Source of the DNA: Eubacteriales bacterium | GTDB lineage: Bacteria; Bacillota; Clostridia; Oscillospirales; CAG-272 | Assembly: GCA_045545665.1 (NCBI GenBank) | Contig: JAZQBL010000037.1 | Location: 6,389 to 70,388 of the forward strand | DNA length: 64,000 nt | Reading direction: 5' to 3' | Shown: positions 1-64,000 of the stretch, one piece after another | Numbering within the stretch: position 1 is the first letter of the stretch | Layout of the letters: every line of letters begins with the position of its first letter | The notes under the pieces: model-generated | Told to the model about the DNA's origin: nothing | Seen by the model: only the letters and a program-made list of their open reading frames with translations | The model's database searches: none | Position numbers and translations under genes: made by a program

Positions 1-131
1 GATTTGTTCTTATCCATGCGCTCGGTGGCTTGTATTCGGTTGTACGAGAGTTCGGCTCACTACAGAAAGCGAAAAATACCTTTTTCACATCTACAAAATC
101 GCTTGTAAAAATTTCGACCGTAGAAACGGCG

Positions 132-156
132 AAACCCCCGATAAAATCGGGGGTTT
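132..156. terminator. GC-rich stem-loop downstream of tRNA-Leu, possible terminator
   Basis: Stem CCCCCGA / TCGGGGG with a 5-nt loop, flanked by A-rich and T-rich runs. It lies directly 3' of the minus-strand tRNA. Confidence 0.45.
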
Positions 157-187
157 CTTGGGCAATATCTTTTTCATTGCCCTTTGA

Positions 188-274
188 TGGTGCCGGTGGC
201 GGGGGTCGAACCCGCACGGTATCGCTACCACTGGATTTTGAGTCCAGCACGTCTGCCAATTCCATCACACCGGC
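188..274 (-). tRNA. tRNA-Leu (anticodon CAA)
   Basis: The minus-strand read runs GCCGGTG...CACCGGCACCA. It has a 7-bp acceptor stem, anticodon arm CTGGA-CTCAAAA-TCCAG, a long variable arm, T-arm GGTTCGA and an encoded CCA. Confidence 0.9.
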
Positions 275-418
275 GCACCTTGATTATCATATCACACAAT
301 TTAATATTTTGCAAGATGTTTTTCGAATTTTTTTATCTTTTTACAATTTTTTTATAATTTTATCTCCCTGCATAGGAAATGATGCAGGGAGAACGTCTGT
401 ATTTTCAAATCAGTTTCT

Positions 419-1594
419 TTATCCTATCAAAAGGCAGAACACCGTCATAAGTGCAAGAAATGCAAAATTGAACAGCGAAAACGTTATCAAATATTTTTTC
501 TTGCCCGCAGGATCAAATTTTGCATATTCTCTGTACGTTATAAGAGAAGCAAGAGAAGCGATAAGCGTTCCGGCACCGCCTATATTGACACCGACAAGAA
601 GCTGCTGCCAATTATCCGTAAACTTTGACAAGAGAATAGCCGACGGAACGTTTGAAATGACCTGGCACGAAAGCGCCGAGCAGACAAGTGCATTCTTCTC
701 AAGCAAAGGAGATATCACGTTTTGAAGCGACGTAAGACGTGACATATTGCCCGAAAAGATGAAAAACATCACAAACGTAAGCAAAAGCGAATAATCGACA
801 CGTTTAAGCGCCGTACGGTTCATAAACATCAGCACAACAAAGATCACCGCAAGGCCTATAAGATAGTGAATAATTCTGAACACTATTACGATCGACAGCA
901 AAAACAGCAACAGGTATACGGCACACTGCTTTTTGGGAAGAGGAGCTGACGTTTCATCCGACACCGTCAATTTCTCGTTTTTCACAAACACAAGACAGCA
1001 AAGTGTGATAAGTGCTATTGCGAACAAAAACGGCGGAAGCATAACAGCTGTAAACTGTCCTGTCGGAATATTAAAATATGAATAAAGGTAAAGGTTCTGG
1101 GGATTTCCGAACGGCGTAAGCATACCGCCGAGGTTTGCGGCAATATTCTGCATTATGAATGTAAACGCCATATATTTCGTTTTTCCCGTTTTTGTCAAGA
1201 CCTCGTATCCGAGCGGAAGAAACGTGATGAGCGCCATATCGTTTGCAATAAGCATAGAACCTATAAAGGTTATATAAACCAGACAAAGCACGGCACTCTT
1301 TGCACTTTTTGCCACCGTCACGAGCTTTCGTGATGCGTACGTGAAAAATCCTATGCTGCGAAGTGCCATGACCACGGCAAGAACCGCAAACAGACAAGTT
1401 AAAGTTTTAAAATCAAAATAGGTGAGGTATTCTTTATCCGGCTTTACAAGCAAGCAGGAAAACGCCGCCGCGCAAGCGGCTATTATCAAAACCGCCCTCT
1501 CTTTGACGAATGATGAAAGATTTTTTAAAGTTATGCTGTGAGCTTTGAAGGAAGGAATATGTAAAGCCCGTTTATAATGTTGATGTGTATTCAA
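419..1594 (-). CDS. Polytopic membrane permease, ArsB/NhaD (CitMHS-like) anion permease superfamily
   Basis: 391-aa ORF that is hydrophobic throughout, with a GNPQN-type motif (TPFGNPQNLYLYS) typical of this superfamily. The family call is from memory only. Confidence 0.6.
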   Translation of the reverse strand: MNTHQHYKRALHIPSFKAHSITLKNLSSFVKERAVLIIAACAAAFSCLLVKPDKEYLTYFDFKTLTCLFAVLAVVMALRSIGFFTYASRKLVTVAKSAKSAVLCLVYITFIGSMLIANDMALITFLPLGYEVLTKTGKTKYMAFTFIMQNIAANLGGMLTPFGNPQNLYLYSYFNIPTGQFTAVMLPPFLFAIALITLCCLVFVKNEKLTVSDETSAPLPKKQCAVYLLLFLLSIVIVFRIIHYLIGLAVIFVVLMFMNRTALKRVDYSLLLTFVMFFIFSGNMSRLTSLQNVISPLLEKNALVCSALSCQVISNVPSAILLSKFTDNWQQLLVGVNIGGAGTLIASLASLITYREYAKFDPAGKKKYLITFSLFNFAFLALMTVFCLLIG

Positions 1595-1716
1595 AATATT
1601 ACCCCTGATCTACGTAGCATTCCGCACTATTATATTCCTTTTTCCAAAAAAATCAAGTGCTTTTTCAAAAAAATATTATTTTTTCGCACACTTTACACCT
1701 ATATTTTACAGATGAC

Positions 1717-1745
1717 TTGACAGCTGTAAAATATTGTGATACAAT
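1717..1745 (+). promoter_or_regulatory. Sigma-A type promoter of the nad operon with overlapping imperfect palindrome (candidate NiaR operator)
   Basis: TTGACA (1717-1722), 17-nt spacer, TACAAT (1740-1745) preceded by TG. The palindrome TTGACAGCTGTAAA and the inverted repeat TTTTACAG / CTGTAAAA overlap the -35. Confidence 0.5.
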
Positions 1746-1784
1746 TACCTCAATTAAATTATTATTTTGAAACGGAAAGATGAT

Positions 1785-2696
1785 ATGTCAAACGGTATTA
1801 AAGACGAAATAATAAAACTGAAAAAAGAAAAAGACGCTGTCATTTTAGCGCATTATTACACCCCTGATGAAATACAGGCGATCGCAGACTACGTAGGGGA
1901 TTCTTTCTATCTTGCAAAGATTGCCGAGAAAATAAGCGAAAAGCTTGTTGTTTTCTGCGGTGTCGGCTTTATGGCGGAAAGTGTAAAGATAATAAATCCC
2001 GACAAGACGGTACTCGTACCCGATACGACTGCCGACTGTCCTATGGCGCACATGGCATCTGTTGAAAAGATCGAAGAAATGAGAAGAAAATACGACGACC
2101 TTGCCGTCGTCTGTTACATCAACTCAACAACAGAGCTTAAATGCCACAGCGACATTTGCGTAACTTCGTCAAACGCGGTGAAGATCGTCCGCGGTCTGAA
2201 ACAGAAGAACGTTTTCTTCATACCCGACAAAAACCTCGGCGCTTTCGTTGCAAAGCAGGTTCCCGAGAAAAACATAATACTCAACGACGGTTACTGTCCG
2301 ATACATGCAGCTTTGAAAAAAGAATCGCTTTTGAATGAAATGAAAGCGCACCCGAAAGCGCTTGTGCTTTCGCATCCCGAATGTGAAGAAGAAATTCTTT
2401 CCCTTTCGGATTACATAGGCAGTACGTCTGACATTCTTTCGTATGCTGAAAAAAGCGAAAACAGCGAGTTTATAATATGCACGGAGGACGGTGTTTCCTA
2501 TCCCTTGTGCGTAACGAACCCCGACAAGAAATTCTACTTCCCCAAAGATGATTTTAAATGCCCCGATATGAAACTCAACACACTTGAAAAGCTTTTACAC
2601 GTGTTGAAAACGGGAGAAAACGAAATAAAAACAGACAGCAAAAAGCGTGATGCCGCACTTCTTCCGCTTACAAGAATGCTTCAAAGTGCAAAATAA
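1785..2696 (+). CDS. nadA: Quinolinate synthase NadA
   Basis: N-terminus AVILAHYYTPDEIQAIADYVGDSFYLAK and overall length fit NadA, and it is the first gene of nadABC-niaR. The ATG at 1785 is preferred over the TTG at 1767. Confidence 0.9.
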   Translation: MSNGIKDEIIKLKKEKDAVILAHYYTPDEIQAIADYVGDSFYLAKIAEKISEKLVVFCGVGFMAESVKIINPDKTVLVPDTTADCPMAHMASVEKIEEMRRKYDDLAVVCYINSTTELKCHSDICVTSSNAVKIVRGLKQKNVFFIPDKNLGAFVAKQVPEKNIILNDGYCPIHAALKKESLLNEMKAHPKALVLSHPECEEEILSLSDYIGSTSDILSYAEKSENSEFIICTEDGVSYPLCVTNPDKKFYFPKDDFKCPDMKLNTLEKLLHVLKTGENEIKTDSKKRDAALLPLTRMLQSAK

Positions 2697-2710
2697 GAAG
2701 GGATACGACA

Positions 2711-3988
2711 ATGAAAACCGATATTGTTATAGCAGGCTGCGGTGTAAGCGGACTGTATTGCGCACTAAATCTTCCGAAGGACAAACAAATACTTATAATC
2801 ACGAAAGACGAAGCTGAAAAAAGCGACTCTTTTCTCGCCCAGGGCGGTATATGCGTACTGAAAAGCGACGATGACTACGACTCGTTTTTTGAAGACACGA
2901 TGCGTGCAGGTCATTACGAAAACCGCAAAGAATCCGTCGATATAATGATCCGTTCCTCTCGTGAGGTCATAAACGACCTCGTCGGCTACGGTGTGGATTT
3001 CGAAAAGGAAAACGGTGAATTCGTCTACACCAAGGAAGGCGCACACACACACAACAGAATACTTTTCCACGAGGACGAAACGGGCAAAGAGATAACGTCG
3101 AATCTTCTTAAGGCGGTAAGAAAGCTCGACAACGTGACGATAAAAGAATTTTGCACGATGGTCGATATAATTGAAAACAACGGAGAATGCATCGGTCTTA
3201 TCTACCGTGACGAAAACGGACAATACACTCCCGTTTATGCAGACTATACGATGCTTGCCACAGGCGGTATCGGCGGACTTTACGCCCATTCCACAAACTT
3301 TCCGCACCTTACGGGAGATGCCCTTGCGATATCCATCAAGCACGGTGTAAGATTGAAAAATATCGACTACATACAGATACACCCGACGACCTTATACACA
3401 GAAACAAGACGCGGACGCGATTTTCTCATATCCGAGTCGGTAAGAGGCGAAGGAGCGATCCTTTTGAACAAATACGGTGAAAGATTCGTAAACGAGCTTT
3501 TGCCCCGGGACGTCGTTGCAAACGCCATATTCGAAGAAATGAAAAAGACGGGCGAAAAGCACGTATGGCTTTCACTTGCGCCGATTGCCGAAGAGGAGAT
3601 AAAAACTCATTTCCCGAACATTTACGCAAAATGCCTTGAAGAAGGCTACGACGTGACGAAAGAGCCGATACCTGTCGTTCCGGCACAGCATTACTTCATG
3701 GGCGGTATCGACGTTGACAAATACAGCAAAACGTCGATGGACAGACTTTACGCATCGGGTGAGACCGCCTGCAACGGCGTTCACGGCAAAAACCGCCTTG
3801 CAAGTAATTCCCTTTTGGAAAGCCTTGTTTTTGCAAAGCGTGCGGCAAACGACATAATGAAAACTTATTCAAAAATAACGGTGCCGGAAGGTATAACACA
3901 CGACTTTTCGGTATATGAAAACTGTGATGAAAAATACAAAGAAATTGTGCTTCAGGCAATAGAAACGGAGAAAAACAGTCATGAATGA
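2711..3988 (+). CDS. nadB: L-aspartate oxidase NadB
   Basis: Has an FAD fold (IVIAGCGVSGLYCA), HPT motif (IQIHPTT) and GKNRLASNSLLE C-terminal motif. It sits between nadA and nadC. Confidence 0.9.
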   Translation: MKTDIVIAGCGVSGLYCALNLPKDKQILIITKDEAEKSDSFLAQGGICVLKSDDDYDSFFEDTMRAGHYENRKESVDIMIRSSREVINDLVGYGVDFEKENGEFVYTKEGAHTHNRILFHEDETGKEITSNLLKAVRKLDNVTIKEFCTMVDIIENNGECIGLIYRDENGQYTPVYADYTMLATGGIGGLYAHSTNFPHLTGDALAISIKHGVRLKNIDYIQIHPTTLYTETRRGRDFLISESVRGEGAILLNKYGERFVNELLPRDVVANAIFEEMKKTGEKHVWLSLAPIAEEEIKTHFPNIYAKCLEEGYDVTKEPIPVVPAQHYFMGGIDVDKYSKTSMDRLYASGETACNGVHGKNRLASNSLLESLVFAKRAANDIMKTYSKITVPEGITHDFSVYENCDEKYKEIVLQAIETEKNSHE

Positions 3989-4832
3989 AATAACAATGAT
4001 GCTTAACGCCGACGACCTTATTTTAAGCGCACTCAAAGAAGATATAACAAGCGAGGATATTTCGACAAACTCTGTTATGCGTGAATATCAAAAGGGCGAA
4101 GTCGAACTCATATGCAAGCAGGACGGTATTCTTGCAGGCCTCGGAGTATTCAAGCGTGTTTTCGAATTGCTAGATCCCAAAACCGAATTTGAATTTTATT
4201 TCAAAGACGGTGATTCCATAAAGAACAAAGACAAGATAGGTGTTGTAAGAGGCGATATACGTGTTTTGCTTTCGGGCGAAAGAACGGCTTTGAACTATCT
4301 TCAGCGTATGTGCGGAGTTGCAACGTACACAAAGCAGGTCGCAGCGTTGCTTGAAGGAACGAAAACGAAACTTCTCGACACAAGAAAAACCACTCCCAAT
4401 ATGCGTGTATTTGAAAAATACGCAGTAAAAGTCGGCGGAGGAAACAACCACAGATATAATTTAAGCGACGGTATACTCTTGAAGGATAACCACATAGGTG
4501 CCGCAGGAAGCGTTACGAAGGCTGTGCAAATGGCTAAAGAGTACGCACCGTTCGTAAGAAAAATAGAGGTTGAGGTCGAAAACCTCGATATGTTCCGTGA
4601 AGCACTTGAAGCGGGTGCAGATATAATAATGCTTGATAATATGTCACCCGAAGATATGAAAACGGCGGTATCCCTTGCAAAAGGAAAAGCCGAAACGGAA
4701 TGCAGCGGAAACGTAACAAAAGAAAACATCAAACGTCTTACAGACATCGGCGTTGACTATATTTCGAGCGGCGCTTTGACGCACTCATCCCCCATACTTG
4801 ACCTGTCACTTAAAAATCTTCATGCGATATAA
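3981..4832 (+). CDS. nadC: Nicotinate-nucleotide pyrophosphorylase (quinolinate phosphoribosyltransferase) NadC
   Basis: Carries the TRKTTPN and LKDNH motifs. It overlaps the nadB stop by 8 nt. Confidence 0.9.
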   Translation: MNEITMMLNADDLILSALKEDITSEDISTNSVMREYQKGEVELICKQDGILAGLGVFKRVFELLDPKTEFEFYFKDGDSIKNKDKIGVVRGDIRVLLSGERTALNYLQRMCGVATYTKQVAALLEGTKTKLLDTRKTTPNMRVFEKYAVKVGGGNNHRYNLSDGILLKDNHIGAAGSVTKAVQMAKEYAPFVRKIEVEVENLDMFREALEAGADIIMLDNMSPEDMKTAVSLAKGKAETECSGNVTKENIKRLTDIGVDYISSGALTHSSPILDLSLKNLHAI

Positions 4833-4843
4833 GGAGGGACTTG

Positions 4844-5359
4844 ATGAAAGCGGAAGAAAGAAGAAAAGCGATCATTTCCCTGCTTACCTCAGAAAACTCA
4901 CCCGTTTCGGGCAGTGTGCTTGCCGAAAAATTCAATATATCGCGTCAGATGATAGTACACGATATTGCCCTGCTTAAAGCGCAGGGGTACGACATACTGT
5001 CAACGAACAGCGGATACGTCATAAAAGAAACACCGAAATACGAGCGTGCATTCAAAGTCCGCCATATGAGCGACAGAACGGAAGAAGAGCTTTCTCTCAT
5101 AGTTGACCTCGGCGGTACCGTTGACAACGTATACGTCTGGCACAAAGTATACGGTAAAATAGAAGCACAGCTTAATATATTCTCAAGGCGCGGAATACGT
5201 CAGTTTATCGAAGGAATAGAAAGCGGTAATTCCAAAGAGCTTATGAATATAACCGACGGTTATCACTACCACACAGTAAAAGCTGATTCGATCGAAACGC
5301 TTGACAAAATACAGGCAGAGCTTAACAAAAGAGGATTTACGGTTCCCGAAAAAGAATAA
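4844..5359 (+). CDS. niaR: NAD-biosynthesis transcriptional repressor NiaR (HTH + 3H domain)
   Basis: About 170 aa, with an N-terminal HTH (SGSVLAEKFNISRQMIVHDIALLK). Its position after nadABC fits, and the RBS AAGGAGGG lies 5 nt before the ATG. Confidence 0.75.
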   Translation: MKAEERRKAIISLLTSENSPVSGSVLAEKFNISRQMIVHDIALLKAQGYDILSTNSGYVIKETPKYERAFKVRHMSDRTEEELSLIVDLGGTVDNVYVWHKVYGKIEAQLNIFSRRGIRQFIEGIESGNSKELMNITDGYHYHTVKADSIETLDKIQAELNKRGFTVPEKE

Positions 5360-5373
5360 AATCGAAAAAACTA

Positions 5374-5402
5374 TTGACAAAATGTTTTTTGTATGATATT
5401 AT
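5374..5402 (+). promoter_or_regulatory. Sigma-A type promoter of rplS
   Basis: TTGACA (5374-5379), 17-nt spacer, TATTAT (5397-5402). Confidence 0.6.
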
Positions 5403-5408
5403 TTATAT

Positions 5409-5503
5409 GTTTATGGGTTGTCCTTACCCGTAGACCGTCAGGGCAGTCCGCCGGCTTTATGCCGTGAATGCGCGGAGATCATTTATTTTGGAGGTCCATA
5501 AAA
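5409..5503 (+). promoter_or_regulatory. Structured 5' leader of rplS, possibly an L19 ribosomal-protein leader
   Basis: A GC-rich leader of about 95 nt lies between the promoter and the rplS ATG (GGGTTGTCCTTACCCGTAGACCGTCAGGGCAGTCCGCC...). Firmicutes carry an autoregulatory L19 leader at this position. The consensus was not checked. Confidence 0.4.
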
Positions 5504-5848
5504 ATGGATTTGTTGAAGGCATTTGTTGCAGATCAGCTTAAGGCTGACGCTCCCAAGGTTGAGATCGGTGACACAGTACGTGTACACAACAAGATCGTTG
5601 AAGGTTCAAGAACAAGAACTCAGATCTTCGAAGGTACAGTTATCGCAAAGCGTAACAGCGGTATCTCCGAAACGTTTACTGTAAGAAGAATTGCTTACGG
5701 TGTAGGCGTTGAAAAGACGTTCAACCTCCACTCTCCCACAGTTGAAAAAGTTGAGACGATAAGAGTTGGTAAAGTAAGACGTGCTAAACTCTATTATCTC
5801 CGTGACAGAGTTGGTAAGGCAGCAAAAACTAAGGAACAGGTTAGATAA
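5504..5848 (+). CDS. rplS: 50S ribosomal protein L19
   Basis: Sequence [33 protein letters not shown]...TFTVRRI is unmistakably L19. The RBS GGAGG lies upstream of the ATG at 5504. Confidence 0.95.
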
Positions 5849-5854
5849 CCAAAA

Positions 5855-5887
5855 AACGCTGAAGCGTATGCTTCAGCGTTTTTGTTT
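5855..5887 (+). terminator. Rho-independent terminator of rplS
   Basis: Hairpin AACGCTGAAGC-GTAT-GCTTCAGCGTT followed by a T-run. Confidence 0.8.
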
Positions 5888-5890
5888 AAT

Positions 5891-5935
5891 AAAAAACTCG
5901 GTTCAGCTTTTAAACGCTGAACCCGAGTTTTTTTA
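5891..5935. terminator. Bidirectional terminator (serves the minus-strand GH127-like gene)
   Basis: Hairpin CTCGGTTCAGC / GCTGAACCCGAG flanked by an A-run and a T-run. Confidence 0.75.
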
Positions 5936-5939
5936 TTTT

Positions 5940-8717
5940 TTAGGAAGGAATTATGTCAAACGCATCAAGTTCCGCAGCACCTTTATCGTCTGCAGTTTTT
6001 TCTATACGTATCGTATGTGTTCCTTCTGTCAAGTTGAGTTTGAAATCGGCGTATATATTATTGCTGAACTGTCCCCAACCAAGCGACTTACCGTTTTCGT
6101 TGTATTTGACAGTACCGACCTTAGCACCGTCTATATATATTGTGTGCGTAGCAAGTCCCAAAGGAGCCGCATAATAGAAACGAAGCGTGTATTCGCCGTC
6201 CTTCACAACAACAAGGTCTGTATACGTCAGGGACGATCCGATGGAATCAATACTTGCAACGTGCGTTGTATTATTTTTGCAAGAGCCTGTAAGCCTTGCT
6301 TTTTCTGCTTCATAACGTGCACGGCCATCACTTATTACCGTGATAGACATTTCAGCCTTGAAATCTTCGGGAACGGTAACATCACCGTCTGCAACAAATT
6401 CGATTATGTTGTGTCTGTCAGTACCCAAGAGATCTGCATCAAACGATACTGTATTTGCGCCCTTTGTAAGTGTAAGCTTCATCGCTTCCGTGCGGTTAAT
6501 ATAAACCGTAACGGGCAGATCAACAGAAGAATCGTATTTCAGATCAATTGTGTATTTAAACGACGGAACGCCTGTCAACGCCGTATCCACTTCTTGAGGA
6601 ACAATAACCGATCCAAACGTTATCTTATCCGAAGAAACGGACGAAGGAACGATGGGCTGTGCTACACCTGTCCACGGTATAAGCGTAATTCTGAGTCGTG
6701 TATGCGCATAAGGAACAAGGCGTACCGTAACGGTATCTTTACCAAGGCGATCCTCTGCAACGGGAGATACGGGCGTATCGCCTGCTATATTATACTTTTC
6801 GTTAAGCGTCCAGTCAACGACTGTCTTTGCTTTAGCTTCAAGCACCATAGGAACGTCTGCGAGCTGATAACGCATATCGTCCGATATCTCGTTGCGTGTA
6901 AGTGTAAAATTAGAAGCTACGTCGTCGAAATTGAAGTTTTCAAGTGCGTAGTTCCAATCCGTCGTAGGTGTTATATTGTAGGAAGGATATTTACGTGACT
7001 GATTCCAACCGTTAGGATCATACGAAACTTTTTTCCATTCCTCACCTATTTCAAGAGCGAAGAGGACTGCGCCGCGGCGGATGCTTACGCTGTTATTATC
7101 TGTAAGCGTTGCCGTGATCTCAGCCGGGAACGTAAGCGTTATAACGTCACCGCTTTCCCAAGCTGCCGTAAGCTTTGCGTATTCACCGGATACGAATTCA
7201 GCTTCAACTGCATGTCCGTTTACAAGAACTGTTGCGTTTTTGCACCATTCAGGAATACGTACGTATATAGGATACGTGTCCGTTTTATCGGATGTAAGAG
7301 TAAGTGTTACCGTATCCTCGTAAGGATAATTCGTTGTCTGTGCTATTGTAAGCGACGTGCCGTTTCCGACTGTTGCGCTGACCGTATTGGGACCGTACGC
7401 ACCTACAGCAAGACCGTTGTCCGACGTACCCATCCACATAGATGCTATGAACATAGGCCAACCCATCTGATAGTTATGTACGCAGCACGGGAATCCTCCG
7501 GGCAGACCGTATACCGAACGGTCGCCGCCGTCACTTGTAAAGCCGTGAATGCCGAGGTTCGCCATTACCTGGTTCTGCATCGTGAAATAGACCTGTCCTT
7601 TTCCGTCGGGGAGAAGCTGCTGAGGCAGAGCGTTATAAGTTATAAGCTCAAGGTGGTCTGCGATAGTCGCATCGCGCAAAAGATACAGTGCTATCTCATC
7701 ACACAGCATTCTTTCAACTACAGCGCACGTTTCACTGCCGAACACAGCGTCGATACCTCTGGAGTTTTCGTCACCGTTGGACATACCGTCCTGACGTCCG
7801 GACGCCATATATATATTCTCAATACCCTTATAGTAAAGATCGAGATACTTTTCATCACCTGTTACGGCGTACATAACGGGGAAAAGCTTGAAGCTCTGCT
7901 GAGCGTTTACTATATGATACGTTTCAAGCCATGCTTCTTTATCATATGCTTCTTCCCAGTCCCACGTCTGGCTGTAAAGGATCTTGCAAAGACGGATGAG
8001 CTCTTCGTTGCCTGTATGCTCATAAAGCCAGAGTACTGCGAAAATATTATCCCCGCCTCTTACTCTTGCCCACGAAGAAAGAGCTTGCTTTCTTAACGCC
8101 TGTGCCTGCCACTCGAAATATTTTTCAAGGAAAGGGATAACTCTTTCATCGCCTGTAGCATCGTAATAATACTCAAGCGCTATAAGCATAGGCATAAGCG
8201 GCCAGTAGTCGAGCTTCGCCGTATTATCCGCAAACGGACCGAATGCACCGCTTTCCGCCTGGCTTTCAAGAGTCCAGTCGATCCACTTCTGTGCCTGTGC
8301 TTTCATTTCAGCGTCGTCGAGAACGTACGCTGTCGTTATAAGGCCTCTTACGTAATATGTACCTCTTTCCCAGCTTTCACCGGAACCGCCGAGCCAACCC
8401 GAACGGTCGTCACCTTCCGATTTACAATCGGGGGAAAGATTTTCAAACTGTTTTGTTACTTCTTCTGCCTGCAATAAAAGCTGATTTTTAAGCCAACTTT
8501 CAGCCTTTACCTTTCCTAAAGCAAGCTGTGAAAATTCCACGTTATCGGTTGCGTTTTGCACAACAGCTTCAATCTCACGCTGTGTGCCTTGAACGACGTC
8601 ACTCGGTGCAGATGAATCTGCCGAAGAGGAATCTGTATCACCGTTACCGCACGCACTTGCCGTCAGAAGCGATAGCGAAACGATAAAACATAAAAAACGG
8701 GAAACAAACTTGGACAT
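5940..8717 (-). CDS. Secreted lipoprotein, GH127/DUF1680-like beta-L-arabinofuranosidase with C-terminal carbohydrate-binding module
   Basis: 925 aa with a lipobox (LLTASAC). The six-hairpin-like core carries a GGFPCCVHN Cys-Cys motif like the Zn/catalytic Cys pair of GH127. The C-terminus is CBM6/35-like (EAEKARLTG...AELDAFDI). Confidence 0.7.
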   Translation of the reverse strand: MSKFVSRFLCFIVSLSLLTASACGNGDTDSSSADSSAPSDVVQGTQREIEAVVQNATDNVEFSQLALGKVKAESWLKNQLLLQAEEVTKQFENLSPDCKSEGDDRSGWLGGSGESWERGTYYVRGLITTAYVLDDAEMKAQAQKWIDWTLESQAESGAFGPFADNTAKLDYWPLMPMLIALEYYYDATGDERVIPFLEKYFEWQAQALRKQALSSWARVRGGDNIFAVLWLYEHTGNEELIRLCKILYSQTWDWEEAYDKEAWLETYHIVNAQQSFKLFPVMYAVTGDEKYLDLYYKGIENIYMASGRQDGMSNGDENSRGIDAVFGSETCAVVERMLCDEIALYLLRDATIADHLELITYNALPQQLLPDGKGQVYFTMQNQVMANLGIHGFTSDGGDRSVYGLPGGFPCCVHNYQMGWPMFIASMWMGTSDNGLAVGAYGPNTVSATVGNGTSLTIAQTTNYPYEDTVTLTLTSDKTDTYPIYVRIPEWCKNATVLVNGHAVEAEFVSGEYAKLTAAWESGDVITLTFPAEITATLTDNNSVSIRRGAVLFALEIGEEWKKVSYDPNGWNQSRKYPSYNITPTTDWNYALENFNFDDVASNFTLTRNEISDDMRYQLADVPMVLEAKAKTVVDWTLNEKYNIAGDTPVSPVAEDRLGKDTVTVRLVPYAHTRLRITLIPWTGVAQPIVPSSVSSDKITFGSVIVPQEVDTALTGVPSFKYTIDLKYDSSVDLPVTVYINRTEAMKLTLTKGANTVSFDADLLGTDRHNIIEFVADGDVTVPEDFKAEMSITVISDGRARYEAEKARLTGSCKNNTTHVASIDSIGSSLTYTDLVVVKDGEYTLRFYYAAPLGLATHTIYIDGAKVGTVKYNENGKSLGWGQFSNNIYADFKLNLTEGTHTIRIEKTADDKGAAELDAFDIIPS

Positions 8718-8852
8718 GATATACCTCCACTTATCTTTATATTTTCATTTTACCACGGATATAATAAAATTTAAAGAGTTTTTTTCATAAAATACATTGC
8801 AAAAATAACACAAATATGATATACTTGTACCGAAAACACAAGGAGTGATCAG

Positions 8853-9623
8853 ATGTCTTTCGGAATATCAATGCAAAAAGTGCCCGAATATCACTTTTCC
8901 GCATTCAGAAAATTTACACCCGGTGAGCGGCACATCACCAGAACGGAGTCAGACGACGTTCTTATAGTTATGATAAACGGTACGCTTAAGTTCACCGAAA
9001 ACGGAACGTCCGTCAAGCTGTGCCGCGGGGATTATTATATCCAACAAAACGGTCTGCTTCAGGACGGTCCCGAAGAAAGCGAGTGTCCGGAATATTTTTT
9101 CTTGCACTTTCACGGCAGTGAATGGACCGATACGGGTACCGTTTTGCCTCACCGGGGAAAGTGCGATCCCGATTCCGTACTGCCGCTTTTGAACAAGCTT
9201 TGCGACACGGTTATCCTCGATGTTCCTCTTCTTGTGAAGCAGGGACTGTTTTGCAATATACTCACACATCTTTACCAGAACCGCGACCTGAGCGAACGAA
9301 AAGCGCTCATTGATACTATGTCGCAGCTTTTAATAAAAGATCTGTGCGATCCGCCGACACTGTCAGAGCTTTCCGAAATACTTCATTTCAGCGAAAATTA
9401 TCTCATACGAATCTTTAAAGAAGCAATGGGTGTAACTCCTCACGCATACGTAAACGCCGCCCGTTTACGCAAAGCAAAGCTGTTGCTTTCATCGGGAAGT
9501 ATGACTGCCGAACGAGTTGCATACGAGTGCGGTTTTTCCGATTACGCACACTTCTACCGCATTTTCCGAAAAGAAACGGGCGCATCCCCAAAAGAATACA
9601 GACAAAGCGAATATACAAACTGA
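8853..9623 (+). CDS. AraC-family transcriptional regulator
   Basis: C-terminal double HTH (LSEILHFSENYLIRIFKEAMGVTPHAYVNAARL...GFSDYAHFYRIFRKETGASPKEYR). It is divergent from the glycosidase gene. Confidence 0.9.
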   Translation: MSFGISMQKVPEYHFSAFRKFTPGERHITRTESDDVLIVMINGTLKFTENGTSVKLCRGDYYIQQNGLLQDGPEESECPEYFFLHFHGSEWTDTGTVLPHRGKCDPDSVLPLLNKLCDTVILDVPLLVKQGLFCNILTHLYQNRDLSERKALIDTMSQLLIKDLCDPPTLSELSEILHFSENYLIRIFKEAMGVTPHAYVNAARLRKAKLLLSSGSMTAERVAYECGFSDYAHFYRIFRKETGASPKEYRQSEYTN

Positions 9624-9677
9624 TATAAAAAGGCAGGGAAAAGATAATTCACTGTCTTTTCATTTGAATTTTCTTTT

Positions 9678-10874
9678 TCAATTTTTGACCCGGTATTTTT
9701 TATTGCATTTCAAAACGATAAGTCCTATAACAAGTATTATGGGAAACACAGTTGCTGTGAGCAATCCCGTTTTAAGATCGCCGCCCGCCATCTCGGAGAT
9801 ACTTCCCACCATAACGGGACTTACAGTAGCACCGAGATCCCCTGCCAACGCCAGAAATGCAAACATTGCAGTTCCGCCTTTCGGACAGCTTCGCGAGGAT
9901 ATGCTGATAGAACCGGGCCACATAATACCGACGGACAAACCGCAAAGCGCACAGCCCGCAAGACCAAGTATCGGCAAAGACGACAGCGATGCAAGCAAAT
10001 AACAGCAAGCACACATGACCGCACAAGCGAGCATAACTTTTGCAAGATCGAGCCTTTCGCTGAACTTACCGTACAGCATACGTGATATACCCATAAGCAG
10101 TGCAAACAGGCACGGACCTGCCAGGTCGCCAACCGTTTTGGATACACCGACAGCGGATTCCGTAAAAGCGGACGCCCACTGCGCCATAGTTACCTCCGAT
10201 GCACCCGAGCAGACCATAAGTATTATCATCAGCCAGAAGATCGGTGTTTTCAAAAGTCCGCCAACACTCATACTTTTGCCGTCCTCTACCAACCGTTTTA
10301 TCGGACAGCTGATAAAATTGAAGGTATTGCATAACGGCACAAGCGCCCAAATAAAGGTAAGTATTTTCCAATTTTCTATACCGAACACGGCAAAAAAGAA
10401 AGTCGAGCCGAGGATAACGCACATTGCTCCCCAGCAATAAAAGGAGTGCAGTAAGCTCATCATTCCGTCTTTATTTTCAAACGGACAGGCTTCAACGATA
10501 GGACTTATCAAAACCTCAATGAGGCCGCTGCCGACGGCATAAAGCACAACGGATACCAAAATACCGACAAACGGCAAGGGGAGCATTTCGGGCAAAACAG
10601 CCATCAAAACGAGGCCTGCAGCCGATAAAACTTGTGATGCAACAACGCAGGTGCGGTAACCGATCTTGTCGGCAAATTTCGTAGCTGCAAGATCTACGAG
10701 CAGTTGTGTCAGATAAAACACCATCGGGATCATTGCGATCTTTTCAAGTGTGATCCCGTATGTATCCTTGAATGTCAGAAACAAAAGAGGCGTGAAATTT
10801 GCGGATATTGCTTGTGTAACGAATCCGAGATAACAAGCCGTTAATGTTTTTTTGTAATTTTTTTCAGTTGCCAT
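9678..10874 (-). CDS. MFS transporter
   Basis: 398 aa with about 12 predicted TM helices in a two-fold organisation. Confidence 0.75.
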   Translation of the reverse strand: MATEKNYKKTLTACYLGFVTQAISANFTPLLFLTFKDTYGITLEKIAMIPMVFYLTQLLVDLAATKFADKIGYRTCVVASQVLSAAGLVLMAVLPEMLPLPFVGILVSVVLYAVGSGLIEVLISPIVEACPFENKDGMMSLLHSFYCWGAMCVILGSTFFFAVFGIENWKILTFIWALVPLCNTFNFISCPIKRLVEDGKSMSVGGLLKTPIFWLMIILMVCSGASEVTMAQWASAFTESAVGVSKTVGDLAGPCLFALLMGISRMLYGKFSERLDLAKVMLACAVMCACCYLLASLSSLPILGLAGCALCGLSVGIMWPGSISISSRSCPKGGTAMFAFLALAGDLGATVSPVMVGSISEMAGGDLKTGLLTATVFPIILVIGLIVLKCNKKYRVKN

Positions 10875-10921
10875 AATAATTCTTTTTTACAGGGTTATTT
10901 GCATTTATTTGCGGGCTTTTA

Positions 10922-11776
10922 TCAGTCGATACGGATCGTTTCGCCCGACTTGATGCTGTACAATTTACTGTCAACGTCAAGCCACACCGTAAAGAGCGTG
11001 GGGTTGTATACCATATGACCGTCGGCACTGTACCTCAAACTCTTATAAGCGTTGACGTAGTCGTATATTTCTATATTGGTCGCGTACCACAGTTCGTCGT
11101 TGTTTGCGAGTTTTCGGCATATTTGCTCGATATGATCCCAGTTATTATGTCTGTCGAATTCATAGCTGTGTCCCCATATGTAAAGCAATCTCGGAACACG
11201 ACGTGCGTGGTAAGTGTTCGGCGAAATATCAAGATTCAAAAATTCGTCTACGTATTCCATAATTTTCGGGTTGTTATGGTGAGCCGTCGGCATCCACGCA
11301 TAAAAATCCTGCGGAAGAAGAAAAGAGTTATTATCACCGCCGAGCGTTCGTGAATAAGCAATATCCAATTCAATAAGGTAATTTTTTATCTGCTCGTAGC
11401 TTCCGAAGTTGCCCATCTGAGTTATGCCCGAATCGGGATACGCCATACCTCTGATAATACGGTTGCATTTTTTCTCAAGCTCAAGACGGCAGTCAAGCAC
11501 GTCGCGTATGCCTTCGATCGCTCTTAAATTACCGTTTGCTCTGTGATTTGCACCGTGAACGGCAATTTCGTGGCCTTTGTCGAGGAAATATTCTTTTATC
11601 TGTTCTTTTGTAAAGTTTTCTTTCTTTATGTATTCACAGTTAAAATTAAAAGTTGCTTTCATGCCGTATTTATCAAACAGCTCCGCTAAGCGTTTATCCT
11701 GCGGTACGCCGTCATCATAGCTGAAAGTTACGGCTTTCGCCCTGCCGTTCGGGTATCTCATAAATACAGATCTCAT
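10922..11776 (-). CDS. Polysaccharide deacetylase (CE4-like)
   Basis: Motifs VTFSYDDG and HEIAVHGANH resemble the CE4 metal and catalytic motifs. Confidence 0.7.
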   Translation of the reverse strand: MRSVFMRYPNGRAKAVTFSYDDGVPQDKRLAELFDKYGMKATFNFNCEYIKKENFTKEQIKEYFLDKGHEIAVHGANHRANGNLRAIEGIRDVLDCRLELEKKCNRIIRGMAYPDSGITQMGNFGSYEQIKNYLIELDIAYSRTLGGDNNSFLLPQDFYAWMPTAHHNNPKIMEYVDEFLNLDISPNTYHARRVPRLLYIWGHSYEFDRHNNWDHIEQICRKLANNDELWYATNIEIYDYVNAYKSLRYSADGHMVYNPTLFTVWLDVDSKLYSIKSGETIRID

Positions 11777-11876
11777 ACAACTACTCCATATGTTTAGTTA
11801 CTTGATTTTTAAATTAAATATCCGGCTATCACTGCCGTTTATTCGATAAATTGGAATTTGTCGAACTGTTATATCA

Positions 11877-12161
11877 TTATTTGTATTTCGGTTTGATTAG
11901 CAAATGCGTGTCTAAGTCAATTACATAGTCAACACAAGTGGTGCCTGTGTATGGTAATTCTTCATATCCATAATGGGCACAAAAAGCGGATAGAAAATCC
12001 TTTTCCGTAACTGTTTGCAGAATTTCTTTTATTGCATTTTGTAATTCTTCTCTCTCGAGGTGACCGCCATGTATTAACTTGTCACCATATACAGATTCAA
12101 GTTCTATCAACAATTTTGTCCCTCCGTCAAATTCTAATTTATCAGTTAGATTATACCACAC
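11877..12161 (-). CDS. Small orphan protein; true start probably an internal TTG near 12107
   Basis: 94-codon open frame in an AT-rich segment. The track start (GTG at 12161) lies upstream of a minus-strand promoter (TTGGTT-17-TATAAT with TG). GGAGGG followed by TTG downstream is a better initiation site. I recognise no family. Confidence 0.5.
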   Translation of the reverse strand: MWYNLTDKLEFDGGTKLLIELESVYGDKLIHGGHLEREELQNAIKEILQTVTEKDFLSAFCAHYGYEELPYTGTTCVDYVIDLDTHLLIKPKYK

Positions 12162-12171
12162 ATTTGTAAAT

Positions 12172-12417
12172 AAACCAAGGCATAGCCTTATATATCATCA
12201 AAAGTGAAGTTGCGGCAAGCCGCAGTGAAGTTATGCCCTGCGGCATAGTGAAGAGCAGACGCTTCGCTTACTGCGTGAAGTTAAGTGTTCCGCATATCGT
12301 GCCAAAGGCACGCTTCATAGCCGAAGGCTGCTTCATTAGCGAAGCATCTTCATGCGCCACAGGCGCGCTTCATTCAAAAAACGCACCTTTGTCGGTAGAC
12401 AAAAGTGCGTTTTTTTG
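12172..12417. repeat. Hairpin-array repeat, copy A (ends in a bidirectional terminator)
   Basis: GTGAAG occurs at 12204, 12225, 12248 and 12275, each followed by a short GC hairpin. CTTCAT then occurs at 12313, 12331, 12348 and 12368. A terminator hairpin ACGCACCTTTGTC-GGTA-GACAAAAGTGCGT plus a T-run follows. The core 12312-12417 is near-identical to 13157-13260. Confidence 0.8.
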
Positions 12418-12478
12418 TTGCGAAGAAACACGCAAACGGTGGGCAGGTGTAGGAAAAAAACGCAAAAAAGGTGCGTGA

Positions 12479-12964
12479 TTATAACTGTTGAAAGGATAAA
12501 TAGATAAGGAATGCTGTCATTAACCAAGACAGCCAGTCAAACAAGGAACTGGTGAATCCTCTCAGATGCTTTCTTTTTGCAAGAAGAATAAACGGCTTAC
12601 CATAATCTTCGATGTTGCTATAAGTTGAGGCAATAATAACACACGGTATTTCTATTGCACAAAGCACGATTGAAAAGACGATTAGTATCGATTGCAAAGC
12701 CTCAATAAATCCTAATGTAATAGCGAAAACCATAAAAGTGAATGTGGCTATTAGGAAAATAAGGTTTAAACCGTATAAAATTCCAAGTGAGTTTTGCTTA
12801 TTGATTGAATGATACAACCAATAGTTGATAAAACCTTTTCTGTTTTTCTTGATATAAGTTTTGCTCATTTTTGACAAGCGAAGGTAAGAATATATACCGC
12901 TACGAAAATTTGCATATAGCAAAAGATTATAAAGTGCTATTACGATCATAAGAAAATAAAACAA
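12479..12964 (-). CDS. Orphan small membrane protein (about 4 TM helices)
   Basis: 161 aa and hydrophobic, with RBS GGAGGTG 9 nt before the TTG start. Its own minus-strand promoter is TTGATT-17-TATAAT with TG. The segment is AT-rich. Confidence 0.65.
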   Translation of the reverse strand: MFYFLMIVIALYNLLLYANFRSGIYSYLRLSKMSKTYIKKNRKGFINYWLYHSINKQNSLGILYGLNLIFLIATFTFMVFAITLGFIEALQSILIVFSIVLCAIEIPCVIIASTYSNIEDYGKPFILLAKRKHLRGFTSSLFDWLSWLMTAFLIYLSFQQL

Positions 12965-13018
12965 TAGCGGTCACCTCCTACCATTTCTTTGAGTGTATTA
13001 TATCACATTCCCGCCAAT

Positions 13019-13260
13019 AAATCAAGGCATAGTCTTGCTATTCTTAATGATGCATCGCCTTGCGGCGATATGAAGCGGCAACTGCAACAAGTTGCCATGA
13101 AGTGTTCCGCAAGCGGAACATGAAGCGAAGCGCGCATCCTCATGTGGCGAAGCCATGCTTCATAACCGAAGGCTGCTTCATTAGCGAAGCGTCTTCATGC
13201 GCCGCAGGCGCGCTTCATTCAAAAAACGCACCTTTGTCGGTAGACAAAAGTGCGTTTTTT
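13019..13260. repeat. Hairpin-array repeat, copy B (its terminator directly follows tRNA-Tyr)
   Basis: Same architecture as copy A. ATGAAG-punctuated hairpins come first (ATCGCC-TTGC-GGCGAT, GGCAACT..AGTTGCC, TGTTCCG-CAAG-CGGAACA). Four CTTCAT units and the identical terminator follow. Confidence 0.8.
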
Positions 13261-13262
13261 GT

Positions 13263-13348
13263 TGGTGGGGGAAGGTGGATTCGGACCACCGAAGTGAATG
13301 CACAACAGATTTACAGTCTGCCCCCTTTGGCCGCTCGGGAATTCCCCC
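13263..13348 (-). tRNA. tRNA-Tyr (anticodon GTA)
   Basis: The minus-strand read runs GGGGGAATTCCCGAGCGG...CTGTAAA...GGTCCGAATCCACCTTCCCCCACCA, with a long variable arm and an encoded CCA. Confidence 0.9.
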
Positions 13349-13351
13349 ATA

Positions 13352-13426
13352 TGGAGCTGGTGATCGGAGTCGAACCAACAACCTGCTGATTACAAATCAG
13401 CTGCTCTGCCATTGAGCCACACCAGC
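13352..13426 (-). tRNA. tRNA-Thr (anticodon TGT)
   Basis: The minus-strand read is GCTGGTGTGGCTCAATGGCAGAGCAGCTGATTTGTAATCAGCAGGTTGTTGGTTCGACTCCGATCACCAGCTCCA. The anticodon arm is GCTGA-TTTGTAA-TCAGC. Confidence 0.9.
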
Positions 13427-13466
13427 ACATTTGTTATTTAACAGCGTTTTCCGCTGCAACACCGAT

Positions 13467-13524
13467 ATAATACCACAAGATCTCCGTTTTGTCAATACCT
13501 TTTTGCAAAAAAAATTATTTTTTT
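13467..13524 (-). promoter_or_regulatory. Promoter of the tRNA-Thr/Tyr operon with A/T-rich UP-like element
   Basis: On the minus strand: TTGACA (13490-13495), 17-nt spacer, TATTAT (13467-13472). The upstream block 13488-13524 is identical to 31532-31568. Confidence 0.65.
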
Positions 13525-13601
13525 TAGAGAAATAAAACTTGACTTCTTTCGCCGCATAATGTATAATCGTATTATCAACATAATATAGGAGATGATTTGA
13601 T

Positions 13602-14660
13602 ATGAGTAAAGTAAATATTGCCGTTATCGGGTGCGGTACGATCGCAAAAGCTGCACATATCCCGAATTATGCGGACAACCCCGATGTAAACATCAAATAT
13701 TTTTGCGATATAATTCCCGAACGCGCAGACGAACAGGTAGCTTTGCACGGTGGTAAAGCAATATACGACTACAAAGAAATATTAAACGATGAAGAGCTTG
13801 ACGCCGTTTCGGTCTGCACACCGAACGACATGCACCGTATCATCACCTGCGATTTTCTGAAAGCGGGAAAGCACGTACTTTGTGAAAAACCTGCCGCAAG
13901 AACGATCGACGAAGTACACGTTATGCAAGAAACAGCAAAAGAAACGGGAAAGGTCCTCAATATAGGAGTTGTAAACCGTTTCAACGGTGCCGTAAACAAA
14001 ATAAGAGAGATAATAAGCGCAGGCGTACTCGGTGAAGTATATCACGTATACGTATCGTTCAGACAGACACGTTCAATTCCCGGTCTCGGCGGTAAGTTCA
14101 CGACAAAGGCTCTTTCGGGCGGCGGTGTTCTTATAGACTGGGGCGTTCATTATCTTGACCTTGTAATGTACTGTATGAATGATCCCGAACCCAAAACGGT
14201 ATCGGCACAGACCTACAGCAAGCTTGCGACAAATATGCGTGAATACGTATTTGACAGCATGTGGGCAGGTCCCCCCGATTACAACGGAACGTATGACGTT
14301 GAAGAATTTGTAACGGGATTTATAAGAACGGAAGGACCTACGATAACGCTGAACGGTGCATGGGCACAAAACATATTCATACCCGAAACGTACATTGATT
14401 TCATTGGAACAAAGGGCGGCATACGCCTCAGATACGGCGGAGATTTTGAGCTTTTCACGGTAACAAACGGCAAGCTTACAACAGAAAAGCCCGAATTTGA
14501 TTCCTCTGTCAATATGTTCAAATCGGAAATCGACCACTTTGTACAGTGTGTAAAGAGCGGCGAACACATACGCTCTCACATTGACACAGCAGAGATCACC
14601 GCACGTATAATGCAGGGCATTTACGATTCCGCAGAGTACGGCAAAGAAGTCACCCTTTAA
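13602..14660 (+). CDS. Gfo/Idh/MocA-family NAD(P)-dependent oxidoreductase
   Basis: N-terminal Rossmann fold (NIAVIGCGTIAKAAHIPNY) and EKP motif (LCEKPAART). Confidence 0.8.
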   Translation: MSKVNIAVIGCGTIAKAAHIPNYADNPDVNIKYFCDIIPERADEQVALHGGKAIYDYKEILNDEELDAVSVCTPNDMHRIITCDFLKAGKHVLCEKPAARTIDEVHVMQETAKETGKVLNIGVVNRFNGAVNKIREIISAGVLGEVYHVYVSFRQTRSIPGLGGKFTTKALSGGGVLIDWGVHYLDLVMYCMNDPEPKTVSAQTYSKLATNMREYVFDSMWAGPPDYNGTYDVEEFVTGFIRTEGPTITLNGAWAQNIFIPETYIDFIGTKGGIRLRYGGDFELFTVTNGKLTTEKPEFDSSVNMFKSEIDHFVQCVKSGEHIRSHIDTAEITARIMQGIYDSAEYGKEVTL

Positions 14661-15062
14661 TCACGTGTGCTTTCCGAACATAATCTTTTTTCCGTTATGT
14701 TCTTTGACGTAAAACACCTCTCCCGCTTTGTATCTTATATACTTATCGCGACTTGAAGTCTCAATTATTTCTCCGTGAAGCTTTGTGTATCCGCCGTTTG
14801 CGGTTATATCGCTTACAGCACACGATATTCGTTTTCCCTTTTTTCTTCCGAAAATGAATACAGTAACCGCTTCAAAAAAAGTGATAAAGATAAACCCAAA
14901 GCACTGTATATACATGGGAAGCGATACAAGTGAGATGCAGAAGGACAAAAGTCCCGCAGACATTGCACACACGGCAAAGCTGTTTTCCGTCAGCAAATAG
15001 AGCACAAAAAACAAAAAAGAAGAAAAAAGCCACAAAGACGGCATAATATCAAAAACAGTCAA
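14661..15062 (-). CDS. Small membrane protein, possibly NfeD-like
   Basis: Two or three N-terminal TM helices and a C-terminal beta-rich soluble domain. The family call is weak, and the TTG start lies inside a stem-loop. Confidence 0.4.
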   Translation of the reverse strand: MTVFDIMPSLWLFSSFLFFVLYLLTENSFAVCAMSAGLLSFCISLVSLPMYIQCFGFIFITFFEAVTVFIFGRKKGKRISCAVSDITANGGYTKLHGEIIETSSRDKYIRYKAGEVFYVKEHNGKKIMFGKHT

Positions 15063-15102
15063 GGCAACGACCTCCGTATTTTTTACGGTGATTGTTGCCT
15101 TG
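15060..15102 (-). promoter_or_regulatory. Nested stem-loop covering the RBS and start codon of the 14661-15062 ORF
   Basis: The outer stem is CAAGGCAAC / GTTGCCTTG (9 bp) and the inner hairpin is CCGTA-AAAAA-TACGG. GGAGG and the TTG start sit inside the structure, and TGTTTTT follows it. Confidence 0.45.
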
Positions 15103-15113
15103 ATCCTTTTATT

Positions 15114-15803
15114 TTATTCCGAATAAATGAATATCTGATTTATTTTTGCGCCGTCGCTGCCTGTAAGTATTTCAAAAAACAGCGGTATCGTTCCGTCCTC
15201 GGGATCGGGAAGATCGGGGCGGAATGCGCCGTTATTATCCATAATATAATACGACACTTCGAATATTTCCCTCGTTATCGTTCCCGAAACGTCGGCAATC
15301 GACACAGGACCCGATTCGAGACGCACTTTAATATTATATATTTTCTGCTGGTGGATCTTATCATCAAATTTTTCTATCAAAGATCCGAAATTGTTGAAAT
15401 AGTAATCGGTAAAAAAAGTATTCAACTTTTTTCCGTCGCCGTTCATTGCCGCATTGAAATATTCATACAGCATAGCAATAGATTCAGGTGCATCGTCTAT
15501 TTCATTTTCTGTATACGTTATGGTAGTTCCCTGATATTCAACGCTCATATATCTGTTTTTTTCAAGATATTTTTCGTCGTCAAATATATTTTCTCCCTCT
15601 TTCGGTTCGTAATATCCTACGTCGCTTTTGTAATCAAACGGATCGTACGAGCGCACGATGGCATTTCTTTGCTCCTCCGCATTTGAGCATTGTTTTATGA
15701 CAGACACCGTGATAATTGCAAGACAAAGAAGAAGTATAAGTGCAAAAACGGTCTTTTTATTTATTATTTTCTTCTTATTTTCCACATTTATCCAATTTCC
15801 CAA
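15114..15803 (-). CDS. Membrane-anchored hypothetical protein
   Basis: 229 aa with a single N-terminal TM helix. It overlaps the upstream gene by 16 nt. I recognise no family. Confidence 0.6.
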   Translation of the reverse strand: MGNWINVENKKKIINKKTVFALILLLCLAIITVSVIKQCSNAEEQRNAIVRSYDPFDYKSDVGYYEPKEGENIFDDEKYLEKNRYMSVEYQGTTITYTENEIDDAPESIAMLYEYFNAAMNGDGKKLNTFFTDYYFNNFGSLIEKFDDKIHQQKIYNIKVRLESGPVSIADVSGTITREIFEVSYYIMDNNGAFRPDLPDPEDGTIPLFFEILTGSDGAKINQIFIYSE

Positions 15804-16654
15804 AATCTTTTTACGTTATCTTTTCCGACTCTTATGCCGAAAAGATTATCTTCGAGTCCTTCAAATTCAACGGAAATATATCCGTCATATCCGGTTTTCT
15901 TGAGAATTGACAAGCTTTGTGATGCGTGGGCATCTCCGTAACCGATTACAGTTCCGTGCAGATAGTTGTTTGCTCTCGTTTTAAACCAGCCTTCTCCCGG
16001 ATTCATTTCGTAACCCGGTTTGAAAAGGAAGTCTTTCGCGTGCACCATTTTTGCGTAAGGTGCGACTATAGCAACCGATTTTTCAGGTTCTTCATCGGCG
16101 CACATAAAGTTACCGATATCTACCAATGCACCAAAATTTTCGTAGTTTACAGCAGAAATAAGTGCCGCAACTCTCAAAGCATCCTGGGAGTAAAAGCCGT
16201 GGTTTTCCGTTGCCGTAACGATTCCCTTTTCTTTAGCGTATTCGGAAACGCGGCGGCAGCCTTCTGCAAGACGCGGTATTGCGTTCTCATAAAATTTATA
16301 TTCATGTCTGTTCCCGTGTCCGTATGCGACGTCGTGACGGAATGTTTTCGCTCCGTATGCAGCAGCAAGATCAACCTTCGAACAAACGCGTTTGATCTCC
16401 GCATCAAGATCCTCACCGGAACCGAAAAGAAAATCAGCCGCTGTGCAAAACGACGCTACTTCAAGGCCTTTTTCTTCACAGTAACACTTTACTTTTTTTG
16501 CAAGCTCAAGGTCAGAACAGTTTTCGTGCATACCGTCAACTATCTCGATGCCGTCAAAACCGTTTTCCTTTGCAAAATCAACAGCGCCGAAAATCCCGAA
16601 GCCTTCCTTCGTTATATATTTTCCAAAGCTATAAGTACTTACACAAATTTTCAT
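15788..16654 (-). CDS. Sugar phosphate isomerase/epimerase (xylose-isomerase-like TIM barrel)
   Basis: 288 aa; the pattern resembles the AP-endonuclease-2/TIM-barrel family (GFDGIEI..., ...ENH...). Confidence 0.6.
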   Translation of the reverse strand: MKICVSTYSFGKYITKEGFGIFGAVDFAKENGFDGIEIVDGMHENCSDLELAKKVKCYCEEKGLEVASFCTAADFLFGSGEDLDAEIKRVCSKVDLAAAYGAKTFRHDVAYGHGNRHEYKFYENAIPRLAEGCRRVSEYAKEKGIVTATENHGFYSQDALRVAALISAVNYENFGALVDIGNFMCADEEPEKSVAIVAPYAKMVHAKDFLFKPGYEMNPGEGWFKTRANNYLHGTVIGYGDAHASQSLSILKKTGYDGYISVEFEGLEDNLFGIRVGKDNVKRFWEIG

Positions 16655-16734
16655 TTTTTCAACCTCGTTTTTTTGATGAAAGAATTATATCACAAAATTG
16701 TTAAAATATATATGGCTATTTTTAAATATACATA

Positions 16735-17628
16735 TTAAACAAGTGCATATATTCCGAATACGGAATAACGTATCTGTTTTAAGAAAAACAGCAAAAACAG
16801 GCGCACAAGCTCGGACTCCTTTGCAAAAGCCGTTACGTGGACGTCATATTCACCGTCGGAATACAGTGACGGAACACAGTCGGCTTTAACAGTCTTTATT
16901 CCGAAAAAGTCACTGTAAAACATAATATCGGATATTGTATTCTCTTTGTCGTATCTTATATAGATCTCTGCATAACGCTCCGATTCCTTCTTGGAAGAGA
17001 TGAGCGATTCTGTGTTTTTACCGCAAAGCGCAAAACGTGTTTTGGCGTTTTCGTCATTGGACATAACGTCTGAGGCAAGGCATATAAACAGCTCGTATTT
17101 CGATATAAGATTATAAAACCCGTCAAGCCTTCCGTCGGTGGAATTCTCAATGGGAAGTATGCAGTGGTCTGCCTTGCCGTCATAAACGGCTTCACAGACG
17201 GAATTAAAATCAGTGTAATAGTTTATATCAGAAGACGGTATATATTTCGAAAGCGATCTGTAGGCTTTGTCAAATGCCGCATTTTTAAAGCAAGCGATAT
17301 TTCCCGTGTCGAGTTCAAACGCGGAAGGTTGTAAAAAATCGCTTATTTTTCTTTTTCCCGGAGTTATTTCATCAAGCACGGAGCAAGCGGTAAGATACGT
17401 AAGCTTTTTATTTATGTTTTTATACATTCCGTACTCGGGAAAGTCGGCTTTCGGTATATCAAGATCGAATATTTTATTGAACTGCTCTTTCGTTTGCTGT
17501 GATAAAATACTGTCTGTACGTGAAAGCGGTGCAAGCATCTCCCTTAAAACAGCGTACATTCTCTCCTCAGCGCTTTGTCTTTTCAATTCGAGGCGCAAAT
17601 AATTTTCCGTATCTATCGTGTGTGGCAT
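16735..17628 (-). CDS. Prephenate dehydratase-like protein (divergent)
   Basis: The central motif CILPIENSTDGRLDGFYNLI resembles the PDT ENS..G motif. The remainder is divergent. Confidence 0.45.
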   Translation of the reverse strand: MPHTIDTENYLRLELKRQSAEERMYAVLREMLAPLSRTDSILSQQTKEQFNKIFDLDIPKADFPEYGMYKNINKKLTYLTACSVLDEITPGKRKISDFLQPSAFELDTGNIACFKNAAFDKAYRSLSKYIPSSDINYYTDFNSVCEAVYDGKADHCILPIENSTDGRLDGFYNLISKYELFICLASDVMSNDENAKTRFALCGKNTESLISSKKESERYAEIYIRYDKENTISDIMFYSDFFGIKTVKADCVPSLYSDGEYDVHVTAFAKESELVRLFLLFFLKQIRYSVFGIYALV

Positions 17629-17844
17629 CGTGTCTCCGCATTTTTAATATATTAGATAAATGATACGACGTTTCGGCTTTTAATTCAATATTAAGTTTGT
17701 AAACAATTACATCATCCGAAAAGCTCGGCGGTTTTAAATACTGTATCACTTGATATCAAACATGCCGTCAAGTAAAAATAAAAACTTGACACAGCGGTCA
17801 AAAAGTGATATACTGTGCAAAGAACAGTCTTACGAGGTGATAAT

Positions 17845-18381
17845 TTGAAAACTTCCGTTTTATCAAAATTCAGCGCTCCCGGCTGGAAAGAGTTACCCGA
17901 TATTGATCTGTATATGGATCAGGTGCTCGCTATCGCGGAAAAATATTTCGGTGTATTTTCATATACCGATGAAAACAACATAACGTCGTCAATGCTCAAC
18001 AACTACGTCAAGCAAAAGGCAGTACCGCCTCCTGAAAAAAAGCGGTACAACAAGGAGCATCTTTCGAGATTTCTTATGATATGCGTACTTAAACGGGTAT
18101 TGTCAATTGCACAGATCAAAGCACTTTTCGACTCACTTTTTGCCGAATTTTCAGCACCTGAGGTTTACACGCTTTTTGTAGGTGAGCTTGAAAGTGCGAT
18201 AGCATCTCTTTCAAAAAACGCACCGCTTCCCTCTTTGACAGATGAAAGCACAAGCGTTTTATCGCTTCGTTATGCGGTACGCTCGTTTGCTTTTCTTATG
18301 TTTTCTCAGGAAAACCTCCCCGAATCGGATACAGATGAAAAAGCGAAAGAAAAGTCAGCAAAAAAAGAAAGTGAAAAATAG
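17845..18381 (+). CDS. DUF1836-family protein
   Basis: YMDQVL...ITSSMLNNYVKQK matches my memory of DUF1836. GAGGTG lies 5 nt before the TTG at 17845, which I prefer to the GTG at 17815. Confidence 0.5.
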   Translation: MKTSVLSKFSAPGWKELPDIDLYMDQVLAIAEKYFGVFSYTDENNITSSMLNNYVKQKAVPPPEKKRYNKEHLSRFLMICVLKRVLSIAQIKALFDSLFAEFSAPEVYTLFVGELESAIASLSKNAPLPSLTDESTSVLSLRYAVRSFAFLMFSQENLPESDTDEKAKEKSAKKESEK

Positions 18382-18394
18382 TTTATATGTAACC

Positions 18395-18421
18395 AAAAGC
18401 CCCGAAAGATCGGGGCTTTTT
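18395..18421. terminator. Bidirectional terminator
   Basis: AAAAGCCCCG-AAAGAT-CGGGGCTTTT lies between convergent genes. Confidence 0.8.
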
Positions 18422-18422
18422 A

Positions 18423-19964
18423 CTATACTCTTTTTTTCGCTTTGGGTATAAGTATCACTTTTTTATTTGATCCTTCGGCGTAAGTACCGTTTGCCTTTTG
18501 CAGATCGTTTGCAAAAACGCCGTATTTTTTGGCAACGTCCCACAGTGTTTCTTCCTGCGTCGGATAGTAAAGGGTAAAGGCGGACGGGGCGTCTTTTTGA
18601 CATTTTTCAGTGAACTCCGCCGTATCGACGACAGAGGCGGTGTTTTTCTCGCACACCATCGCATCGACGTATATTTCAGCATCGGCAAAGCATCTTTCAC
18701 CGTCACATCTTATCTTTACGTCCGTGCATTTACAACACGATGTGCAGACCTCGTTTGCGGACTTAAAAGGCGAATCAAGCTCACCTTTAAACGGTAACAA
18801 AAATCTCACGCAATCGTATTCTTCATCGCCGTATACGACAGTTATCTCGGCACTGCCCGAGCACTCAAGCTTTCCTGTGCAAACGGAAACGCTGCAGTCT
18901 TCTATATTTCCCGATGCAAAAAGCACAGCCCCGTCTATCTTTTGTGCGATATCCTGCGGTATTTCGTAATTTATACTGAAATTCCCTTTGACAGTTGACA
19001 CGTTGCTTTCAACTGATATATCCTTTCTTTTTACGTCACAGCCGCAGGATACACAGTAAACGTCGGAAACCGCTGCTGTGACACCTTCGTTTTTGCACGT
19101 AAGCTTTATATCGTATAAAAAGTCAAGCTCTATTACTCTTTTTTCACCCTGTGTATCCTCAGCTACCGAGGCTGTTATATCATAAATTACCGTCTTACCG
19201 GTACATACGCTGTTTTCTGTTATTTCACCGCAGTTTACCATATGCGAAAGCATGACCGACACAGGCAGAACGAATGCCTGCGGTGTTTCTTTATCGGACG
19301 GTGTTTCGTATATAACAAAGCCTTTTGCTTCGGTTCTCACGTTTGCTTTTCCGTTTTCAACGCTTATTTCGGATGCAAGCGGCACAAGTGACACAAGCAC
19401 GACTCTTTCCGCTTGAGGCGCTCGATCGGGAATTATGATATCCTCCGACATTCCTATACCGTTTTCCGTACACACGAACGTATCGGACAGCTTTATTTCA
19501 CTTGTCTTTTTCTGTATATTTTCTTCATTTACGTCAACGCCGCCGTAAACGGGCTGTATGCTTTCTTCAGCGTAAACGTCGGCAGAAGCTTTTATTTTTG
19601 CTTTTAACGTAAGCTTACGTGGATCTGCCGCGCGCACCGTTATGCTCTCTTCTTCAAGTGAAATATCGCATATACTTCCGCTTTCCTCCGTGTTTATACT
19701 GTCGTGAAGCTCCGTCTTCATCTCCGCATACTGCAAGGTTTTGTCCTCGCCCCGATAAAGCACACCGCAGCACACGTTTCCGTCGTATTCTATCTTATCG
19801 TCCGAAACGTACACCTCTGTATTTCTTGTGCAGGGAAAAACGTGAAGCACTCTTTTTATGTCGGGATAATAGTCGGGCAAGGTATACTCGCACGACACCT
19901 CCGTACGGTTGTTTTTTGAAAGCGCTTTTTTCATCAGCTTGCTTTCTTCGTTTATTTTTTTCAT
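18423..19964 (-). CDS. DUF3794 domain protein with C-terminal LysM (sporulation-associated type)
   Basis: The N-terminal YTLPDYYPDIKRVL motif is typical of DUF3794. The C-terminus is LysM-like (YYPTQEETLWDVAKKYGVFANDLQKANG). Confidence 0.6.
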   Translation of the reverse strand: MKKINEESKLMKKALSKNNRTEVSCEYTLPDYYPDIKRVLHVFPCTRNTEVYVSDDKIEYDGNVCCGVLYRGEDKTLQYAEMKTELHDSINTEESGSICDISLEEESITVRAADPRKLTLKAKIKASADVYAEESIQPVYGGVDVNEENIQKKTSEIKLSDTFVCTENGIGMSEDIIIPDRAPQAERVVLVSLVPLASEISVENGKANVRTEAKGFVIYETPSDKETPQAFVLPVSVMLSHMVNCGEITENSVCTGKTVIYDITASVAEDTQGEKRVIELDFLYDIKLTCKNEGVTAAVSDVYCVSCGCDVKRKDISVESNVSTVKGNFSINYEIPQDIAQKIDGAVLFASGNIEDCSVSVCTGKLECSGSAEITVVYGDEEYDCVRFLLPFKGELDSPFKSANEVCTSCCKCTDVKIRCDGERCFADAEIYVDAMVCEKNTASVVDTAEFTEKCQKDAPSAFTLYYPTQEETLWDVAKKYGVFANDLQKANGTYAEGSNKKVILIPKAKKRV

Positions 19965-20020
19965 ATTCGTTTACACACCTTTCTGAAGCTCTTGTACAGT
20001 ATATTAAGGCAGATAAAAAG

Positions 20021-20716
20021 TTATGAATAAAGTCCGTTTTCTTTCATTCTTTTTTTGATTTTTGCAAGAGATGCCTTCTCTATTCTCGAAACGTAAGAAC
20101 GTGATATACCGAGCATTTCGGCGACTTCCCTCTGCGTTTTCGGCACCTTGCCCGTAAGACCGTACCGCAGTATTATTATTTCTTTTTCTCTTTTATCAAG
20201 TGCGCTGTTAAGTGAAGATAAAACGTTTTGAAGCTGTATTTTTCTGTCAAGATCCTCGGCTATAGTATCCGGTACGCTTATTATATCGGAATACGTCAGC
20301 GGATTTCCTTCCTTATCCGTATCGAGAACTTCGTTTATTGATATCTCGTTACGCAGTTTTTTACGGCTTCTGAAGTGCATAAGTATTTCATTTTGCAAGC
20401 ATTTTCCCGCATACGTTGCAAAGCGGGTGCCTGTTTCGGGCTTGAAGCTGTCTATCGCTTTTATAAGCCCTATCGTGCCTATTGATATCAGATCGTCATA
20501 ATTTTTTGAAAGAGTACAGTATTTTTTAACGATGTGCGCAACAAGGCGCATATTGTGATTTATAAGCTTTTCCCTTGCATACATATCACCGTTTTTCATT
20601 TTTTCAAAGCATTCCTTTTCCTCTTTCTGAGAAAGCGGCGGCGGATATATCTCGCTGTCGCTCACCTTTAAAAAAGCGAAAAAAAAGTTGTATATAAACG
20701 CAAAAAAACCACCCAC
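20021..20716 (-). CDS. sigK: Sporulation sigma factor pro-sigma-K
   Basis: YPPPLSQKEE...NMRLVAHIVKKY...DLISIGTIGLIKAIDSF...ATYAGKCLQNEILMHFR fits SigK. A hydrophobic pro-sequence is present. GTG at 20716 with GGAGGAG 7 nt upstream is preferred over the track start. The ORF is uninterrupted. Confidence 0.85.
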   Translation of the reverse strand: MGGFFAFIYNFFFAFLKVSDSEIYPPPLSQKEEKECFEKMKNGDMYAREKLINHNMRLVAHIVKKYCTLSKNYDDLISIGTIGLIKAIDSFKPETGTRFATYAGKCLQNEILMHFRSRKKLRNEISINEVLDTDKEGNPLTYSDIISVPDTIAEDLDRKIQLQNVLSSLNSALDKREKEIIILRYGLTGKVPKTQREVAEMLGISRSYVSRIEKASLAKIKKRMKENGLYS

Positions 20717-20835
20717 GGACAAGCTCCTCCATTCATATTTTTTTAACAAGTTGTTACCCGTAGCGATACAATAAGAGTATACAATAATGATTATGAATGT
20801 CACTATTTTTATAGAACAATGGGATTGATAATAAA

Positions 20836-21720
20836 ATGAAGGTTGCAGTAATAGATATCGGTTCGAATACGGTAAAAATGGACGTATTCAACGTAAACGG
20901 AAAAGAATTTTCCCTTATTTCGTCAAAAAGCGAAAAAGGCGCTCTTGTAAAATACAGAAAAGATTCCCGGCTTACGGAAGAGGGCTTTGCGATTTTACAC
21001 ACCCTGCTTGAAAAATATATAACACAAGCCGCATCGTCCGGTTGTGAAAAAACGTATGTTTTTGCAACCCAAAGCCTGCGTAACATAGAAAACGCAGACG
21101 ACGTATGCGAAAGAATAAAAACCGCCCTGGGCGTTCACATTGACATAATAAGCGGAAAAGAGGAGGCTCTTTACAGCTTTTACGCTTTGGCAAGCGGATG
21201 TAAGGAAACCGACGAGGGGATAATGGCGGATATGGGCGGCGGCTCACTCGAGCTTGCAGACTTTTCAAACAAAAAATACATAAGCCTTTGCAGTGTGCCG
21301 CTCGGTGCGTTACACGTCAAAGAAACTCTCGGCATCGGTATGATACCGAGTGATACCGACGAAGAAAAAATAAGAAATTACGTATCCGACGTCTTAAAAG
21401 ACGTACCGACGAAAAATATGGATACCGTATTTATGATCGGCGGTACGGCACGCACAGCATTTTCCATTTGCTTCGAAGGAAAAACGGAAGTGTCGCTTGC
21501 GGACGCCGAAAAAGCATATTCGATACTGTCAGCCTCGAAAGAAAAAACATTTAAGCTTTTATCTGCAAAAGCGTCAAAACGTGCCGACAATTTTATGACG
21601 GGATTTTACGTATTCATCACCCTTTGCAAGCATTTCGGCGCAAGCAAGCTCGCTCTTTGCAAAGCAAGCGTACGTGACGGATATTTGGCACACGCACTAA
21701 AAAAAGAAGACGTTGAATGA
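20836..21720 (+). CDS. Ppx/GppA-family phosphatase
   Basis: The N-terminus VAVIDIGSNTVKMDVF and the later MGGGSLEL are ASKHA-fold phosphate-binding motifs. Confidence 0.7.
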   Translation: MKVAVIDIGSNTVKMDVFNVNGKEFSLISSKSEKGALVKYRKDSRLTEEGFAILHTLLEKYITQAASSGCEKTYVFATQSLRNIENADDVCERIKTALGVHIDIISGKEEALYSFYALASGCKETDEGIMADMGGGSLELADFSNKKYISLCSVPLGALHVKETLGIGMIPSDTDEEKIRNYVSDVLKDVPTKNMDTVFMIGGTARTAFSICFEGKTEVSLADAEKAYSILSASKEKTFKLLSAKASKRADNFMTGFYVFITLCKHFGASKLALCKASVRDGYLAHALKKEDVE

Positions 21721-22412
21721 TGAAAAAAATTTTCTGTAAAACAAAGGCGGTCGTTTTCGCCGTTTTATTAACACTTATATTCTCCTCGTGCTCCGACGGG
21801 CTGTCGGGACTTTTCGGAGTTGACAACGCCGATTACTCAAATGAAAGCACGATAAAAACTCACCAAACAGAGTCTGAAATATCACAGCAGCTTGAATCGG
21901 TCTGCTCTGTGCTTACCTTCGGCACAGGTGACATCGTTTGCTTTTCAAACTTCAATGACGTATGGCAGCAGTATTCCGACACTGTTCTCTGCTATCTTGC
22001 AGGCACGTATTTTGAAAAATATTCCGCCGACGACGAGATGTTCACCCTGCTTGCGGAAAATTATCCCGAGCTTAGCGTAAACACCCTCATTCCGGCATCG
22101 GATTTTGAAAACACAGTATACAGGCTTTTCGGCGGAAATACGCATATGAAGCACAAAAGCACGTCACGCTTTTCGTATCTTGACAAGATCAGCGCGTATA
22201 TTTCAACGGGAAAGACCGTTACGGAATACACGGACGTCCGCATACTGTCGCTTTTTGAAACACAAAACACTTACCGTGCCGTCGTTCGCTTTTCTCAGGA
22301 CGGTTTTGCATTTCCTTCCGATTATTCGGTGATATTCCGCAAAAGAGCAGACGGTGAGATACCGTATATCTATTCCGTAAAGGAAAGCGACAGCGTTACC
22401 GCTGACACGTAA
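21717..22412 (+). CDS. Hypothetical lipoprotein
   Basis: Signal peptide with a lipobox (IFSSCSDG). I recognise no family. Confidence 0.6.
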   Translation: MMKKIFCKTKAVVFAVLLTLIFSSCSDGLSGLFGVDNADYSNESTIKTHQTESEISQQLESVCSVLTFGTGDIVCFSNFNDVWQQYSDTVLCYLAGTYFEKYSADDEMFTLLAENYPELSVNTLIPASDFENTVYRLFGGNTHMKHKSTSRFSYLDKISAYISTGKTVTEYTDVRILSLFETQNTYRAVVRFSQDGFAFPSDYSVIFRKRADGEIPYIYSVKESDSVTADT

Positions 22413-22438
22413 AAAACAAAGATTAACGTGTAAAACTG

Positions 22439-22467
22439 TTGAAATATCGGTTATTTTATGATATAAT
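22439..22467 (+). promoter_or_regulatory. Near-consensus sigma-A promoter with no cognate gene, firing into the 3' end of the recombinase gene
   Basis: TTGAAA (22439-22444), 17-nt spacer, TATAAT (22462-22467) preceded by TG. Confidence 0.55.
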
Positions 22468-22527
22468 CAATACAGGGGTTTGCCCGTCATCTTTACAAAA
22501 AACAAAAGAGCCGTTTTAATAACAGCC

Positions 22528-23904
22528 CTACTTGATATTTTCCGTATAAAATATTTCAACGGAGTCATTTGTTATAACGATCTTTTCGATAAGCTCACGC
22601 AAAACGCTCTGCTTTTCCTCCACGGTCATAACGTCCCACACGCTTTGCAATGCGTTAAGCTTTTCAAGCTGTTGACGTGATTTCAAAGAGATGGTTCTGC
22701 TTTCTTTTTCGGTGAGTATTTCGCCGTCGATTTTTGAAATCTCTTCTTTCAGTCGGTTTATTTCCTCTAAAAGCACATCATCCTCGGCGTTCGAATAAAG
22801 CTCGTAAAGTCTTGAAAGTCTGCGGCGCAGTGAGGTTCTGGTCTTTTCAAGCACCTCAAGGACGTCTGTGCTGTCCTCTTGCGCTGTCTTTTCCTCGTAT
22901 TTCAAGGAAAACACGTCGTTTATTACTGTTTTTTCAAGCTCCTCGGCAGAAATGCGCACGTTGTCGCACTTTGCTCCTTTATGCAGATGAGTCTTTGAGC
23001 TGTCACGGGAATAACAGTATATTTTGTACTTACCGTCGCTCCATTTCTGATAGCGCATTTTTGCTCCGCACACACCGCATACAACGAGTCCCGACAGCAA
23101 CGCCTTTGACGTTCTCGTGTTTTTTCGTGCCCGTCTTTTCAATTCCTCCTGCACGGCGTAAAACACTTCTTCCGATACAAGCGGTTCGTGACAGCCCTTA
23201 TATTCGGTACCGTTGTACACGATATAACCGATATTCGTTTTTCTTTTTAGTATCTGTATTGCAAGCCTTTCGTATTTCAGTCCCGTCAGTTTTGCAATTT
23301 TCAACGTAGAATATCCCTGCAAATAAAGAGAATACACTTGACGCACGGTCTGTGCATCATCATTCGGAACAAGGATGCCCTTTGCTTTATCGTAATCGTA
23401 TCCAAACGGTATTTTACCTCCGCCGGGCCATAGTCCATTTTTGACCCTTTCTTTCTTACCGATGCTTGTACGTTCCTTTATCGTTTCCCTTTCAAGCTGT
23501 GCAAATGCCGACATTATACCGAGCATTGCCCGCCCGATAGGCGTTGAAGTGTCCATATTTTCACGAAGCGATACAAAACCCGTATCATTCGGTATCAGCA
23601 CGTCCTCAATGAGATAAAGCGTATCCTTCTGGCTTCTTGAAAGTCGGTCGAGCTTATATACGACAACATTTTCTATAATTCCGTTTTTTATATCGCTTAT
23701 AAGCCTTTTCATTTCGGGGCGTTCGATATTTGCCCCTGTATAGCCTCCGTCTATATAAAGATCGAAATCTTTTATTTCACGGCTTGCACAGTAACCCTCC
23801 AGCATCTGTATCTGCGCTTCGACTGAATACCCTTCTTCCATCTGTGCATCGGTGGATACACGTATATAAAGCGCTGTTTTACGCTTTTTCTTCGTGTTTG
23901 TCAT
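22528..23904 (-). CDS. Large serine recombinase (resolvase domain + recombinase domain + zinc ribbon + coiled coil)
   Basis: Has a catalytic-Ser motif (ALYIRVSTDAQ), VYKLDRLSRS, a zinc ribbon (CGVCGAKM...CYS...CDN) and a C-terminal coiled coil. The ATG at 23904 is preferred over the TTG at 23946. Confidence 0.85.
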   Translation of the reverse strand: MTNTKKKRKTALYIRVSTDAQMEEGYSVEAQIQMLEGYCASREIKDFDLYIDGGYTGANIERPEMKRLISDIKNGIIENVVVYKLDRLSRSQKDTLYLIEDVLIPNDTGFVSLRENMDTSTPIGRAMLGIMSAFAQLERETIKERTSIGKKERVKNGLWPGGGKIPFGYDYDKAKGILVPNDDAQTVRQVYSLYLQGYSTLKIAKLTGLKYERLAIQILKRKTNIGYIVYNGTEYKGCHEPLVSEEVFYAVQEELKRRARKNTRTSKALLSGLVVCGVCGAKMRYQKWSDGKYKIYCYSRDSSKTHLHKGAKCDNVRISAEELEKTVINDVFSLKYEEKTAQEDSTDVLEVLEKTRTSLRRRLSRLYELYSNAEDDVLLEEINRLKEEISKIDGEILTEKESRTISLKSRQQLEKLNALQSVWDVMTVEEKQSVLRELIEKIVITNDSVEIFYTENIK

Positions 23905-24037
23905 TTGTGTCGTATTCGTCGATAATTCGTTTCTTTGCGTTGTCAAGCGCCATGGTTATTTTGTCGGATGACACCGTTTTTGAAGATAATTCTCCGTATT
24001 CTATCGGTACGGAGCCGATATATCTTTTAACCGTCAT
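23879..24037 (-). CDS. 52-aa ORF overlapping the recombinase start (MTVKRYIGSVPIEYGELSSKTVSSDKITMALDNAKKRIIDEYDTNDKHEEKA)
   Basis: It is below the track's size cut-off. GGAGG lies 6 nt upstream of the ATG, and the stop TAA lies 26 nt inside the recombinase ORF. Confidence 0.45.
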   Translation of the reverse strand: MTVKRYIGSVPIEYGELSSKTVSSDKITMALDNAKKRIIDEYDTNDKHEEKA

Positions 24038-24111
24038 TTCAACCTCCGAATAAACTTTTAAAGTAATTTTTTCCGTTTGACGGTAATTTAATCAAAAAGG
24101 TCTGGTTTTAT

Positions 24112-25059
24112 ATGAAATTCAAACGTTACGCATCATTTATCTGTTTAATCGTTCTTTTGGCTTCAACCCTTGCCTCCTGCTCCTCCTCACAGGATACGTT
24201 CAACGATATAGACGACCCGACGTCAGCATCCACGTACAGCGTGACTGTATCGGATTATTCGGGAAACTCATACGTTTTGCAAAAAGCCCCCGAGGGAATA
24301 TACGTATCTTCCCCGAGTGCTGCCGAAACGCTCATTGCCTTAGGCTCTGCCCGTCTTATTCGTTCTTGCTCTGCGGAGTGTAAGGATCTGAAAGGAATAC
24401 CCTCAACTACCTCCGTATGCGGTACGTCCTTTGTAGCACCGAAGATGCTGAAAGACCTCGGAGTTGACACGGTTTTGTTTTCTTCCGAGGACAAATCGGT
24501 AAATGCAGAGGAATATAAGGAAGCAGGTCTTAAAGTATTTGTTTTTCTTGAAAAAGGAAAAATATCAACTGCCGAATCAAACATACGCCTTGCAGGTGCA
24601 ATAACCTTTAAAACGGATCTTGCAGAAGAAATAATAAAAGAGATCAGAAATGATATCGACGTTATACGCTCAATATCCGAAAACAAAGCATCAAAGCGTA
24701 CAGTCTATCTCGAATGCGGAAAACCCGACAGCTTTCTTGCATACACAGACAACTCTTTGGCAGGCGAACTTCTTTCGATCGCAGGCGGTGAAAACATATT
24801 CACCTCACAAGATGATACCGTAACGGCTGATATTGAAGTAATAAAAGAAAAAAATCCCGACGTTATAATAAGCTTTATAAACGATGAATCATATACAGCA
24901 AAGATAATACGCAAGCGTGAAGAACTTGAAAATATATCCGCTTGCAAAACAGGACTTGTTTACATATATGATAAAACATTTCCGGCAGTACGTCCCGCCC
25001 CGTCGGTATCCGATGCCCTTTATGAAATAGCAAAGCTTATAGGAACTGTGAAAAAATAA
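24112..25059 (+). CDS. ABC-transporter substrate-binding lipoprotein (siderophore/cobalamin-type periplasmic binding fold), orphan
   Basis: Lipobox (TLASCSSS). The overall pattern resembles class III binding proteins. No permease or ATPase gene is adjacent. Confidence 0.6.
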   Translation: MKFKRYASFICLIVLLASTLASCSSSQDTFNDIDDPTSASTYSVTVSDYSGNSYVLQKAPEGIYVSSPSAAETLIALGSARLIRSCSAECKDLKGIPSTTSVCGTSFVAPKMLKDLGVDTVLFSSEDKSVNAEEYKEAGLKVFVFLEKGKISTAESNIRLAGAITFKTDLAEEIIKEIRNDIDVIRSISENKASKRTVYLECGKPDSFLAYTDNSLAGELLSIAGGENIFTSQDDTVTADIEVIKEKNPDVIISFINDESYTAKIIRKREELENISACKTGLVYIYDKTFPAVRPAPSVSDALYEIAKLIGTVKK

Positions 25060-25100
25060 TTATTTTGTGCCGTCCACAGCGGCAGAATGGAGAAAATATC

Positions 25101-26018
25101 ATGAAAACAAGAATCGAAGAACACAAGAATTTCGGAAAAACACTCTTTATCGAACACGGCGATATAACCCTCGGCGTAACGGTCGATATAGGTCCGAGAG
25201 TTATCTATATGTCATACAAAGGCTGTGAAAACCTCTTTTACGAAGACACAGAGCGCAGAACACAGAAAAACGATCAGACGTACCGGGACAAATTCGGTAA
25301 GGACAGCGCGTGGTATCTTTACGGCGGTCACCGCATCTGGATGTCGCCCGAGGAATATCCCGCAACGTACGATGCGGACAACAACCCTGTTGACTACACG
25401 GTTGACGGCGAAACTGTCACCTTCACGCAAAAAGCTCACACAGGCAGCACGATCACTGCAACACTCAAGCTCGTATTTGAAAACGGCGGCATAACGGTTT
25501 ACAACACGATAAAGAACGTAACGGACAAAACGATAAACGGCGCGGTATGGGCGCTGTCCGTAATGGCACCCGGCGGTGTCGGCTTTGTAAAGCTCAACGA
25601 CAAGGACACGGGACTTTTGTCAAACAAAAAGCTCGTGCTTTGGCCCTACACGAAGCTCACAGATAAAAGACTTTACCTTTTCGACAAATATCTTGCAGTA
25701 AAGCAGGATGCCGCAGCAGGCTGTGATTTCAAAATAGCAACCGACAACGACAGCGGTGTCATCCACTATTACAAAGACGGCACGCTTTTCACGAAAGAAT
25801 TTGATATAGAAAAGGGTGCGGAATATCCCGACTGCGGCGTATACTGTGAATTCTTCACGGGCAATTATTTCTTCGAGCTTGAAAGTTTAAGTGCTCTGCA
25901 CGACATTCCCGCAAACTCAGAACTTACACACGTAGAGCGTTGGAGCTTGTCTGAATGTGGCAATTTGACTGAAATTACAGAGAAAAACATCGAAAATTTA
26001 TTAAAAATTACTAAATAA
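25101..26018 (+). CDS. Hypothetical cytoplasmic protein, possibly mutarotase-like/DUF4380
   Basis: 305 aa and beta-rich, with GGAGAA 7 nt before the ATG at 25101. The family guess is weak. Confidence 0.5.
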   Translation: MKTRIEEHKNFGKTLFIEHGDITLGVTVDIGPRVIYMSYKGCENLFYEDTERRTQKNDQTYRDKFGKDSAWYLYGGHRIWMSPEEYPATYDADNNPVDYTVDGETVTFTQKAHTGSTITATLKLVFENGGITVYNTIKNVTDKTINGAVWALSVMAPGGVGFVKLNDKDTGLLSNKKLVLWPYTKLTDKRLYLFDKYLAVKQDAAAGCDFKIATDNDSGVIHYYKDGTLFTKEFDIEKGAEYPDCGVYCEFFTGNYFFELESLSALHDIPANSELTHVERWSLSECGNLTEITEKNIENLLKITK

Positions 26019-26128
26019 TCAATAAAAATTCGTGAAAAACTATTGATTTTTTCACCCCATTATGGTATAGTGAAATTGCAAAATAAAGAGCCTGATATTT
26101 TGTAATTTCTCGTAAAGGTGGTTTTTAT

Positions 26129-26656
26129 ATGAAAACATTGATAGTGGCAAAACAACTTACCGTTACAGATGATCTGAAAGCGATCATTGAGAAGAAGCTT
26201 GAAAAATTCGATAAGTTCTTTAACGATAACGCTTCTGCCTCCGTTGTCCTTTCAAGAAAACGTGACAAAGAAATATTGGAGCTTACGATAACAGTCGGCG
26301 GCACTTTGTTCAGAGCTGAAGAAGAAAGCGATACGTTCAGAAACGCTCTGGACAACGCAGTTGATATAATCGAAAGACAGATAAGAAAAAATAAAACGCG
26401 CTTGCAAAGAAGACTGCGCGACGGATATTTTGACAAAGCGGTGTATGACGTTGAGGTTGACGAAGAGGACGACGCTCCCTTCAAGATAAGAGAAAAAACG
26501 TTCCCGTTTATGCCGATGTCCGTTGAAGAAGCGATACTCCAGATGAACCTTCTGGGTCATCAGTTCTTCGTATTCACAAATGCAGAAACAGAAAAGACGA
26601 ACGTCATATACAAGCGCAAGGACAACGACTACGGTCTTATAGTCCCCGAAGATTGA
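26129..26656 (+). CDS. hpf: Ribosome hibernation promoting factor (long HPF)
   Basis: Has an N-terminal S30AE domain (LTVTDDLKAIIEKKLEKFDKFF) and a C-terminal dimerisation domain (MSVEEAILQMNLLGHQFFVFTN...VIYKRKDNDYGLI). Confidence 0.9.
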   Translation: MKTLIVAKQLTVTDDLKAIIEKKLEKFDKFFNDNASASVVLSRKRDKEILELTITVGGTLFRAEEESDTFRNALDNAVDIIERQIRKNKTRLQRRLRDGYFDKAVYDVEVDEEDDAPFKIREKTFPFMPMSVEEAILQMNLLGHQFFVFTNAETEKTNVIYKRKDNDYGLIVPED

Positions 26657-26667
26657 TACTTTATCTT

Positions 26668-26704
26668 ATATAAAGCGGCAAAGCTTGCCGCTTTATATTT
26701 TTTG
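26668..26704 (+). terminator. Rho-independent terminator of hpf
   Basis: Hairpin AAAGCGGCAAGCTTGCCGCTTT followed by a T-rich tract. Confidence 0.75.
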
Positions 26705-26772
26705 TTGAATTCTATTGAAAAAAAAGAAAAACGTGGTATAATAATCATATAATAATTCAACAGGAGAATATT

Positions 26773-27918
26773 ATGGTAACAAACACAATAAAATATATAG
26801 GTGTCAACGATCACGAAATAGACCTTTTTGAAGGTCAGTATGACGTCCCGAACGGTATGGCGTATAACTCTTACCTTATCGAAGATAATAAGATTGCGGT
26901 AATGGATACAGTTGATGCACGTTTTACAGATGAATGGCTCGAAAACATAAAAAAAGCAACAGACAGAGATCCCGATTATCTCATCGTTCAGCATATGGAG
27001 CCCGACCATTCGGCTAATATAGACAAGTTCTTGTGTAAATACCCCTCCGCTGTCGTAGTATCAAACGATAAAGCGTTTGCAATGATGAAAAAGTTTTTTT
27101 CAAACGACTATCAGGACAGAAGGATCGTCGTAAAAGACGGTGATACCCTTGAACTTGGAAAGCACACCCTTTCCTTCCACACAGCACCTATGGTACACTG
27201 GCCCGAGGTAATGGTGACGTACGACAAAACGGACAAGGTACTTTTTTCCGCCGACGCTTTCGGCAAGTTCGGCGCACTTGATACAGAAGAAGATTGGGCG
27301 TGCGAGGCAAGACGTTACTATTTCGGCATCGTCGGCAAGTTCGGTGTTCAGGTTCAGGCAGCTCTTAAAAAGCTTTCAACGCTTGACATTGAAATAATAT
27401 GCCCCCTTCACGGTCCCGTGCTTTCGGAAAATCTCGGATACTATCTCGATCTCTATAACACCTGGTCATCATACGGTGTTGAAAGCGAAGGCGTACTCAT
27501 CTGCTACACTTCCGTTTACGGAAACACAAAAAAGGCAGTTGAGCTTCTTGAAGCAGAGCTTAAATCTCTCGGATGTGCAAAGGTTGCAGTAAACGATCTT
27601 GCAAGATGTGATATGGCGGAAGCTGTTGAAGACGCTTTCCGTTACGGAAAGATCGTTCTTGCCACAACAACGTACAACGGCGATATTTTCCCCTTTATGC
27701 GTGAGTTTATAAACGAGCTTACGGAAAGAAATTATCAGAAGCGTACCGTCGGTATAATCGAAAACGGAAGCTGGGCGCCCATTGCGGCAAAGAAAATAAA
27801 GCAAATGCTTGAAAACAGCAAGGATATCTCATTTACCGAAACGACAGTAACGATACATTCAGCTGTAAAGGACGAAAACAAAGAACAAATTAAAAATCTT
27901 GCAAAAGAGATAATATAA
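26773..27918 (+). CDS. Flavodiiron protein (FprA family: metallo-beta-lactamase-like diiron domain + flavodoxin domain)
   Basis: Diiron motif QHMEPDHS and a C-terminal flavodoxin-like domain ([12 protein letters not shown]). It is followed by rubredoxin. Confidence 0.8.
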
Positions 27919-27929
27919 GGAGAAAAACT

Positions 27930-28088
27930 ATGAAAAAATACGTATGTGAAATTTGCGGTTACGTTTACGACGAAGCAAACGGCGATCCCGACAACAACAT
28001 CGCTCCCGGAACGAAATGGGAAGATATCCCCGAAGATTGGGTATGTCCTCTTTGCGGTGTCGGCAAGGATCAGTTTTCCGAAGAATAA
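27930..28088 (+). CDS. Rubredoxin (52 aa)
   Basis: It is below the track cut-off. The sequence is [52 protein letters not shown] with two CxxC pairs. AAGGAG lies 8 nt upstream. Confidence 0.9.
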
Positions 28089-28100
28089 TTTTCACCTACA

Positions 28101-28131
28101 GGGATCGGCATAAATAATCCGATCCCTTTTT
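28101..28131 (+). terminator. Rho-independent terminator
   Basis: Hairpin GGGATCGG...CCGATCCC followed by TTTTT. Confidence 0.75.
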
Positions 28132-28176
28132 CAAAACATCTGAAGTCTTTATTAATTTTGATTAACGGAGATAAAA

Positions 28177-29433
28177 ATGTCTGATATTCTTAAAACGATC
28201 GACAGTTTCAAACGTGCCTGCCCTTGCGGGGTCACACACGAAACGACTATAAAAGATATACAAATAGGATCAGGGCTTGTCAATTCCGTGGGAGATATTC
28301 TTAAAAAGAACGGTTTTCCGAAAAACATTCTGCTCGTCGCCGACAAAAACACACTTCATGCCGCAGACGGTATTGCAGAAAGTCTTGACGGATTTTCTGT
28401 ATCATATAAAATATACGACGATCTTCGTGTTGCGGAAATTGAGCATGCAAATGAAATAGGCGCTCTCATAAGAGGAACGGACACGGCAGTGCTCTCTGTC
28501 GGAACAGGCTCTGTAAACGATCCGTGCAGGCTTGCCTGCGCTGTTGAAAACAAAAAACTGTGCATTTTCGCAACCGCTCCTTCTATGGACGGGTTTGCGT
28601 CTTACAGCTCACCTATCGTTGCAAGCGGCTTTAAATCGAGCTATCCTGCCAAAAGCCCCGAGGTAATAATAGGTGACACGAAGATACTCGCAAACGCTCC
28701 CTCCGAACTTAAATCGGCAGGATTCGGCGATATGGTATCAAAATACATAGGACTTATCGACTGGAAGGTATCGACCATACTCACAGGTGAAACGTACTGC
28801 GAAAAGGTTGCAGCTTTAACACGTGAAGCAGTTGACGAGCTTATGGAAATGGCTGACAAAGTAACCGAAAATGATGAATACACCGCAGGAAAAATATTTG
28901 AAGCTCTCCTTAAGACGGGAATAGGTATGAGTTTTATGAAAAATTCACGTCCCGCAAGCGGTTCAGAACACATAATATCGCATCTCATCGAATGTCTTGA
29001 GCTTAAAGAGGGCAAGCTTCCCAATCTTCACGGTGATGACGTTGGCGTATGTACGCTTGAAATGCTTAAATTTTACGGCAGTCTTGCAGAACACGACGAG
29101 ATAGAAACAAGATACGAAACGGTAGATTGGGACGACGTATACGATTTCTACGGCTTTATGGCAGAGGACGTAAAAAAGCTCAACCATCCCGAAAACATCG
29201 TTGACGGTATAACGCCCGAAAAGCTTAAAAGCAGTTGGGGCGAAATAAGACAAGTAATAAAAAGTATGCCCTCATACGATGAATGTAAAAAAGCAATGAT
29301 AAAAGCAGGGTGTAAGATCACGGTGCAGGATATAAACAAAGATCCCGAATTTTTCAAAAAATGTACGCATTATTCGCCGTATATGAGAAAAAGACTTACC
29401 CTTTTACGTCTTAAGGAAATGATAGTTGTTTAA
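28177..29433 (+). CDS. Iron-containing alcohol dehydrogenase superfamily, sn-glycerol-1-phosphate dehydrogenase (AraM/EgsA)-like
   Basis: Has GTGSVND, the metal-site region GSEHIISH, and the overall length and pattern of G1P dehydrogenases. Confidence 0.55.
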   Translation: MSDILKTIDSFKRACPCGVTHETTIKDIQIGSGLVNSVGDILKKNGFPKNILLVADKNTLHAADGIAESLDGFSVSYKIYDDLRVAEIEHANEIGALIRGTDTAVLSVGTGSVNDPCRLACAVENKKLCIFATAPSMDGFASYSSPIVASGFKSSYPAKSPEVIIGDTKILANAPSELKSAGFGDMVSKYIGLIDWKVSTILTGETYCEKVAALTREAVDELMEMADKVTENDEYTAGKIFEALLKTGIGMSFMKNSRPASGSEHIISHLIECLELKEGKLPNLHGDDVGVCTLEMLKFYGSLAEHDEIETRYETVDWDDVYDFYGFMAEDVKKLNHPENIVDGITPEKLKSSWGEIRQVIKSMPSYDECKKAMIKAGCKITVQDINKDPEFFKKCTHYSPYMRKRLTLLRLKEMIVV

Positions 29434-29434
29434 C

Positions 29435-29483
29435 AAAAAACGGCTTTTGATTGAAATTTTCTTTCATTCAAAAGCCGTTTTTA
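29435..29483. terminator. Bidirectional terminator
   Basis: Hairpin CGGCTTTTGA...TCAAAAGCCG flanked by an A-run and a T-run, between convergent genes. Confidence 0.8.
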
Positions 29484-29484
29484 T

Positions 29485-30417
29485 TTATTCTTTTATTTCA
29501 ACGGGGTCGGGATGTATCGTCACCTGACAGTGAAACCGTTTTTTCATATCCTCTTCTATTTGGTCGATTATCCGATGCGCTTTTATCAAGCTGATATCTG
29601 CCGATATTTCAGCGTGAAGCGTTATTATAAGACGCATAGGACCGTAATCGTGAACTATAAGATCGTGTATTTTGATAATATCGGGGTATTGCTTTACAAA
29701 TTCCTCTATCTCGCTTACAAGCGTCGGATCGGGCGCTGTACCGAGCAAAAGATCTATAGGCTCTTTCAGCGCCTTGCACGCCGTTAAGAATATAAAAAAC
29801 GAGACGATAATACCTGCCCAGCCATCGAGCATTACAGGCGTATACAGCGAAGCTACGGAGCAGACAAGAACAAGAGAAGTTGTCACAACGTCAACTATAC
29901 TGTCAAGTGCCGTCGCTTTGATAGCCGCTGAATTTATTATCTTGCTTATTTTCCGATAGAAGAAAAACAGCCACAGCTTTACCAAAACGGTAAGAGAAAT
30001 TATTATTATAAACAAGGGGCTGATCTTCGTGGGTACGTGGTTTTGAATTTTTTGAACGGACGTGTGAAAAAGCTCAACGCTTACCGTTATTATCATAATA
30101 TTCACGATGAGCGCCGTGAGGTATTCTATCCGCCCGTGACCGTATGGATGCTTTTCATCCGCTTGCTTTTGCGACAAGTGAAAACCCAATATTGTAACTA
30201 TATTAGAGCCTGCATCGGAAAGATTATTAAACGCATCCGTAATAACGCCGACAGAGCCTGCGGTAAGACCGAGGATCAATTTTGTAACACACAAAACGAC
30301 GTTTGCGATCATTCCCGTAATATTTGAAAGTAAGGAATATCTGTTTCTGACAGACGTATTTTCAACGTCATCACAGTTTTTAACAAACAGTTTTACAAGG
30401 AGCTGTGTCAAGATCAT
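29485..30417 (-). CDS. Cation diffusion facilitator (CDF) family metal efflux transporter
   Basis: Six TM helices, the motif LNLSDAGSN..., and a C-terminal cytoplasmic domain (IHDLIVHDYGP...ITLHAEI). Confidence 0.85.
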   Translation of the reverse strand: MILTQLLVKLFVKNCDDVENTSVRNRYSLLSNITGMIANVVLCVTKLILGLTAGSVGVITDAFNNLSDAGSNIVTILGFHLSQKQADEKHPYGHGRIEYLTALIVNIMIITVSVELFHTSVQKIQNHVPTKISPLFIIIISLTVLVKLWLFFFYRKISKIINSAAIKATALDSIVDVVTTSLVLVCSVASLYTPVMLDGWAGIIVSFFIFLTACKALKEPIDLLLGTAPDPTLVSEIEEFVKQYPDIIKIHDLIVHDYGPMRLIITLHAEISADISLIKAHRIIDQIEEDMKKRFHCQVTIHPDPVEIKE

Positions 30418-31325
30418 CCCTCCGTTTCTTTATTATTTCTTATATGGATAACACCGACACTTCCCGATATCGTCTCTTTAAAAACGTGCTGATGAATATC
30501 ATCTGTCAGATATCCGTCAAATGAATAATGCAAATGACCGCACAGCGCCTCTTTAATAATTGCGCCGTTATCGAATACGGTTTTATGAAGTCTTGATGTG
30601 TTTTCATCGGGATCGTAGTGACAGCCGTCACCCCACGCAAGCACCCTGCCCTGCCATACCTCTTTCGATCTTTCGGCAAATGTTTTATCGACAAGAGAAT
30701 TGAAAGGAACGTGCTGAAGCAGTATTATGGGTTTTTGCTTTTTAATTATCTCTTTCATAAAAGAGTCCGCCTGCGGTGACATCTGCGAGGTCGTGTTATT
30801 GATACCTACAATACAAATATCGTCAAATTCCATAAGCTGAATTTCCGAACTTATATCAAGTGTTTCATACATTTGATATATTTCCTTTTGCTGAATATTT
30901 TTACACCACCAGGGGCAAATATCGTGATCGGCATATACGAACACTGTGGGCGTTTTAACCTTGTCAAGACCGTCTTTAAACGTCTTTACGTTGGCGCTTG
31001 ATGCAAAATCGACCATATCACCGCCAAGCAGTACGCCGTCGGCACAGCATTCGTCTATCACCTCTGTAAGCTGTTTCCAGCATTCGCACGAAGTAAGTCC
31101 CCACGGGGTCTTGAAAAGCTCGATCCTGCTTTTTACCGTTTCAACGTTTGACGGTGAAACGTCGTCGCTCAACTGAAGTATATGAAGATCGGAAATAAAT
31201 ATAAAGTCGTAATCCCTTACAGTATTTACGTATACGGTTATTTCCTCCACACTATAACCGAGTGCCGTTAGTTTTTCTGTAGCAAACGGTTTTTTGTCCC
31301 TGTTTTTTATCGTGACCTTTTTCAT
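30414..31325 (-). CDS. Metallophosphoesterase
   Basis: Motifs ISDLHIL, LGGDMVD and LLQHVP. The start was trimmed to the ATG at 31325 because the track ORF runs through the tRNA-Leu gene. Confidence 0.7.
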   Translation of the reverse strand: MKKVTIKNRDKKPFATEKLTALGYSVEEITVYVNTVRDYDFIFISDLHILQLSDDVSPSNVETVKSRIELFKTPWGLTSCECWKQLTEVIDECCADGVLLGGDMVDFASSANVKTFKDGLDKVKTPTVFVYADHDICPWWCKNIQQKEIYQMYETLDISSEIQLMEFDDICIVGINNTTSQMSPQADSFMKEIIKKQKPIILLQHVPFNSLVDKTFAERSKEVWQGRVLAWGDGCHYDPDENTSRLHKTVFDNGAIIKEALCGHLHYSFDGYLTDDIHQHVFKETISGSVGVIHIRNNKETEG

Positions 31326-31360
31326 AACAGACCTCAGCCTTGCATAAGTTCTTATATTAC

Positions 31361-31390
31361 AAAAAACCTCTCCTGAAAAACAGAAGAGGT
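31361..31390 (-). terminator. Terminator downstream of tRNA-Leu(GAG)
   Basis: On the minus strand: ACCTCTTCTG-TTTTT-CAGGAGAGGT followed by TTTTTT. Confidence 0.7.
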
Positions 31391-31395
31391 TTTCG

Positions 31396-31480
31396 TGGTG
31401 CGAGAAACGGGACTTGAACCCGTACGGTGAAATCCACACGCCCCTCAAACGTGCGCGTCTGCCAGTTCCGCCACTCTCGC
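31396..31480 (-). tRNA. tRNA-Leu (anticodon GAG)
   Basis: The minus-strand read runs GCGAGAGTGGCGGAACTGGCAGACGCG-CACGT-TTGAGGG-GCGTG...GGTTCAAGTCCCGTTTCTCGCACCA, with a long variable arm and an encoded CCA. Confidence 0.9.
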
Positions 31481-31511
31481 ATATATGCTGCACTCACATG
31501 CAACGATATAT

Positions 31512-31568
31512 ATTATACACATTTTTTTCTATTTGTCAATACCTTTTTGCAAAAAAAATTATTTTTTT
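31512..31568 (-). promoter_or_regulatory. Promoter of tRNA-Leu(GAG) with the same UP-like block as the Thr/Tyr operon
   Basis: On the minus strand: TTGACA (31534-31539), 16-nt spacer, TATAAT (31512-31517) preceded by TGTG. A 37-nt block is identical to 13488-13524. Confidence 0.65.
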
Positions 31569-31620
31569 ATAAAAACAAGAAAATCTGCGTTTTTTGCCGA
31601 TTTTTTTGGTTTTTTACGTA

Positions 31621-33543
31621 TTATTTGTAGTTCCGGAATACGAAATTAAGTCTTCCGTGGGGAGCCTGGTCGCCCGAAGTATACATTTCTTCCATCGTAT
31701 CTACAACGTCGTCACTGTCTACCCACTTGAACGTGAAGTTTATCTTTGTGTAATCCGTTATGCCGAGGGATGCAAGCGGTACACGTATCATCATTTCGTT
31801 GCCTTCCACTCTGTAGTCGATCTCCTCTGTCGTTTCAAATGCGAACGCATCGTCGGAGGTTGACTTTGCAAGTGTCGTCTTGTTTTCGGATGAAGCCTTG
31901 TAGTTTACGATATAATCGTATCCGTACCAGCCTGTCGTTGCATTATCGGAATTGATAAACAACTGCATCCACGTAGAATCCGTATTGTACGGTGTTATAG
32001 CACCGGGATTATCGCCTTTGCTTTCTGACGTTTTAACGTAGAAATATGCATATTTCGTATCGTAAACGATCTTTGATGCAACTATATCGTTTCTGCCCGA
32101 TTCATCTGTGAGAGTCTGTCGGCCGAAGCCCTTGTTCTTTCTGTTCATCGAATCGCCTTCAAGGTCGCTGTAGGTCACGAGTATATCGTTCCACTGATCG
32201 AACGAGCCGTTTATATCTATCGGCTTTCTTGTGTCCTGTACAAGAGTGGGCGCTGTTCCCTTCAGTTTTCTGATATTTTCGATAAGCTGCATATAGTAGT
32301 TATCAAAATATCCGCCGCGCATCATTTCGCAGTCACGGCTGAAGTTGGGACTTGCGTTATCCACAAAGTTGACTCTGTTGGAGCTTGAGGGCTGTCTTTG
32401 AGCGACCCATTCGTTCCATCCCGTTACAAGAACGTACGGAGCATCGGATGCAATAGCATAATCCCACTGCTCCTGGAAGTTGTATCCGTAGAGATACGCA
32501 TCGGGTGCTTTATCGTTTGCGCCGTTGTGATAGCTTCTGCCTCTGTTATCGTCGTTGCCGTAAAATGCGGAGTCAGAGAACTGGATCGTTGCGTTGTGCT
32601 GAGCCACAGAAACGCTTATAGCATCTGCCTTGCCTTCGTAATTATATACCGTCTGAGGCCATCCGAAGTCCATCCAGGGCCAGCCGCCTTCGTGATTCGT
32701 GCCTTCATTGGGCCACTGCGGAACACGGAAAGTAAAGAAATCCTTTATTTTGCTGTTTGAGATCCTGTTTTCGAAAGCAATGATAACGGGTTTACCGTCT
32801 ATCATAAACCATGTATCGGGGCAGTAATTGATCGAGTATATCTGATTATATACCTGACTTACAACATCGGAAGAATTTGTATTCGTATAGAAAACGACTT
32901 GAGGTGTGTCCCATCCCTGTTCTCTCATATCGTGCAAAAATCTCATAAGGGGTTTTGCATTGTTGATGTAGGGATATCCGTTTGTAACGTCGAAGTACAA
33001 AAAGTCAACGTTTGCGTTTGTAAGCTCTTCAATGTGCTTACGCATTACCCACAAATCGGAACTGTAGTAGTAACCGTAAAGAGGTTCGCCGTAGAAGTGC
33101 ATATCACCGACGCCGCCCCAGCCTTTGTAGTTGGCAAAAAGCGCTCTGTCGCCGCCTTCTGCAAGTATCTTCATATTATCGTAGACTTTATCATCGTCGC
33201 CGTGCTCGCCGAGCCAGAGGAAGTAAAAAAGTCCTACGTATCTTTCGTTGAACGTATAATTTTTCGTTTCTTCTGCCGTGCTGAGTTTTCTGTCAAGATC
33301 GTCAACTGCCACCATCGGTCCGCAGTTGTAGTTGTTTTTATTGGGATAAGAAACGCCGTCAACGATTATGTTATCACCGTCAACTGTATATGCGGGAGTT
33401 CCTGCATACGTATCAAGCTCAGAGGGATAAGCGACCTCGCCCGAAGTATCGGAGGTAACGTCATCGCCCTGCGAGCAGGAAACGAACATAGCAGATGCAA
33501 GAGTAATTGCCGCAAGGATGCCGGAAAAAATTCTCTTTTTCAT
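31621..33543 (-). CDS. Secreted lipoprotein, putative glycoside hydrolase with C-terminal beta-sandwich domain
   Basis: Lipobox (AMFVSCSQG) at the ATG at 33543. It has a TIM-barrel-like central region (YVGLFYFLWLGEHG..., VDFLYFDVTNG). The family is not identified. Confidence 0.45.
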   Translation of the reverse strand: MKKRIFSGILAAITLASAMFVSCSQGDDVTSDTSGEVAYPSELDTYAGTPAYTVDGDNIIVDGVSYPNKNNYNCGPMVAVDDLDRKLSTAEETKNYTFNERYVGLFYFLWLGEHGDDDKVYDNMKILAEGGDRALFANYKGWGGVGDMHFYGEPLYGYYYSSDLWVMRKHIEELTNANVDFLYFDVTNGYPYINNAKPLMRFLHDMREQGWDTPQVVFYTNTNSSDVVSQVYNQIYSINYCPDTWFMIDGKPVIIAFENRISNSKIKDFFTFRVPQWPNEGTNHEGGWPWMDFGWPQTVYNYEGKADAISVSVAQHNATIQFSDSAFYGNDDNRGRSYHNGANDKAPDAYLYGYNFQEQWDYAIASDAPYVLVTGWNEWVAQRQPSSSNRVNFVDNASPNFSRDCEMMRGGYFDNYYMQLIENIRKLKGTAPTLVQDTRKPIDINGSFDQWNDILVTYSDLEGDSMNRKNKGFGRQTLTDESGRNDIVASKIVYDTKYAYFYVKTSESKGDNPGAITPYNTDSTWMQLFINSDNATTGWYGYDYIVNYKASSENKTTLAKSTSDDAFAFETTEEIDYRVEGNEMMIRVPLASLGITDYTKINFTFKWVDSDDVVDTMEEMYTSGDQAPHGRLNFVFRNYK

Positions 33544-33625
33544 AAAAATATCCTTTCTTTTAATACCAATAAAGCAGCCGAACAACGTATGCGTCCGACT
33601 GCTTTACAAAACTATTTATCCTTAA

Positions 33626-34738
33626 TTAGTGGATTATGCAAGCTTCGGTATCTTTATCGAAGATGTGCATTCTCGTAACGTCAAATGCAACCTTGATCGT
33701 ATCGCCTGCTCTCGCCTGTGAACGTGAGGAAACACGTGCAATGAGGTTCTGTTCGCCTGTCTTGATGTAGAGATAGATCTCAGAACCCATAAGCTCTGTA
33801 ACTTCAACGTATGTATCAATTGCAGATTCAGCAAACTGAGAAATGTACATAGGCTCATCGTGGATACACTCAGGACGGATACCAACGATAACTTCCTTAC
33901 CGATGTAATCCTTGAGTTCGGGAGCGTTTGCCTTTTCTGCAGGAAGCTTCATCTTGTTGCCCTGGAATTCAACGTAAACGTCGTTGCCTTCCTTTGTAAG
34001 GGTAGCGTCGATAAAGTTCATCTGAGGTGTGCCGATAAATCCTGCAACGAATACTCTGTTGGGCTTATCGTAGAGGTTTTGAGGTGTATCAACCTGCTGG
34101 ATCTTACCGTCCTTCATAACAACGATACGTGTAGCCATCGTCATAGCCTCGACCTGGTCGTGCGTAACGTATACGAACGTTGTTTCGAGTTTCTTGTGGA
34201 GCTTTGTAAGCTCGGAACGCATGGCAGCACGGAGCTTAGCGTCAAGGTTTGAAAGCGGTTCGTCCAAAAGGAAGACCTTAGGATTACGGACTATAGCACG
34301 GCCGAGTGCAACACGCTGCTTCTGACCACCGGAAAGAGCCTTAGGACGTCTGTCAAGCAAGTGCTCAATATCAAGTATACGTGCAGCTTCTTCAACTCTG
34401 CGCTTTATTTCAGCCTTGGGAGTTTTACGGAGCTTAAGACCGAAAGACATATTTTCAAATACAGTCATATGAGGATACAAAGCATAGTTCTGGAACACCA
34501 TTGCTATGTCTCTGTCCTTGGGAGCTACGTCGTTAACGAGCTTGTCACCGATGAACAGTTCACCGTCTGTGATCTCTTCAAGACCTGCGATCATACGAAG
34601 TGTTGTGGACTTACCGCAACCCGAAGGACCGACAAAGATTATAAATTCTTTATCCTTAACTTCAAGACAGAAATCGGAAACAGCTTCAACGCCGCCCGGA
34701 TATCTTTTGTAAATGTGCTTAAGGGATAAGCTTGCCAT
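33626..34738 (-). CDS. Sugar ABC-transporter ATP-binding protein (MsmK/MsmX/UgpC/MalK type), orphan
   Basis: Walker A (GPSGCGKST), signature ([14 protein letters not shown]), Walker B ([11 protein letters not shown]) and a MalK-like C-terminal regulatory domain. Confidence 0.9.
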
Positions 34739-34894
34739 TATAAAATCTCCTTTTATCTTTTGAAATATTCTTTTTTTGATTAAAATGTACCGTAAAAATA
34801 CGCAAGTACATCTTTATATATTCTGACATCAATGATTATATCAAAAATATATGAACTTTTAAAGACGTTTATTCAACAAATTTTACGCTTTTCA

Positions 34895-34913
34895 TTTGTG
34901 CAATTTGCACAAA
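34895..34913. promoter_or_regulatory. Perfect 19-bp palindrome TTTGTGCAA-T-TTGCACAAA upstream of the msmK-like gene
   Basis: Read directly. A near-identical copy lies at 42622-42640. Confidence 0.5.
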
Positions 34914-34976
34914 CATTTTTAATCTCGTTTTTAATCAAAATTCGTTAAACAAAGTATTTTTTAATATATTAAAATA

Positions 34977-37139
34977 TTATTTTTTCGGTTTCTTCATGGT
35001 AAGGGATATTCTCTTGCGCTGAACGTTCACTTCAAGCACCCACACCGTGACCTGATCGCCTACGGAAACAGCCTCGGACGGATGCTTTATAAACTTATCG
35101 GAAAGCTGTGAAATATGGACAAGTCCGTCCTGGTGAACGCCGATATCAACAAACGCACCGAAATCTATTACGTTACGTACGACGCCCGTAAGCTCCATAC
35201 CGGGCTTCAAGTCAGCCATATCGAGAATATCCTCGCGGAGGATAGGTGCGGGAAAATCGTCTCTTACGTCACGTCCCGGCTTCTGAAGCTCTTTTACGAT
35301 ATCGTCAAGCGTGGGAGCACCGATGCCGAGTTCCTCGCAAAGCTGTGCTTTGTTCGCCTTTTTGATCTTCTCACCGAGTAAAACGAGGTTGCCCTCTTTT
35401 ACGTCGTCGTCTGTATATCCGAATTTTTCAAGGAGCTGTTTTGCAGCTTTATACGATTCGGGGTGTACACCCGTATTATCGAGTATTTCGTCACTGCCCG
35501 ATACACGCAGAAATCCCGCACACTGCTCGTATGCCTTTGCACCTATACGCGGAACCTTGAGAAGCTCTGCCCTGTTTTCGAACTCTCCGTTTTCCTCACG
35601 GTATTTTACAATATTTTTAGCCGACGTTGCATTGATACCCGCAATATACGAAAGGAGCGAATGAGATGCTGTATTAAGATCAATACCGACGGAGTTTACA
35701 CAGTCCTCAACGACACCGCTGAGTGCTTCGTCAAGTCTTGCAGGCTTCATATCGTGCTGATACTGTCCGACGCCTATGGACTTGGGATCTATTTTTACAA
35801 GCTCCGCAAGAGGATCCTGCAATCTTCTTGCTATTGATACAGCACTTCTTTGCGTAACGTCAAAGTCGGGAAATTCTTCTGCGGCAAGCTTTGATGCCGA
35901 GTAGACGGATGCCCCCGCCTCGCTTACCATTATGTACTTACATCCGCAGTCCATTTCCTTTAAGAGTCCCGAAATAAATATTTCGGATTCTTTTGAAGCT
36001 GTGCCGTTGCCTATTGCAACAACGTCAACGCCGTACTTCTTTATCAGCTTCTTTACTATGGTTTTTGCTTCCTCTATGCGGTATTCCTGTTTCATCGTGG
36101 GATATATAACCGCCGTATCAAGCACCTTACCCGTTTTATCGACTACCGCAAGCTTACAGCCGGTACGGTATCCGGGGTCGAGTCCGAGCGTTGTTTTGCC
36201 TTTGAGAGGGGGTGACATAAGCAGATTTTTGAGGTTTTCGGAGAAAAGCTTTATTGCCCCTTCACTTGCAACGTCGAAAAGGTCTGCCCTTATTTCTCTT
36301 TCGATTGACGGTGCTATAAGTCTTTCGTAACCGTCCGTTACAGCGGACACGATGTACTCGTACGCTTCGCTGTTTTTATTCGTTACGACCTGTGAAAGAA
36401 TGAGATCTATCACCGTTTCTTTTGATATATCAATGCTTACCTTCAAGAACTCGTCCTTTTCGCCTCTGTTTATGGCAAGGACACGGTGATGCGGTATTTT
36501 GCTTACCTTTTCGGAATATTCGTAATACATTTCGTATACGCTTTCCTCGTCCTTTGCCTTTGTTGTTGTGATAAGTCCCGTATCGTAGGTGAGCTTTCTT
36601 ATATCCTTACGGAGGTTTGCATCGTCCGAAACGTCCTCGGCGATAATATCAAGAGCACCTGCAAGCGCTTCTTCCGCTGTATTTACTTCTTTTTCTTCGT
36701 TTACGTATTCTTCGGCAAGCTTTGCAATGGGAGTGTCATACTTGTCCTTTTGTTCAAATATGAGCTGTGCCAAAGGCTCAAGCCCCTTTTCTCTTGCAAC
36801 GGATGCTCTTGTTTTACGCTTGGGCTTGAAGGGTCTGTAAATGTCCTCAACCTCTGTAAGTATCTGCGCTTTGTCGAGAGCTTCAACTATTTCGTCGGTG
36901 AGTTTGCCCTGTTCTTCTATTGAAGAGCGCACCTCTTCCTTTCTCTTTTCAAGATTACGCAAATAATTGAGTCTGTCGAAAAGATCTCTCAAAACAGTAT
37001 CGTCAAGCGAGCCTGTTACCTCTTTTCTGTAACGGGCAATAAAAGGTATGGTATTTCCGGCATCTATAAGCTCGACCGTGTTTACCACCTGTGTTTCTTT
37101 AAGGTTAAATTCTTCCGCTATTTTCTTTAAAATATCCAT
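34977..37139 (-). CDS. tex: Transcription accessory protein Tex (S1 RNA-binding domain protein)
   Basis: 720 aa. The N-terminus is IAEEFNLKETQVVNTVELIDAGNTIPFIARYRKE, with a YqgF-like core and a C-terminal S1 domain (GVVRNVIDFGAFVDIGVHQDGLVHISQL). Confidence 0.92.
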   Translation of the reverse strand: MDILKKIAEEFNLKETQVVNTVELIDAGNTIPFIARYRKEVTGSLDDTVLRDLFDRLNYLRNLEKRKEEVRSSIEEQGKLTDEIVEALDKAQILTEVEDIYRPFKPKRKTRASVAREKGLEPLAQLIFEQKDKYDTPIAKLAEEYVNEEKEVNTAEEALAGALDIIAEDVSDDANLRKDIRKLTYDTGLITTTKAKDEESVYEMYYEYSEKVSKIPHHRVLAINRGEKDEFLKVSIDISKETVIDLILSQVVTNKNSEAYEYIVSAVTDGYERLIAPSIEREIRADLFDVASEGAIKLFSENLKNLLMSPPLKGKTTLGLDPGYRTGCKLAVVDKTGKVLDTAVIYPTMKQEYRIEEAKTIVKKLIKKYGVDVVAIGNGTASKESEIFISGLLKEMDCGCKYIMVSEAGASVYSASKLAAEEFPDFDVTQRSAVSIARRLQDPLAELVKIDPKSIGVGQYQHDMKPARLDEALSGVVEDCVNSVGIDLNTASHSLLSYIAGINATSAKNIVKYREENGEFENRAELLKVPRIGAKAYEQCAGFLRVSGSDEILDNTGVHPESYKAAKQLLEKFGYTDDDVKEGNLVLLGEKIKKANKAQLCEELGIGAPTLDDIVKELQKPGRDVRDDFPAPILREDILDMADLKPGMELTGVVRNVIDFGAFVDIGVHQDGLVHISQLSDKFIKHPSEAVSVGDQVTVWVLEVNVQRKRISLTMKKPKK

Positions 37140-37151
37140 ATTATCTCCGTT

Positions 37152-37856
37152 TTACTTTTTCTGTGTAAAGCTGTTTATTTCGTCGTCCGTAAGATATCTG
37201 AAGGCGCCTTCTTCAAGCTCACCGTCAAGCGATATATCTCCGAACGTAAGTCTTTTAAGTGACGTTATTTTGTTTCCACACGCGCCGAACATACGCTTTA
37301 TCTGGTGATATTTTCCTTCTTTCAGAGTGATAACACCGCTTTTGTCCGTTTCTTTGACGATTCCGCACGGCATCGTCGTATATCCGTCCGCAAGCGTTAT
37401 TCCCTCTTCCATTTTGCGTACGTCCTCCTCTGTGAGTGGATCTGCACATTCGTATGCATAGCTTTTTTCGACGTGGCTTTTCGGCGCCAACGCTCTGTGA
37501 GATGAAGCGCCGTCGTTCGTTATTATCATAAGCCCCGTCGTATCCTTATCAAGTCTGCCCGACGGAAATACATTACATTTTACAATGTTTTCGGGCAAAA
37601 GCTCAAGAACTGTATGCTCACCGGGTTCATCCGAGGAGCTTACGTAGCCTTTGGGCTTATTGAGCATTATATAAACGTACTTGCTGTATCCGACGGGAAC
37701 ACCGTCAAAAGTTACCGCATCTTCGTTTTCGTTTATATGTACGGCAGGGTCTGATACGACCTTACCGTTTACGCTTATACGTCCTCGCTTTGCAGCGGCG
37801 GCACATTCTTTTCTTGAAAGGAGTCCCGCGTGGGTAAAAAACTTATCAAGTCTCAT
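37152..37856 (-). CDS. rsuA: Pseudouridine synthase, RsuA family (S4 domain + catalytic GRLDKDTTG)
   Basis: The N-terminus MRLDKFFTHAGLLSRKE is an S4 domain, the catalytic Asp motif is GRLDKDTTGLMIITNDG, and KEGKYHQIKRMF is present. Confidence 0.8.
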   Translation of the reverse strand: MRLDKFFTHAGLLSRKECAAAAKRGRISVNGKVVSDPAVHINENEDAVTFDGVPVGYSKYVYIMLNKPKGYVSSSDEPGEHTVLELLPENIVKCNVFPSGRLDKDTTGLMIITNDGASSHRALAPKSHVEKSYAYECADPLTEEDVRKMEEGITLADGYTTMPCGIVKETDKSGVITLKEGKYHQIKRMFGACGNKITSLKRLTFGDISLDGELEEGAFRYLTDDEINSFTQKK

Positions 37857-37954
37857 TACAAACAAATTGCGATATAGAGTGTAAGCCCTGCCGCAATACC
37901 GAGCAGTGTACCGAAAACAAGGCCTATCGCAAACCTCACAAAAAAACTTTTCAC
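37856..37954 (-). CDS. Possible 32-aa single-TM peptide translationally coupled to rsuA
   Basis: The GTG start is preceded by GGGGTGA. The sequence is VKSFFVRFAIGLVFGTLLGIAAGLTLYIAICL, and its stop overlaps the rsuA ATG (TAATG). Confidence 0.3.
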   Translation of the reverse strand: MKSFFVRFAIGLVFGTLLGIAAGLTLYIAICL

Positions 37955-38159
37955 CGTATCACCCCGTTTATATTACTTTACAATATTATTGGGCAATACT
38001 TTATTATTTTATCACACCGATATTTTTTTGTCAATATTTTTCTTGACGATAGAATTTAAAAGGATATTAATATTAAGAAAATCTTAATATTATCCCCTCT
38101 TTGATTTTAATTACTTATATGATATAATCAGATCAACGAAATCGAAAGGCAAACAAAAA

Positions 38160-38858
38160 ATGTATAATATACTTATATGTGACGATGAGCGTGATATCGT
38201 AAACGCCCTCAAAATATATTTATCCGATCCCGAATACAGAATACTTGAAGCGTATAACGGACAAGATGCCGTGCAGATAGTAAAAAGCGAAAATATCCAT
38301 CTCGTTTTGCTTGATATAATGATGCCCGTGCTCGACGGCATAACTGCAATGTCCGAAATAAGAAAAACAAGTAACGTGCCGATAATTCTGCTTTCTGCCA
38401 AAAGCGAGGACTGCGACAAGATACTCGGCTTGAATCTTGGTGCGGACGATTATATAACGAAGCCGTTCAACCCCGTCGAGGTAACGGCAAGGGTAAACTC
38501 ACAGATAAGGCGGTACGTACGTTTCGGCGGAAACGTATCAAATCAGAACGTCATCTCCTGCGGCGGCATTGAGCTTGACGACGAGCAAAAGAAGGTGACG
38601 TGCGACGGGGATGAGGTATGTCTTACGCCGCTTGAATACGAAATACTCAAGCTTCTTATGCAGTCTCCCGGCAAGGTCTTTTCACCGAAAGAAATATACA
38701 AGACCGTCTGGGGCGGTGTATACGACGGATGCGACAACACGGTTGCCGTTCACATCCGCCATATCCGTGAAAAAACGGAAATAGACCCTGCAGAACCGAG
38801 ATACATAAAAGTCGTCTGGGGACAAGGTTATAAGTTCGAAAAGGAGAAAGCGAAATGA
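38160..38858 (+). CDS. OmpR-family response regulator
   Basis: Receiver domain (ILICDDERDI...LVLLDIMMP...ILLSAK) and a winged-helix output domain (LTPLEYEILKLLM...VWGQGYKF). Confidence 0.92.
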   Translation: MYNILICDDERDIVNALKIYLSDPEYRILEAYNGQDAVQIVKSENIHLVLLDIMMPVLDGITAMSEIRKTSNVPIILLSAKSEDCDKILGLNLGADDYITKPFNPVEVTARVNSQIRRYVRFGGNVSNQNVISCGGIELDDEQKKVTCDGDEVCLTPLEYEILKLLMQSPGKVFSPKEIYKTVWGGVYDGCDNTVAVHIRHIREKTEIDPAEPRYIKVVWGQGYKFEKEKAK

Positions 38859-40795
38859 AAGAGCTTACCTCGCGAGCCTGGTTAAAGGTAAGTGCATTTA
38901 TTCTTACCGTTATCTTTATTCTTTTGAGCTGCGGCGGTGTTGTCGCCGTCTACTGTGCCATAGCGACAGGAATATACACAACTCCGCAAGACAGTTATAA
39001 GGATGCCTGGTTCAACTCAATGATCCACAACGATATGTCAGACGTAATGCTGCTTTACGCAAACGGCGAAGATAATATATACGCCCCGATAAGGTCTGAA
39101 AACATATCTTACTTTGAGATAAAAGACCATACCGCAGGTGAAATATTAAGCAGTTACGGAGAAAAAGATCCGTCATCAAGGCTCTTCAAAGGAAACTATC
39201 TTTTAAGAACCGTATACGACAGCTACTCCAAAATGTATTTTAACGAAATTTATCGAGTAGACACGTTCGGTTCGGAACCTGCTGAAAACGAAAAATATCT
39301 TTCCGTATCTCTCTCTTTATTATCTCCCCTTACAGCAAACGATAAATATTCATTAATCGGCGGATTTGTCGATATAGCTTACAGCGTACGGTACGCACTG
39401 TTTCCGCTGACAGTCTTTTGTCTTATATGCTCCGTTATAGGGTTCGTATATCTTATGTACGCATCGGGCAGGCAAAGAGGGACGTCCGAAATAAGGCCCG
39501 GTTTCGGCGTAAAGATACCGTTTGACTTATTTTTGGTGTTCGTTGTCGGTGTATTTATTTTTGCTTTGTATCTTTTGGGAGAGATCGGGCTGCTCAGAGA
39601 ACCGCAGGACGCCGTCATACTCGTTATCTATATAACAGCCGGTATATCCACCCTGCTCGGTCTGTGTATGAGCGTTGCGGCAAGAATTAAAATGAACACG
39701 CTGTTTAAAAACACTGTTATATATATTATAATACATTTCATATACCGTGTTTTCAGAAAAATATTCAGCATTTTAAAGACCTTTACGCTTAATTTAAACC
39801 TGTTCATACGCACCGTAGGTGTACTTGCCGTCGTTTTCTTTGCCGATCTTTTACTGACTATTATTTTCAGAGAAAGTTTTATCACCGTATTTTTATGGTT
39901 CTTACTTAAATTTTGCGAAGCTTTCGTCATTTTATTCTGCGTTTTTATGTTCAACAGACTTTCACGCGGTGCACACACGCTTGCAAACGGCAATCTTTCA
40001 GAAAAGATCGACACGTCAAATTTGATACTCGATTTTAAAAAGCACGCAAACGACTTAAACAGCATAGCCGACGGAATGGAAACGGCTGTAAATGAACGGC
40101 TCAAAAGCGAAAGAATGAAAACGGAGCTTATAACGAATGTGTCCCACGATATAAAAACACCGCTTACGTCTATCATAAATTACTCCGATCTTATATCAAA
40201 GGAAAAAACGGAAAACGAAAAAATAACGGAATATTCCACAGTTCTTCAAAGACAGTCGCAAAGGCTGAAGCGGCTTATAGAAGATCTTGTCGAAGCTTCA
40301 AAGGCATCGACAGGCAACCTTGAAATGAAGCTTGCGCCGATGTCGGCAAACGTATTTGTTAATCAAGCCCTTGCAGAATACCGTGACAGACTTGAAGAAA
40401 GATCCCTTACTTTAATTTCATCCGTGACAAAAACGCCGACGACCGTGCTGTGCGACGGAAAACGCATCTGGCGCATCTTCGACAATCTGATGAACAACAT
40501 CTGCAAGTATTCACAACCGAATACACGTGTGTATATATCACTTGAAAACACAGGCTCTTTTGCACGTATAACATTCAAAAACACCTCAAAAGAAGCACTC
40601 AACATATCCCCCGACGAGCTTTTGGAGCGTTTTACCAGAGGTGACAGCTCACGTAACACCGAAGGCAACGGACTCGGTCTTTCCATAGCGCAAAGCCTCA
40701 CCGAGCTTCAAGGAGGCAAAATGCACATTGTAACTGACGGAGACCTATTTAAAGCAATTTTAGATTTTCCTATTGTTCCCTCTGTCACCGCATAA
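38855..40795 (+). CDS. Sensor histidine kinase with a large polytopic N-terminal sensor region
   Basis: H-box (SHDIKTPLTSI), N-box (DNLMNNICKYS) and G-box (GNGLGLSIA). It overlaps the RR stop by 4 nt. Confidence 0.88.
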   Translation: MKELTSRAWLKVSAFILTVIFILLSCGGVVAVYCAIATGIYTTPQDSYKDAWFNSMIHNDMSDVMLLYANGEDNIYAPIRSENISYFEIKDHTAGEILSSYGEKDPSSRLFKGNYLLRTVYDSYSKMYFNEIYRVDTFGSEPAENEKYLSVSLSLLSPLTANDKYSLIGGFVDIAYSVRYALFPLTVFCLICSVIGFVYLMYASGRQRGTSEIRPGFGVKIPFDLFLVFVVGVFIFALYLLGEIGLLREPQDAVILVIYITAGISTLLGLCMSVAARIKMNTLFKNTVIYIIIHFIYRVFRKIFSILKTFTLNLNLFIRTVGVLAVVFFADLLLTIIFRESFITVFLWFLLKFCEAFVILFCVFMFNRLSRGAHTLANGNLSEKIDTSNLILDFKKHANDLNSIADGMETAVNERLKSERMKTELITNVSHDIKTPLTSIINYSDLISKEKTENEKITEYSTVLQRQSQRLKRLIEDLVEASKASTGNLEMKLAPMSANVFVNQALAEYRDRLEERSLTLISSVTKTPTTVLCDGKRIWRIFDNLMNNICKYSQPNTRVYISLENTGSFARITFKNTSKEALNISPDELLERFTRGDSSRNTEGNGLGLSIAQSLTELQGGKMHIVTDGDLFKAILDFPIVPSVTA

Positions 40796-40898
40796 AAACA
40801 TTATTGTTTAAAATAATGCTCAAAGTTATCAAATTCACTTGACAAAAACCTTACCGAAAGATATAATGACATTGTAGAAAGTGTAAGGAGTATACAAA

Positions 40899-41711
40899 TT
40901 GAAAAGAAAATTTTTAGTTTTTTTGATTGCATCAGCGCTGTTACTTACCTCTTGCGGCAGTACATCCGATGGTCAGGATACACTTGACACATCTTCTGAA
41001 ACAGAGGCAGTTACTGATGCTGAAACGGAGGTCAAAATAGAACTCACATATTATATCAGATCGCCTTATAACACAGAAGAAACACAGCAAGGCGACGAGT
41101 ACACATCACTGCAACAGGCTAAAGATGCAGCAGACAAGCTTTCCCACTTCGGATACGTTGTATTCGACTCCGAAGGTAAGCTTGCATATAACCCCTGTCC
41201 CTCGTTTGCAGCTGCAAAAATCCTTTACAACGCCAAGTTGGATGCCGATTATATGCGCGACAACAACTACATATACGGCGATGCAAACGTCAACCCCGCA
41301 CTTGACAAAACAGAAAAGGTCGTTTCTTGCGACAGATACGTAGGCTGGGTGCTTTACGATGCAGGCTTCAACACAAAAAGACAGCCTTCCACAAAAGGTT
41401 ACGCTCTTTACGGTACAAACACCATTGAAGATCTTTTGAAGCGTCTCGGCTTTGAGAAGATAACAGACGAAGATGAAGTTCAGGCAGGAGATATTATATT
41501 CGTCGGAAACAGTCAGAATATACCCGTCCCCCAAGACCTCAAGGATTATCCGAAGCATGTGTTCATCTGTGCCGGAAAAAGCAGCCGCAGAAACTTTTAC
41601 AGATACGATGCAGGCTCCAACACAAGGATAAAATCAACACAGCCTTCAGTTGAGCCTCTTTCATCGACAGGTGCAGAATTTAGATTTGCATACAGACCAA
41701 CTGATAAATGA
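40899..41711 (+). CDS. Lipoprotein with NlpC/P60-like Cys/His motifs (paralogue 1)
   Basis: Lipobox (LLTSCGS), SCDRYVGWVLYDAGF, and GDIIFVG...HVFICAG. The TTG start has AAGGAG 8 nt upstream. Confidence 0.55.
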   Translation: MKRKFLVFLIASALLLTSCGSTSDGQDTLDTSSETEAVTDAETEVKIELTYYIRSPYNTEETQQGDEYTSLQQAKDAADKLSHFGYVVFDSEGKLAYNPCPSFAAAKILYNAKLDADYMRDNNYIYGDANVNPALDKTEKVVSCDRYVGWVLYDAGFNTKRQPSTKGYALYGTNTIEDLLKRLGFEKITDEDEVQAGDIIFVGNSQNIPVPQDLKDYPKHVFICAGKSSRRNFYRYDAGSNTRIKSTQPSVEPLSSTGAEFRFAYRPTDK

Positions 41712-41721
41712 GGTGTATAAG

Positions 41722-42537
41722 ATGAAAAAATTATTTATTCTTTTGATTACCGGATGCCTGCTTTTGTCATCGTGCGGAGGCGCCGATTCTGATTCGACAG
41801 CTGCCGAAACGACCGATATTGCAGAAGAAACAGTTCCCGAAACGGAACCGGAGGAAACTATTATGTATTACGTAACAACCCCCTACGGCGAAGAAGAAAA
41901 CCGCATAGGTTCGTATGAATCGCTTGATGCAGCGAAAAAACAAGCCGATGATATGGTACGCTTCGGTTACGTCGTGTACGACTCAAAAGGCGAAGCCGTA
42001 TACTGCCCCGCAGGCTCGATGAACGCTTCAAAGATTCTGTACCACGCAAAGGACATAGCAGATTATATGCGCGACAACAATTACACGTACGGTCACGCAC
42101 AGATAAACCCTGCGATCTCAAAGGGTGACAGAAGATGCGAAAGACTCGCCTCCTGCGACAGATTCGTCGGTTGGGCTCTCTACGAAGCGGGATTTTCCGA
42201 AGGACAGCCCGAAAAGCACGGTCTTATGGCTGATCTTTGCCCCTTCTTGAGAAAGAACGGCTTTACGGAAATAACAGACAAAGACGAACTTTTGCCCGGT
42301 GACATAGTATACGTCGGATACAAAGGCCAGCCCGAACCGTACGGTCACGTATTTATCTACGCCGGAGAAGCTTCCCGCAGAACCGACTACAGATACGACG
42401 CAGGAAGCGCAGACCGTATAAAGTGTGCAGGTCAGTACGCTTCATATCGCGAATCGGGTCAACCTTTCAATCAGCCGCTTGAACTTTCAAGCACTGCCCT
42501 TTTCTGCATTGCATACAGAGCGCCTGCTGACAAATAA
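41722..42537 (+). CDS. Lipoprotein with NlpC/P60-like Cys/His motifs (paralogue 2)
   Basis: Lipobox (LLSSCGG), SCDRFVGWALYEAGF, and GDIVYVG...HVFIYAG. It aligns with paralogue 1 over its full length. The ATG at 41722 is preferred over the track start. Confidence 0.55.
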   Translation: MKKLFILLITGCLLLSSCGGADSDSTAAETTDIAEETVPETEPEETIMYYVTTPYGEEENRIGSYESLDAAKKQADDMVRFGYVVYDSKGEAVYCPAGSMNASKILYHAKDIADYMRDNNYTYGHAQINPAISKGDRRCERLASCDRFVGWALYEAGFSEGQPEKHGLMADLCPFLRKNGFTEITDKDELLPGDIVYVGYKGQPEPYGHVFIYAGEASRRTDYRYDAGSADRIKCAGQYASYRESGQPFNQPLELSSTALFCIAYRAPADK

Positions 42538-42544
42538 GATCATA

Positions 42545-42571
42545 AGCCGCATTACGGTGCGGCTTTTTTTG
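42545..42571 (+). terminator. Rho-independent terminator
   Basis: Hairpin AGCCGCA-TTACGG-TGCGGCT followed by TTTTTTT. Confidence 0.8.
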
Positions 42572-42621
42572 TTGTTCCCGCCAATGTCAATTAACCATTT
42601 TTTGGCTGACTTCGCTGTATT

Positions 42622-42640
42622 TTTGTGCAAGTTGCATAAA
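42622..42640. promoter_or_regulatory. Near-palindrome TTTGTGCAA-G-TTGCATAAA, second copy of the 34895 motif
   Basis: 17 of 19 positions are identical to 34895-34913. A half-site TTTGTGCAAT recurs at 42738-42747. The likely EF-G paralogue promoter (TTGAAT-17-TATAAT) lies between them. Confidence 0.45.
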
Positions 42641-42787
42641 TTTTCGTTTAAAATTTCTACCAATCCGTCATTTTAAATAAACGCAAAACCTCTTGAATAT
42701 CATCGGACAATATAGTATAATAAATCATACGAAAAATTTTGTGCAATTTATATTCTTTATTTTGCAAGAAAGGCAAGGTAACAACCG

Positions 42788-44848
42788 ATGAACAATAATA
42801 TTCGTAACGTGTGTCTTATAGGTCACTCTTCCCACGGAAAAACTTCCGTCGCAGAGGGCATGCTCTACTTTACAAAAGCCACAAACCGTTTGGGAAAGGT
42901 AAGCGAGGGCAACACGGTACTTGACTACGATGCAGAAGAAAAAAAGAGAGGTTTTTCAATTTCCTTGTCCGTCGCTCCCATTGATTGGAAGGGTAAAAAG
43001 ATAAACGTAATCGACACTCCCGGATATCTCGATTTCAGCGGCGAAGTGTCTCAGGGCTTACGTGTAGCGGGAAGCGCCGTTATCGTCGTTGACGGTAAAG
43101 CGGGCGTTGAAGTCGGCACGGAGCTTGCATGGGAAAAAGTAGTTGAATATAAGGTTCCCAGAGCATTTTTTATAAACAAATTCGACGATGACGAATGCCG
43201 CTTTGCAAGAGCCTTCAAAGAACTTCGTGAAGCTTTCGGCGTTTCCGTCTGTCCTGTCCTTATCCCCCTTATAGACGGTGAAAAGGTTACGGGCTTTATC
43301 GACCTTATAGATATGTGCGTTACCGTATTCGACAAAGAAGGTAAACACACGGAATCGGCTATTCCTCCGGATTACGCTCCCGTTGCTCACTCTTACCGCA
43401 ATATGCTTTATGAATCTATAGCCGAAACGAGCGAAGAGCTCATGGATAAATACTGTGCAGGTGAACCTATATCGCGTGAAGAAGCTATTCAGGCCATACA
43501 CGTAGGTTTCGTCGGCCGCACTATAGCTCCCGTTATATGCGGTGCCGCAACAAAGCTCTGGGGTATAGATACACTTATGGACAATATCATCGAATACTTC
43601 CCTTCTCCTTTTGCAAGAGATATGGAAAAGGTCGTAAGAAACGGTGAAGTAATAAACTGCGAAATATCACCCGACAATCCCACAGCAGCGTTTGTATTCA
43701 AAACTGTTGCCGATCCGTTCGTCGGTAAGATGTCATATTTCAAGGTAATGAGCGGTGTTCTTAAAAAGGACGACGTACTCACTAACCCCGAAACGGGCGT
43801 AAGTGAAAAATTTGCTCACATTTACACAATAAAAGGCAAAGATCTCACCGAGGTCGATTCGCTTTACACAGGCGATATCGGTGTTACTACAAAGCTTGCC
43901 GGAGTAAACACAAACGATACATTCTCGGCAAACCCGAATGCAGATCCTTACAGAAAGATAAGATACGAAGAACCTTACCTGCGTGTCGCCGTAGCTCCCA
44001 AAGTGAAGGGCGACGAAGATAAGATATCCCAGGGTATTACAAGACTTCTCGAAGAAGATCTTACACTCAGATTTGCAAACGACTCCGAAACAAAACAGCT
44101 CGTTCTTTCAGGTATCGGTGACATACACGTCGACGTAACAGTAGCGAAGCTTGCTTCGCGTTACGGCATATCCGTCGATCTTTCCGAACCTCGCATAGCT
44201 TACAGAGAGGCTATAAAGAAGAGAGTCGAATGTGAAGGAAAACACAAGAAACAGTCCGGCGGACACGGTCAGTTCGGACACGTTAAAATAAGATTTGCAC
44301 CCGGTGACGGCGAAGGACTCGAATTTACGGAATCCTGTGTCGGCGGTTCGGTTCCGAAGAACTTCCACCCCGCTGTTGTCAAAGGGCTTGAAGAAGCAAT
44401 GCAAAAGGGTGTCCTTGCAGGCTTCCCGATGGTATCACTCAAAGCCGACCTTTACGACGGTTCTTACCACGACGTCGACTCCTCGGAAATGTCCTTCAAG
44501 CTTGCCGCACATCTTGCGTACAAGGAAGGTATGAAAAAGGCTGATCCGATAATCCTCGAGCCTGTCGGTGCGCTCAACGTAACAGTTCCCGATCCCCTTG
44601 TCGGCGACGTATTGAGCACGATAATGAAGCGCCGCGGCAGAGTCCTCGGTATGACTCATACGGGCAAAAAAGGTTATCAGATGGTAGAAGCAGAAGTTCC
44701 CATGGGTGAGCTTGCGGATTACTCAACAGCTTTGCGTGCAATGTCACAAGGCAGAGGAAGCTATACGCTTTCGTTCATCCGTTATGAAGAAATGCCTGCA
44801 AACATCGCGCAAAAGATAATCGAAGAAGCAAAAAAAGAAGAAGACTGA
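42788..44848 (+). CDS. Elongation factor G paralogue (EF-G2-like translational GTPase)
   Basis: G1 is GHSSHGKT, G3 is DTPG and G4 is NKFD. Domains II-V are recognisable (GKMSYFKVMSGVL..., HVDVTVAKL, GGHGQFGHV). Confidence 0.85.
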   Translation: MNNNIRNVCLIGHSSHGKTSVAEGMLYFTKATNRLGKVSEGNTVLDYDAEEKKRGFSISLSVAPIDWKGKKINVIDTPGYLDFSGEVSQGLRVAGSAVIVVDGKAGVEVGTELAWEKVVEYKVPRAFFINKFDDDECRFARAFKELREAFGVSVCPVLIPLIDGEKVTGFIDLIDMCVTVFDKEGKHTESAIPPDYAPVAHSYRNMLYESIAETSEELMDKYCAGEPISREEAIQAIHVGFVGRTIAPVICGAATKLWGIDTLMDNIIEYFPSPFARDMEKVVRNGEVINCEISPDNPTAAFVFKTVADPFVGKMSYFKVMSGVLKKDDVLTNPETGVSEKFAHIYTIKGKDLTEVDSLYTGDIGVTTKLAGVNTNDTFSANPNADPYRKIRYEEPYLRVAVAPKVKGDEDKISQGITRLLEEDLTLRFANDSETKQLVLSGIGDIHVDVTVAKLASRYGISVDLSEPRIAYREAIKKRVECEGKHKKQSGGHGQFGHVKIRFAPGDGEGLEFTESCVGGSVPKNFHPAVVKGLEEAMQKGVLAGFPMVSLKADLYDGSYHDVDSSEMSFKLAAHLAYKEGMKKADPIILEPVGALNVTVPDPLVGDVLSTIMKRRGRVLGMTHTGKKGYQMVEAEVPMGELADYSTALRAMSQGRGSYTLSFIRYEEMPANIAQKIIEEAKKEED

Positions 44849-44849
44849 T

Positions 44850-44885
44850 AAAAACGGTTGCCGCTTGATCGCGGCAACCGTTTTA
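44850..44885. terminator. Bidirectional terminator
   Basis: Hairpin AACGGTTGCCGC-TTGATC-GCGGCAACCGTT flanked by an A-run and a T-run. It abuts the stop of the nitroreductase gene. Confidence 0.8.
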
Positions 44886-45410
44886 TACGTTGTAAATATA
44901 ATTTTTCTTTCTGGGACGTGCCGTAGGCAGAGTACCTCTTCTGTAGCCTAAAATACAGTTGCCAATACCTACATAATTATCACCTATGCCCCATTTCTTC
45001 AAAAGTTCTTTGCCTTCCTTGGTTTGGAAAACCTCTCTTGCACGGTGTATCCAGCACGAATCAACACCTAAGGAAAAAGCGGCATTCATAAGATTTCCCA
45101 TAACAAGACTGCCGTCTTCTACGTGCGTTGAAACAGTTTTGTCAGCCAATACCACGACAACAGTCGATGCTCCGTAAAAAGGATCGCTTGAGGTACCCAT
45201 CACTTTTCCGTTAAGACGGCTCAAAAGTGCGACCGTTTCTTCATCCTGCACAACTACCATAACAGGCGACTGCATACCCATACCCGTAGGTGCGTACGTG
45301 CCTGCCTTTAATATAAGTTGCAGCTTTTCGTCTTCAACCTGTTTTTTTGAATAAGCCCTTACGCTTCGTCTTTCCGTAAGTGTTTTTATAACTTCATTTT
45401 CCATTATCAT
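44883..45410 (-). CDS. Nitroreductase-family protein
   Basis: The N-terminus LTERRSVRAYSKKQV is the classic nitroreductase FMN motif. 175 aa. Confidence 0.8.
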   Translation of the reverse strand: MIMENEVIKTLTERRSVRAYSKKQVEDEKLQLILKAGTYAPTGMGMQSPVMVVVQDEETVALLSRLNGKVMGTSSDPFYGASTVVVVLADKTVSTHVEDGSLVMGNLMNAAFSLGVDSCWIHRAREVFQTKEGKELLKKWGIGDNYVGIGNCILGYRRGTLPTARPRKKNYIYNV

Positions 45411-45448
45411 CCCTCCTGAATTTATCGTAGCATATTATTTTTAACAAG

Positions 45449-46420
45449 TCAAGTTTCTTTTCCCTGTATTTTTATTCTGACGTCCCCCGTGTCGGTAATT
45501 ATCTTACACTTTCCGCCGTTTGTCGTTTCGGGAACGTCAACGGTACCTGTATCTGTTTGAACAACAAAAACTTTATCGGTAATCAAAGTACCCTTGACAT
45601 CGCCCGTACTTGTCTTTACGAGTATCTCGCCTGCATCCGAGCCTTCAAACGTAACGTCGCCCGTACTTCTTTCAACCGAAAGCTTTCCTCCTGATATAAC
45701 ACCTTCAAGTACTATATCCCCCGTGCTTCCTTCCGATGTGAAGTTTTCGCATTTGACGTTCTTTGTTTTCACTTTTCCCGTAGTGACGGAAATATTAACT
45801 TCTTCACAGTCAACATTTGAAAGTGTAATATCTCCCGTCGATGCAGAAAGATCGATAGTTTTGGAAAGTATATTTTCAAGTTTTATATCTCCCGTGCTTG
45901 TTTTGATCCTGACACTGTCTGATGATCCGGCAAAAAATTCAATATCACCCGTGCTTGCAGTAATACTGACGTCTTTAAAATTGAGCCCATTTGGTACGTT
46001 TATATCGCCCGTGCTTTCGTCAATGCAAAGCAAATTATACTGTTTTTCCGGAAGATAAACCGTTATTTTCGGTGAGTCAAAATTTATTCCGATGTGGTCA
46101 TAAAAAGCTCTGTTATCGGTCATTTTTATCACAAGTGCGTTGTTTTCAACTGCAACGTTATGCTTTGTTTTTTCTTCTTCGTAGCACTCGACCTTACATT
46201 TTCCGTCATCGGCTAATGTAAAAATTATATCCGCCGTGTCCGTATTTACAGACAGATCCGTAAAATTTTCCTCTATTTCATAAATATTCGTTTCGTATTT
46301 ATTTGTGGTAAGTTTTGTGATATCCCAATTGTATTTTGCCATAGGAAACGCAAAAACAGCCGTTCCGAAAACCACGAGCAAAGACGCCGTAATAAGCCAT
46401 ATTTTCGTTGATCTACGCAT
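45449..46420 (-). CDS. DUF4097-type repeat protein with N-terminal membrane anchor
   Basis: About nine units of [ST]TGD[IV]x[LFV] spaced roughly 20 aa apart (beta-helix-like). It is the third gene of the PadR triad. Confidence 0.6.
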   Translation of the reverse strand: MRRSTKIWLITASLLVVFGTAVFAFPMAKYNWDITKLTTNKYETNIYEIEENFTDLSVNTDTADIIFTLADDGKCKVECYEEEKTKHNVAVENNALVIKMTDNRAFYDHIGINFDSPKITVYLPEKQYNLLCIDESTGDINVPNGLNFKDVSITASTGDIEFFAGSSDSVRIKTSTGDIKLENILSKTIDLSASTGDITLSNVDCEEVNISVTTGKVKTKNVKCENFTSEGSTGDIVLEGVISGGKLSVERSTGDVTFEGSDAGEILVKTSTGDVKGTLITDKVFVVQTDTGTVDVPETTNGGKCKIITDTGDVRIKIQGKET

Positions 46421-47024
46421 ACGTTTTCTCCTTTTTGATAAAGCTTTTTTTAACCTGCACCGTAATCTTTTTTGTGAGCATCAGGGCACCTTTGCTTGCC
46501 GCCTTACAAATATAAAACGAAAAGATGGAAAGTCCTGCACAAGCTATCCCTACACCGATAACAGCAGTCCCCGTAAGTCCATAACCGCTAAATGCCAAAA
46601 CCGTACCCGAAATAATACCGCCGAGAAAACACGCCGCAAACGATACAAAAACCGCCCAAAACGATACTATAACAGCCCACAGCACTATATATATCGACAA
46701 TACAACTGCAAATGCTGCAACGCACAGAGGGAACCAAAGCGGAAAACCGAGTATCAAAAGTATAATTTCCCACGTTTTCAGACCTTTTTCGGGTCTTATT
46801 CTTTTCTTTGCAAGCTTTGACAGCGGAATATCCGCAATTATCTGTTTTACGACTGCGTCAACGTCTCCGATACTTGACACGGCTTCTTCTTCGGAAAGTC
46901 CGTCCTCTATCCGATCTTCAATCATTTCATTATAAAACGCCACTCTTTCCTCGACATCCTCCTTTGGAATACCGGATAGTCCGTCACGCAGCTTTGCGAG
47001 AAATTCTTGTTTATTCATCTGCAT
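46413..47024 (-). CDS. DUF1700-type membrane protein
   Basis: The N-terminus NKQEFLAKLRDGLSGIPKEDVEERVAFYNEMIEDRIEDGLSEEEAV is followed by TM helices. It overlaps both neighbours. Confidence 0.55.
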   Translation of the reverse strand: MQMNKQEFLAKLRDGLSGIPKEDVEERVAFYNEMIEDRIEDGLSEEEAVSSIGDVDAVVKQIIADIPLSKLAKKRIRPEKGLKTWEIILLILGFPLWFPLCVAAFAVVLSIYIVLWAVIVSFWAVFVSFAACFLGGIISGTVLAFSGYGLTGTAVIGVGIACAGLSIFSFYICKAASKGALMLTKKITVQVKKSFIKKEKTYA

Positions 47025-47343
47025 TGTCCTCCTTTGTCACGAATCGGTATATACATAAAATCTCATTCCATTCGTTTTTGAAATCTTCAATACGTTTTAA
47101 ACCTTGATCCGTTATATGATAATATTTTCTTAATCTGCCGCCGTGTTCGGCTGTGTAGACAGTCAAAAGATCAGCCGTTTCCAATCTCTTTAAAATCGTA
47201 TACAAGGTCGATTCCGAAAGTTCAATATACGGCTTCATATCTTTGATTATCTTATATCCGTACGAATCCTCGTTTTTTATAGCCGCTAAGACACAAACGT
47301 CCAAAAGTCCGCGTTTCAACTGAATATCCATGCTATACCTCAC
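47011..47343 (-). CDS. PadR-family transcriptional regulator
   Basis: 110 aa with a winged helix (LDVCVLAAIKNEDSYGYKIIKDM...SESTLYTILKRLE). Confidence 0.85.
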   Translation of the reverse strand: MRYSMDIQLKRGLLDVCVLAAIKNEDSYGYKIIKDMKPYIELSESTLYTILKRLETADLLTVYTAEHGGRLRKYYHITDQGLKRIEDFKNEWNEILCIYRFVTKEDNADE

Positions 47344-47355
47344 TTTCCGATATAC

Positions 47356-47384
47356 ATCATATCACGAAGTATTGTTTTTGTCAA
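47356..47384 (-). promoter_or_regulatory. Promoter of the PadR operon
   Basis: On the minus strand: TTGACA (47379-47384), 17-nt spacer, TATGAT (47356-47361). Confidence 0.55.
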
Positions 47385-47394
47385 TAGATATTCC

Positions 47395-47433
47395 AAAAAA
47401 ACAGGCAGTTCTTACTTTTAAGTAAAAACTGCC
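47395..47433 (-). terminator. Terminator of the glycosyltransferase gene
   Basis: Long hairpin GGCAGTT...AACTGCC followed on the minus strand by TTTTTTT. Confidence 0.65.
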
Positions 47434-47443
47434 GTTTCGCATA

Positions 47444-48442
47444 CTATTTTTTTGTATTCCAATCGGGATTCAATTTTTTATATATCGCTTCTCCGTACGG
47501 AATATGAAGACGGAACAGAATATGCATCAAATATTCATTAAAGCAATATTTTCCGCAAATCATATATTTGAACCATTTTTTATTATAGAGCTTTCTGTAT
47601 TTCAAAAAACATTCTTCAAGTCCGTGTTCTTTTGCAAGGCAGCTGAACAGAACACACTTGTCCATAAATTCTTTAGAATATTTAGTAAGCTGTTTTTTTA
47701 TTTTTCTTTCTTCAAAAAATTCCGCTCTTACATAGCTCACCATAATACGGGCAAAATCTTTTTCGCAAAAATCAGATCTTGTCACGCTTCCTTTTCGCTC
47801 TGTCCAAAAATATAACACCTCGTTTGTTCTTACCCATTTGCCTACTCTTTCCCAAATATACGGCAATATCATAGAGTCTTCTTCGATGTATCCTTCTTTA
47901 AATCTCAAAGAAGTGAATATATTTTTTTTGCAAACACGCATACACGGAGAAATAATACTTACAGAAGATACATATTTATCGTATTCATCCCCACCGTTAC
48001 AGCACATAATGATCTCGTCTGCTTTACAGTCAATTTTTGCAAATGATAATTCTTCATCAGGAGCTACAAAGCGATATTTACACGAAGCGATATCAGCATT
48101 ATTTTCTTCTATAAGACGTATAAGACTTTCATACATTTCAGGATGTATAAAATCGTCGGAATCCAAGAAAGCTATATAGTCAAACTCAATATTATTTTCA
48201 AAAAGATAGTCGAGTCCATAATTCCTTGCCGAAGCCGCCCCACCGTTTTTTTTATGCAAAGCACAAACATTATCATACTTATTTGCATAATCATCACATA
48301 TTTTTCCGCTGTTGTCAGTTGAGCCGTCATCGACAAGCACTGTTATTATACTGTCTGATACAGTTTGTTGAAAGATACTTTTAATACTTTTTTCAACATA
48401 TTCTCCCGTATTATAAACAGGTATTACTACCGCTAACTTCAC
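47444..48442 (-). CDS. Family 2 glycosyltransferase
   Basis: Motifs VVIPVYNTGEYVEKSIKSIFQQT, DDGSTD and LDSDD. The segment is AT-rich. Confidence 0.85.
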   Translation of the reverse strand: MKLAVVIPVYNTGEYVEKSIKSIFQQTVSDSIITVLVDDGSTDNSGKICDDYANKYDNVCALHKKNGGAASARNYGLDYLFENNIEFDYIAFLDSDDFIHPEMYESLIRLIEENNADIASCKYRFVAPDEELSFAKIDCKADEIIMCCNGGDEYDKYVSSVSIISPCMRVCKKNIFTSLRFKEGYIEEDSMILPYIWERVGKWVRTNEVLYFWTERKGSVTRSDFCEKDFARIMVSYVRAEFFEERKIKKQLTKYSKEFMDKCVLFSCLAKEHGLEECFLKYRKLYNKKWFKYMICGKYCFNEYLMHILFRLHIPYGEAIYKKLNPDWNTKK

Positions 48443-48464
48443 TATATTTCTCCGAAACTATATT

Positions 48465-49184
48465 TTATTTCAAAAAACTGTCAATTCTCATATAATCATT
48501 GAACCAAGAGCACCAACGGGTAAGCATTTTTATCTGCGATGAATAAATGTCTGTCATTATATACGTCTTCTCTTTGAGATCATCATCACTTAATTTTTTT
48601 GCATCGTCCGAGTTTATAGCAGTATATCTGATCTTAAAATCTCTGAAATAGTCACCGACAAATCTTCCTGTTGCAAAATGATGGCAATGTCCGGACTCAC
48701 CTTCAACAGAATGTGTGTATATTTCACATTCTTTATTTAAAACATTTCTGATTTTTCTAAATCTTCTCTTTTAAAAAATTTTAGACCACATCCATTCGGA
48801 ATGTTCAAGGTCGGGAAAATTGAATATTACTCCTTCGGTGTTTTGATATTCAAGAGCATTAAAAAATTCTTTTCTTCTTGTTTTCTCTCCGCAATTCGAC
48901 ATACAGATAACGTATGTACCCTCACCCATTACAGAAAAGAAAAACAACGTTTCATCATCCGGGTGTGCACAAACTATAAGTCTTTTGCACTTTGATATTT
49001 TTTCATAATCGGGTGTTTTATCTGTAAAAAAACCTCGAAACCAGGTTGCGAACCTATGTACACGTACCTTCGATCTATATTTGAATTTTTCAAGAAACGC
49101 AAGAATTTTGTAATATGCAGATATTAAAATTTTTTTCAATCGCATTTTAATATTTACCAAAAGCGGTGCCGTATAAAACAGCAC
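48465..49184 (-). pseudogene. PIG-L/LmbE-family deacetylase interrupted by one in-frame TAA (48771-48773)
   Basis: The upstream part carries CAHPDDETLFF. After the TAA, the same frame stays open for 101 more codons (KRRFRKIRNVLNKECEIYTHSVEGESGHCHHFATG...) to a stop at 48465. This stretch includes the His-rich second metal motif. Confidence 0.6.
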
Positions 49185-49196
49185 CGCTTACTTTCA

Positions 49197-50444
49197 TCAG
49201 AATAAGATTATCAAGAATTGTGACACAAGCACGACTGCTATAAGTGCTATCGGGTAGGTTGCCGCATACGCTGCCGCAACGTCCTCTGTTTTTGCAACAC
49301 CGATAAGTGTACCAAGTGCGGGGGTACTCGTCATACCGCCGGTAATCGCACCGAGGTTGTTTAAGAGGCTGAGCTTCAGAACGTACTTTGCAAATATGAA
49401 TCCGATTATCAAAGGAACGATCGTCATGATAATGCCGTATACAAAATACATCGGGTCGAAGTTTGCCACAAAATCAATACCGCCGGGAATACCTGCACCG
49501 ACAAGGAAGAGAACCAAACCGAGCTCACGGAAAAGCTTGAGAGTGTGCGTATCAGGCATAAGATTTACCTTTCCTGCTCTGCCAAAGTGACCGATGATAA
49601 GGGAAACGAGGAGACATCCGCCTGTTGTTGTAAGCGAGAAGCACGTACCGTCAAGACCTTCTGCACTGAGCGGTATTTTTATCTTACCGACAAAAGTACC
49701 GAGAACTGCCGCAAGTGAAAATGCTGCAAAGCCGTGTTCATCAAGATTGAAAAGCTTTCCGGCAAAGCTCTTTTTGCTTGCCGAATCCACCTGAACGAGC
49801 TTTGCACGTTCAGCATCCATATCAGCCTTTGCGAGCTTCGGAACGAGCTGTACAAAAAGTACAACACCGATAACACCGAAGATATATGCAATACCGTGAC
49901 CTACGGAAACAAGAGGTTCGTAGACCTCGGCAACAGTAGCTTTAGCGGCTGAAAATGCGGGAGTTGACGTAAGTGAGCCGGAAAGAAGACCGACTATCAT
50001 CGCAACAAATCCGTCCTGATCGCTGATGCTTGCGCCGTATCCGACGACCTCGCCCATTCCGATACAAGCCGCTGCGGAAGCTCCGCCTGCAACTATTATA
50101 ACAAGCCCAAGAAGAACGTATGACTTAAAATTCTTCTTCATATTTCCGAAGAATTTAGGTCCTGCGATAAAGCCGACAGACGTTACGAAAAGTATAAGTC
50201 CGAGACTCTCTATAACATCGAGCGCTTCAATAAATATTTCACCGTACTTGGCACCCTCGCCAAAGATCGTATCCTTGAATAAAGCACCGAACAAAAGTGC
50301 AATAACAAATACGCCGGCATCACCCAAACAAACGCCTTTTATCGTTATTCTGCCGAGTGCGTAACCGATAAAAAGAACGGCAAACACACAAAACAAAACA
50401 AACGAAACACCTGTAACGGGAATAACTCCGCCAAACAAATTCAT
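49197..50444 (-). CDS. AspT/YidE/YbjL-type transporter (duplicated permease domain), candidate C4-dicarboxylate carrier
   Basis: 415 aa and polytopic, with internally duplicated halves. It is the last gene of the fumarate-reductase cluster. The family call is from memory. Confidence 0.5.
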   Translation of the reverse strand: MNLFGGVIPVTGVSFVLFCVFAVLFIGYALGRITIKGVCLGDAGVFVIALLFGALFKDTIFGEGAKYGEIFIEALDVIESLGLILFVTSVGFIAGPKFFGNMKKNFKSYVLLGLVIIVAGGASAAACIGMGEVVGYGASISDQDGFVAMIVGLLSGSLTSTPAFSAAKATVAEVYEPLVSVGHGIAYIFGVIGVVLFVQLVPKLAKADMDAERAKLVQVDSASKKSFAGKLFNLDEHGFAAFSLAAVLGTFVGKIKIPLSAEGLDGTCFSLTTTGGCLLVSLIIGHFGRAGKVNLMPDTHTLKLFRELGLVLFLVGAGIPGGIDFVANFDPMYFVYGIIMTIVPLIIGFIFAKYVLKLSLLNNLGAITGGMTSTPALGTLIGVAKTEDVAAAYAATYPIALIAVVLVSQFLIILF

Positions 50445-50471
50445 TTCAAAATGACCTCTTTTCCGAATATA

Positions 50472-52067
50472 TTACTTTCTTCTGTAATCCGGCAAAAGCT
50501 TAGGAGATACTGCATTTGTGTCAATACCTGCATCAGCAATTTCCTTTTCAAATTTATCAACGTGGGAAAGTGTAAGCTTGCCGACGTTTACAGTCTTGCA
50601 TTTTGCCGCCGCACTCTTACCTGCACTTCTTCCGAATACGATGATATCGAGAAGTGAGTTACCCATAAGGCGGTTACGTCCGTGGATACCGCCGACAGCT
50701 TCGCCTGCAACAAACAAGTTTTCTACGTTTGTTGTCATACAGTCAGCAGTTATATCAAGACCGCCGTTCTGATAGTGGAGCGTAGGATAAACGAGGATCG
50801 GTTCTTTGCGGATATCTATGCCGTATTTACCGAACATTCTCATCATTGCGGGGATTCTTGCTTCAATAGTTCCCTCTCCGCCTATTTTTTCTATCATAGG
50901 TGTGTCGAGCCAAACGCCGAGGCCGTTACCTGTTTCAACACCGTTTCCTCTGTCGTTACATTCACGAATGATGGATGCGGCTGAAACGTCACGTGTTTCA
51001 AGCGGATGCATAAATGCTTCGCCCTTTGCGTTTATAAGCTTAGCACCGAGTGAACGAACCTTTTCCGTTACAAGAGCGCCGAATATCTGTTCAGGATATG
51101 CCGCACCCGTGGGGTGATACTGAAGCGTATCTGCATAAAGAAGCTTAGCGCCTGCTCTGTAACCGAGCACAAGACCGTCAGCTGTTGCGCCGTAATGGTT
51201 TGACGTGGGGAAGCCCTGATAGTGCATACGTCCTGCGCCGCCTGTTGCGATGATAACAGTCTTTGCCTTTGCTATGAGTATTTCCTGTGTTTCCATATTG
51301 AGAAGCACAGCACCTGCGGCATTGCCGTTTTCATCAAGGATAAGCTCGATAGCGGATGTAAAATCAACTACGGGAATACCTCTGTTGAGAACTTCGTCAC
51401 GGAGTGTGCGCATTATTTCAGCACCGGAGTAGTCCTTTGCCGCATGCATACGCTTACGCGAAGTACCGCCGCCGTGTGTTGTTATCATATTACCGTCAGC
51501 GTCTTTGTCGAATTCAACGCCGAGCTCATTAAGCCACTGAATAGCTTCGGGAGCGTCGCAAACGAGCTTTGAAAGAAGCTCTCTTTTAGCCGCATAGTGA
51601 CCGCCGCCAAAAGCATCTACAAAGTGTATTGCAGGAGAGTCGTTTTCCTTGTCAGCTGCCTGGATACCGCCTTCAGCCATCATTGTGTTGGCGTCACCGA
51701 TACGGAGCTTTGTAACGATCATAACATCAGCACCTGCTTCGTTTGCTTCGATAGCTGCAGATGAACCTGCGCCGCCGCCGCCGATAACAAGCACGTCAAC
51801 GTCATAGTCGGGATTTGAAAGATCAATATCTGCCGACTTGATACGGCTGTGAGCCTGAAGCATCTCTGCAAGCTCCGTAGGAACCTTTTCGCCCTTGTTT
51901 GGACCTATTTTAAGCTGTACAAATTCATTTTCTTTATAGTCGGGGTGGTACGCCTTGAGAAGGTCTTCCTTCTGCTGTGCAGTCATACGTGCAGGTTCAA
52001 GCTTTATATTGGCTTCTCTTGCCGCTTCAACCGCCTTCAAAGATTCTGTAAATTTTTCCGAATACAT
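50472..52067 (-). CDS. Soluble fumarate reductase/succinate dehydrogenase-family flavoprotein (FrdA-like, non-covalent FAD type)
   Basis: FAD fold (DVLVIGGGGAGSSAA), AEGGIQAA, HPT motif (LQYHPTGAA) and GRNRLMGNSLLD. A non-homologous extension of about 95 aa precedes the FAD fold. Confidence 0.75.
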   Translation of the reverse strand: MYSEKFTESLKAVEAAREANIKLEPARMTAQQKEDLLKAYHPDYKENEFVQLKIGPNKGEKVPTELAEMLQAHSRIKSADIDLSNPDYDVDVLVIGGGGAGSSAAIEANEAGADVMIVTKLRIGDANTMMAEGGIQAADKENDSPAIHFVDAFGGGHYAAKRELLSKLVCDAPEAIQWLNELGVEFDKDADGNMITTHGGGTSRKRMHAAKDYSGAEIMRTLRDEVLNRGIPVVDFTSAIELILDENGNAAGAVLLNMETQEILIAKAKTVIIATGGAGRMHYQGFPTSNHYGATADGLVLGYRAGAKLLYADTLQYHPTGAAYPEQIFGALVTEKVRSLGAKLINAKGEAFMHPLETRDVSAASIIRECNDRGNGVETGNGLGVWLDTPMIEKIGGEGTIEARIPAMMRMFGKYGIDIRKEPILVYPTLHYQNGGLDITADCMTTNVENLFVAGEAVGGIHGRNRLMGNSLLDIIVFGRSAGKSAAAKCKTVNVGKLTLSHVDKFEKEIADAGIDTNAVSPKLLPDYRRK

Positions 52068-52079
52068 ATCTGCCCCTCC

Positions 52080-52754
52080 TTATTTCTCTATTTCTCTGTT
52101 GTTGTAAAGCTCTTTTATCTCATCAACGGGTTTTTCCATAAGTGCCTCGATGAGATCCTTGAACGTACCGTCTTTTATTTCTTGTACACGGTTTTCAAGG
52201 TGTGCCGTCTTGGGAGCAAGATACTTACCGTTAAGTCTGCGTGCAAGCATTGCAACCTGAGGATGTGATATACCTGCAGGGCAACGTGAAGAACATACTC
52301 CGCACATTACGCAGTCAAATGACTCCTCTGCACACTTTTCGTATTCGCCTCTCTGAGCGTATGCTATGTACTGCATTACGTTAAGCTCCTGAGTACAGCT
52401 CTTTGTACAAGCGTTACAGCCGATACAAGCATATATTTCAGGATAAAGCTGCATCATTATCTGCTCTGTGGGTCTTACTTTTTCAATATCATATACCTGC
52501 TTTACGAGGGGGAAGAAGGGCAAAGTTGCGATATACATATTGTCCTCAACCTTTGTCTGGCAGGCAAGGCAGGCTTTAAGCTCTCTGTCGCCTTTTATTC
52601 TGTACACCGTAGCGCAAGCGCCGCAGAAGCCGTTACGGCATCCGCAACCGCGTACAAGCTGATAGCCTGCGTATTCCATTGCGCTCATTATGGTGAGATT
52701 TTCGGGAACACTGTATTTTTTTCCGAAAAGAAATATATTAACCATGTTTTCCAT
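52080..52754 (-). CDS. FrdB/SdhB-like iron-sulfur subunit (2Fe-2S plus two 4Fe-4S-type motifs)
   Basis: Motifs CRNGFCGACA, CIGCNACTKSC and CVMCGVCSSRCP. AGGAGG lies 9 nt before the ATG at 52754. Confidence 0.7.
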   Translation of the reverse strand: MENMVNIFLFGKKYSVPENLTIMSAMEYAGYQLVRGCGCRNGFCGACATVYRIKGDRELKACLACQTKVEDNMYIATLPFFPLVKQVYDIEKVRPTEQIMMQLYPEIYACIGCNACTKSCTQELNVMQYIAYAQRGEYEKCAEESFDCVMCGVCSSRCPAGISHPQVAMLARRLNGKYLAPKTAHLENRVQEIKDGTFKDLIEALMEKPVDEIKELYNNREIEK

Positions 52755-52770
52755 TTCGATTATCCTCCTA

Positions 52771-53610
52771 TTAATACTCGCTGGGTAACAATTCAAGCTC
52801 ATCACAGCGGAATACGGGTCCGTCTTTACATACGTATTTTGAACCGATATTACATCTTCCGCACTTACCGATACCGCACTTCATACGAAGCTCCATCGTC
52901 GTATATACCTGAGTTTTATCGTATCCCAGTGACATAAGCCCTTCCAACGTGAACTTTATCATTATGGGAGGACCGCATATGATAACGGTTTTATTTGTAT
53001 CAAAGTTAAGCTCTTTTACGTAGTTGGGAACGAATCCTACGTGGCCGTCCCAGCCTTCCTGCTCACGGTCTATGGTAAGATGAACGTTGATACCGTCTTC
53101 TTTCATCCATTCGTCGATGATCTCGGCATAGTCAACGAGGTCGTCCTTGCTTCTTGAGCCGTAAACGATGTCGATCTTACCGTATTTATCTCTGTAATGA
53201 CGGCAGTAGTTGATAACCGAGCGAAGCGGTGCAAGACCGATACCGCCGGCAACGAACAGCAGATCTTTTCCTTCAAACACTTCCTTTACGGGGAAGGGCT
53301 TGCCGTAAGGTCCTCTTATCGTTATCTGCTGACCGACCTGTGCCTGGTGAAGCCACTCTGTCACACAACCGCATTTTTTAATGGAAAATTCCATATATTC
53401 CGTGTTTGTGGGAGACGAAGTTATTGAAAACATCGCTTCACCGACAGCGGGGATCGAAAGCATAGCGCACTGACCGGGCATATGGTCGAATGCTTTTTTT
53501 CCGTCGGGAGTTACGACACGGAACGTCTTGACGTCGGGTGTGTCGATCCTTATATCGGTGATAACGCCGACCTTGGGTATAAGTGATTCTTCTCTTTTAT
53601 TCATCATCAT
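52771..53610 (-). CDS. FAD/NAD(P)H-binding oxidoreductase with C-terminal 2Fe-2S (FlxA / HydG / AsrB / PyrK-like)
   Basis: Motifs FSITSSP, LLFVAGGIGLAPLRS, and the C-terminal cluster MKCGIGKCGRCN...C. Confidence 0.75.
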   Translation of the reverse strand: MMMNKREESLIPKVGVITDIRIDTPDVKTFRVVTPDGKKAFDHMPGQCAMLSIPAVGEAMFSITSSPTNTEYMEFSIKKCGCVTEWLHQAQVGQQITIRGPYGKPFPVKEVFEGKDLLFVAGGIGLAPLRSVINYCRHYRDKYGKIDIVYGSRSKDDLVDYAEIIDEWMKEDGINVHLTIDREQEGWDGHVGFVPNYVKELNFDTNKTVIICGPPIMIKFTLEGLMSLGYDKTQVYTTMELRMKCGIGKCGRCNIGSKYVCKDGPVFRCDELELLPSEY

Positions 53611-54622
53611 TACCTCCCAACGCTTTCATAACTTTTACTATATTCATAGATATAGGGCATTTTGCAAGGCATCTGCCGCAACCGACGCAACCGAACACAC
53701 CGTCGTTATTCGTGGGATAGTACACGAGTTTGTGCATAAATCTCTGACGGAAGCGTTCAAGCTGTGAAAGTCTGTTGTTTCCGTGTGCCATTCTCGTAAA
53801 TTCGGAATACATGCACGAATCCCAGCAACGGAAACGGATAACACCGTGTCCTGTGTCGTAGTCCTTTATGTCATAGCACTGACACGTCGGGCAAACGTAC
53901 GTACACGTACCGCATCCGAGGCAGGAGGATGAAAGCTCGCGCCACTCGGGTGCATCGAAAAACTCTGATGTTTTATCTTTTCCGAATTTATCGGTCTTGA
54001 GGTCTGCAAGCGGAAGCTTTTTCATTATTTCTCTTGTCTTGTTCTGCTGTTCTGTAACCTTTGCGTCGTCGCAGTCAGAAACAAGTGCTCCGAGCTTTGA
54101 CAAAAGTGCTTCGCCTTTTTCTGTATTTGCCTTGAAATACATCTCGTCGTCCGTTTTCCAGCACGTGATATCACCTGCAGGCGATGCTGCATCTATTCCG
54201 AATGCTGTGCAGAAGCACGTTTCTTTCGGTCTTGTGCAAGCCATTGATATTATCGTTGCGTGCTCGCGTCTGTTTGCATAGTAGCTGTCACAGGGCTCGG
54301 AAATGAATACTTTATCAAGTATATCAAAGCTCTTTACGTCACACGCTCTGACGCCGAAGATAACGAAATCTTCTTTTTCATCTCTTGTGTCGATAACTTC
54401 GATCTCTTTACCGGAAACCTTAAATTCCATAAGGTTTTCAGTCTGAGGAAAGAAGAAATCCTTTGCGCTTCTTACTGTATTGAGTTCATCGCTGAGAGCA
54501 ATTCCCTCTTCCCATTTCTTATATACAGCGCCCGCATTCGTATCTGTGGGAATATAAAGCGCGGATTCCTTTGCAATAGCGGCAAATACCGCATCAAGCG
54601 TATTCAATGAACATTTACGCAT
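53597..54622 (-). CDS. 4Fe-4S dicluster protein (FlxB / HydB / AsrA-like)
   Basis: Motifs CLGCGTCTYVCPTCQC and CVGCGRCLAKCP. 341 aa. It overlaps the next gene by 14 nt. Confidence 0.65.
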   Translation of the reverse strand: MRKCSLNTLDAVFAAIAKESALYIPTDTNAGAVYKKWEEGIALSDELNTVRSAKDFFFPQTENLMEFKVSGKEIEVIDTRDEKEDFVIFGVRACDVKSFDILDKVFISEPCDSYYANRREHATIISMACTRPKETCFCTAFGIDAASPAGDITCWKTDDEMYFKANTEKGEALLSKLGALVSDCDDAKVTEQQNKTREIMKKLPLADLKTDKFGKDKTSEFFDAPEWRELSSSCLGCGTCTYVCPTCQCYDIKDYDTGHGVIRFRCWDSCMYSEFTRMAHGNNRLSQLERFRQRFMHKLVYYPTNNDGVFGCVGCGRCLAKCPISMNIVKVMKALGGNDDE

Positions 54623-54624
54623 CT

Positions 54625-55611
54625 TTATTCCCCTTTCTTTACAGCGTCGTTGGGTTCGATATCTTCCGTTGTATAGTTGACAAGAGGCGCGCGGCTTCCT
54701 TCAACTTCGCCTGCCTGATATTCGCCGTAGAAGCTGTTTATATCTTTTATGAATTTTCTGTTCAGCAAGTGGAGGGGTATGTTCTGAGGACATACTCTTG
54801 AGCACTCACCGCAGTCCGTACATCTTCCCGCAACGTGGAAAGCACGGATGATATGGAACATTTTTTCTTCAAAGCTGTCTGCTATTGCCTTATTTTCAAC
54901 ACCCGATTTAGGGTTATCGAATACGCACTTTTCGCACGTACATGCAGGACATACGTCACGGCAGGCATTGCATCTTATACAGCGTGAAAGCTCGTTCTGC
55001 CAGAAAGCAAATCTTTCGTCTTCTGTCATATTTTCAAGCTTCTCGACTTCGTCAAAGCGGTTACTGTCGAGAACGTCACCGTCTTCACCGATAAGCTCGT
55101 CGTACGCGGTGTGCTTTTTACTCTTACAGTTTACACAGCGTTCAGCCATAACGTCGGCTACGGCAATTTTCTTAACGTCGCCGTATATCGTTTCAACGCT
55201 GAGGTCTTCGCCGTCTGACGTTATTTTCGATATAGCATCGGGAACTGCACAATTTACCTTTTCAATATCTGCCATACCGTCGCAAGGTATGCCGACAGCG
55301 TACACCTTTTCTCTGTTGAAGCGGTGTTCTGTCAGAAGCTGATTAAAGCTGTACGTGTCGCAGGGCTTCAGAAATACGAGAACCTTGCCGTCGCTCTTTT
55401 TCGTTTCTTTTACAAGATATTTTGAGAAGTTTGCACCCGAAAAATCATTGTATACGAAATTTTTCTTTACTTCGTCCGCATTTGCGAATACTGCGGGGGA
55501 AAGGTCGTAATCAAATTCACCCTTTTTCCAACCCATAACACGGTCAACTGTTCCGTTTTCAAGCAGTTCGCAAGCCTTTGCGATCAGCGATTCACACGTT
55601 ATTTTTTGCAT
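54625..55611 (-). CDS. Fe-S protein with FrhB-like N-terminal region and 4Fe-4S motifs (FlxC-like)
   Basis: Motifs CIRCNACRDVCPACTCEKC and CTDCGECSRVCP. The ATG at 55611 (MQKITCE...) is preferred over the track start. Confidence 0.6.
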   Translation of the reverse strand: MQKITCESLIAKACELLENGTVDRVMGWKKGEFDYDLSPAVFANADEVKKNFVYNDFSGANFSKYLVKETKKSDGKVLVFLKPCDTYSFNQLLTEHRFNREKVYAVGIPCDGMADIEKVNCAVPDAISKITSDGEDLSVETIYGDVKKIAVADVMAERCVNCKSKKHTAYDELIGEDGDVLDSNRFDEVEKLENMTEDERFAFWQNELSRCIRCNACRDVCPACTCEKCVFDNPKSGVENKAIADSFEEKMFHIIRAFHVAGRCTDCGECSRVCPQNIPLHLLNRKFIKDINSFYGEYQAGEVEGSRAPLVNYTTEDIEPNDAVKKGE

Positions 55612-56036
55612 CGTAAATCCTCCAATCTCTTGTTTTCTCCAAGTTTGGAAACGGCTTCTGTAAAGTCGTTCATCGTCTGAGCAAACTTTGCACCTTCGGC
55701 AGCGGATACCCATTCAAGACGGATACGCTCTTTTTCGATACCGAGGTAGTTGAGCATAGAGAACAGCAGTGCCATTCTTCTTCTCGTATAGTAGTTACCC
55801 GACGTATAGTGACAGTCACCGGGGTGGCATCCGCAGATTATAACACCGTCAGCGCCTCTCTGGAATGCACGGAGGATAAATATAGGATTGACTCTGCACG
55901 AGCAGGGTACTCTTATAATATTTACACATTCGGGATACGCAAGTCTGTTGTTTCCCGCAAGGTCTGCACCCGCATATGAGCACCAGTTACAGCAGAATGC
56001 AACGATCTTCGGTTTAAATTCGTTATTTATTTGCAT
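55599..56036 (-). CDS. mvhD: MvhD/FlpD-like hydrogenase iron-sulfur subunit (FlxD-like)
   Basis: Motifs IVAFCCNWCSYAGADLAG, RVPCSCRVNP and ICGCHPGDCHY. The ATG at 56036 overlaps the hdrA stop by 10 nt. Confidence 0.8.
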   Translation of the reverse strand: MQINNEFKPKIVAFCCNWCSYAGADLAGNNRLAYPECVNIIRVPCSCRVNPIFILRAFQRGADGVIICGCHPGDCHYTSGNYYTRRRMALLFSMLNYLGIEKERIRLEWVSAAEGAKFAQTMNDFTEAVSKLGENKRLEDLRCKK

Positions 56037-58021
56037 ATTGCATCTACCTCCGCTATAATTTGTGAGCTTGCAAAGCCCTTGAGGTCCATAGCACCGGAAG
56101 GACAAGCAACCGTACATGCACCGCAACCCTGACATACAGCCTCGTTTACAGTTGCAACACGTCTTATCGCAACAGTTCTGTCGGGCATACGGAATTCTTT
56201 ATCAACGTAAGTGATAGCACCGTAAGGACATACTCTTTCACAAGAAGAACAGCCGTTACACATAAGCTCGTTGGAGTTTGCAACGCAGGGGTTGCCCATG
56301 AGCTTATCCTTAGCAAGAAGTCCTATTACCTTTGCTGCCGCCGCACTTGCCTGTGATACCGTTTCGGGGATATCCTTCGGACCCTGGCACGTACCTGAAA
56401 GGAATACGCCTGCCGTCGGGCTTTCAACGGGACGGAGCTTGGGATGCGCTTCCGTGAAGAAGTCGTTTGTATCCATACTTGCCGTAAGCATCGTAGCCAA
56501 AGGACGTGCGGACTTATCGGGTTCGATAGCCGCCGCAAGGACAACGAGGTCAGCGGCAATATTGAGCTGTTTGTTTGCAAGAAGGTCTGATGCTCTTACC
56601 ATAAGCTTATCACCCTCGGGCGATACCTTACCGACCATACCCTTTATGTAGTGTACGCCGTATTCTTCAACCGCTCTGCGGTAGAATTCATCAAACGCCT
56701 TACCGGGTGTACGTACGTCGATGTAGAATACGTAAACGTCCGTATCCGGATATTTATCTCTTGTAAGCATTGCATGCTTTGCCGTATACATACAGCAGAT
56801 CTTCGAGCAGTATTCCTTACCCTTTTCAGCGCAAGCCGAGCATCTTGAGCCGACACACTGCACGAACACTATCGTGTGGGGATGCTTGCCGTCGGAAGGA
56901 CGGAGAAGCTTACCTGCCGTAGGTCCTGCGGCATTCGTGAGACGCTCAAATTCAAGAGACGTGATAACGTCCTTTGACTGATTGTAAGCAAACTCGTCAA
57001 ACTTATCCATGCTGATGGGATTGAAGCCCGTAGCGGCAACGATAGCACCGTACTTTTCTTCGATGATCTCATCCTTTTGCGTGTAGTCTATAGCGCCCGC
57101 CGTACATACCTTTGAGCATATACCGCACTTGCCTGTTTTGAGCATCGTACAGTAGTTGGGGTCGATAGTTGCAACCTTCGGAACTGCCTGAGCAAACGGA
57201 ATATATACCGCACGGCGGTTATCCATACCCATATTGAATTCGTTGGGTACCTTCTTCTGAGGACACTTTTCAGTACAGATACCGCAGCCTGTACAGATAT
57301 CCTCTTTTACGTATCTTGCTTTCTTTCTTATTTTTACATTAAAGTTACCGACGAAGCCGCCTATTTCTTCTACCTCGCTGTAGGAGAAAATTCTGATGTT
57401 TTCATTCTGGGCTACGTCAACCATTTTAGGCGTAAGGATACAAGCAGCACAGTCAAGCGTCGGGAACGTCTTGTCGAGCTGAGCCATTTTACCGCCTATG
57501 GTGGGTTTCTTTTCAACTATATCAACGGGGAAGCCTGCTTCTGCGATATCAAGAGCAGTCTGTATACCTGCAATACCGCCGCCTATTACGAGCGCACGTT
57601 TTGTAACGGGGCTTTCACCGGGAGTAAGCGGAGCATTGAGGTTTACCTTTGCAATAGCCGCCTTTCCCAAAATAATAGCCTTTTCCGTACCGGACTTCAT
57701 ATCCTTATGTACCCAGGAGCACTGCTCACGGATATTGGCTATTTCGACCATATACGAGTTAAGTCCTGCGGCCGCCGCTGTCTTGCGGAAGGTCGCTTCG
57801 TGCATTCTCGGCGAGCATGAGCAGACGACGATTCCCGTCAGTTTATGTTCTGCTATTGCATTTTTGATTATATCCTGACCTGCCTGTGAGCACATATACT
57901 GATAGTTTGTGGAAAAGACAACGCCGGGTTCGTTCTTAAGAGCTTCGGAAACAGCCTCAACATCTACTGTTCCTGCGATGTTACTGCCGCACCAGCATAC
58001 AAATACACCAATTCTCTGCAT
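56027..58021 (-). CDS. hdrA: HdrA-like FAD- and Fe-S-containing heterodisulfide reductase subunit A
   Basis: The N-terminus is IGVFVCWCGSNIAG and the FAD fold is ALVIGGGIAGIQTALDIAEAG. Ferredoxin motifs are CTGCGICTEKCP, CNGCSSCERVCP and CQGCGACTVACP. 664 aa. Confidence 0.85.
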   Translation of the reverse strand: MQRIGVFVCWCGSNIAGTVDVEAVSEALKNEPGVVFSTNYQYMCSQAGQDIIKNAIAEHKLTGIVVCSCSPRMHEATFRKTAAAAGLNSYMVEIANIREQCSWVHKDMKSGTEKAIILGKAAIAKVNLNAPLTPGESPVTKRALVIGGGIAGIQTALDIAEAGFPVDIVEKKPTIGGKMAQLDKTFPTLDCAACILTPKMVDVAQNENIRIFSYSEVEEIGGFVGNFNVKIRKKARYVKEDICTGCGICTEKCPQKKVPNEFNMGMDNRRAVYIPFAQAVPKVATIDPNYCTMLKTGKCGICSKVCTAGAIDYTQKDEIIEEKYGAIVAATGFNPISMDKFDEFAYNQSKDVITSLEFERLTNAAGPTAGKLLRPSDGKHPHTIVFVQCVGSRCSACAEKGKEYCSKICCMYTAKHAMLTRDKYPDTDVYVFYIDVRTPGKAFDEFYRRAVEEYGVHYIKGMVGKVSPEGDKLMVRASDLLANKQLNIAADLVVLAAAIEPDKSARPLATMLTASMDTNDFFTEAHPKLRPVESPTAGVFLSGTCQGPKDIPETVSQASAAAAKVIGLLAKDKLMGNPCVANSNELMCNGCSSCERVCPYGAITYVDKEFRMPDRTVAIRRVATVNEAVCQGCGACTVACPSGAMDLKGFASSQIIAEVDAICK

Positions 58022-58033
58022 TTCTTCTCCTCC

Positions 58034-58432
58034 TTACTTACTGTATTTACGAAGTGCGCTCACGATCGCCTGCTGAGGAAGCTCCTCATCAAGAAGCGCA
58101 GGTATATCGTCAGCTTTAAGATGGTTTGCGCCCTGCTTTCTGATAACGGAAAGGCGCACTGCTTCAACGAGCTTTGCAGGTTCAACACCTCTGGGGCATC
58201 TGTCAACGCACGCAAAGCACGTCAGACACTTATAAAGTGACTTTGAATTCATAAGCGGTTCGATATCGCCGCTTTCGACCATATAAACGAACTGATGCGG
58301 ATGGTACTCCATCTCATCAAACGCAGGGCACGTGCCCGTGCATTTTCCGCAACGCATACATTTTTTCGGATTGACACCGCTGGAGCGGATTATTTCCGCT
58401 TGGAGTCTTTCTGTTTCTTTACTCATTGCCAT
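58034..58432 (-). CDS. hdrC: HdrC-like 4Fe-4S dicluster subunit
   Basis: Motifs CMRCGKCTGTCP and CLTCFACVDRCP. 132 aa. Confidence 0.8.
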   Translation of the reverse strand: MAMSKETERLQAEIIRSSGVNPKKCMRCGKCTGTCPAFDEMEYHPHQFVYMVESGDIEPLMNSKSLYKCLTCFACVDRCPRGVEPAKLVEAVRLSVIRKQGANHLKADDIPALLDEELPQQAIVSALRKYSK

Positions 58433-59213
58433 CCTCCTTTACACCGAGAGCTTCAGCCAAAAGCTCTGTAAAGTACACTATTTTAGCCGTGGGATTGTTC
58501 TTTTCAAGATTGTATTTGCAAAGCGGACAAGCCGTTACTATTATATCTGCGCCGTGTGCGTTTGCATTGTCTACGACAGCCGTGCTCTTTTTCTTTGCGG
58601 AAAGTGCATCCTCAAGAGCTATATATCCGCCGCAGCATTCGTTTCTGTAGGGGAAAACGACAGCTTCGGCGCCGAGTGCCTTTATAAGATCCTCCATAAT
58701 GGTGGGATTCTCGGGATCGTCCATCTGCATTACGCTGTTGGGACGGAGCAAAAGGCATCCGTAATATGCGGCTATCTTCTTACCTTTAAGCGGATTTACT
58801 ACCTTTTCGGCTACCTTATCGAAGCCGACCTCATCTCTGAGGTATTCAAGATAATGAAGTACTTTTGTTTTTCCGTCGTATCCGCCATCGGCACCGAGAT
58901 AATTATTTACGTGCGATGCAAATTCTTCATCTGTCTGCATTGCGTGGTTGGTCTGCTTTATAACGTTGTGGCAAGCGGAACATACGGTTACGAGAATCTG
59001 ATCTTTTTTCTGAGCTTCGGCAAGCGCTCTTACAGAGGAAAGCTTTGTTGCTATCTCGTTACGCGCCGTCGTGAAAACGCCGCCGCAGCACTGCCAATTT
59101 TCTATTTCTTCAAGAGAAAAGCCGAGTGCCTGTGCACTTTTTCTTGCATATTCGTCCAGATCCTTTGCCTTTGTCTTTAACGTACAACCGGGAAAGTATG
59201 CTACTTTTTCCAT
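58419..59213 (-). CDS. hdrB: HdrB-like subunit with two CCG domains
   Basis: The first CCG domain is YFPGC...QCCGG...CSAC and the second is YYGC...ECCGG...CPLC. 264 aa. Confidence 0.85.
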   Translation of the reverse strand: MEKVAYFPGCTLKTKAKDLDEYARKSAQALGFSLEEIENWQCCGGVFTTARNEIATKLSSVRALAEAQKKDQILVTVCSACHNVIKQTNHAMQTDEEFASHVNNYLGADGGYDGKTKVLHYLEYLRDEVGFDKVAEKVVNPLKGKKIAAYYGCLLLRPNSVMQMDDPENPTIMEDLIKALGAEAVVFPYRNECCGGYIALEDALSAKKKSTAVVDNANAHGADIIVTACPLCKYNLEKNNPTAKIVYFTELLAEALGVKEDGNE

Positions 59214-59235
59214 TTATATGACCGTTCCTTTCTTA

Positions 59236-59288
59236 GGGCTTTCGTGGAGTTGCGGATTTCCGAAAACTCGAAAATCCGCAAACAGCCC
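59236..59288 (-). other. Intercistronic stem-loop between fumC and hdrB
   Basis: The inner stem is perfect (TGCGGATTT / AAATCCGCA, 9 bp) and the outer stem is GGGCT / AGCCC. No T-run follows on the transcribed strand. Confidence 0.4.
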
Positions 59289-59303
59289 GGAAATTTATTT
59301 TAA

Positions 59304-60680
59304 TCAAACCATCTGTTCGGGATGGAAAACCTCGTCGAATTTTTCTTCCGTCAGGAAGCCGAGTGCAACGCACGCTTCCTTGAGTGAAATGTTATCTTTA
59401 AATGCTTTTTTTGCAGTCTTTGCCGCATTTTCATAACCTATATAGGGGTTGAGAGCCGTAACGAGCATAAGGGAGTTATGCAGGTTGTGGTGCATCTTTT
59501 CTTTATTTGCAACTATTCCGACAGCGCAGTTCTTGTTGAAGGAAACTATCGCTTCCGCCATAAGTCTTGCAGACTGTAAGAAATTATATGCACACACGGG
59601 CATAAATACGTTAAGCTCGAAGTTGCCCTGTGATGCCGCCATACCGACTGCAACGTCGTTACCCATTACCTGAACGGCAACCATTGTAACGGCTTCACAC
59701 TGTGTGGGATTTACCTTACCGGGCATTATGGACGAGCCGGGCTCGTTTTCGGGTATGAATATTTCACCAAGACCGTCACGGGGTCCGCTTGCGAGCCAGC
59801 GTACGTCGTTTGCTATCTTCATCATATCGCAAGCAAGCGCCTTGATAGCACCGTGTGCAAATACCATTTCATCCTTAGACGTAAGCGAATGGAACTTGTT
59901 TGCGGCAGTTACAAAGGGCTTACCTGTGAGATTTGCCACTTTTTCCGCAACAAGCTCACCGAATCCCTTGGGTGCATTAAGTCCCGTACCTACGGCAGTA
60001 CCGCCGAGTGCAAGCTCGCACAAAGGCTTTACTGCAAGCTTTATAAGCTCTACGTCTCTTTCAAGGCTTGAACGCCAGCCGCTTATTTCCTGGCTGAACT
60101 TGATGGGAGTTGCATCCTGAAGGTGCGTTCTTCCGCTTTTAACGATTCCCTCGTTTTCTTCTTCAAGTCTTTTGAACGTTGCAATAAGAGTTTCAACTGC
60201 GGGAATGAGCTTATCTTCAAGCATCATAACAGCCGCGATGTGCATTGCCGTCGGGAACGTATCGTTTGACGACTGGCTCATATTTACGTCATCGTTGGGA
60301 TGAAGTATCTTTTCGCCTGCGAGCTGATTTCCTCTGTTTGCAATAACCTCGTTTGCGTTCATGTTGGACTGTGTGCCCGAACCTGTCTGCCAAACGACCA
60401 ACGGGAAATTATCGTTAAGCTTTCCTGCGATTATTTCATCGCATGCACCGCTTATCGCTTCAAGCTTCTGTGCTGTCATTTTTTCGGGACGGAGAGCGCA
60501 GTTTGCCTGAGCCGCCGCCTTTTTCAGTATACCGAAAGCGTACGTGATCTCTCTCGGCATCGTTTCGATATTTACACCTATTTCAAAATTTTCATGGCTT
60601 CTCTGAGTCTGTGCAGCCCACAGCTTATCTGCAGGGACCTTTACTTCGCCCATAGAGTCATGCTCTATACGGTAATCCAT
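59304..60680 (-). CDS. fumC: Class II fumarate hydratase
   Basis: Motifs [38 protein letters not shown] and others. The ATG at 60680 has GGAGAG 7 nt upstream. Confidence 0.92.
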
Positions 60681-60695
60681 AATTTCACTCTCCAA

Positions 60696-61655
60696 TTATA
60701 TCGTTGTTGCTTTAATTATTGCTTTAAGCGTATCTGCGCTGTGGCGGAGCTTTGCAATTTCCTCATCATTCAAAGGAAGATGTACTTTACTGCGTACGCC
60801 GTTATTGCCGACGATGCTGAGCGTACTGAGACAAACGTCGTCGATTCCGTATTCGCCGTGCATCATCGTGGATACTGTCATCGTCGTATCCATACCGCTG
60901 AGCAGGCACTTGCATATATAGCATACAGCCGTTGATACAGCGTAGAACGTAGCGCCCTTGCGTGCGATTATCTCACCGCCGGACTTCTGTACGTATCTCA
61001 AAGCTTCATCGTAATCAAATTTAGGAAGGCTCTCGCCGTTTTTACCCGTAAACGAATTGTGGCAGTCCGCGATATTTACGTTTGATACGTTGGCAAGCGA
61101 CCACGGGATGAAGGAAGAGTCCCCATGCTCACCGAGCACGTATGCGTGTGCGTTATTCTGGCTTATCGAGTAAAACTCCGACATCTTTGCACGAAGACGT
61201 GCCGTGTCAAGTATAGTGCCCGAACCGATTATACGGCTTTCGGGAATACCCGAACGCTTACAGAATGCATATGTAAGGATATCAACGGGGTTACTTACGA
61301 GAAGATACACGGCATCGGGTGCGGCGTGTGTTATCTGCGTCATTATCTGCTTAAGTATGTCAATGTTCGTCTGTGCAAGTTCAAGACGTGACTGACCTGC
61401 TTTTCTCGCAACGCCCGACGTAATGATAACTATGTCGGAATTAGCGGCATCAGCATATGAGCCTGCATTGACTGTACAGGGGTTGCAGAACGGCAAAGCC
61501 TGTCTGATATCAAGCGCCTCGCCTATCGCTTTCTCGTTGTTGATGTCGATCATTACGATCTCAGAAGTAAAGCCCATAACAGCAAGTGTGTAGGAAATAG
61601 TAGCTCCTACGCTTCCGCTTCCGATGATTGTGATTTTGTTCATAATTATTTTCAT
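60696..61655 (-). CDS. mdh: LDH-like malate dehydrogenase
   Basis: Rossmann fold (ITIIGSGSVGATISY). The substrate loop GVARKAGQSRLEL has Arg where L-lactate dehydrogenases have Gln (ANQKPGETR). The start is either 61655 or the ATG at 61643. Confidence 0.75.
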   Translation of the reverse strand: MKIIMNKITIIGSGSVGATISYTLAVMGFTSEIVMIDINNEKAIGEALDIRQALPFCNPCTVNAGSYADAANSDIVIITSGVARKAGQSRLELAQTNIDILKQIMTQITHAAPDAVYLLVSNPVDILTYAFCKRSGIPESRIIGSGTILDTARLRAKMSEFYSISQNNAHAYVLGEHGDSSFIPWSLANVSNVNIADCHNSFTGKNGESLPKFDYDEALRYVQKSGGEIIARKGATFYAVSTAVCYICKCLLSGMDTTMTVSTMMHGEYGIDDVCLSTLSIVGNNGVRSKVHLPLNDEEIAKLRHSADTLKAIIKATTI

Positions 61656-61905
61656 CCCTTCTACGCTTATCGCGTTTTATGTGGTTTATTAACAGTATTA
61701 CCGTAGTGCGGAAGAATTTCTTCCGTACTCTTCAAACAGTTCGGAAAAGCAATAATTTTTCCGCATACCTATTCCTTATAATTATAATACATCGTTAAGA
61801 TTTTTTCAAGTGTTTTGATAAAAAAACTGAAAATATCTTACACATACTGTCATTTATCTGCTTTTTTCTTTTTTTATCGCCGTTTATTTGTTTAAAATAC
61901 CCAAC

Positions 61906-61940
61906 AAAAAAGCCCGTGACATGACTTTATCAGCACGAGC
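61906..61940 (-). terminator. Terminator of the DUF11-like gene
   Basis: Hairpin GCTCGTG...CACGGGC with one mismatch, followed on the minus strand by TTTTTT. Confidence 0.5.
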
Positions 61941-61962
61941 TTTAGCATTTATTTGTTTTTTA

Positions 61963-62817
61963 TCAGATAGTTCCCGTTATAATAAGCGTTGCAACGCCGG
62001 GTGTCGTAACGACAGCACCCGTTTGGGCATCTCTTTCAAACGTTGCCGCAGGTACTGTTATCTGACCGGGGACGGTCGTGAATACTCCCGTTGTTTCGTC
62101 GTAGTTATAATTGACCCCTTCGGTCCACACGTTTCCGTCAAACGTCACGGATATATCGGACAGCACGGGTGAAAACGTATCGGTGATAGTGGCGTTATCG
62201 GTTGAAACAACAGCTGTATTTCCGTAGTTCTGTATGAGCATTCTGTAAGTTACCGTACCGTTTTCAACAACGGGAATAGGTTCAATGCTCTTCGTAACGG
62301 TAAGATCGGCTTCTTCCGAAGGCGATACCGTTTCCGATACCGTTATCGGTGTCTGTATTCCCGCGCCGTCAACCGTTGCCGTGTTGACGATAGTATCACC
62401 GACACCGAGAGGCGCAAATCCGTTTGCTTCCGCCTCATATATAAGTATCACGTTTCCGCCTGCGGGAACTGTGATACCGCTGAAAACAAGCGGCTGTGTT
62501 GACGTTGCCGCGGGAGGTGACTGCAAAACTCCGTTTACGTAAAATCTTACCGATCCGTCAACGTACGTAAGCGGATAAAAAGTTTCCGTATCTACCGTAT
62601 ACGCACCGAGGTCGTCACTTACCGTGATACCCGTAAACGGTGTATTCCCCGTATTTACCACACTTACGACGTACGTGATATCGTCGCCTGCCGAATATTC
62701 CGTGGTAACGGCAGTTTTCGTTGCAGAGAGCACTTCGAGTATCTCTCCGACTGCAACGTTTGAGCTTACGACCAGCCCGTTATACGTGAGCTGGGCGCGG
62801 TTTGTAAATTGTGCCAT
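61963..62817 (-). CDS. DUF11-type repeat protein (two Ig-like repeats), no signal peptide or anchor
   Basis: MAQFTNRAQLTYNG... Two TxT/VxN-rich repeat domains (DITYVVSVVNTGNTPFTGITVSDDLG and TVTYRMLIQNYGNTAVVSTDNATITDTF). AGGAGA lies 4 nt before the ATG at 62817. Confidence 0.6.
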   Translation of the reverse strand: MAQFTNRAQLTYNGLVVSSNVAVGEILEVLSATKTAVTTEYSAGDDITYVVSVVNTGNTPFTGITVSDDLGAYTVDTETFYPLTYVDGSVRFYVNGVLQSPPAATSTQPLVFSGITVPAGGNVILIYEAEANGFAPLGVGDTIVNTATVDGAGIQTPITVSETVSPSEEADLTVTKSIEPIPVVENGTVTYRMLIQNYGNTAVVSTDNATITDTFSPVLSDISVTFDGNVWTEGVNYNYDETTGVFTTVPGQITVPAATFERDAQTGAVVTTPGVATLIITGTI

Positions 62818-62904
62818 ATATTCTCCTTTTGTACAGTTATTATTCGGGTTTGCACCCACTTAAATAATATGCAAAAGGAGAGATATGTGTGACGAAAAAT
62901 GTCG

Positions 62905-64000
62905 TTACGTGTACTCTGAAAGCTTCTTTTCCGCTTCTTCTATACCCTCATAAGCTTCAAATATCTTTTCTTCAAGTTCCGTTTTCTGCTTATCAAGCTC
63001 CATAAGCTTCATATAATCGCTTCCCGTGTTCTCTATTGCCTGTTCGATCAAAGCAAGCTCTTCTTCCCACTTTTCCGTCTGCTGTGTTGTCTTTTTTATA
63101 TAATTTTCAAGCTTACGCTTTTCGGCTTGATTTTTCTTGTTTTCAAGATACTGAGCTTTATTATCGCTTACGGCTGTATCCTTCATCTGCGTTTGCACAG
63201 CCGCCGTTTGCTTGTTAAGATAGCTTACGTACGACTCGTAATTTCCGTGATGATCAAGCCCTTTTTCGATATCTATTATCCTGCTTGAAAGCTTGTTTAT
63301 AAAATAACGGTCGTGCGATACGGATATAAGCGTGCCCTCAAAACCGACAAGTGCTTCTTCAAGCGCTTCGCGTGTCGGAATGTCGAGGTGGTTGGTCGGC
63401 TCGTCGAGCAGTAATACGTTATTTTTACGCATTATCAGCTTTGCAAGCGTAAGACGTGCTTTTTCACCGCCGGAAAGATTGTATACCTCTTTCTTTATAT
63501 CATCACCCTTGAACAAAAACAGCGCAAGTGCCGAACGTATCTGTGTTTGCGTTGCATCGGGAAATTCATCCCACAATTCTTCAAGCACGGTCTTTTCTTC
63601 GTGGAGCTGTTGGTTTTCCTGGTCGTAATATCCTATGCGGATATTGTACCCGAACTCATACGTTCCCGAATCGGGATATGCTCTGCCGTTGAGTATCTTC
63701 AAAAGCGTACTTTTTCCGCTTCCGTTTTTGCCCGTTATGAATGCAAAATCGCCTTTTTTTATCAGAAACGAAACGTCGGAAAAGAGCTTCTTTTCGCCGT
63801 ATGCTTTTGAAAGCTTTTTAACTGTCAGCACGTCCTGTCCCGACTCGCTTCCCGAATCAAATTTTATCCTTACGCTGTCGGGCAGCTTATCGGGTGCGTC
63901 GATCTTCACCATACGGTCTATAGCCTTTTGTCTGCTTTCTGCGGCTATTATATTTTTTTCTCTGTTCCAGCGTTTTTGCTGTTCGATGAACGCCTCCATA
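62905..64000 (-). CDS. ABC-F family ATPase, C-terminal part (gene continues beyond the window)
   Basis: Inter-domain linker, then a second ABC domain (GKNGSGKSTLLK, LSGGEKARLTLAK, LLLDEPTNHLD) and a C-terminal coiled coil. No TM region. The first ABC domain lies outside the window. Confidence 0.8.
   Translation of the reverse strand, partial: MEAFIEQQKRWNREKNIIAAESRQKAIDRMVKIDAPDKLPDSVRIKFDSGSESGQDVLTVKKLSKAYGEKKLFSDVSFLIKKGDFAFITGKNGSGKSTLLKILNGRAYPDSGTYEFGYNIRIGYYDQENQQLHEEKTVLEELWDEFPDATQTQIRSALALFLFKGDDIKKEVYNLSGGEKARLTLAKLIMRKNNVLLLDEPTNHLDIPTREALEEALVGFEGTLISVSHDRYFINKLSSRIIDIEKGLDHHGNYESYVSYLNKQTAAVQTQMKDTAVSDNKAQYLENKKNQAEKRKLENYIKKTTQQTEKWEEELALIEQAIENTGSDYMKLMELDKQKTELEEKIFEAYEGIEEAEKKLSEYT

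Follow-up and report, generated by a model that had tools for sequence, protein, structure and literature searches.

A co-regulated "succinate operon" was described earlier in Pseudoclostridium thermosuccinogenes (PMC7282089) and, judging from the published description, it has the same 11-gene architecture as the locus analysed here. Earlier physiology cited in that work reported that high H2 abolishes succinate formation in this species, as it should if electrons have to be passed to ferredoxin whenever fumarate is reduced. Related flxABCD-hdrABC/tfrAB/korABCD clusters are present in tubeworm symbionts, where a comparable coupling has been proposed for the clusters of the reductive TCA cycle (PMC6315080, PMC11636981). 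Thiols or a DsrC-like carrier are one option in the published proposals (PMC7282089, PMC11636981). This architecture and the idea that it bifurcates electrons have therefore been published before (PMC7282089 and its reference 15; PMC6315080, PMC11636981). For this architecture, no biochemical evidence of bifurcation or of complex formation was found in the searchable literature. To our knowledge, in vitro bifurcation by FlxABCD-HdrABC has never been demonstrated. The operon reported here is another member of this proposed and biochemically unproven design.

The window, a 64,000 bp stretch of contig JAZQBL010000037.1 from an Eubacteriales member of the gut Clostridia, carries twelve co-directional, tightly packed open reading frames on its minus strand between positions 49197 and 61655, in the order mdh, fumC, hdrB, hdrC, hdrA, mvhD, flxC, flxB, flxA, frdB, frdA, and an AAE-type transporter gene. 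Gene families were called with Pfam and NCBIfam profile searches, and domain or family matches covered all twelve genes. The features are, in the direction of transcription:

61781..61809, minus strand: strong promoter-like site TTGAAA-17-TATAAT (11/12 consensus matches)
61656..61780, minus strand: 5' leader with hairpins, including CGGAAAA..TTTTCCG and CGGAAGAAATTCTTCCG (RNA fold)
60696..61655, minus strand: mdh, LDH-family dehydrogenase, predicted malate dehydrogenase (Ldh_1_N 6.8e-40, Ldh_1_C)
59304..60680, minus strand: fumC, class II fumarate hydratase (TIGR00979 704 bits, cut-off 664.75; Lyase_1, FumaraseC_C)
59214..59303, minus strand: fumC-hdrB spacer of 90 nt with a 14-bp stem-loop lacking a U-tail (RNA fold)
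58419..59213, minus strand: HdrB-like subunit, two CCG domains (PF02754 twice, 4.3e-23)
58034..58426, minus strand: HdrC-like subunit, two predicted [4Fe-4S] clusters (Fer4_17, Fer4_8; TIGR03290, HdrC, 5.4e-18)
56027..58021, minus strand: HdrA-like flavoprotein with inserted and C-terminal ferredoxin domains (Pyr_redox_2, several Fer4)
55599..56036, minus strand: MvhD/FlxD subunit, 2Fe-2S (PF02662 FlpD 1.2e-55)
54625..55611, minus strand: FlxC-like iron-sulfur protein (Fer4_8 7.3e-9; weak AsrA match)
53597..54622, minus strand: FlxB-like iron-sulfur protein, sulfhydrogenase beta/AsrA type (Fer4_22 2.3e-29)
52771..53610, minus strand: FlxA-like NAD(P)H/FAD/2Fe-2S subunit, PyrK/HydG/AsrB type (FAD_binding_6, NAD_binding_1, DHODB_Fe-S_bind)
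52080..52754, minus strand: FrdB-like subunit, one [2Fe-2S] and two [4Fe-4S] motifs (Fer2_4, Fer2_3, Fer4 dicluster domains)
50472..52067, minus strand: FrdA-like flavoprotein (FAD_binding_2 1.3e-68)
49197..50444, minus strand: AAE-family (Asp-Al_Ex) transporter, putative succinate exporter (PF06826 twice, 5.1e-55; TIGR01625 127.6 bits, cut-off 71.95)
49159..49189, minus strand: GC-rich terminator-like hairpin AAGCGGTGC..GCACCGCTT followed by TTTT (read from the sequence)

The twelve genes form one operon, with a promoter-like site at the 5' end and a terminator hairpin at the 3' end. The preliminary description had reported packed minus-strand genes interrupted by one 90-nt spacer, intact cofactor motifs and the absence of a membrane-anchor gene. 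All of this was confirmed, by the reading frames and starts with a ribosome binding site (RBS) for the packing, by domain searches and translations for the motifs, and by the gene content of the twelve-gene cluster for the anchor. With start codons supported by strong RBSs, neighbouring genes overlap by up to 14 nt or stand up to 27 nt apart, the fumC-hdrB spacer being the exception. The longest-ORF starts of mvhD, flxC, frdB and fumC had to be corrected to later positions; an RBS precedes the ATG of fumC at 60680, that of mvhD at 56036 and that of flxC at 55611. The start codon of mdh is at 61655 or 61643. The promoter-like motif recurs at the aligned position in L002 and L004, the two closest genomes, and the upstream gene ends with a terminator-like hairpin at approximately 61905-61940. 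The predicted fold of the leader reached -29.1 kcal/mol (z-score -2.63); no Rfam family matched this segment, and its exact hairpin motifs were unconserved among relatives. The spacer folded at -28.2 kcal/mol (z-score -3.45). A hairpin of different sequence is kept at this position in L002 and L004, and the spacer is short in most relatives, with a median of about 22 nt. The terminator-like hairpin lies directly 3' of the transporter stop codon and escaped the consensus scan because its T-run consists of four T. In the closest genomes, nucleotide similarity ends at the borders of the twelve-gene cluster, which, like the recurrence of its gene order described below, speaks against a chance arrangement.

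The outermost genes would supply fumarate and export succinate. The label "mdh" given in the preliminary description holds in one respect and not in another: the product scores above the NCBIfam cut-offs for L-lactate dehydrogenase and below those for malate dehydrogenase, yet an arginine replaces Gln102 of LDH ("SGVARKAGQSR" versus "AGAAQKPGETR"), and it is because of this residue that we call it malate dehydrogenase. The MDH-type Arg102 was found in all 48 cluster-linked orthologues (48/48). In the proposed pathway, this LDH-scaffold enzyme would reduce oxaloacetate to malate, from which FumC would remove water to give fumarate. FrdBA, soluble and independent of quinones, would then reduce the fumarate, and the resulting succinate would leave the cell through the AAE-family transporter, whose gene is present in about half of the related clusters.

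The FrdA-like protein carries an N-terminal extension of about 88 residues and lacks the Succ_DH_flav_C domain and the covalent-FAD histidine. Its best curated family was TfrA (342 bits, cut-off 718), followed by SdhA/FrdA, and it fell below every curated cut-off (TfrA, SdhA/FrdA and NadB). The AlphaFold2 model (pLDDT 89) suggests an FrdA/SdhA fold, with E. coli FrdA (1kf6_A, E = 1e-32) as the top structural match. The active site is of the fumarate type, the fumarate-binding and catalytic residues H318, E335, R338, R359, H431 and R466 being invariant across the family. The protein thus groups with fumarate enzymes, as had been proposed. It is not NadB: it shares 30% identity with genuine NadB, encoded elsewhere within the window (2711-3988), and has Gly in place of the NadB-specific Glu. 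The sub-threshold scores, the missing C-terminal domain and the existence of superfamily relatives such as urocanate reductase and further reductases would fit an enzyme acting on another enoate or on aspartate, or running in reverse as a succinate oxidase, with mdh and fumC co-located incidentally. We consider this very improbable given the invariance of the residues that bind and protonate fumarate and the differences from NadB. In addition, an Arg102 dehydrogenase, a dicarboxylate-type exporter and two unrelated fumarase classes co-occur with the family, class II in the operon and class I in L101, where a stand-alone FrdBA lies directly 3' of the alpha and beta genes. For the reverse direction, a reaction in which succinate and ferredoxin jointly donate the electrons for NADH formation was calculated to be endergonic under standard conditions.

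FrdB combines a 2Fe-2S domain with two Cx2Cx2Cx3C motifs, and its twelve cluster cysteines were invariant across eight diverse homologues; SdhB/FrdB matches in the PDB were weak. No CCG domain was found in it with Pfam or in the homologue cysteine alignment. The TfrB model was covered piecewise by the N-terminus of FrdB (17-94), HdrC (133-220) and HdrB (262-466), so that the three resemble a split TfrB. HdrC contains the CxxCxxCxxxCP motif twice. The best NCBIfam matches of HdrB, both below cut-off, were SdhE (152.9 bits), the CCG "anchor" of methylmenaquinol:fumarate reductase, and HdrB itself (146.9 bits). HdrA matched positions 1-641 of the HdrA2 model NF040770 (782 bits) and MvhD its C-terminal MvhD part (643-774, 176 bits), the two together spanning the whole model; the CCNWC, CSC and CGCHPGDC motifs of MvhD are all present. 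FlxB scored 177 bits with ShyB and 137 bits with AsrA, in each case short of the cut-off, and FlxA matched PRK08345 (229.9 bits).

The linkage of these modules, expected to be conserved in relatives, indeed is. Flx, Hdr and FrdBA occur together in 89 of 166 related loci, all 89 keeping the order hdrBCA-mvhD-flxCBA-frdBA with HdrA identities of 73-98%, and this arrangement is shared by dozens of species-level genomes. In distant relatives, Hdr-MvhD adjoins FrdBA in permuted order and Flx is absent, often with a 2-oxoacid:ferredoxin oxidoreductase beside the Hdr-linked pair; here an older Hdr-FrdBA linkage has survived. A natural FrdB-FrdA fusion also exists among the homologues. Other pairs have no partner nearby (L085, L101, L113, L122), and a three-gene variant, frdB-frdA-NuoF-like, was seen in L083/L084. 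Closely related FrdBA without nearby Hdr/Flx are found in L050 and in type III and IV loci; one such pair, 82% identical and from Congzhengia, lies beside a CitMHS transporter. The Hdr/Flx coupling is therefore not obligatory for the family and, from these varied neighbours, FrdBA seems to be a fumarate reductase module whose source of electrons can be swapped.

Since FrdBA lacks an NAD(P)H site, its electrons would come from FlxABCD-HdrABC through iron-sulfur clusters, in subunits that are presumably associated. NAD(P)H, the donor probably being NADH rather than NADPH, would be oxidised at FlxA. The HdrA flavin would receive the electrons via FlxB, FlxC and MvhD and split the pair. The downhill electron would reach fumarate by way of HdrC, HdrB, FrdB and the FrdA flavin, a route for which the resemblance to a split TfrB offers a precedent, and the uphill electron would pass through the HdrA ferredoxin domains to ferredoxin. 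A net reaction of 2 NADH + fumarate + oxidised ferredoxin giving 2 NAD+ + succinate + reduced ferredoxin is plausible: calculated from textbook potentials, NADH to fumarate yields about -67 kJ per electron pair, whereas transfer from NADH to ferredoxin requires about +19 to +35 kJ, and the net bifurcating reaction is therefore exergonic.

Electron transfer from NADH to fumarate being strongly exergonic alone, Hdr could also be a simple wire from FlxA to FrdA in a non-bifurcating NAD(P)H:fumarate reductase, a single complex of Flx, Hdr and FrdBA with no ferredoxin reduced and no extra energy conserved. The NuoF-like variant implies that a plain NADH-oxidising subunit can feed the family, and no ferredoxin gene was found among the twelve ORFs (translations and Pfam). 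This reading is nevertheless unlikely: seven extra subunits, including an HdrA complete with its two ferredoxin domains, are strongly conserved in the 89 loci, and a role as a simple wire accounts poorly for this when one NuoF-like subunit suffices elsewhere. Moreover, the P. thermosuccinogenes physiology fits ferredoxin coupling better (PMC7282089).

All ten HdrB cysteines were invariant in 93/93 FrdBA-linked homologues, and this complete disulfide-reductase-type site could indicate a thiol/disulfide intermediate instead of direct wiring. Two enzymes would then be at work: Flx-Hdr with NADH reducing ferredoxin and, at HdrB, the disulfide of a small thiol or DsrC-type protein, and FrdBA, perhaps with HdrB, re-oxidising the thiol like the archaeal thiol:fumarate reductase. 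The nearest curated families, TfrA for FrdA and TfrB for the FrdB N-terminus, agree with such a scheme, as do the proposals cited above. We regard it as quite unlikely, as FrdB without a CCG domain leaves FrdBA alone with no known thiol-oxidising site, and translations and Pfam revealed no candidate carrier or thiol-synthesis gene in the operon. As far as we know, Clostridia would not be expected to contain CoM or CoB, and FrdBA standing alone or with NuoF argues for protein-to-protein transfer through clusters.

We favour, somewhat more readily than we doubt it, an operon encoding the reductive C4 branch of a fermentation, in which a soluble, quinone-free FrdBA is fed by Flx/Hdr in a bifurcation with ferredoxin. 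If ferredoxin is also reduced, this fumarate reductase may conserve energy.

Twelve ORFs, all running in one direction on the minus strand, were delimited at positions 49197-61655 by the ORF survey and profile searches (mdh, fumC, hdrB, hdrC, hdrA, mvhD, flxC, flxB, flxA, frdB, frdA and an AAE transporter gene). The preliminary description had announced a co-directional cluster of this composition; the ORF and the family of every gene were recovered by profile search, and every cofactor motif that had been quoted was found in the translations. The tight packing was confirmed as well. Neighbouring genes, measured from start codons with a ribosome-binding site, overlap by at most 14 nt or lie at most 27 nt apart, the sole exception being the 90-nt spacer between fumC and hdrB. 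A near-consensus promoter (TTGAAA-17-TATAAT) was present at 61809-61781, and a GC-rich hairpin followed by TTTT was located at 49189-49159, right after the transporter stop codon. The leader and the spacer were as follows.

61656-61780, minus strand: 5' leader, with hairpins formed from CGGAA...TTCCG repeats, not conserved
59214-59303, minus strand: fumC-hdrB spacer, with a 14-bp stem-loop (z-score -3.45) and no U-tail

The two closest genomes (loci L002 and L004) showed a hairpin of another sequence in the spacer, which measured about 20 nt in most relatives. The stem-loop was rejected as a terminator, given the missing U-tail and the conservation of the genes that follow as a single unit; it may act in the processing or stability of the mRNA and set mdh-fumC apart from the redox genes. 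The leader palindromes were likewise rejected as a conserved operator, their motifs being missing in 46 related upstream regions, where only the promoter was common, to L002 and L004. An Rfam search of the whole window returned three tRNAs only and no known RNA in the leader or spacer, which ruled out a riboswitch or other known RNA there. Upstream of mdh in three more distant relatives (L028, L039 and L051), a different inverted repeat, TATATCGATAAAT(A/G)CAATACCGATATG, was in common at the equivalent position, just past the -10 box. It may bind a regulator or form a hairpin that stabilises the 5' end.

Just downstream of the operon, over 46000-49190, the GC content dropped to 0.37-0.39 in a region absent from the closest genomes, probably a variable surface-polysaccharide region. 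The features of this region and of other parts of the window were the following.

47444-48442: GT2 glycosyltransferase, within the low-GC region
48771-49184: PIG-L-like short ORF (137 aa), E = 8e-4
61963-62859, minus strand: DUF11/DUF7507 repeat protein, upstream of the operon, followed by a separate terminator hairpin near 61905-61940
5940-8717, minus strand: GH127 beta-L-arabinofuranosidase, 925 aa, with CBM35 and CBM6 modules
18423-19964, minus strand: SipL-domain sporulation protein
22528-23946, minus strand: large serine recombinase (Resolvase, Recombinase, Zn_ribbon_recom)
31621-33585, minus strand: 654-aa ORF with no Pfam match

The 137-aa ORF was rejected as a thirteenth gene of the operon, as its longest form runs into the terminator hairpin, the GC content drops, and the similarity to relatives stops at 49193-49197. 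The DUF11/DUF7507 repeat protein is probably a cell-surface protein, and the SipL-domain protein implies a spore-former.

The FrdA-like flavoprotein matched PF00890 (FAD_binding_2, 1.3e-68). Its best curated family was TfrA (NF004900, 342.5 bits, cut-off 718), followed by SdhA/FrdA (TIGR01812, 277, cut-off 567) and NadB (TIGR00551, 266, cut-off 452); none of these three cut-offs was reached. Coverage of the curated models, which are 546-568 positions long, ended near position 420, and the C-terminal helical domain PF02910 gave no match. At the N-terminus, about 88 extra residues are specific to the family, and the covalent-FAD histidine is absent ('GDANT', with Asn, versus 'TRSHT' in SdhA). 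Six residues, H318, E335, R338, R359, H431 and R466, were invariant among 11 diverse members, down to 39% identity, and aligned with SdhA residues in the PDB alignment. From their roles in the E. coli enzymes, we take them to be the fumarate-binding and protonating residues. All of the tested motif set was there (the His of HPTG, the Thr/Glu hinge, the proton-donor Arg, the second His and the second Arg). The AlphaFold2 model (pLDDT 89, pTM 0.90) had E. coli FrdA as its top Foldseek match (1kf6_A, E = 1e-32, TM-score 0.70), with SdhA and flavocytochrome c3 next.

The window also encodes an L-aspartate oxidase, beside which FrdA had to be placed.

419-1594, minus strand: CitMHS-family transporter, beside the nad cluster
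1767-4832, plus strand: nadA-nadB-nadC cluster
2711-3988, plus strand: NadB, between nadA and nadC, short (425 aa), 558.9 bits, passing the cut-off of 472

FrdA was rejected as an L-aspartate oxidase: the nad cluster is genuine, and FrdA has Gly at the NadB-specific Glu position (E121 of E. coli NadB). As the window NadB lies above its equivalog cut-off, shares only 30% identity with FrdA and has Glu where FrdA has Gly, FrdA is of the fumarate type, and the aspartate oxidase of this genome is another protein. It had been set beforehand that FrdA should group with fumarate enzymes, and it did so by its invariant catalytic residues, its fold and its distinctness from NadB. That the enzyme uses another substrate, or works in the reverse direction, is favoured by the unreached cut-offs and opposed by these invariant residues, and is very improbable.

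The FrdB-like protein has one 2Fe-2S and two 4Fe-4S motifs with twelve invariant cluster cysteines. It resembles the TfrB N-terminus (positions 17-94), and SdhB/FrdB only weakly; in the PDB its profile matched only ferredoxins of a generic kind and, with low scores, SdhB/FrdB, and the profile search found no CCG domain in it.

The Hdr and Flx subunits were complete in kind. HdrA was full-length (HdrA2 model, 782 bits, positions 1-641), and MvhD/FlpD (1.2e-55) filled the remaining HdrA2 positions 643-774. HdrB matched PF02754 (CCG) twice and HdrC matched TIGR03290 at 5.4e-18, with two CxxCxxCxxxCP motifs. HdrA, HdrB and HdrC are encoded together, each scoring under the methanogen equivalog cut-off. 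FlxA, of the PyrK/HydG type, contains FAD_binding_6, NAD_binding_1 and DHODB_Fe-S_bind domains; FlxB is an AsrA/HydB-like iron-sulfur protein (Fer4_22 at 2.3e-29) and FlxC shows Fer4_8 and a weak AsrA match. The flxA, flxB, flxC and flxD (mvhD) genes all adjoin the hdr genes. The ten CCG cysteines of HdrB were all invariant in 93/93 FrdBA-linked homologues.

The likeness to the thiol:fumarate reductase TfrAB of Methanothermobacter goes beyond the score of FrdA, both enzymes being soluble and quinone-free. The TfrB model was covered in pieces by FrdB, HdrC and HdrB, which is a precedent for a path from CCG clusters through a dicluster domain and a 2Fe-2S cluster to FAD. The window FrdA differs from TfrA by its score (342 bits versus 718) and by the missing last ~120 model positions, and FrdB differs from TfrB in having no fused CCG domains, the CCG part being supplied by the separate HdrB. 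In Clostridia, one would not expect CoM-SH/CoB-SH as donors. Two enzymes communicating through a thiol/disulfide couple could also be pictured from an HdrB with intact CCG domains; this arrangement seems quite unlikely. The top NCBIfam match of HdrB was SdhE, at 152.9 bits, far under the cut-off of 500. In SdhABE (type E succinate:quinone oxidoreductase, or methylmenaquinol:fumarate reductase), SdhE is a CCG subunit feeding the SdhB/SdhA pair, a precedent for a CCG protein beside the iron-sulfur subunit of a fumarate reductase. Unlike the window enzyme, SdhABE is quinol-linked and membrane-associated, and its SdhA has a C-terminal domain. Hydrogenobacter thermophilus reportedly has a soluble five-subunit NADH-dependent fumarate reductase (Miura et al. 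2008). By description it is, like the window enzyme, soluble, multi-subunit, quinone-independent and NADH-using, and to our knowledge it has another, smaller subunit set and no complete Flx-Hdr module.

The remaining genes would place fumarate reduction in a pathway. The fumC product, with 704 bits against a TIGR00979 cut-off of 664.75, is a class II fumarase. The gene called mdh (60696-61655, minus strand) had been described as a malate dehydrogenase gene, and this identity stands as a prediction. The protein passed the L-LDH models (NF000824, 344.7 versus 339; TIGR01771, 314.2 versus 303.55) and stayed under the curated MDH cut-off (NF004863, 272.9 versus 283), and its nearest solved structures were all L-LDHs. 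On the other side, alignment to L-LDH structures showed that Arg replaces LDH Gln102, as it does in 48/48 cluster-linked orthologues. Position 102 is the substrate-discriminating residue of LDH, following the reported Gln102Arg experiment of Wilks et al. (1988). Together with this experiment, Arg102 predicts oxaloacetate specificity. Judged from its sequence, the enzyme resembles a naturally occurring version of the classic engineered LDH-to-MDH switch, and would probably be annotated wrongly as LDH by automatic means. The transporter matched PF06826 (Asp-Al_Ex) twice (5.1e-55) and TIGR01625 (127.6 bits, cut-off 71.95); with 415 aa, it did not reach the full-length equivalogs of the aspartate:alanine exchanger (AAE) family, whose models have 553-562 positions. 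We infer that its cargo is succinate.

At least 591 stretches encoding FrdA relatives were found in the scan of species-representative genomes. The closest 80 of these were 74-95% identical and came nearly all from uncultured gut or rumen Clostridia; among them were Yeguia hominis NSJ-40, which is cultured, and a MAG bearing the label Ruminococcus flavefaciens. Across 81 loci (these closest 80 and the surveyed locus L001), the order hdrBCA-mvhD-flxCBA-frdBA was kept in all untruncated loci except one. All twelve genes were present in 28 loci, among them that of Y. hominis (L051), while 19 were without the transporter only, 5 without mdh and 2 without fumC. The nucleotide similarity between the window and the nearest genomes (85.7% and 80.7%) ended at the cluster borders, so that the cluster behaves as a discrete unit. 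The gene linkage claimed earlier is conserved in relatives, as the first of the architectures below indicates. The 166 loci compared included the closest genome loci and distant FrdA relatives from a cluster-representative search, contig look-ups and a metagenome scan.

Table. Architectures around FrdBA in 166 loci; the counts are no unbiased frequencies, since the 80-locus lists hold closest matches only.
Architecture 1: Flx + Hdr + FrdBA; 89/166 loci
Architecture 2: Hdr-MvhD + FrdBA without FlxA, in permuted gene orders; 13/166 loci
Architecture 3: FrdBA alone; at least 6/166 loci
Architecture 4: frdB-frdA, then a NuoF-like NADH-binding subunit; L083/L084, 9366-12891

The loci with architecture 2 (L082, L087-L089, L091, L092, L095, L100, L103, L107, L108, L110 and L114) were on environmental contigs, with FrdBA 52-58% identical and HdrA-MvhD-HdrC-HdrB beside it. 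Genes for a four-subunit 2-oxoacid:ferredoxin oxidoreductase of the korDABG type adjoined Hdr and FrdBA in six of them (L082, L088, L089, L091, L095 and L107). In L091, a carbonic anhydrase and a double HdrA-like protein of 1005 aa are encoded as well. The L083/L084 genome with the NuoF-like variant encodes c-type cytochromes too. FrdB and FrdA were fused into one protein of 727 aa in L086 (5250-7433). Stand-alone frdBA directly followed the class I fumarase alpha and beta genes in L101 (7845-11629). In L050 (8079-9179), a stand-alone frdBA pair with 82% identity had a CitMHS transporter gene directly upstream. The latter locus, automatically classed as containing Flx, was reassigned here to FrdBA alone: it contains pyrB (aspartate carbamoyltransferase), and its FlxA-like match is most likely a PyrK-type paralogue. 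CitMHS genes were thus seen in two places, upstream of this frdBA and next to the nad cluster of the window. In our reading, FrdBA works as a soluble fumarate reductase module; its association with Hdr is ancient and has recurred, and is not obligatory.

We propose that oxaloacetate would be reduced via malate and fumarate to succinate, which would then be exported, all from one operon, and that Flx-Hdr would supply FrdBA with electrons. The best-supported reading, which we favour by a modest degree, is that of a C4 reduction and export operon in which FrdBA, fed by Flx-Hdr, is bifurcating: 2 NADH + fumarate + oxidised ferredoxin -> 2 NAD+ + succinate + reduced ferredoxin. This reaction is exergonic when calculated from textbook potentials. 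The same interpretation had been put forward in the preliminary description and holds as a hypothesis, the evidence being the fumarate-type FrdA and the conserved linkage. Bifurcation would give a reason for keeping an entire HdrA, both ferredoxin domains included, though one NuoF-like subunit suffices elsewhere. The NuoF-like architecture is what a non-bifurcating NADH:fumarate reductase would call to mind, and for the window, with its retained HdrA, such an enzyme is unlikely. The bifurcating reading can be extended, tentatively and with slightly less than even confidence, to a single soluble complex of nine subunits. In this joint reading FlxABCD, HdrABC and FrdBA would form a new flavin-based electron-bifurcating class with fumarate as the high-potential acceptor, in which the non-cubane clusters of HdrB would be a relay to FrdB and not a disulfide reductase. 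Quinone-free Clostridia of gut and rumen, such as the MAG labelled R. flavefaciens and the cultured Y. hominis, would conserve energy from succinate formation via reduced ferredoxin, and FrdBA would be a plug-in module for at least four electron-input modules.

Neither the architecture nor the idea is new here, both being already published. The enzyme was first proposed in a 2019 preprint (Preprints 2019, doi 10.20944/preprints201912.0288.v1). The "succinate operon" of Pseudoclostridium thermosuccinogenes comprises a fumarase, the seven Flx-Hdr genes, two fumarate reductase genes and a putative transporter (Koendjbiharie et al., PMC7282089), and co-regulation data and the hypothesis of an NADH-dependent, ferredoxin-coupled fumarate reduction go with it (PMC7282089, its reference 15). 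Its content and order match those of the window as far as the published locus-tag description goes. The window differs by its extra first gene, the Arg102 LDH-family malate dehydrogenase, and by its host, an uncultured mesophilic lineage of gut/rumen Clostridia. In tubeworm symbionts and Thioflavicoccus mobilis, flxABCD-hdrABC are interspersed with tfrAB and korABCD, and a complex passing electrons directly to fumarate reductase was proposed (PMC6315080); transcript co-expression was reported later (PMC11636981). These reductive TCA cycle clusters share with the window Flx-Hdr genes among soluble Tfr-like fumarate reductase genes, and the six loci with kor genes beside Hdr and FrdBA in our survey resemble them too. 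They belong, however, to Gammaproteobacteria, where they serve autotrophic CO2 fixation and contain a 2-oxoglutarate:ferredoxin oxidoreductase and ATP citrate lyase; in the window, kor genes are absent, and the cluster would serve fermentative succinate production.

All seven subunit types of FlxABCD-HdrABC, the NADH dehydrogenase/heterodisulfide reductase-type cluster of Desulfovibrio vulgaris, are also in the window. For that organism, the DsrC disulfide was proposed to accept the high-potential electrons, and the physiological function lies in the metabolism of ethanol (Ramos et al. 2015, as cited in PMC7282089 and PMC6315080). The window differs by two added genes, the fumarate-reducing module, and by the order hdrBCA-flxDCBA. 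Compared with MvhAGD-HdrABC and HdrA2B2C2, the bifurcating heterodisulfide reductases of methanogens (PMC5296606), HdrA and MvhD of the window span the fused HdrA2 model end to end and HdrB and HdrC are complete. The donor is the Flx NAD(P)H module instead of a hydrogenase or F420H2, and the presumed acceptor is fumarate via FrdBA, not the CoM-S-S-CoB heterodisulfide. For Ruminococcus champanellensis, a 2024 preprint makes brief mention of HdrA and SdhA being linked in STRING. No biochemical characterisation was found in the searchable full-text literature, most subscription journals being outside reach, and its absence is not proven.

The observation is thus real, and the window is a further case of an already proposed, still uncharacterised kind of enzyme. 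What the survey adds is its breadth across gut and rumen Clostridia, the four variants of electron input, the FrdB-FrdA fusion, the link to two fumarase classes and the Arg102 dehydrogenase on an LDH scaffold. As Y. hominis NSJ-40 has all twelve genes, the hypothesis is testable in a cultured strain. If it is true, fumarate would join the short list of high-potential acceptors driving ferredoxin reduction from NADH, and the formation of succinate with energy gain would be accounted for in bacteria without quinones or cytochromes. With at least 591 stretches encoding the FrdA family, the closest 80 nearly all in gut or rumen Clostridia, the cluster may matter for the flows of succinate and hydrogen in these environments.
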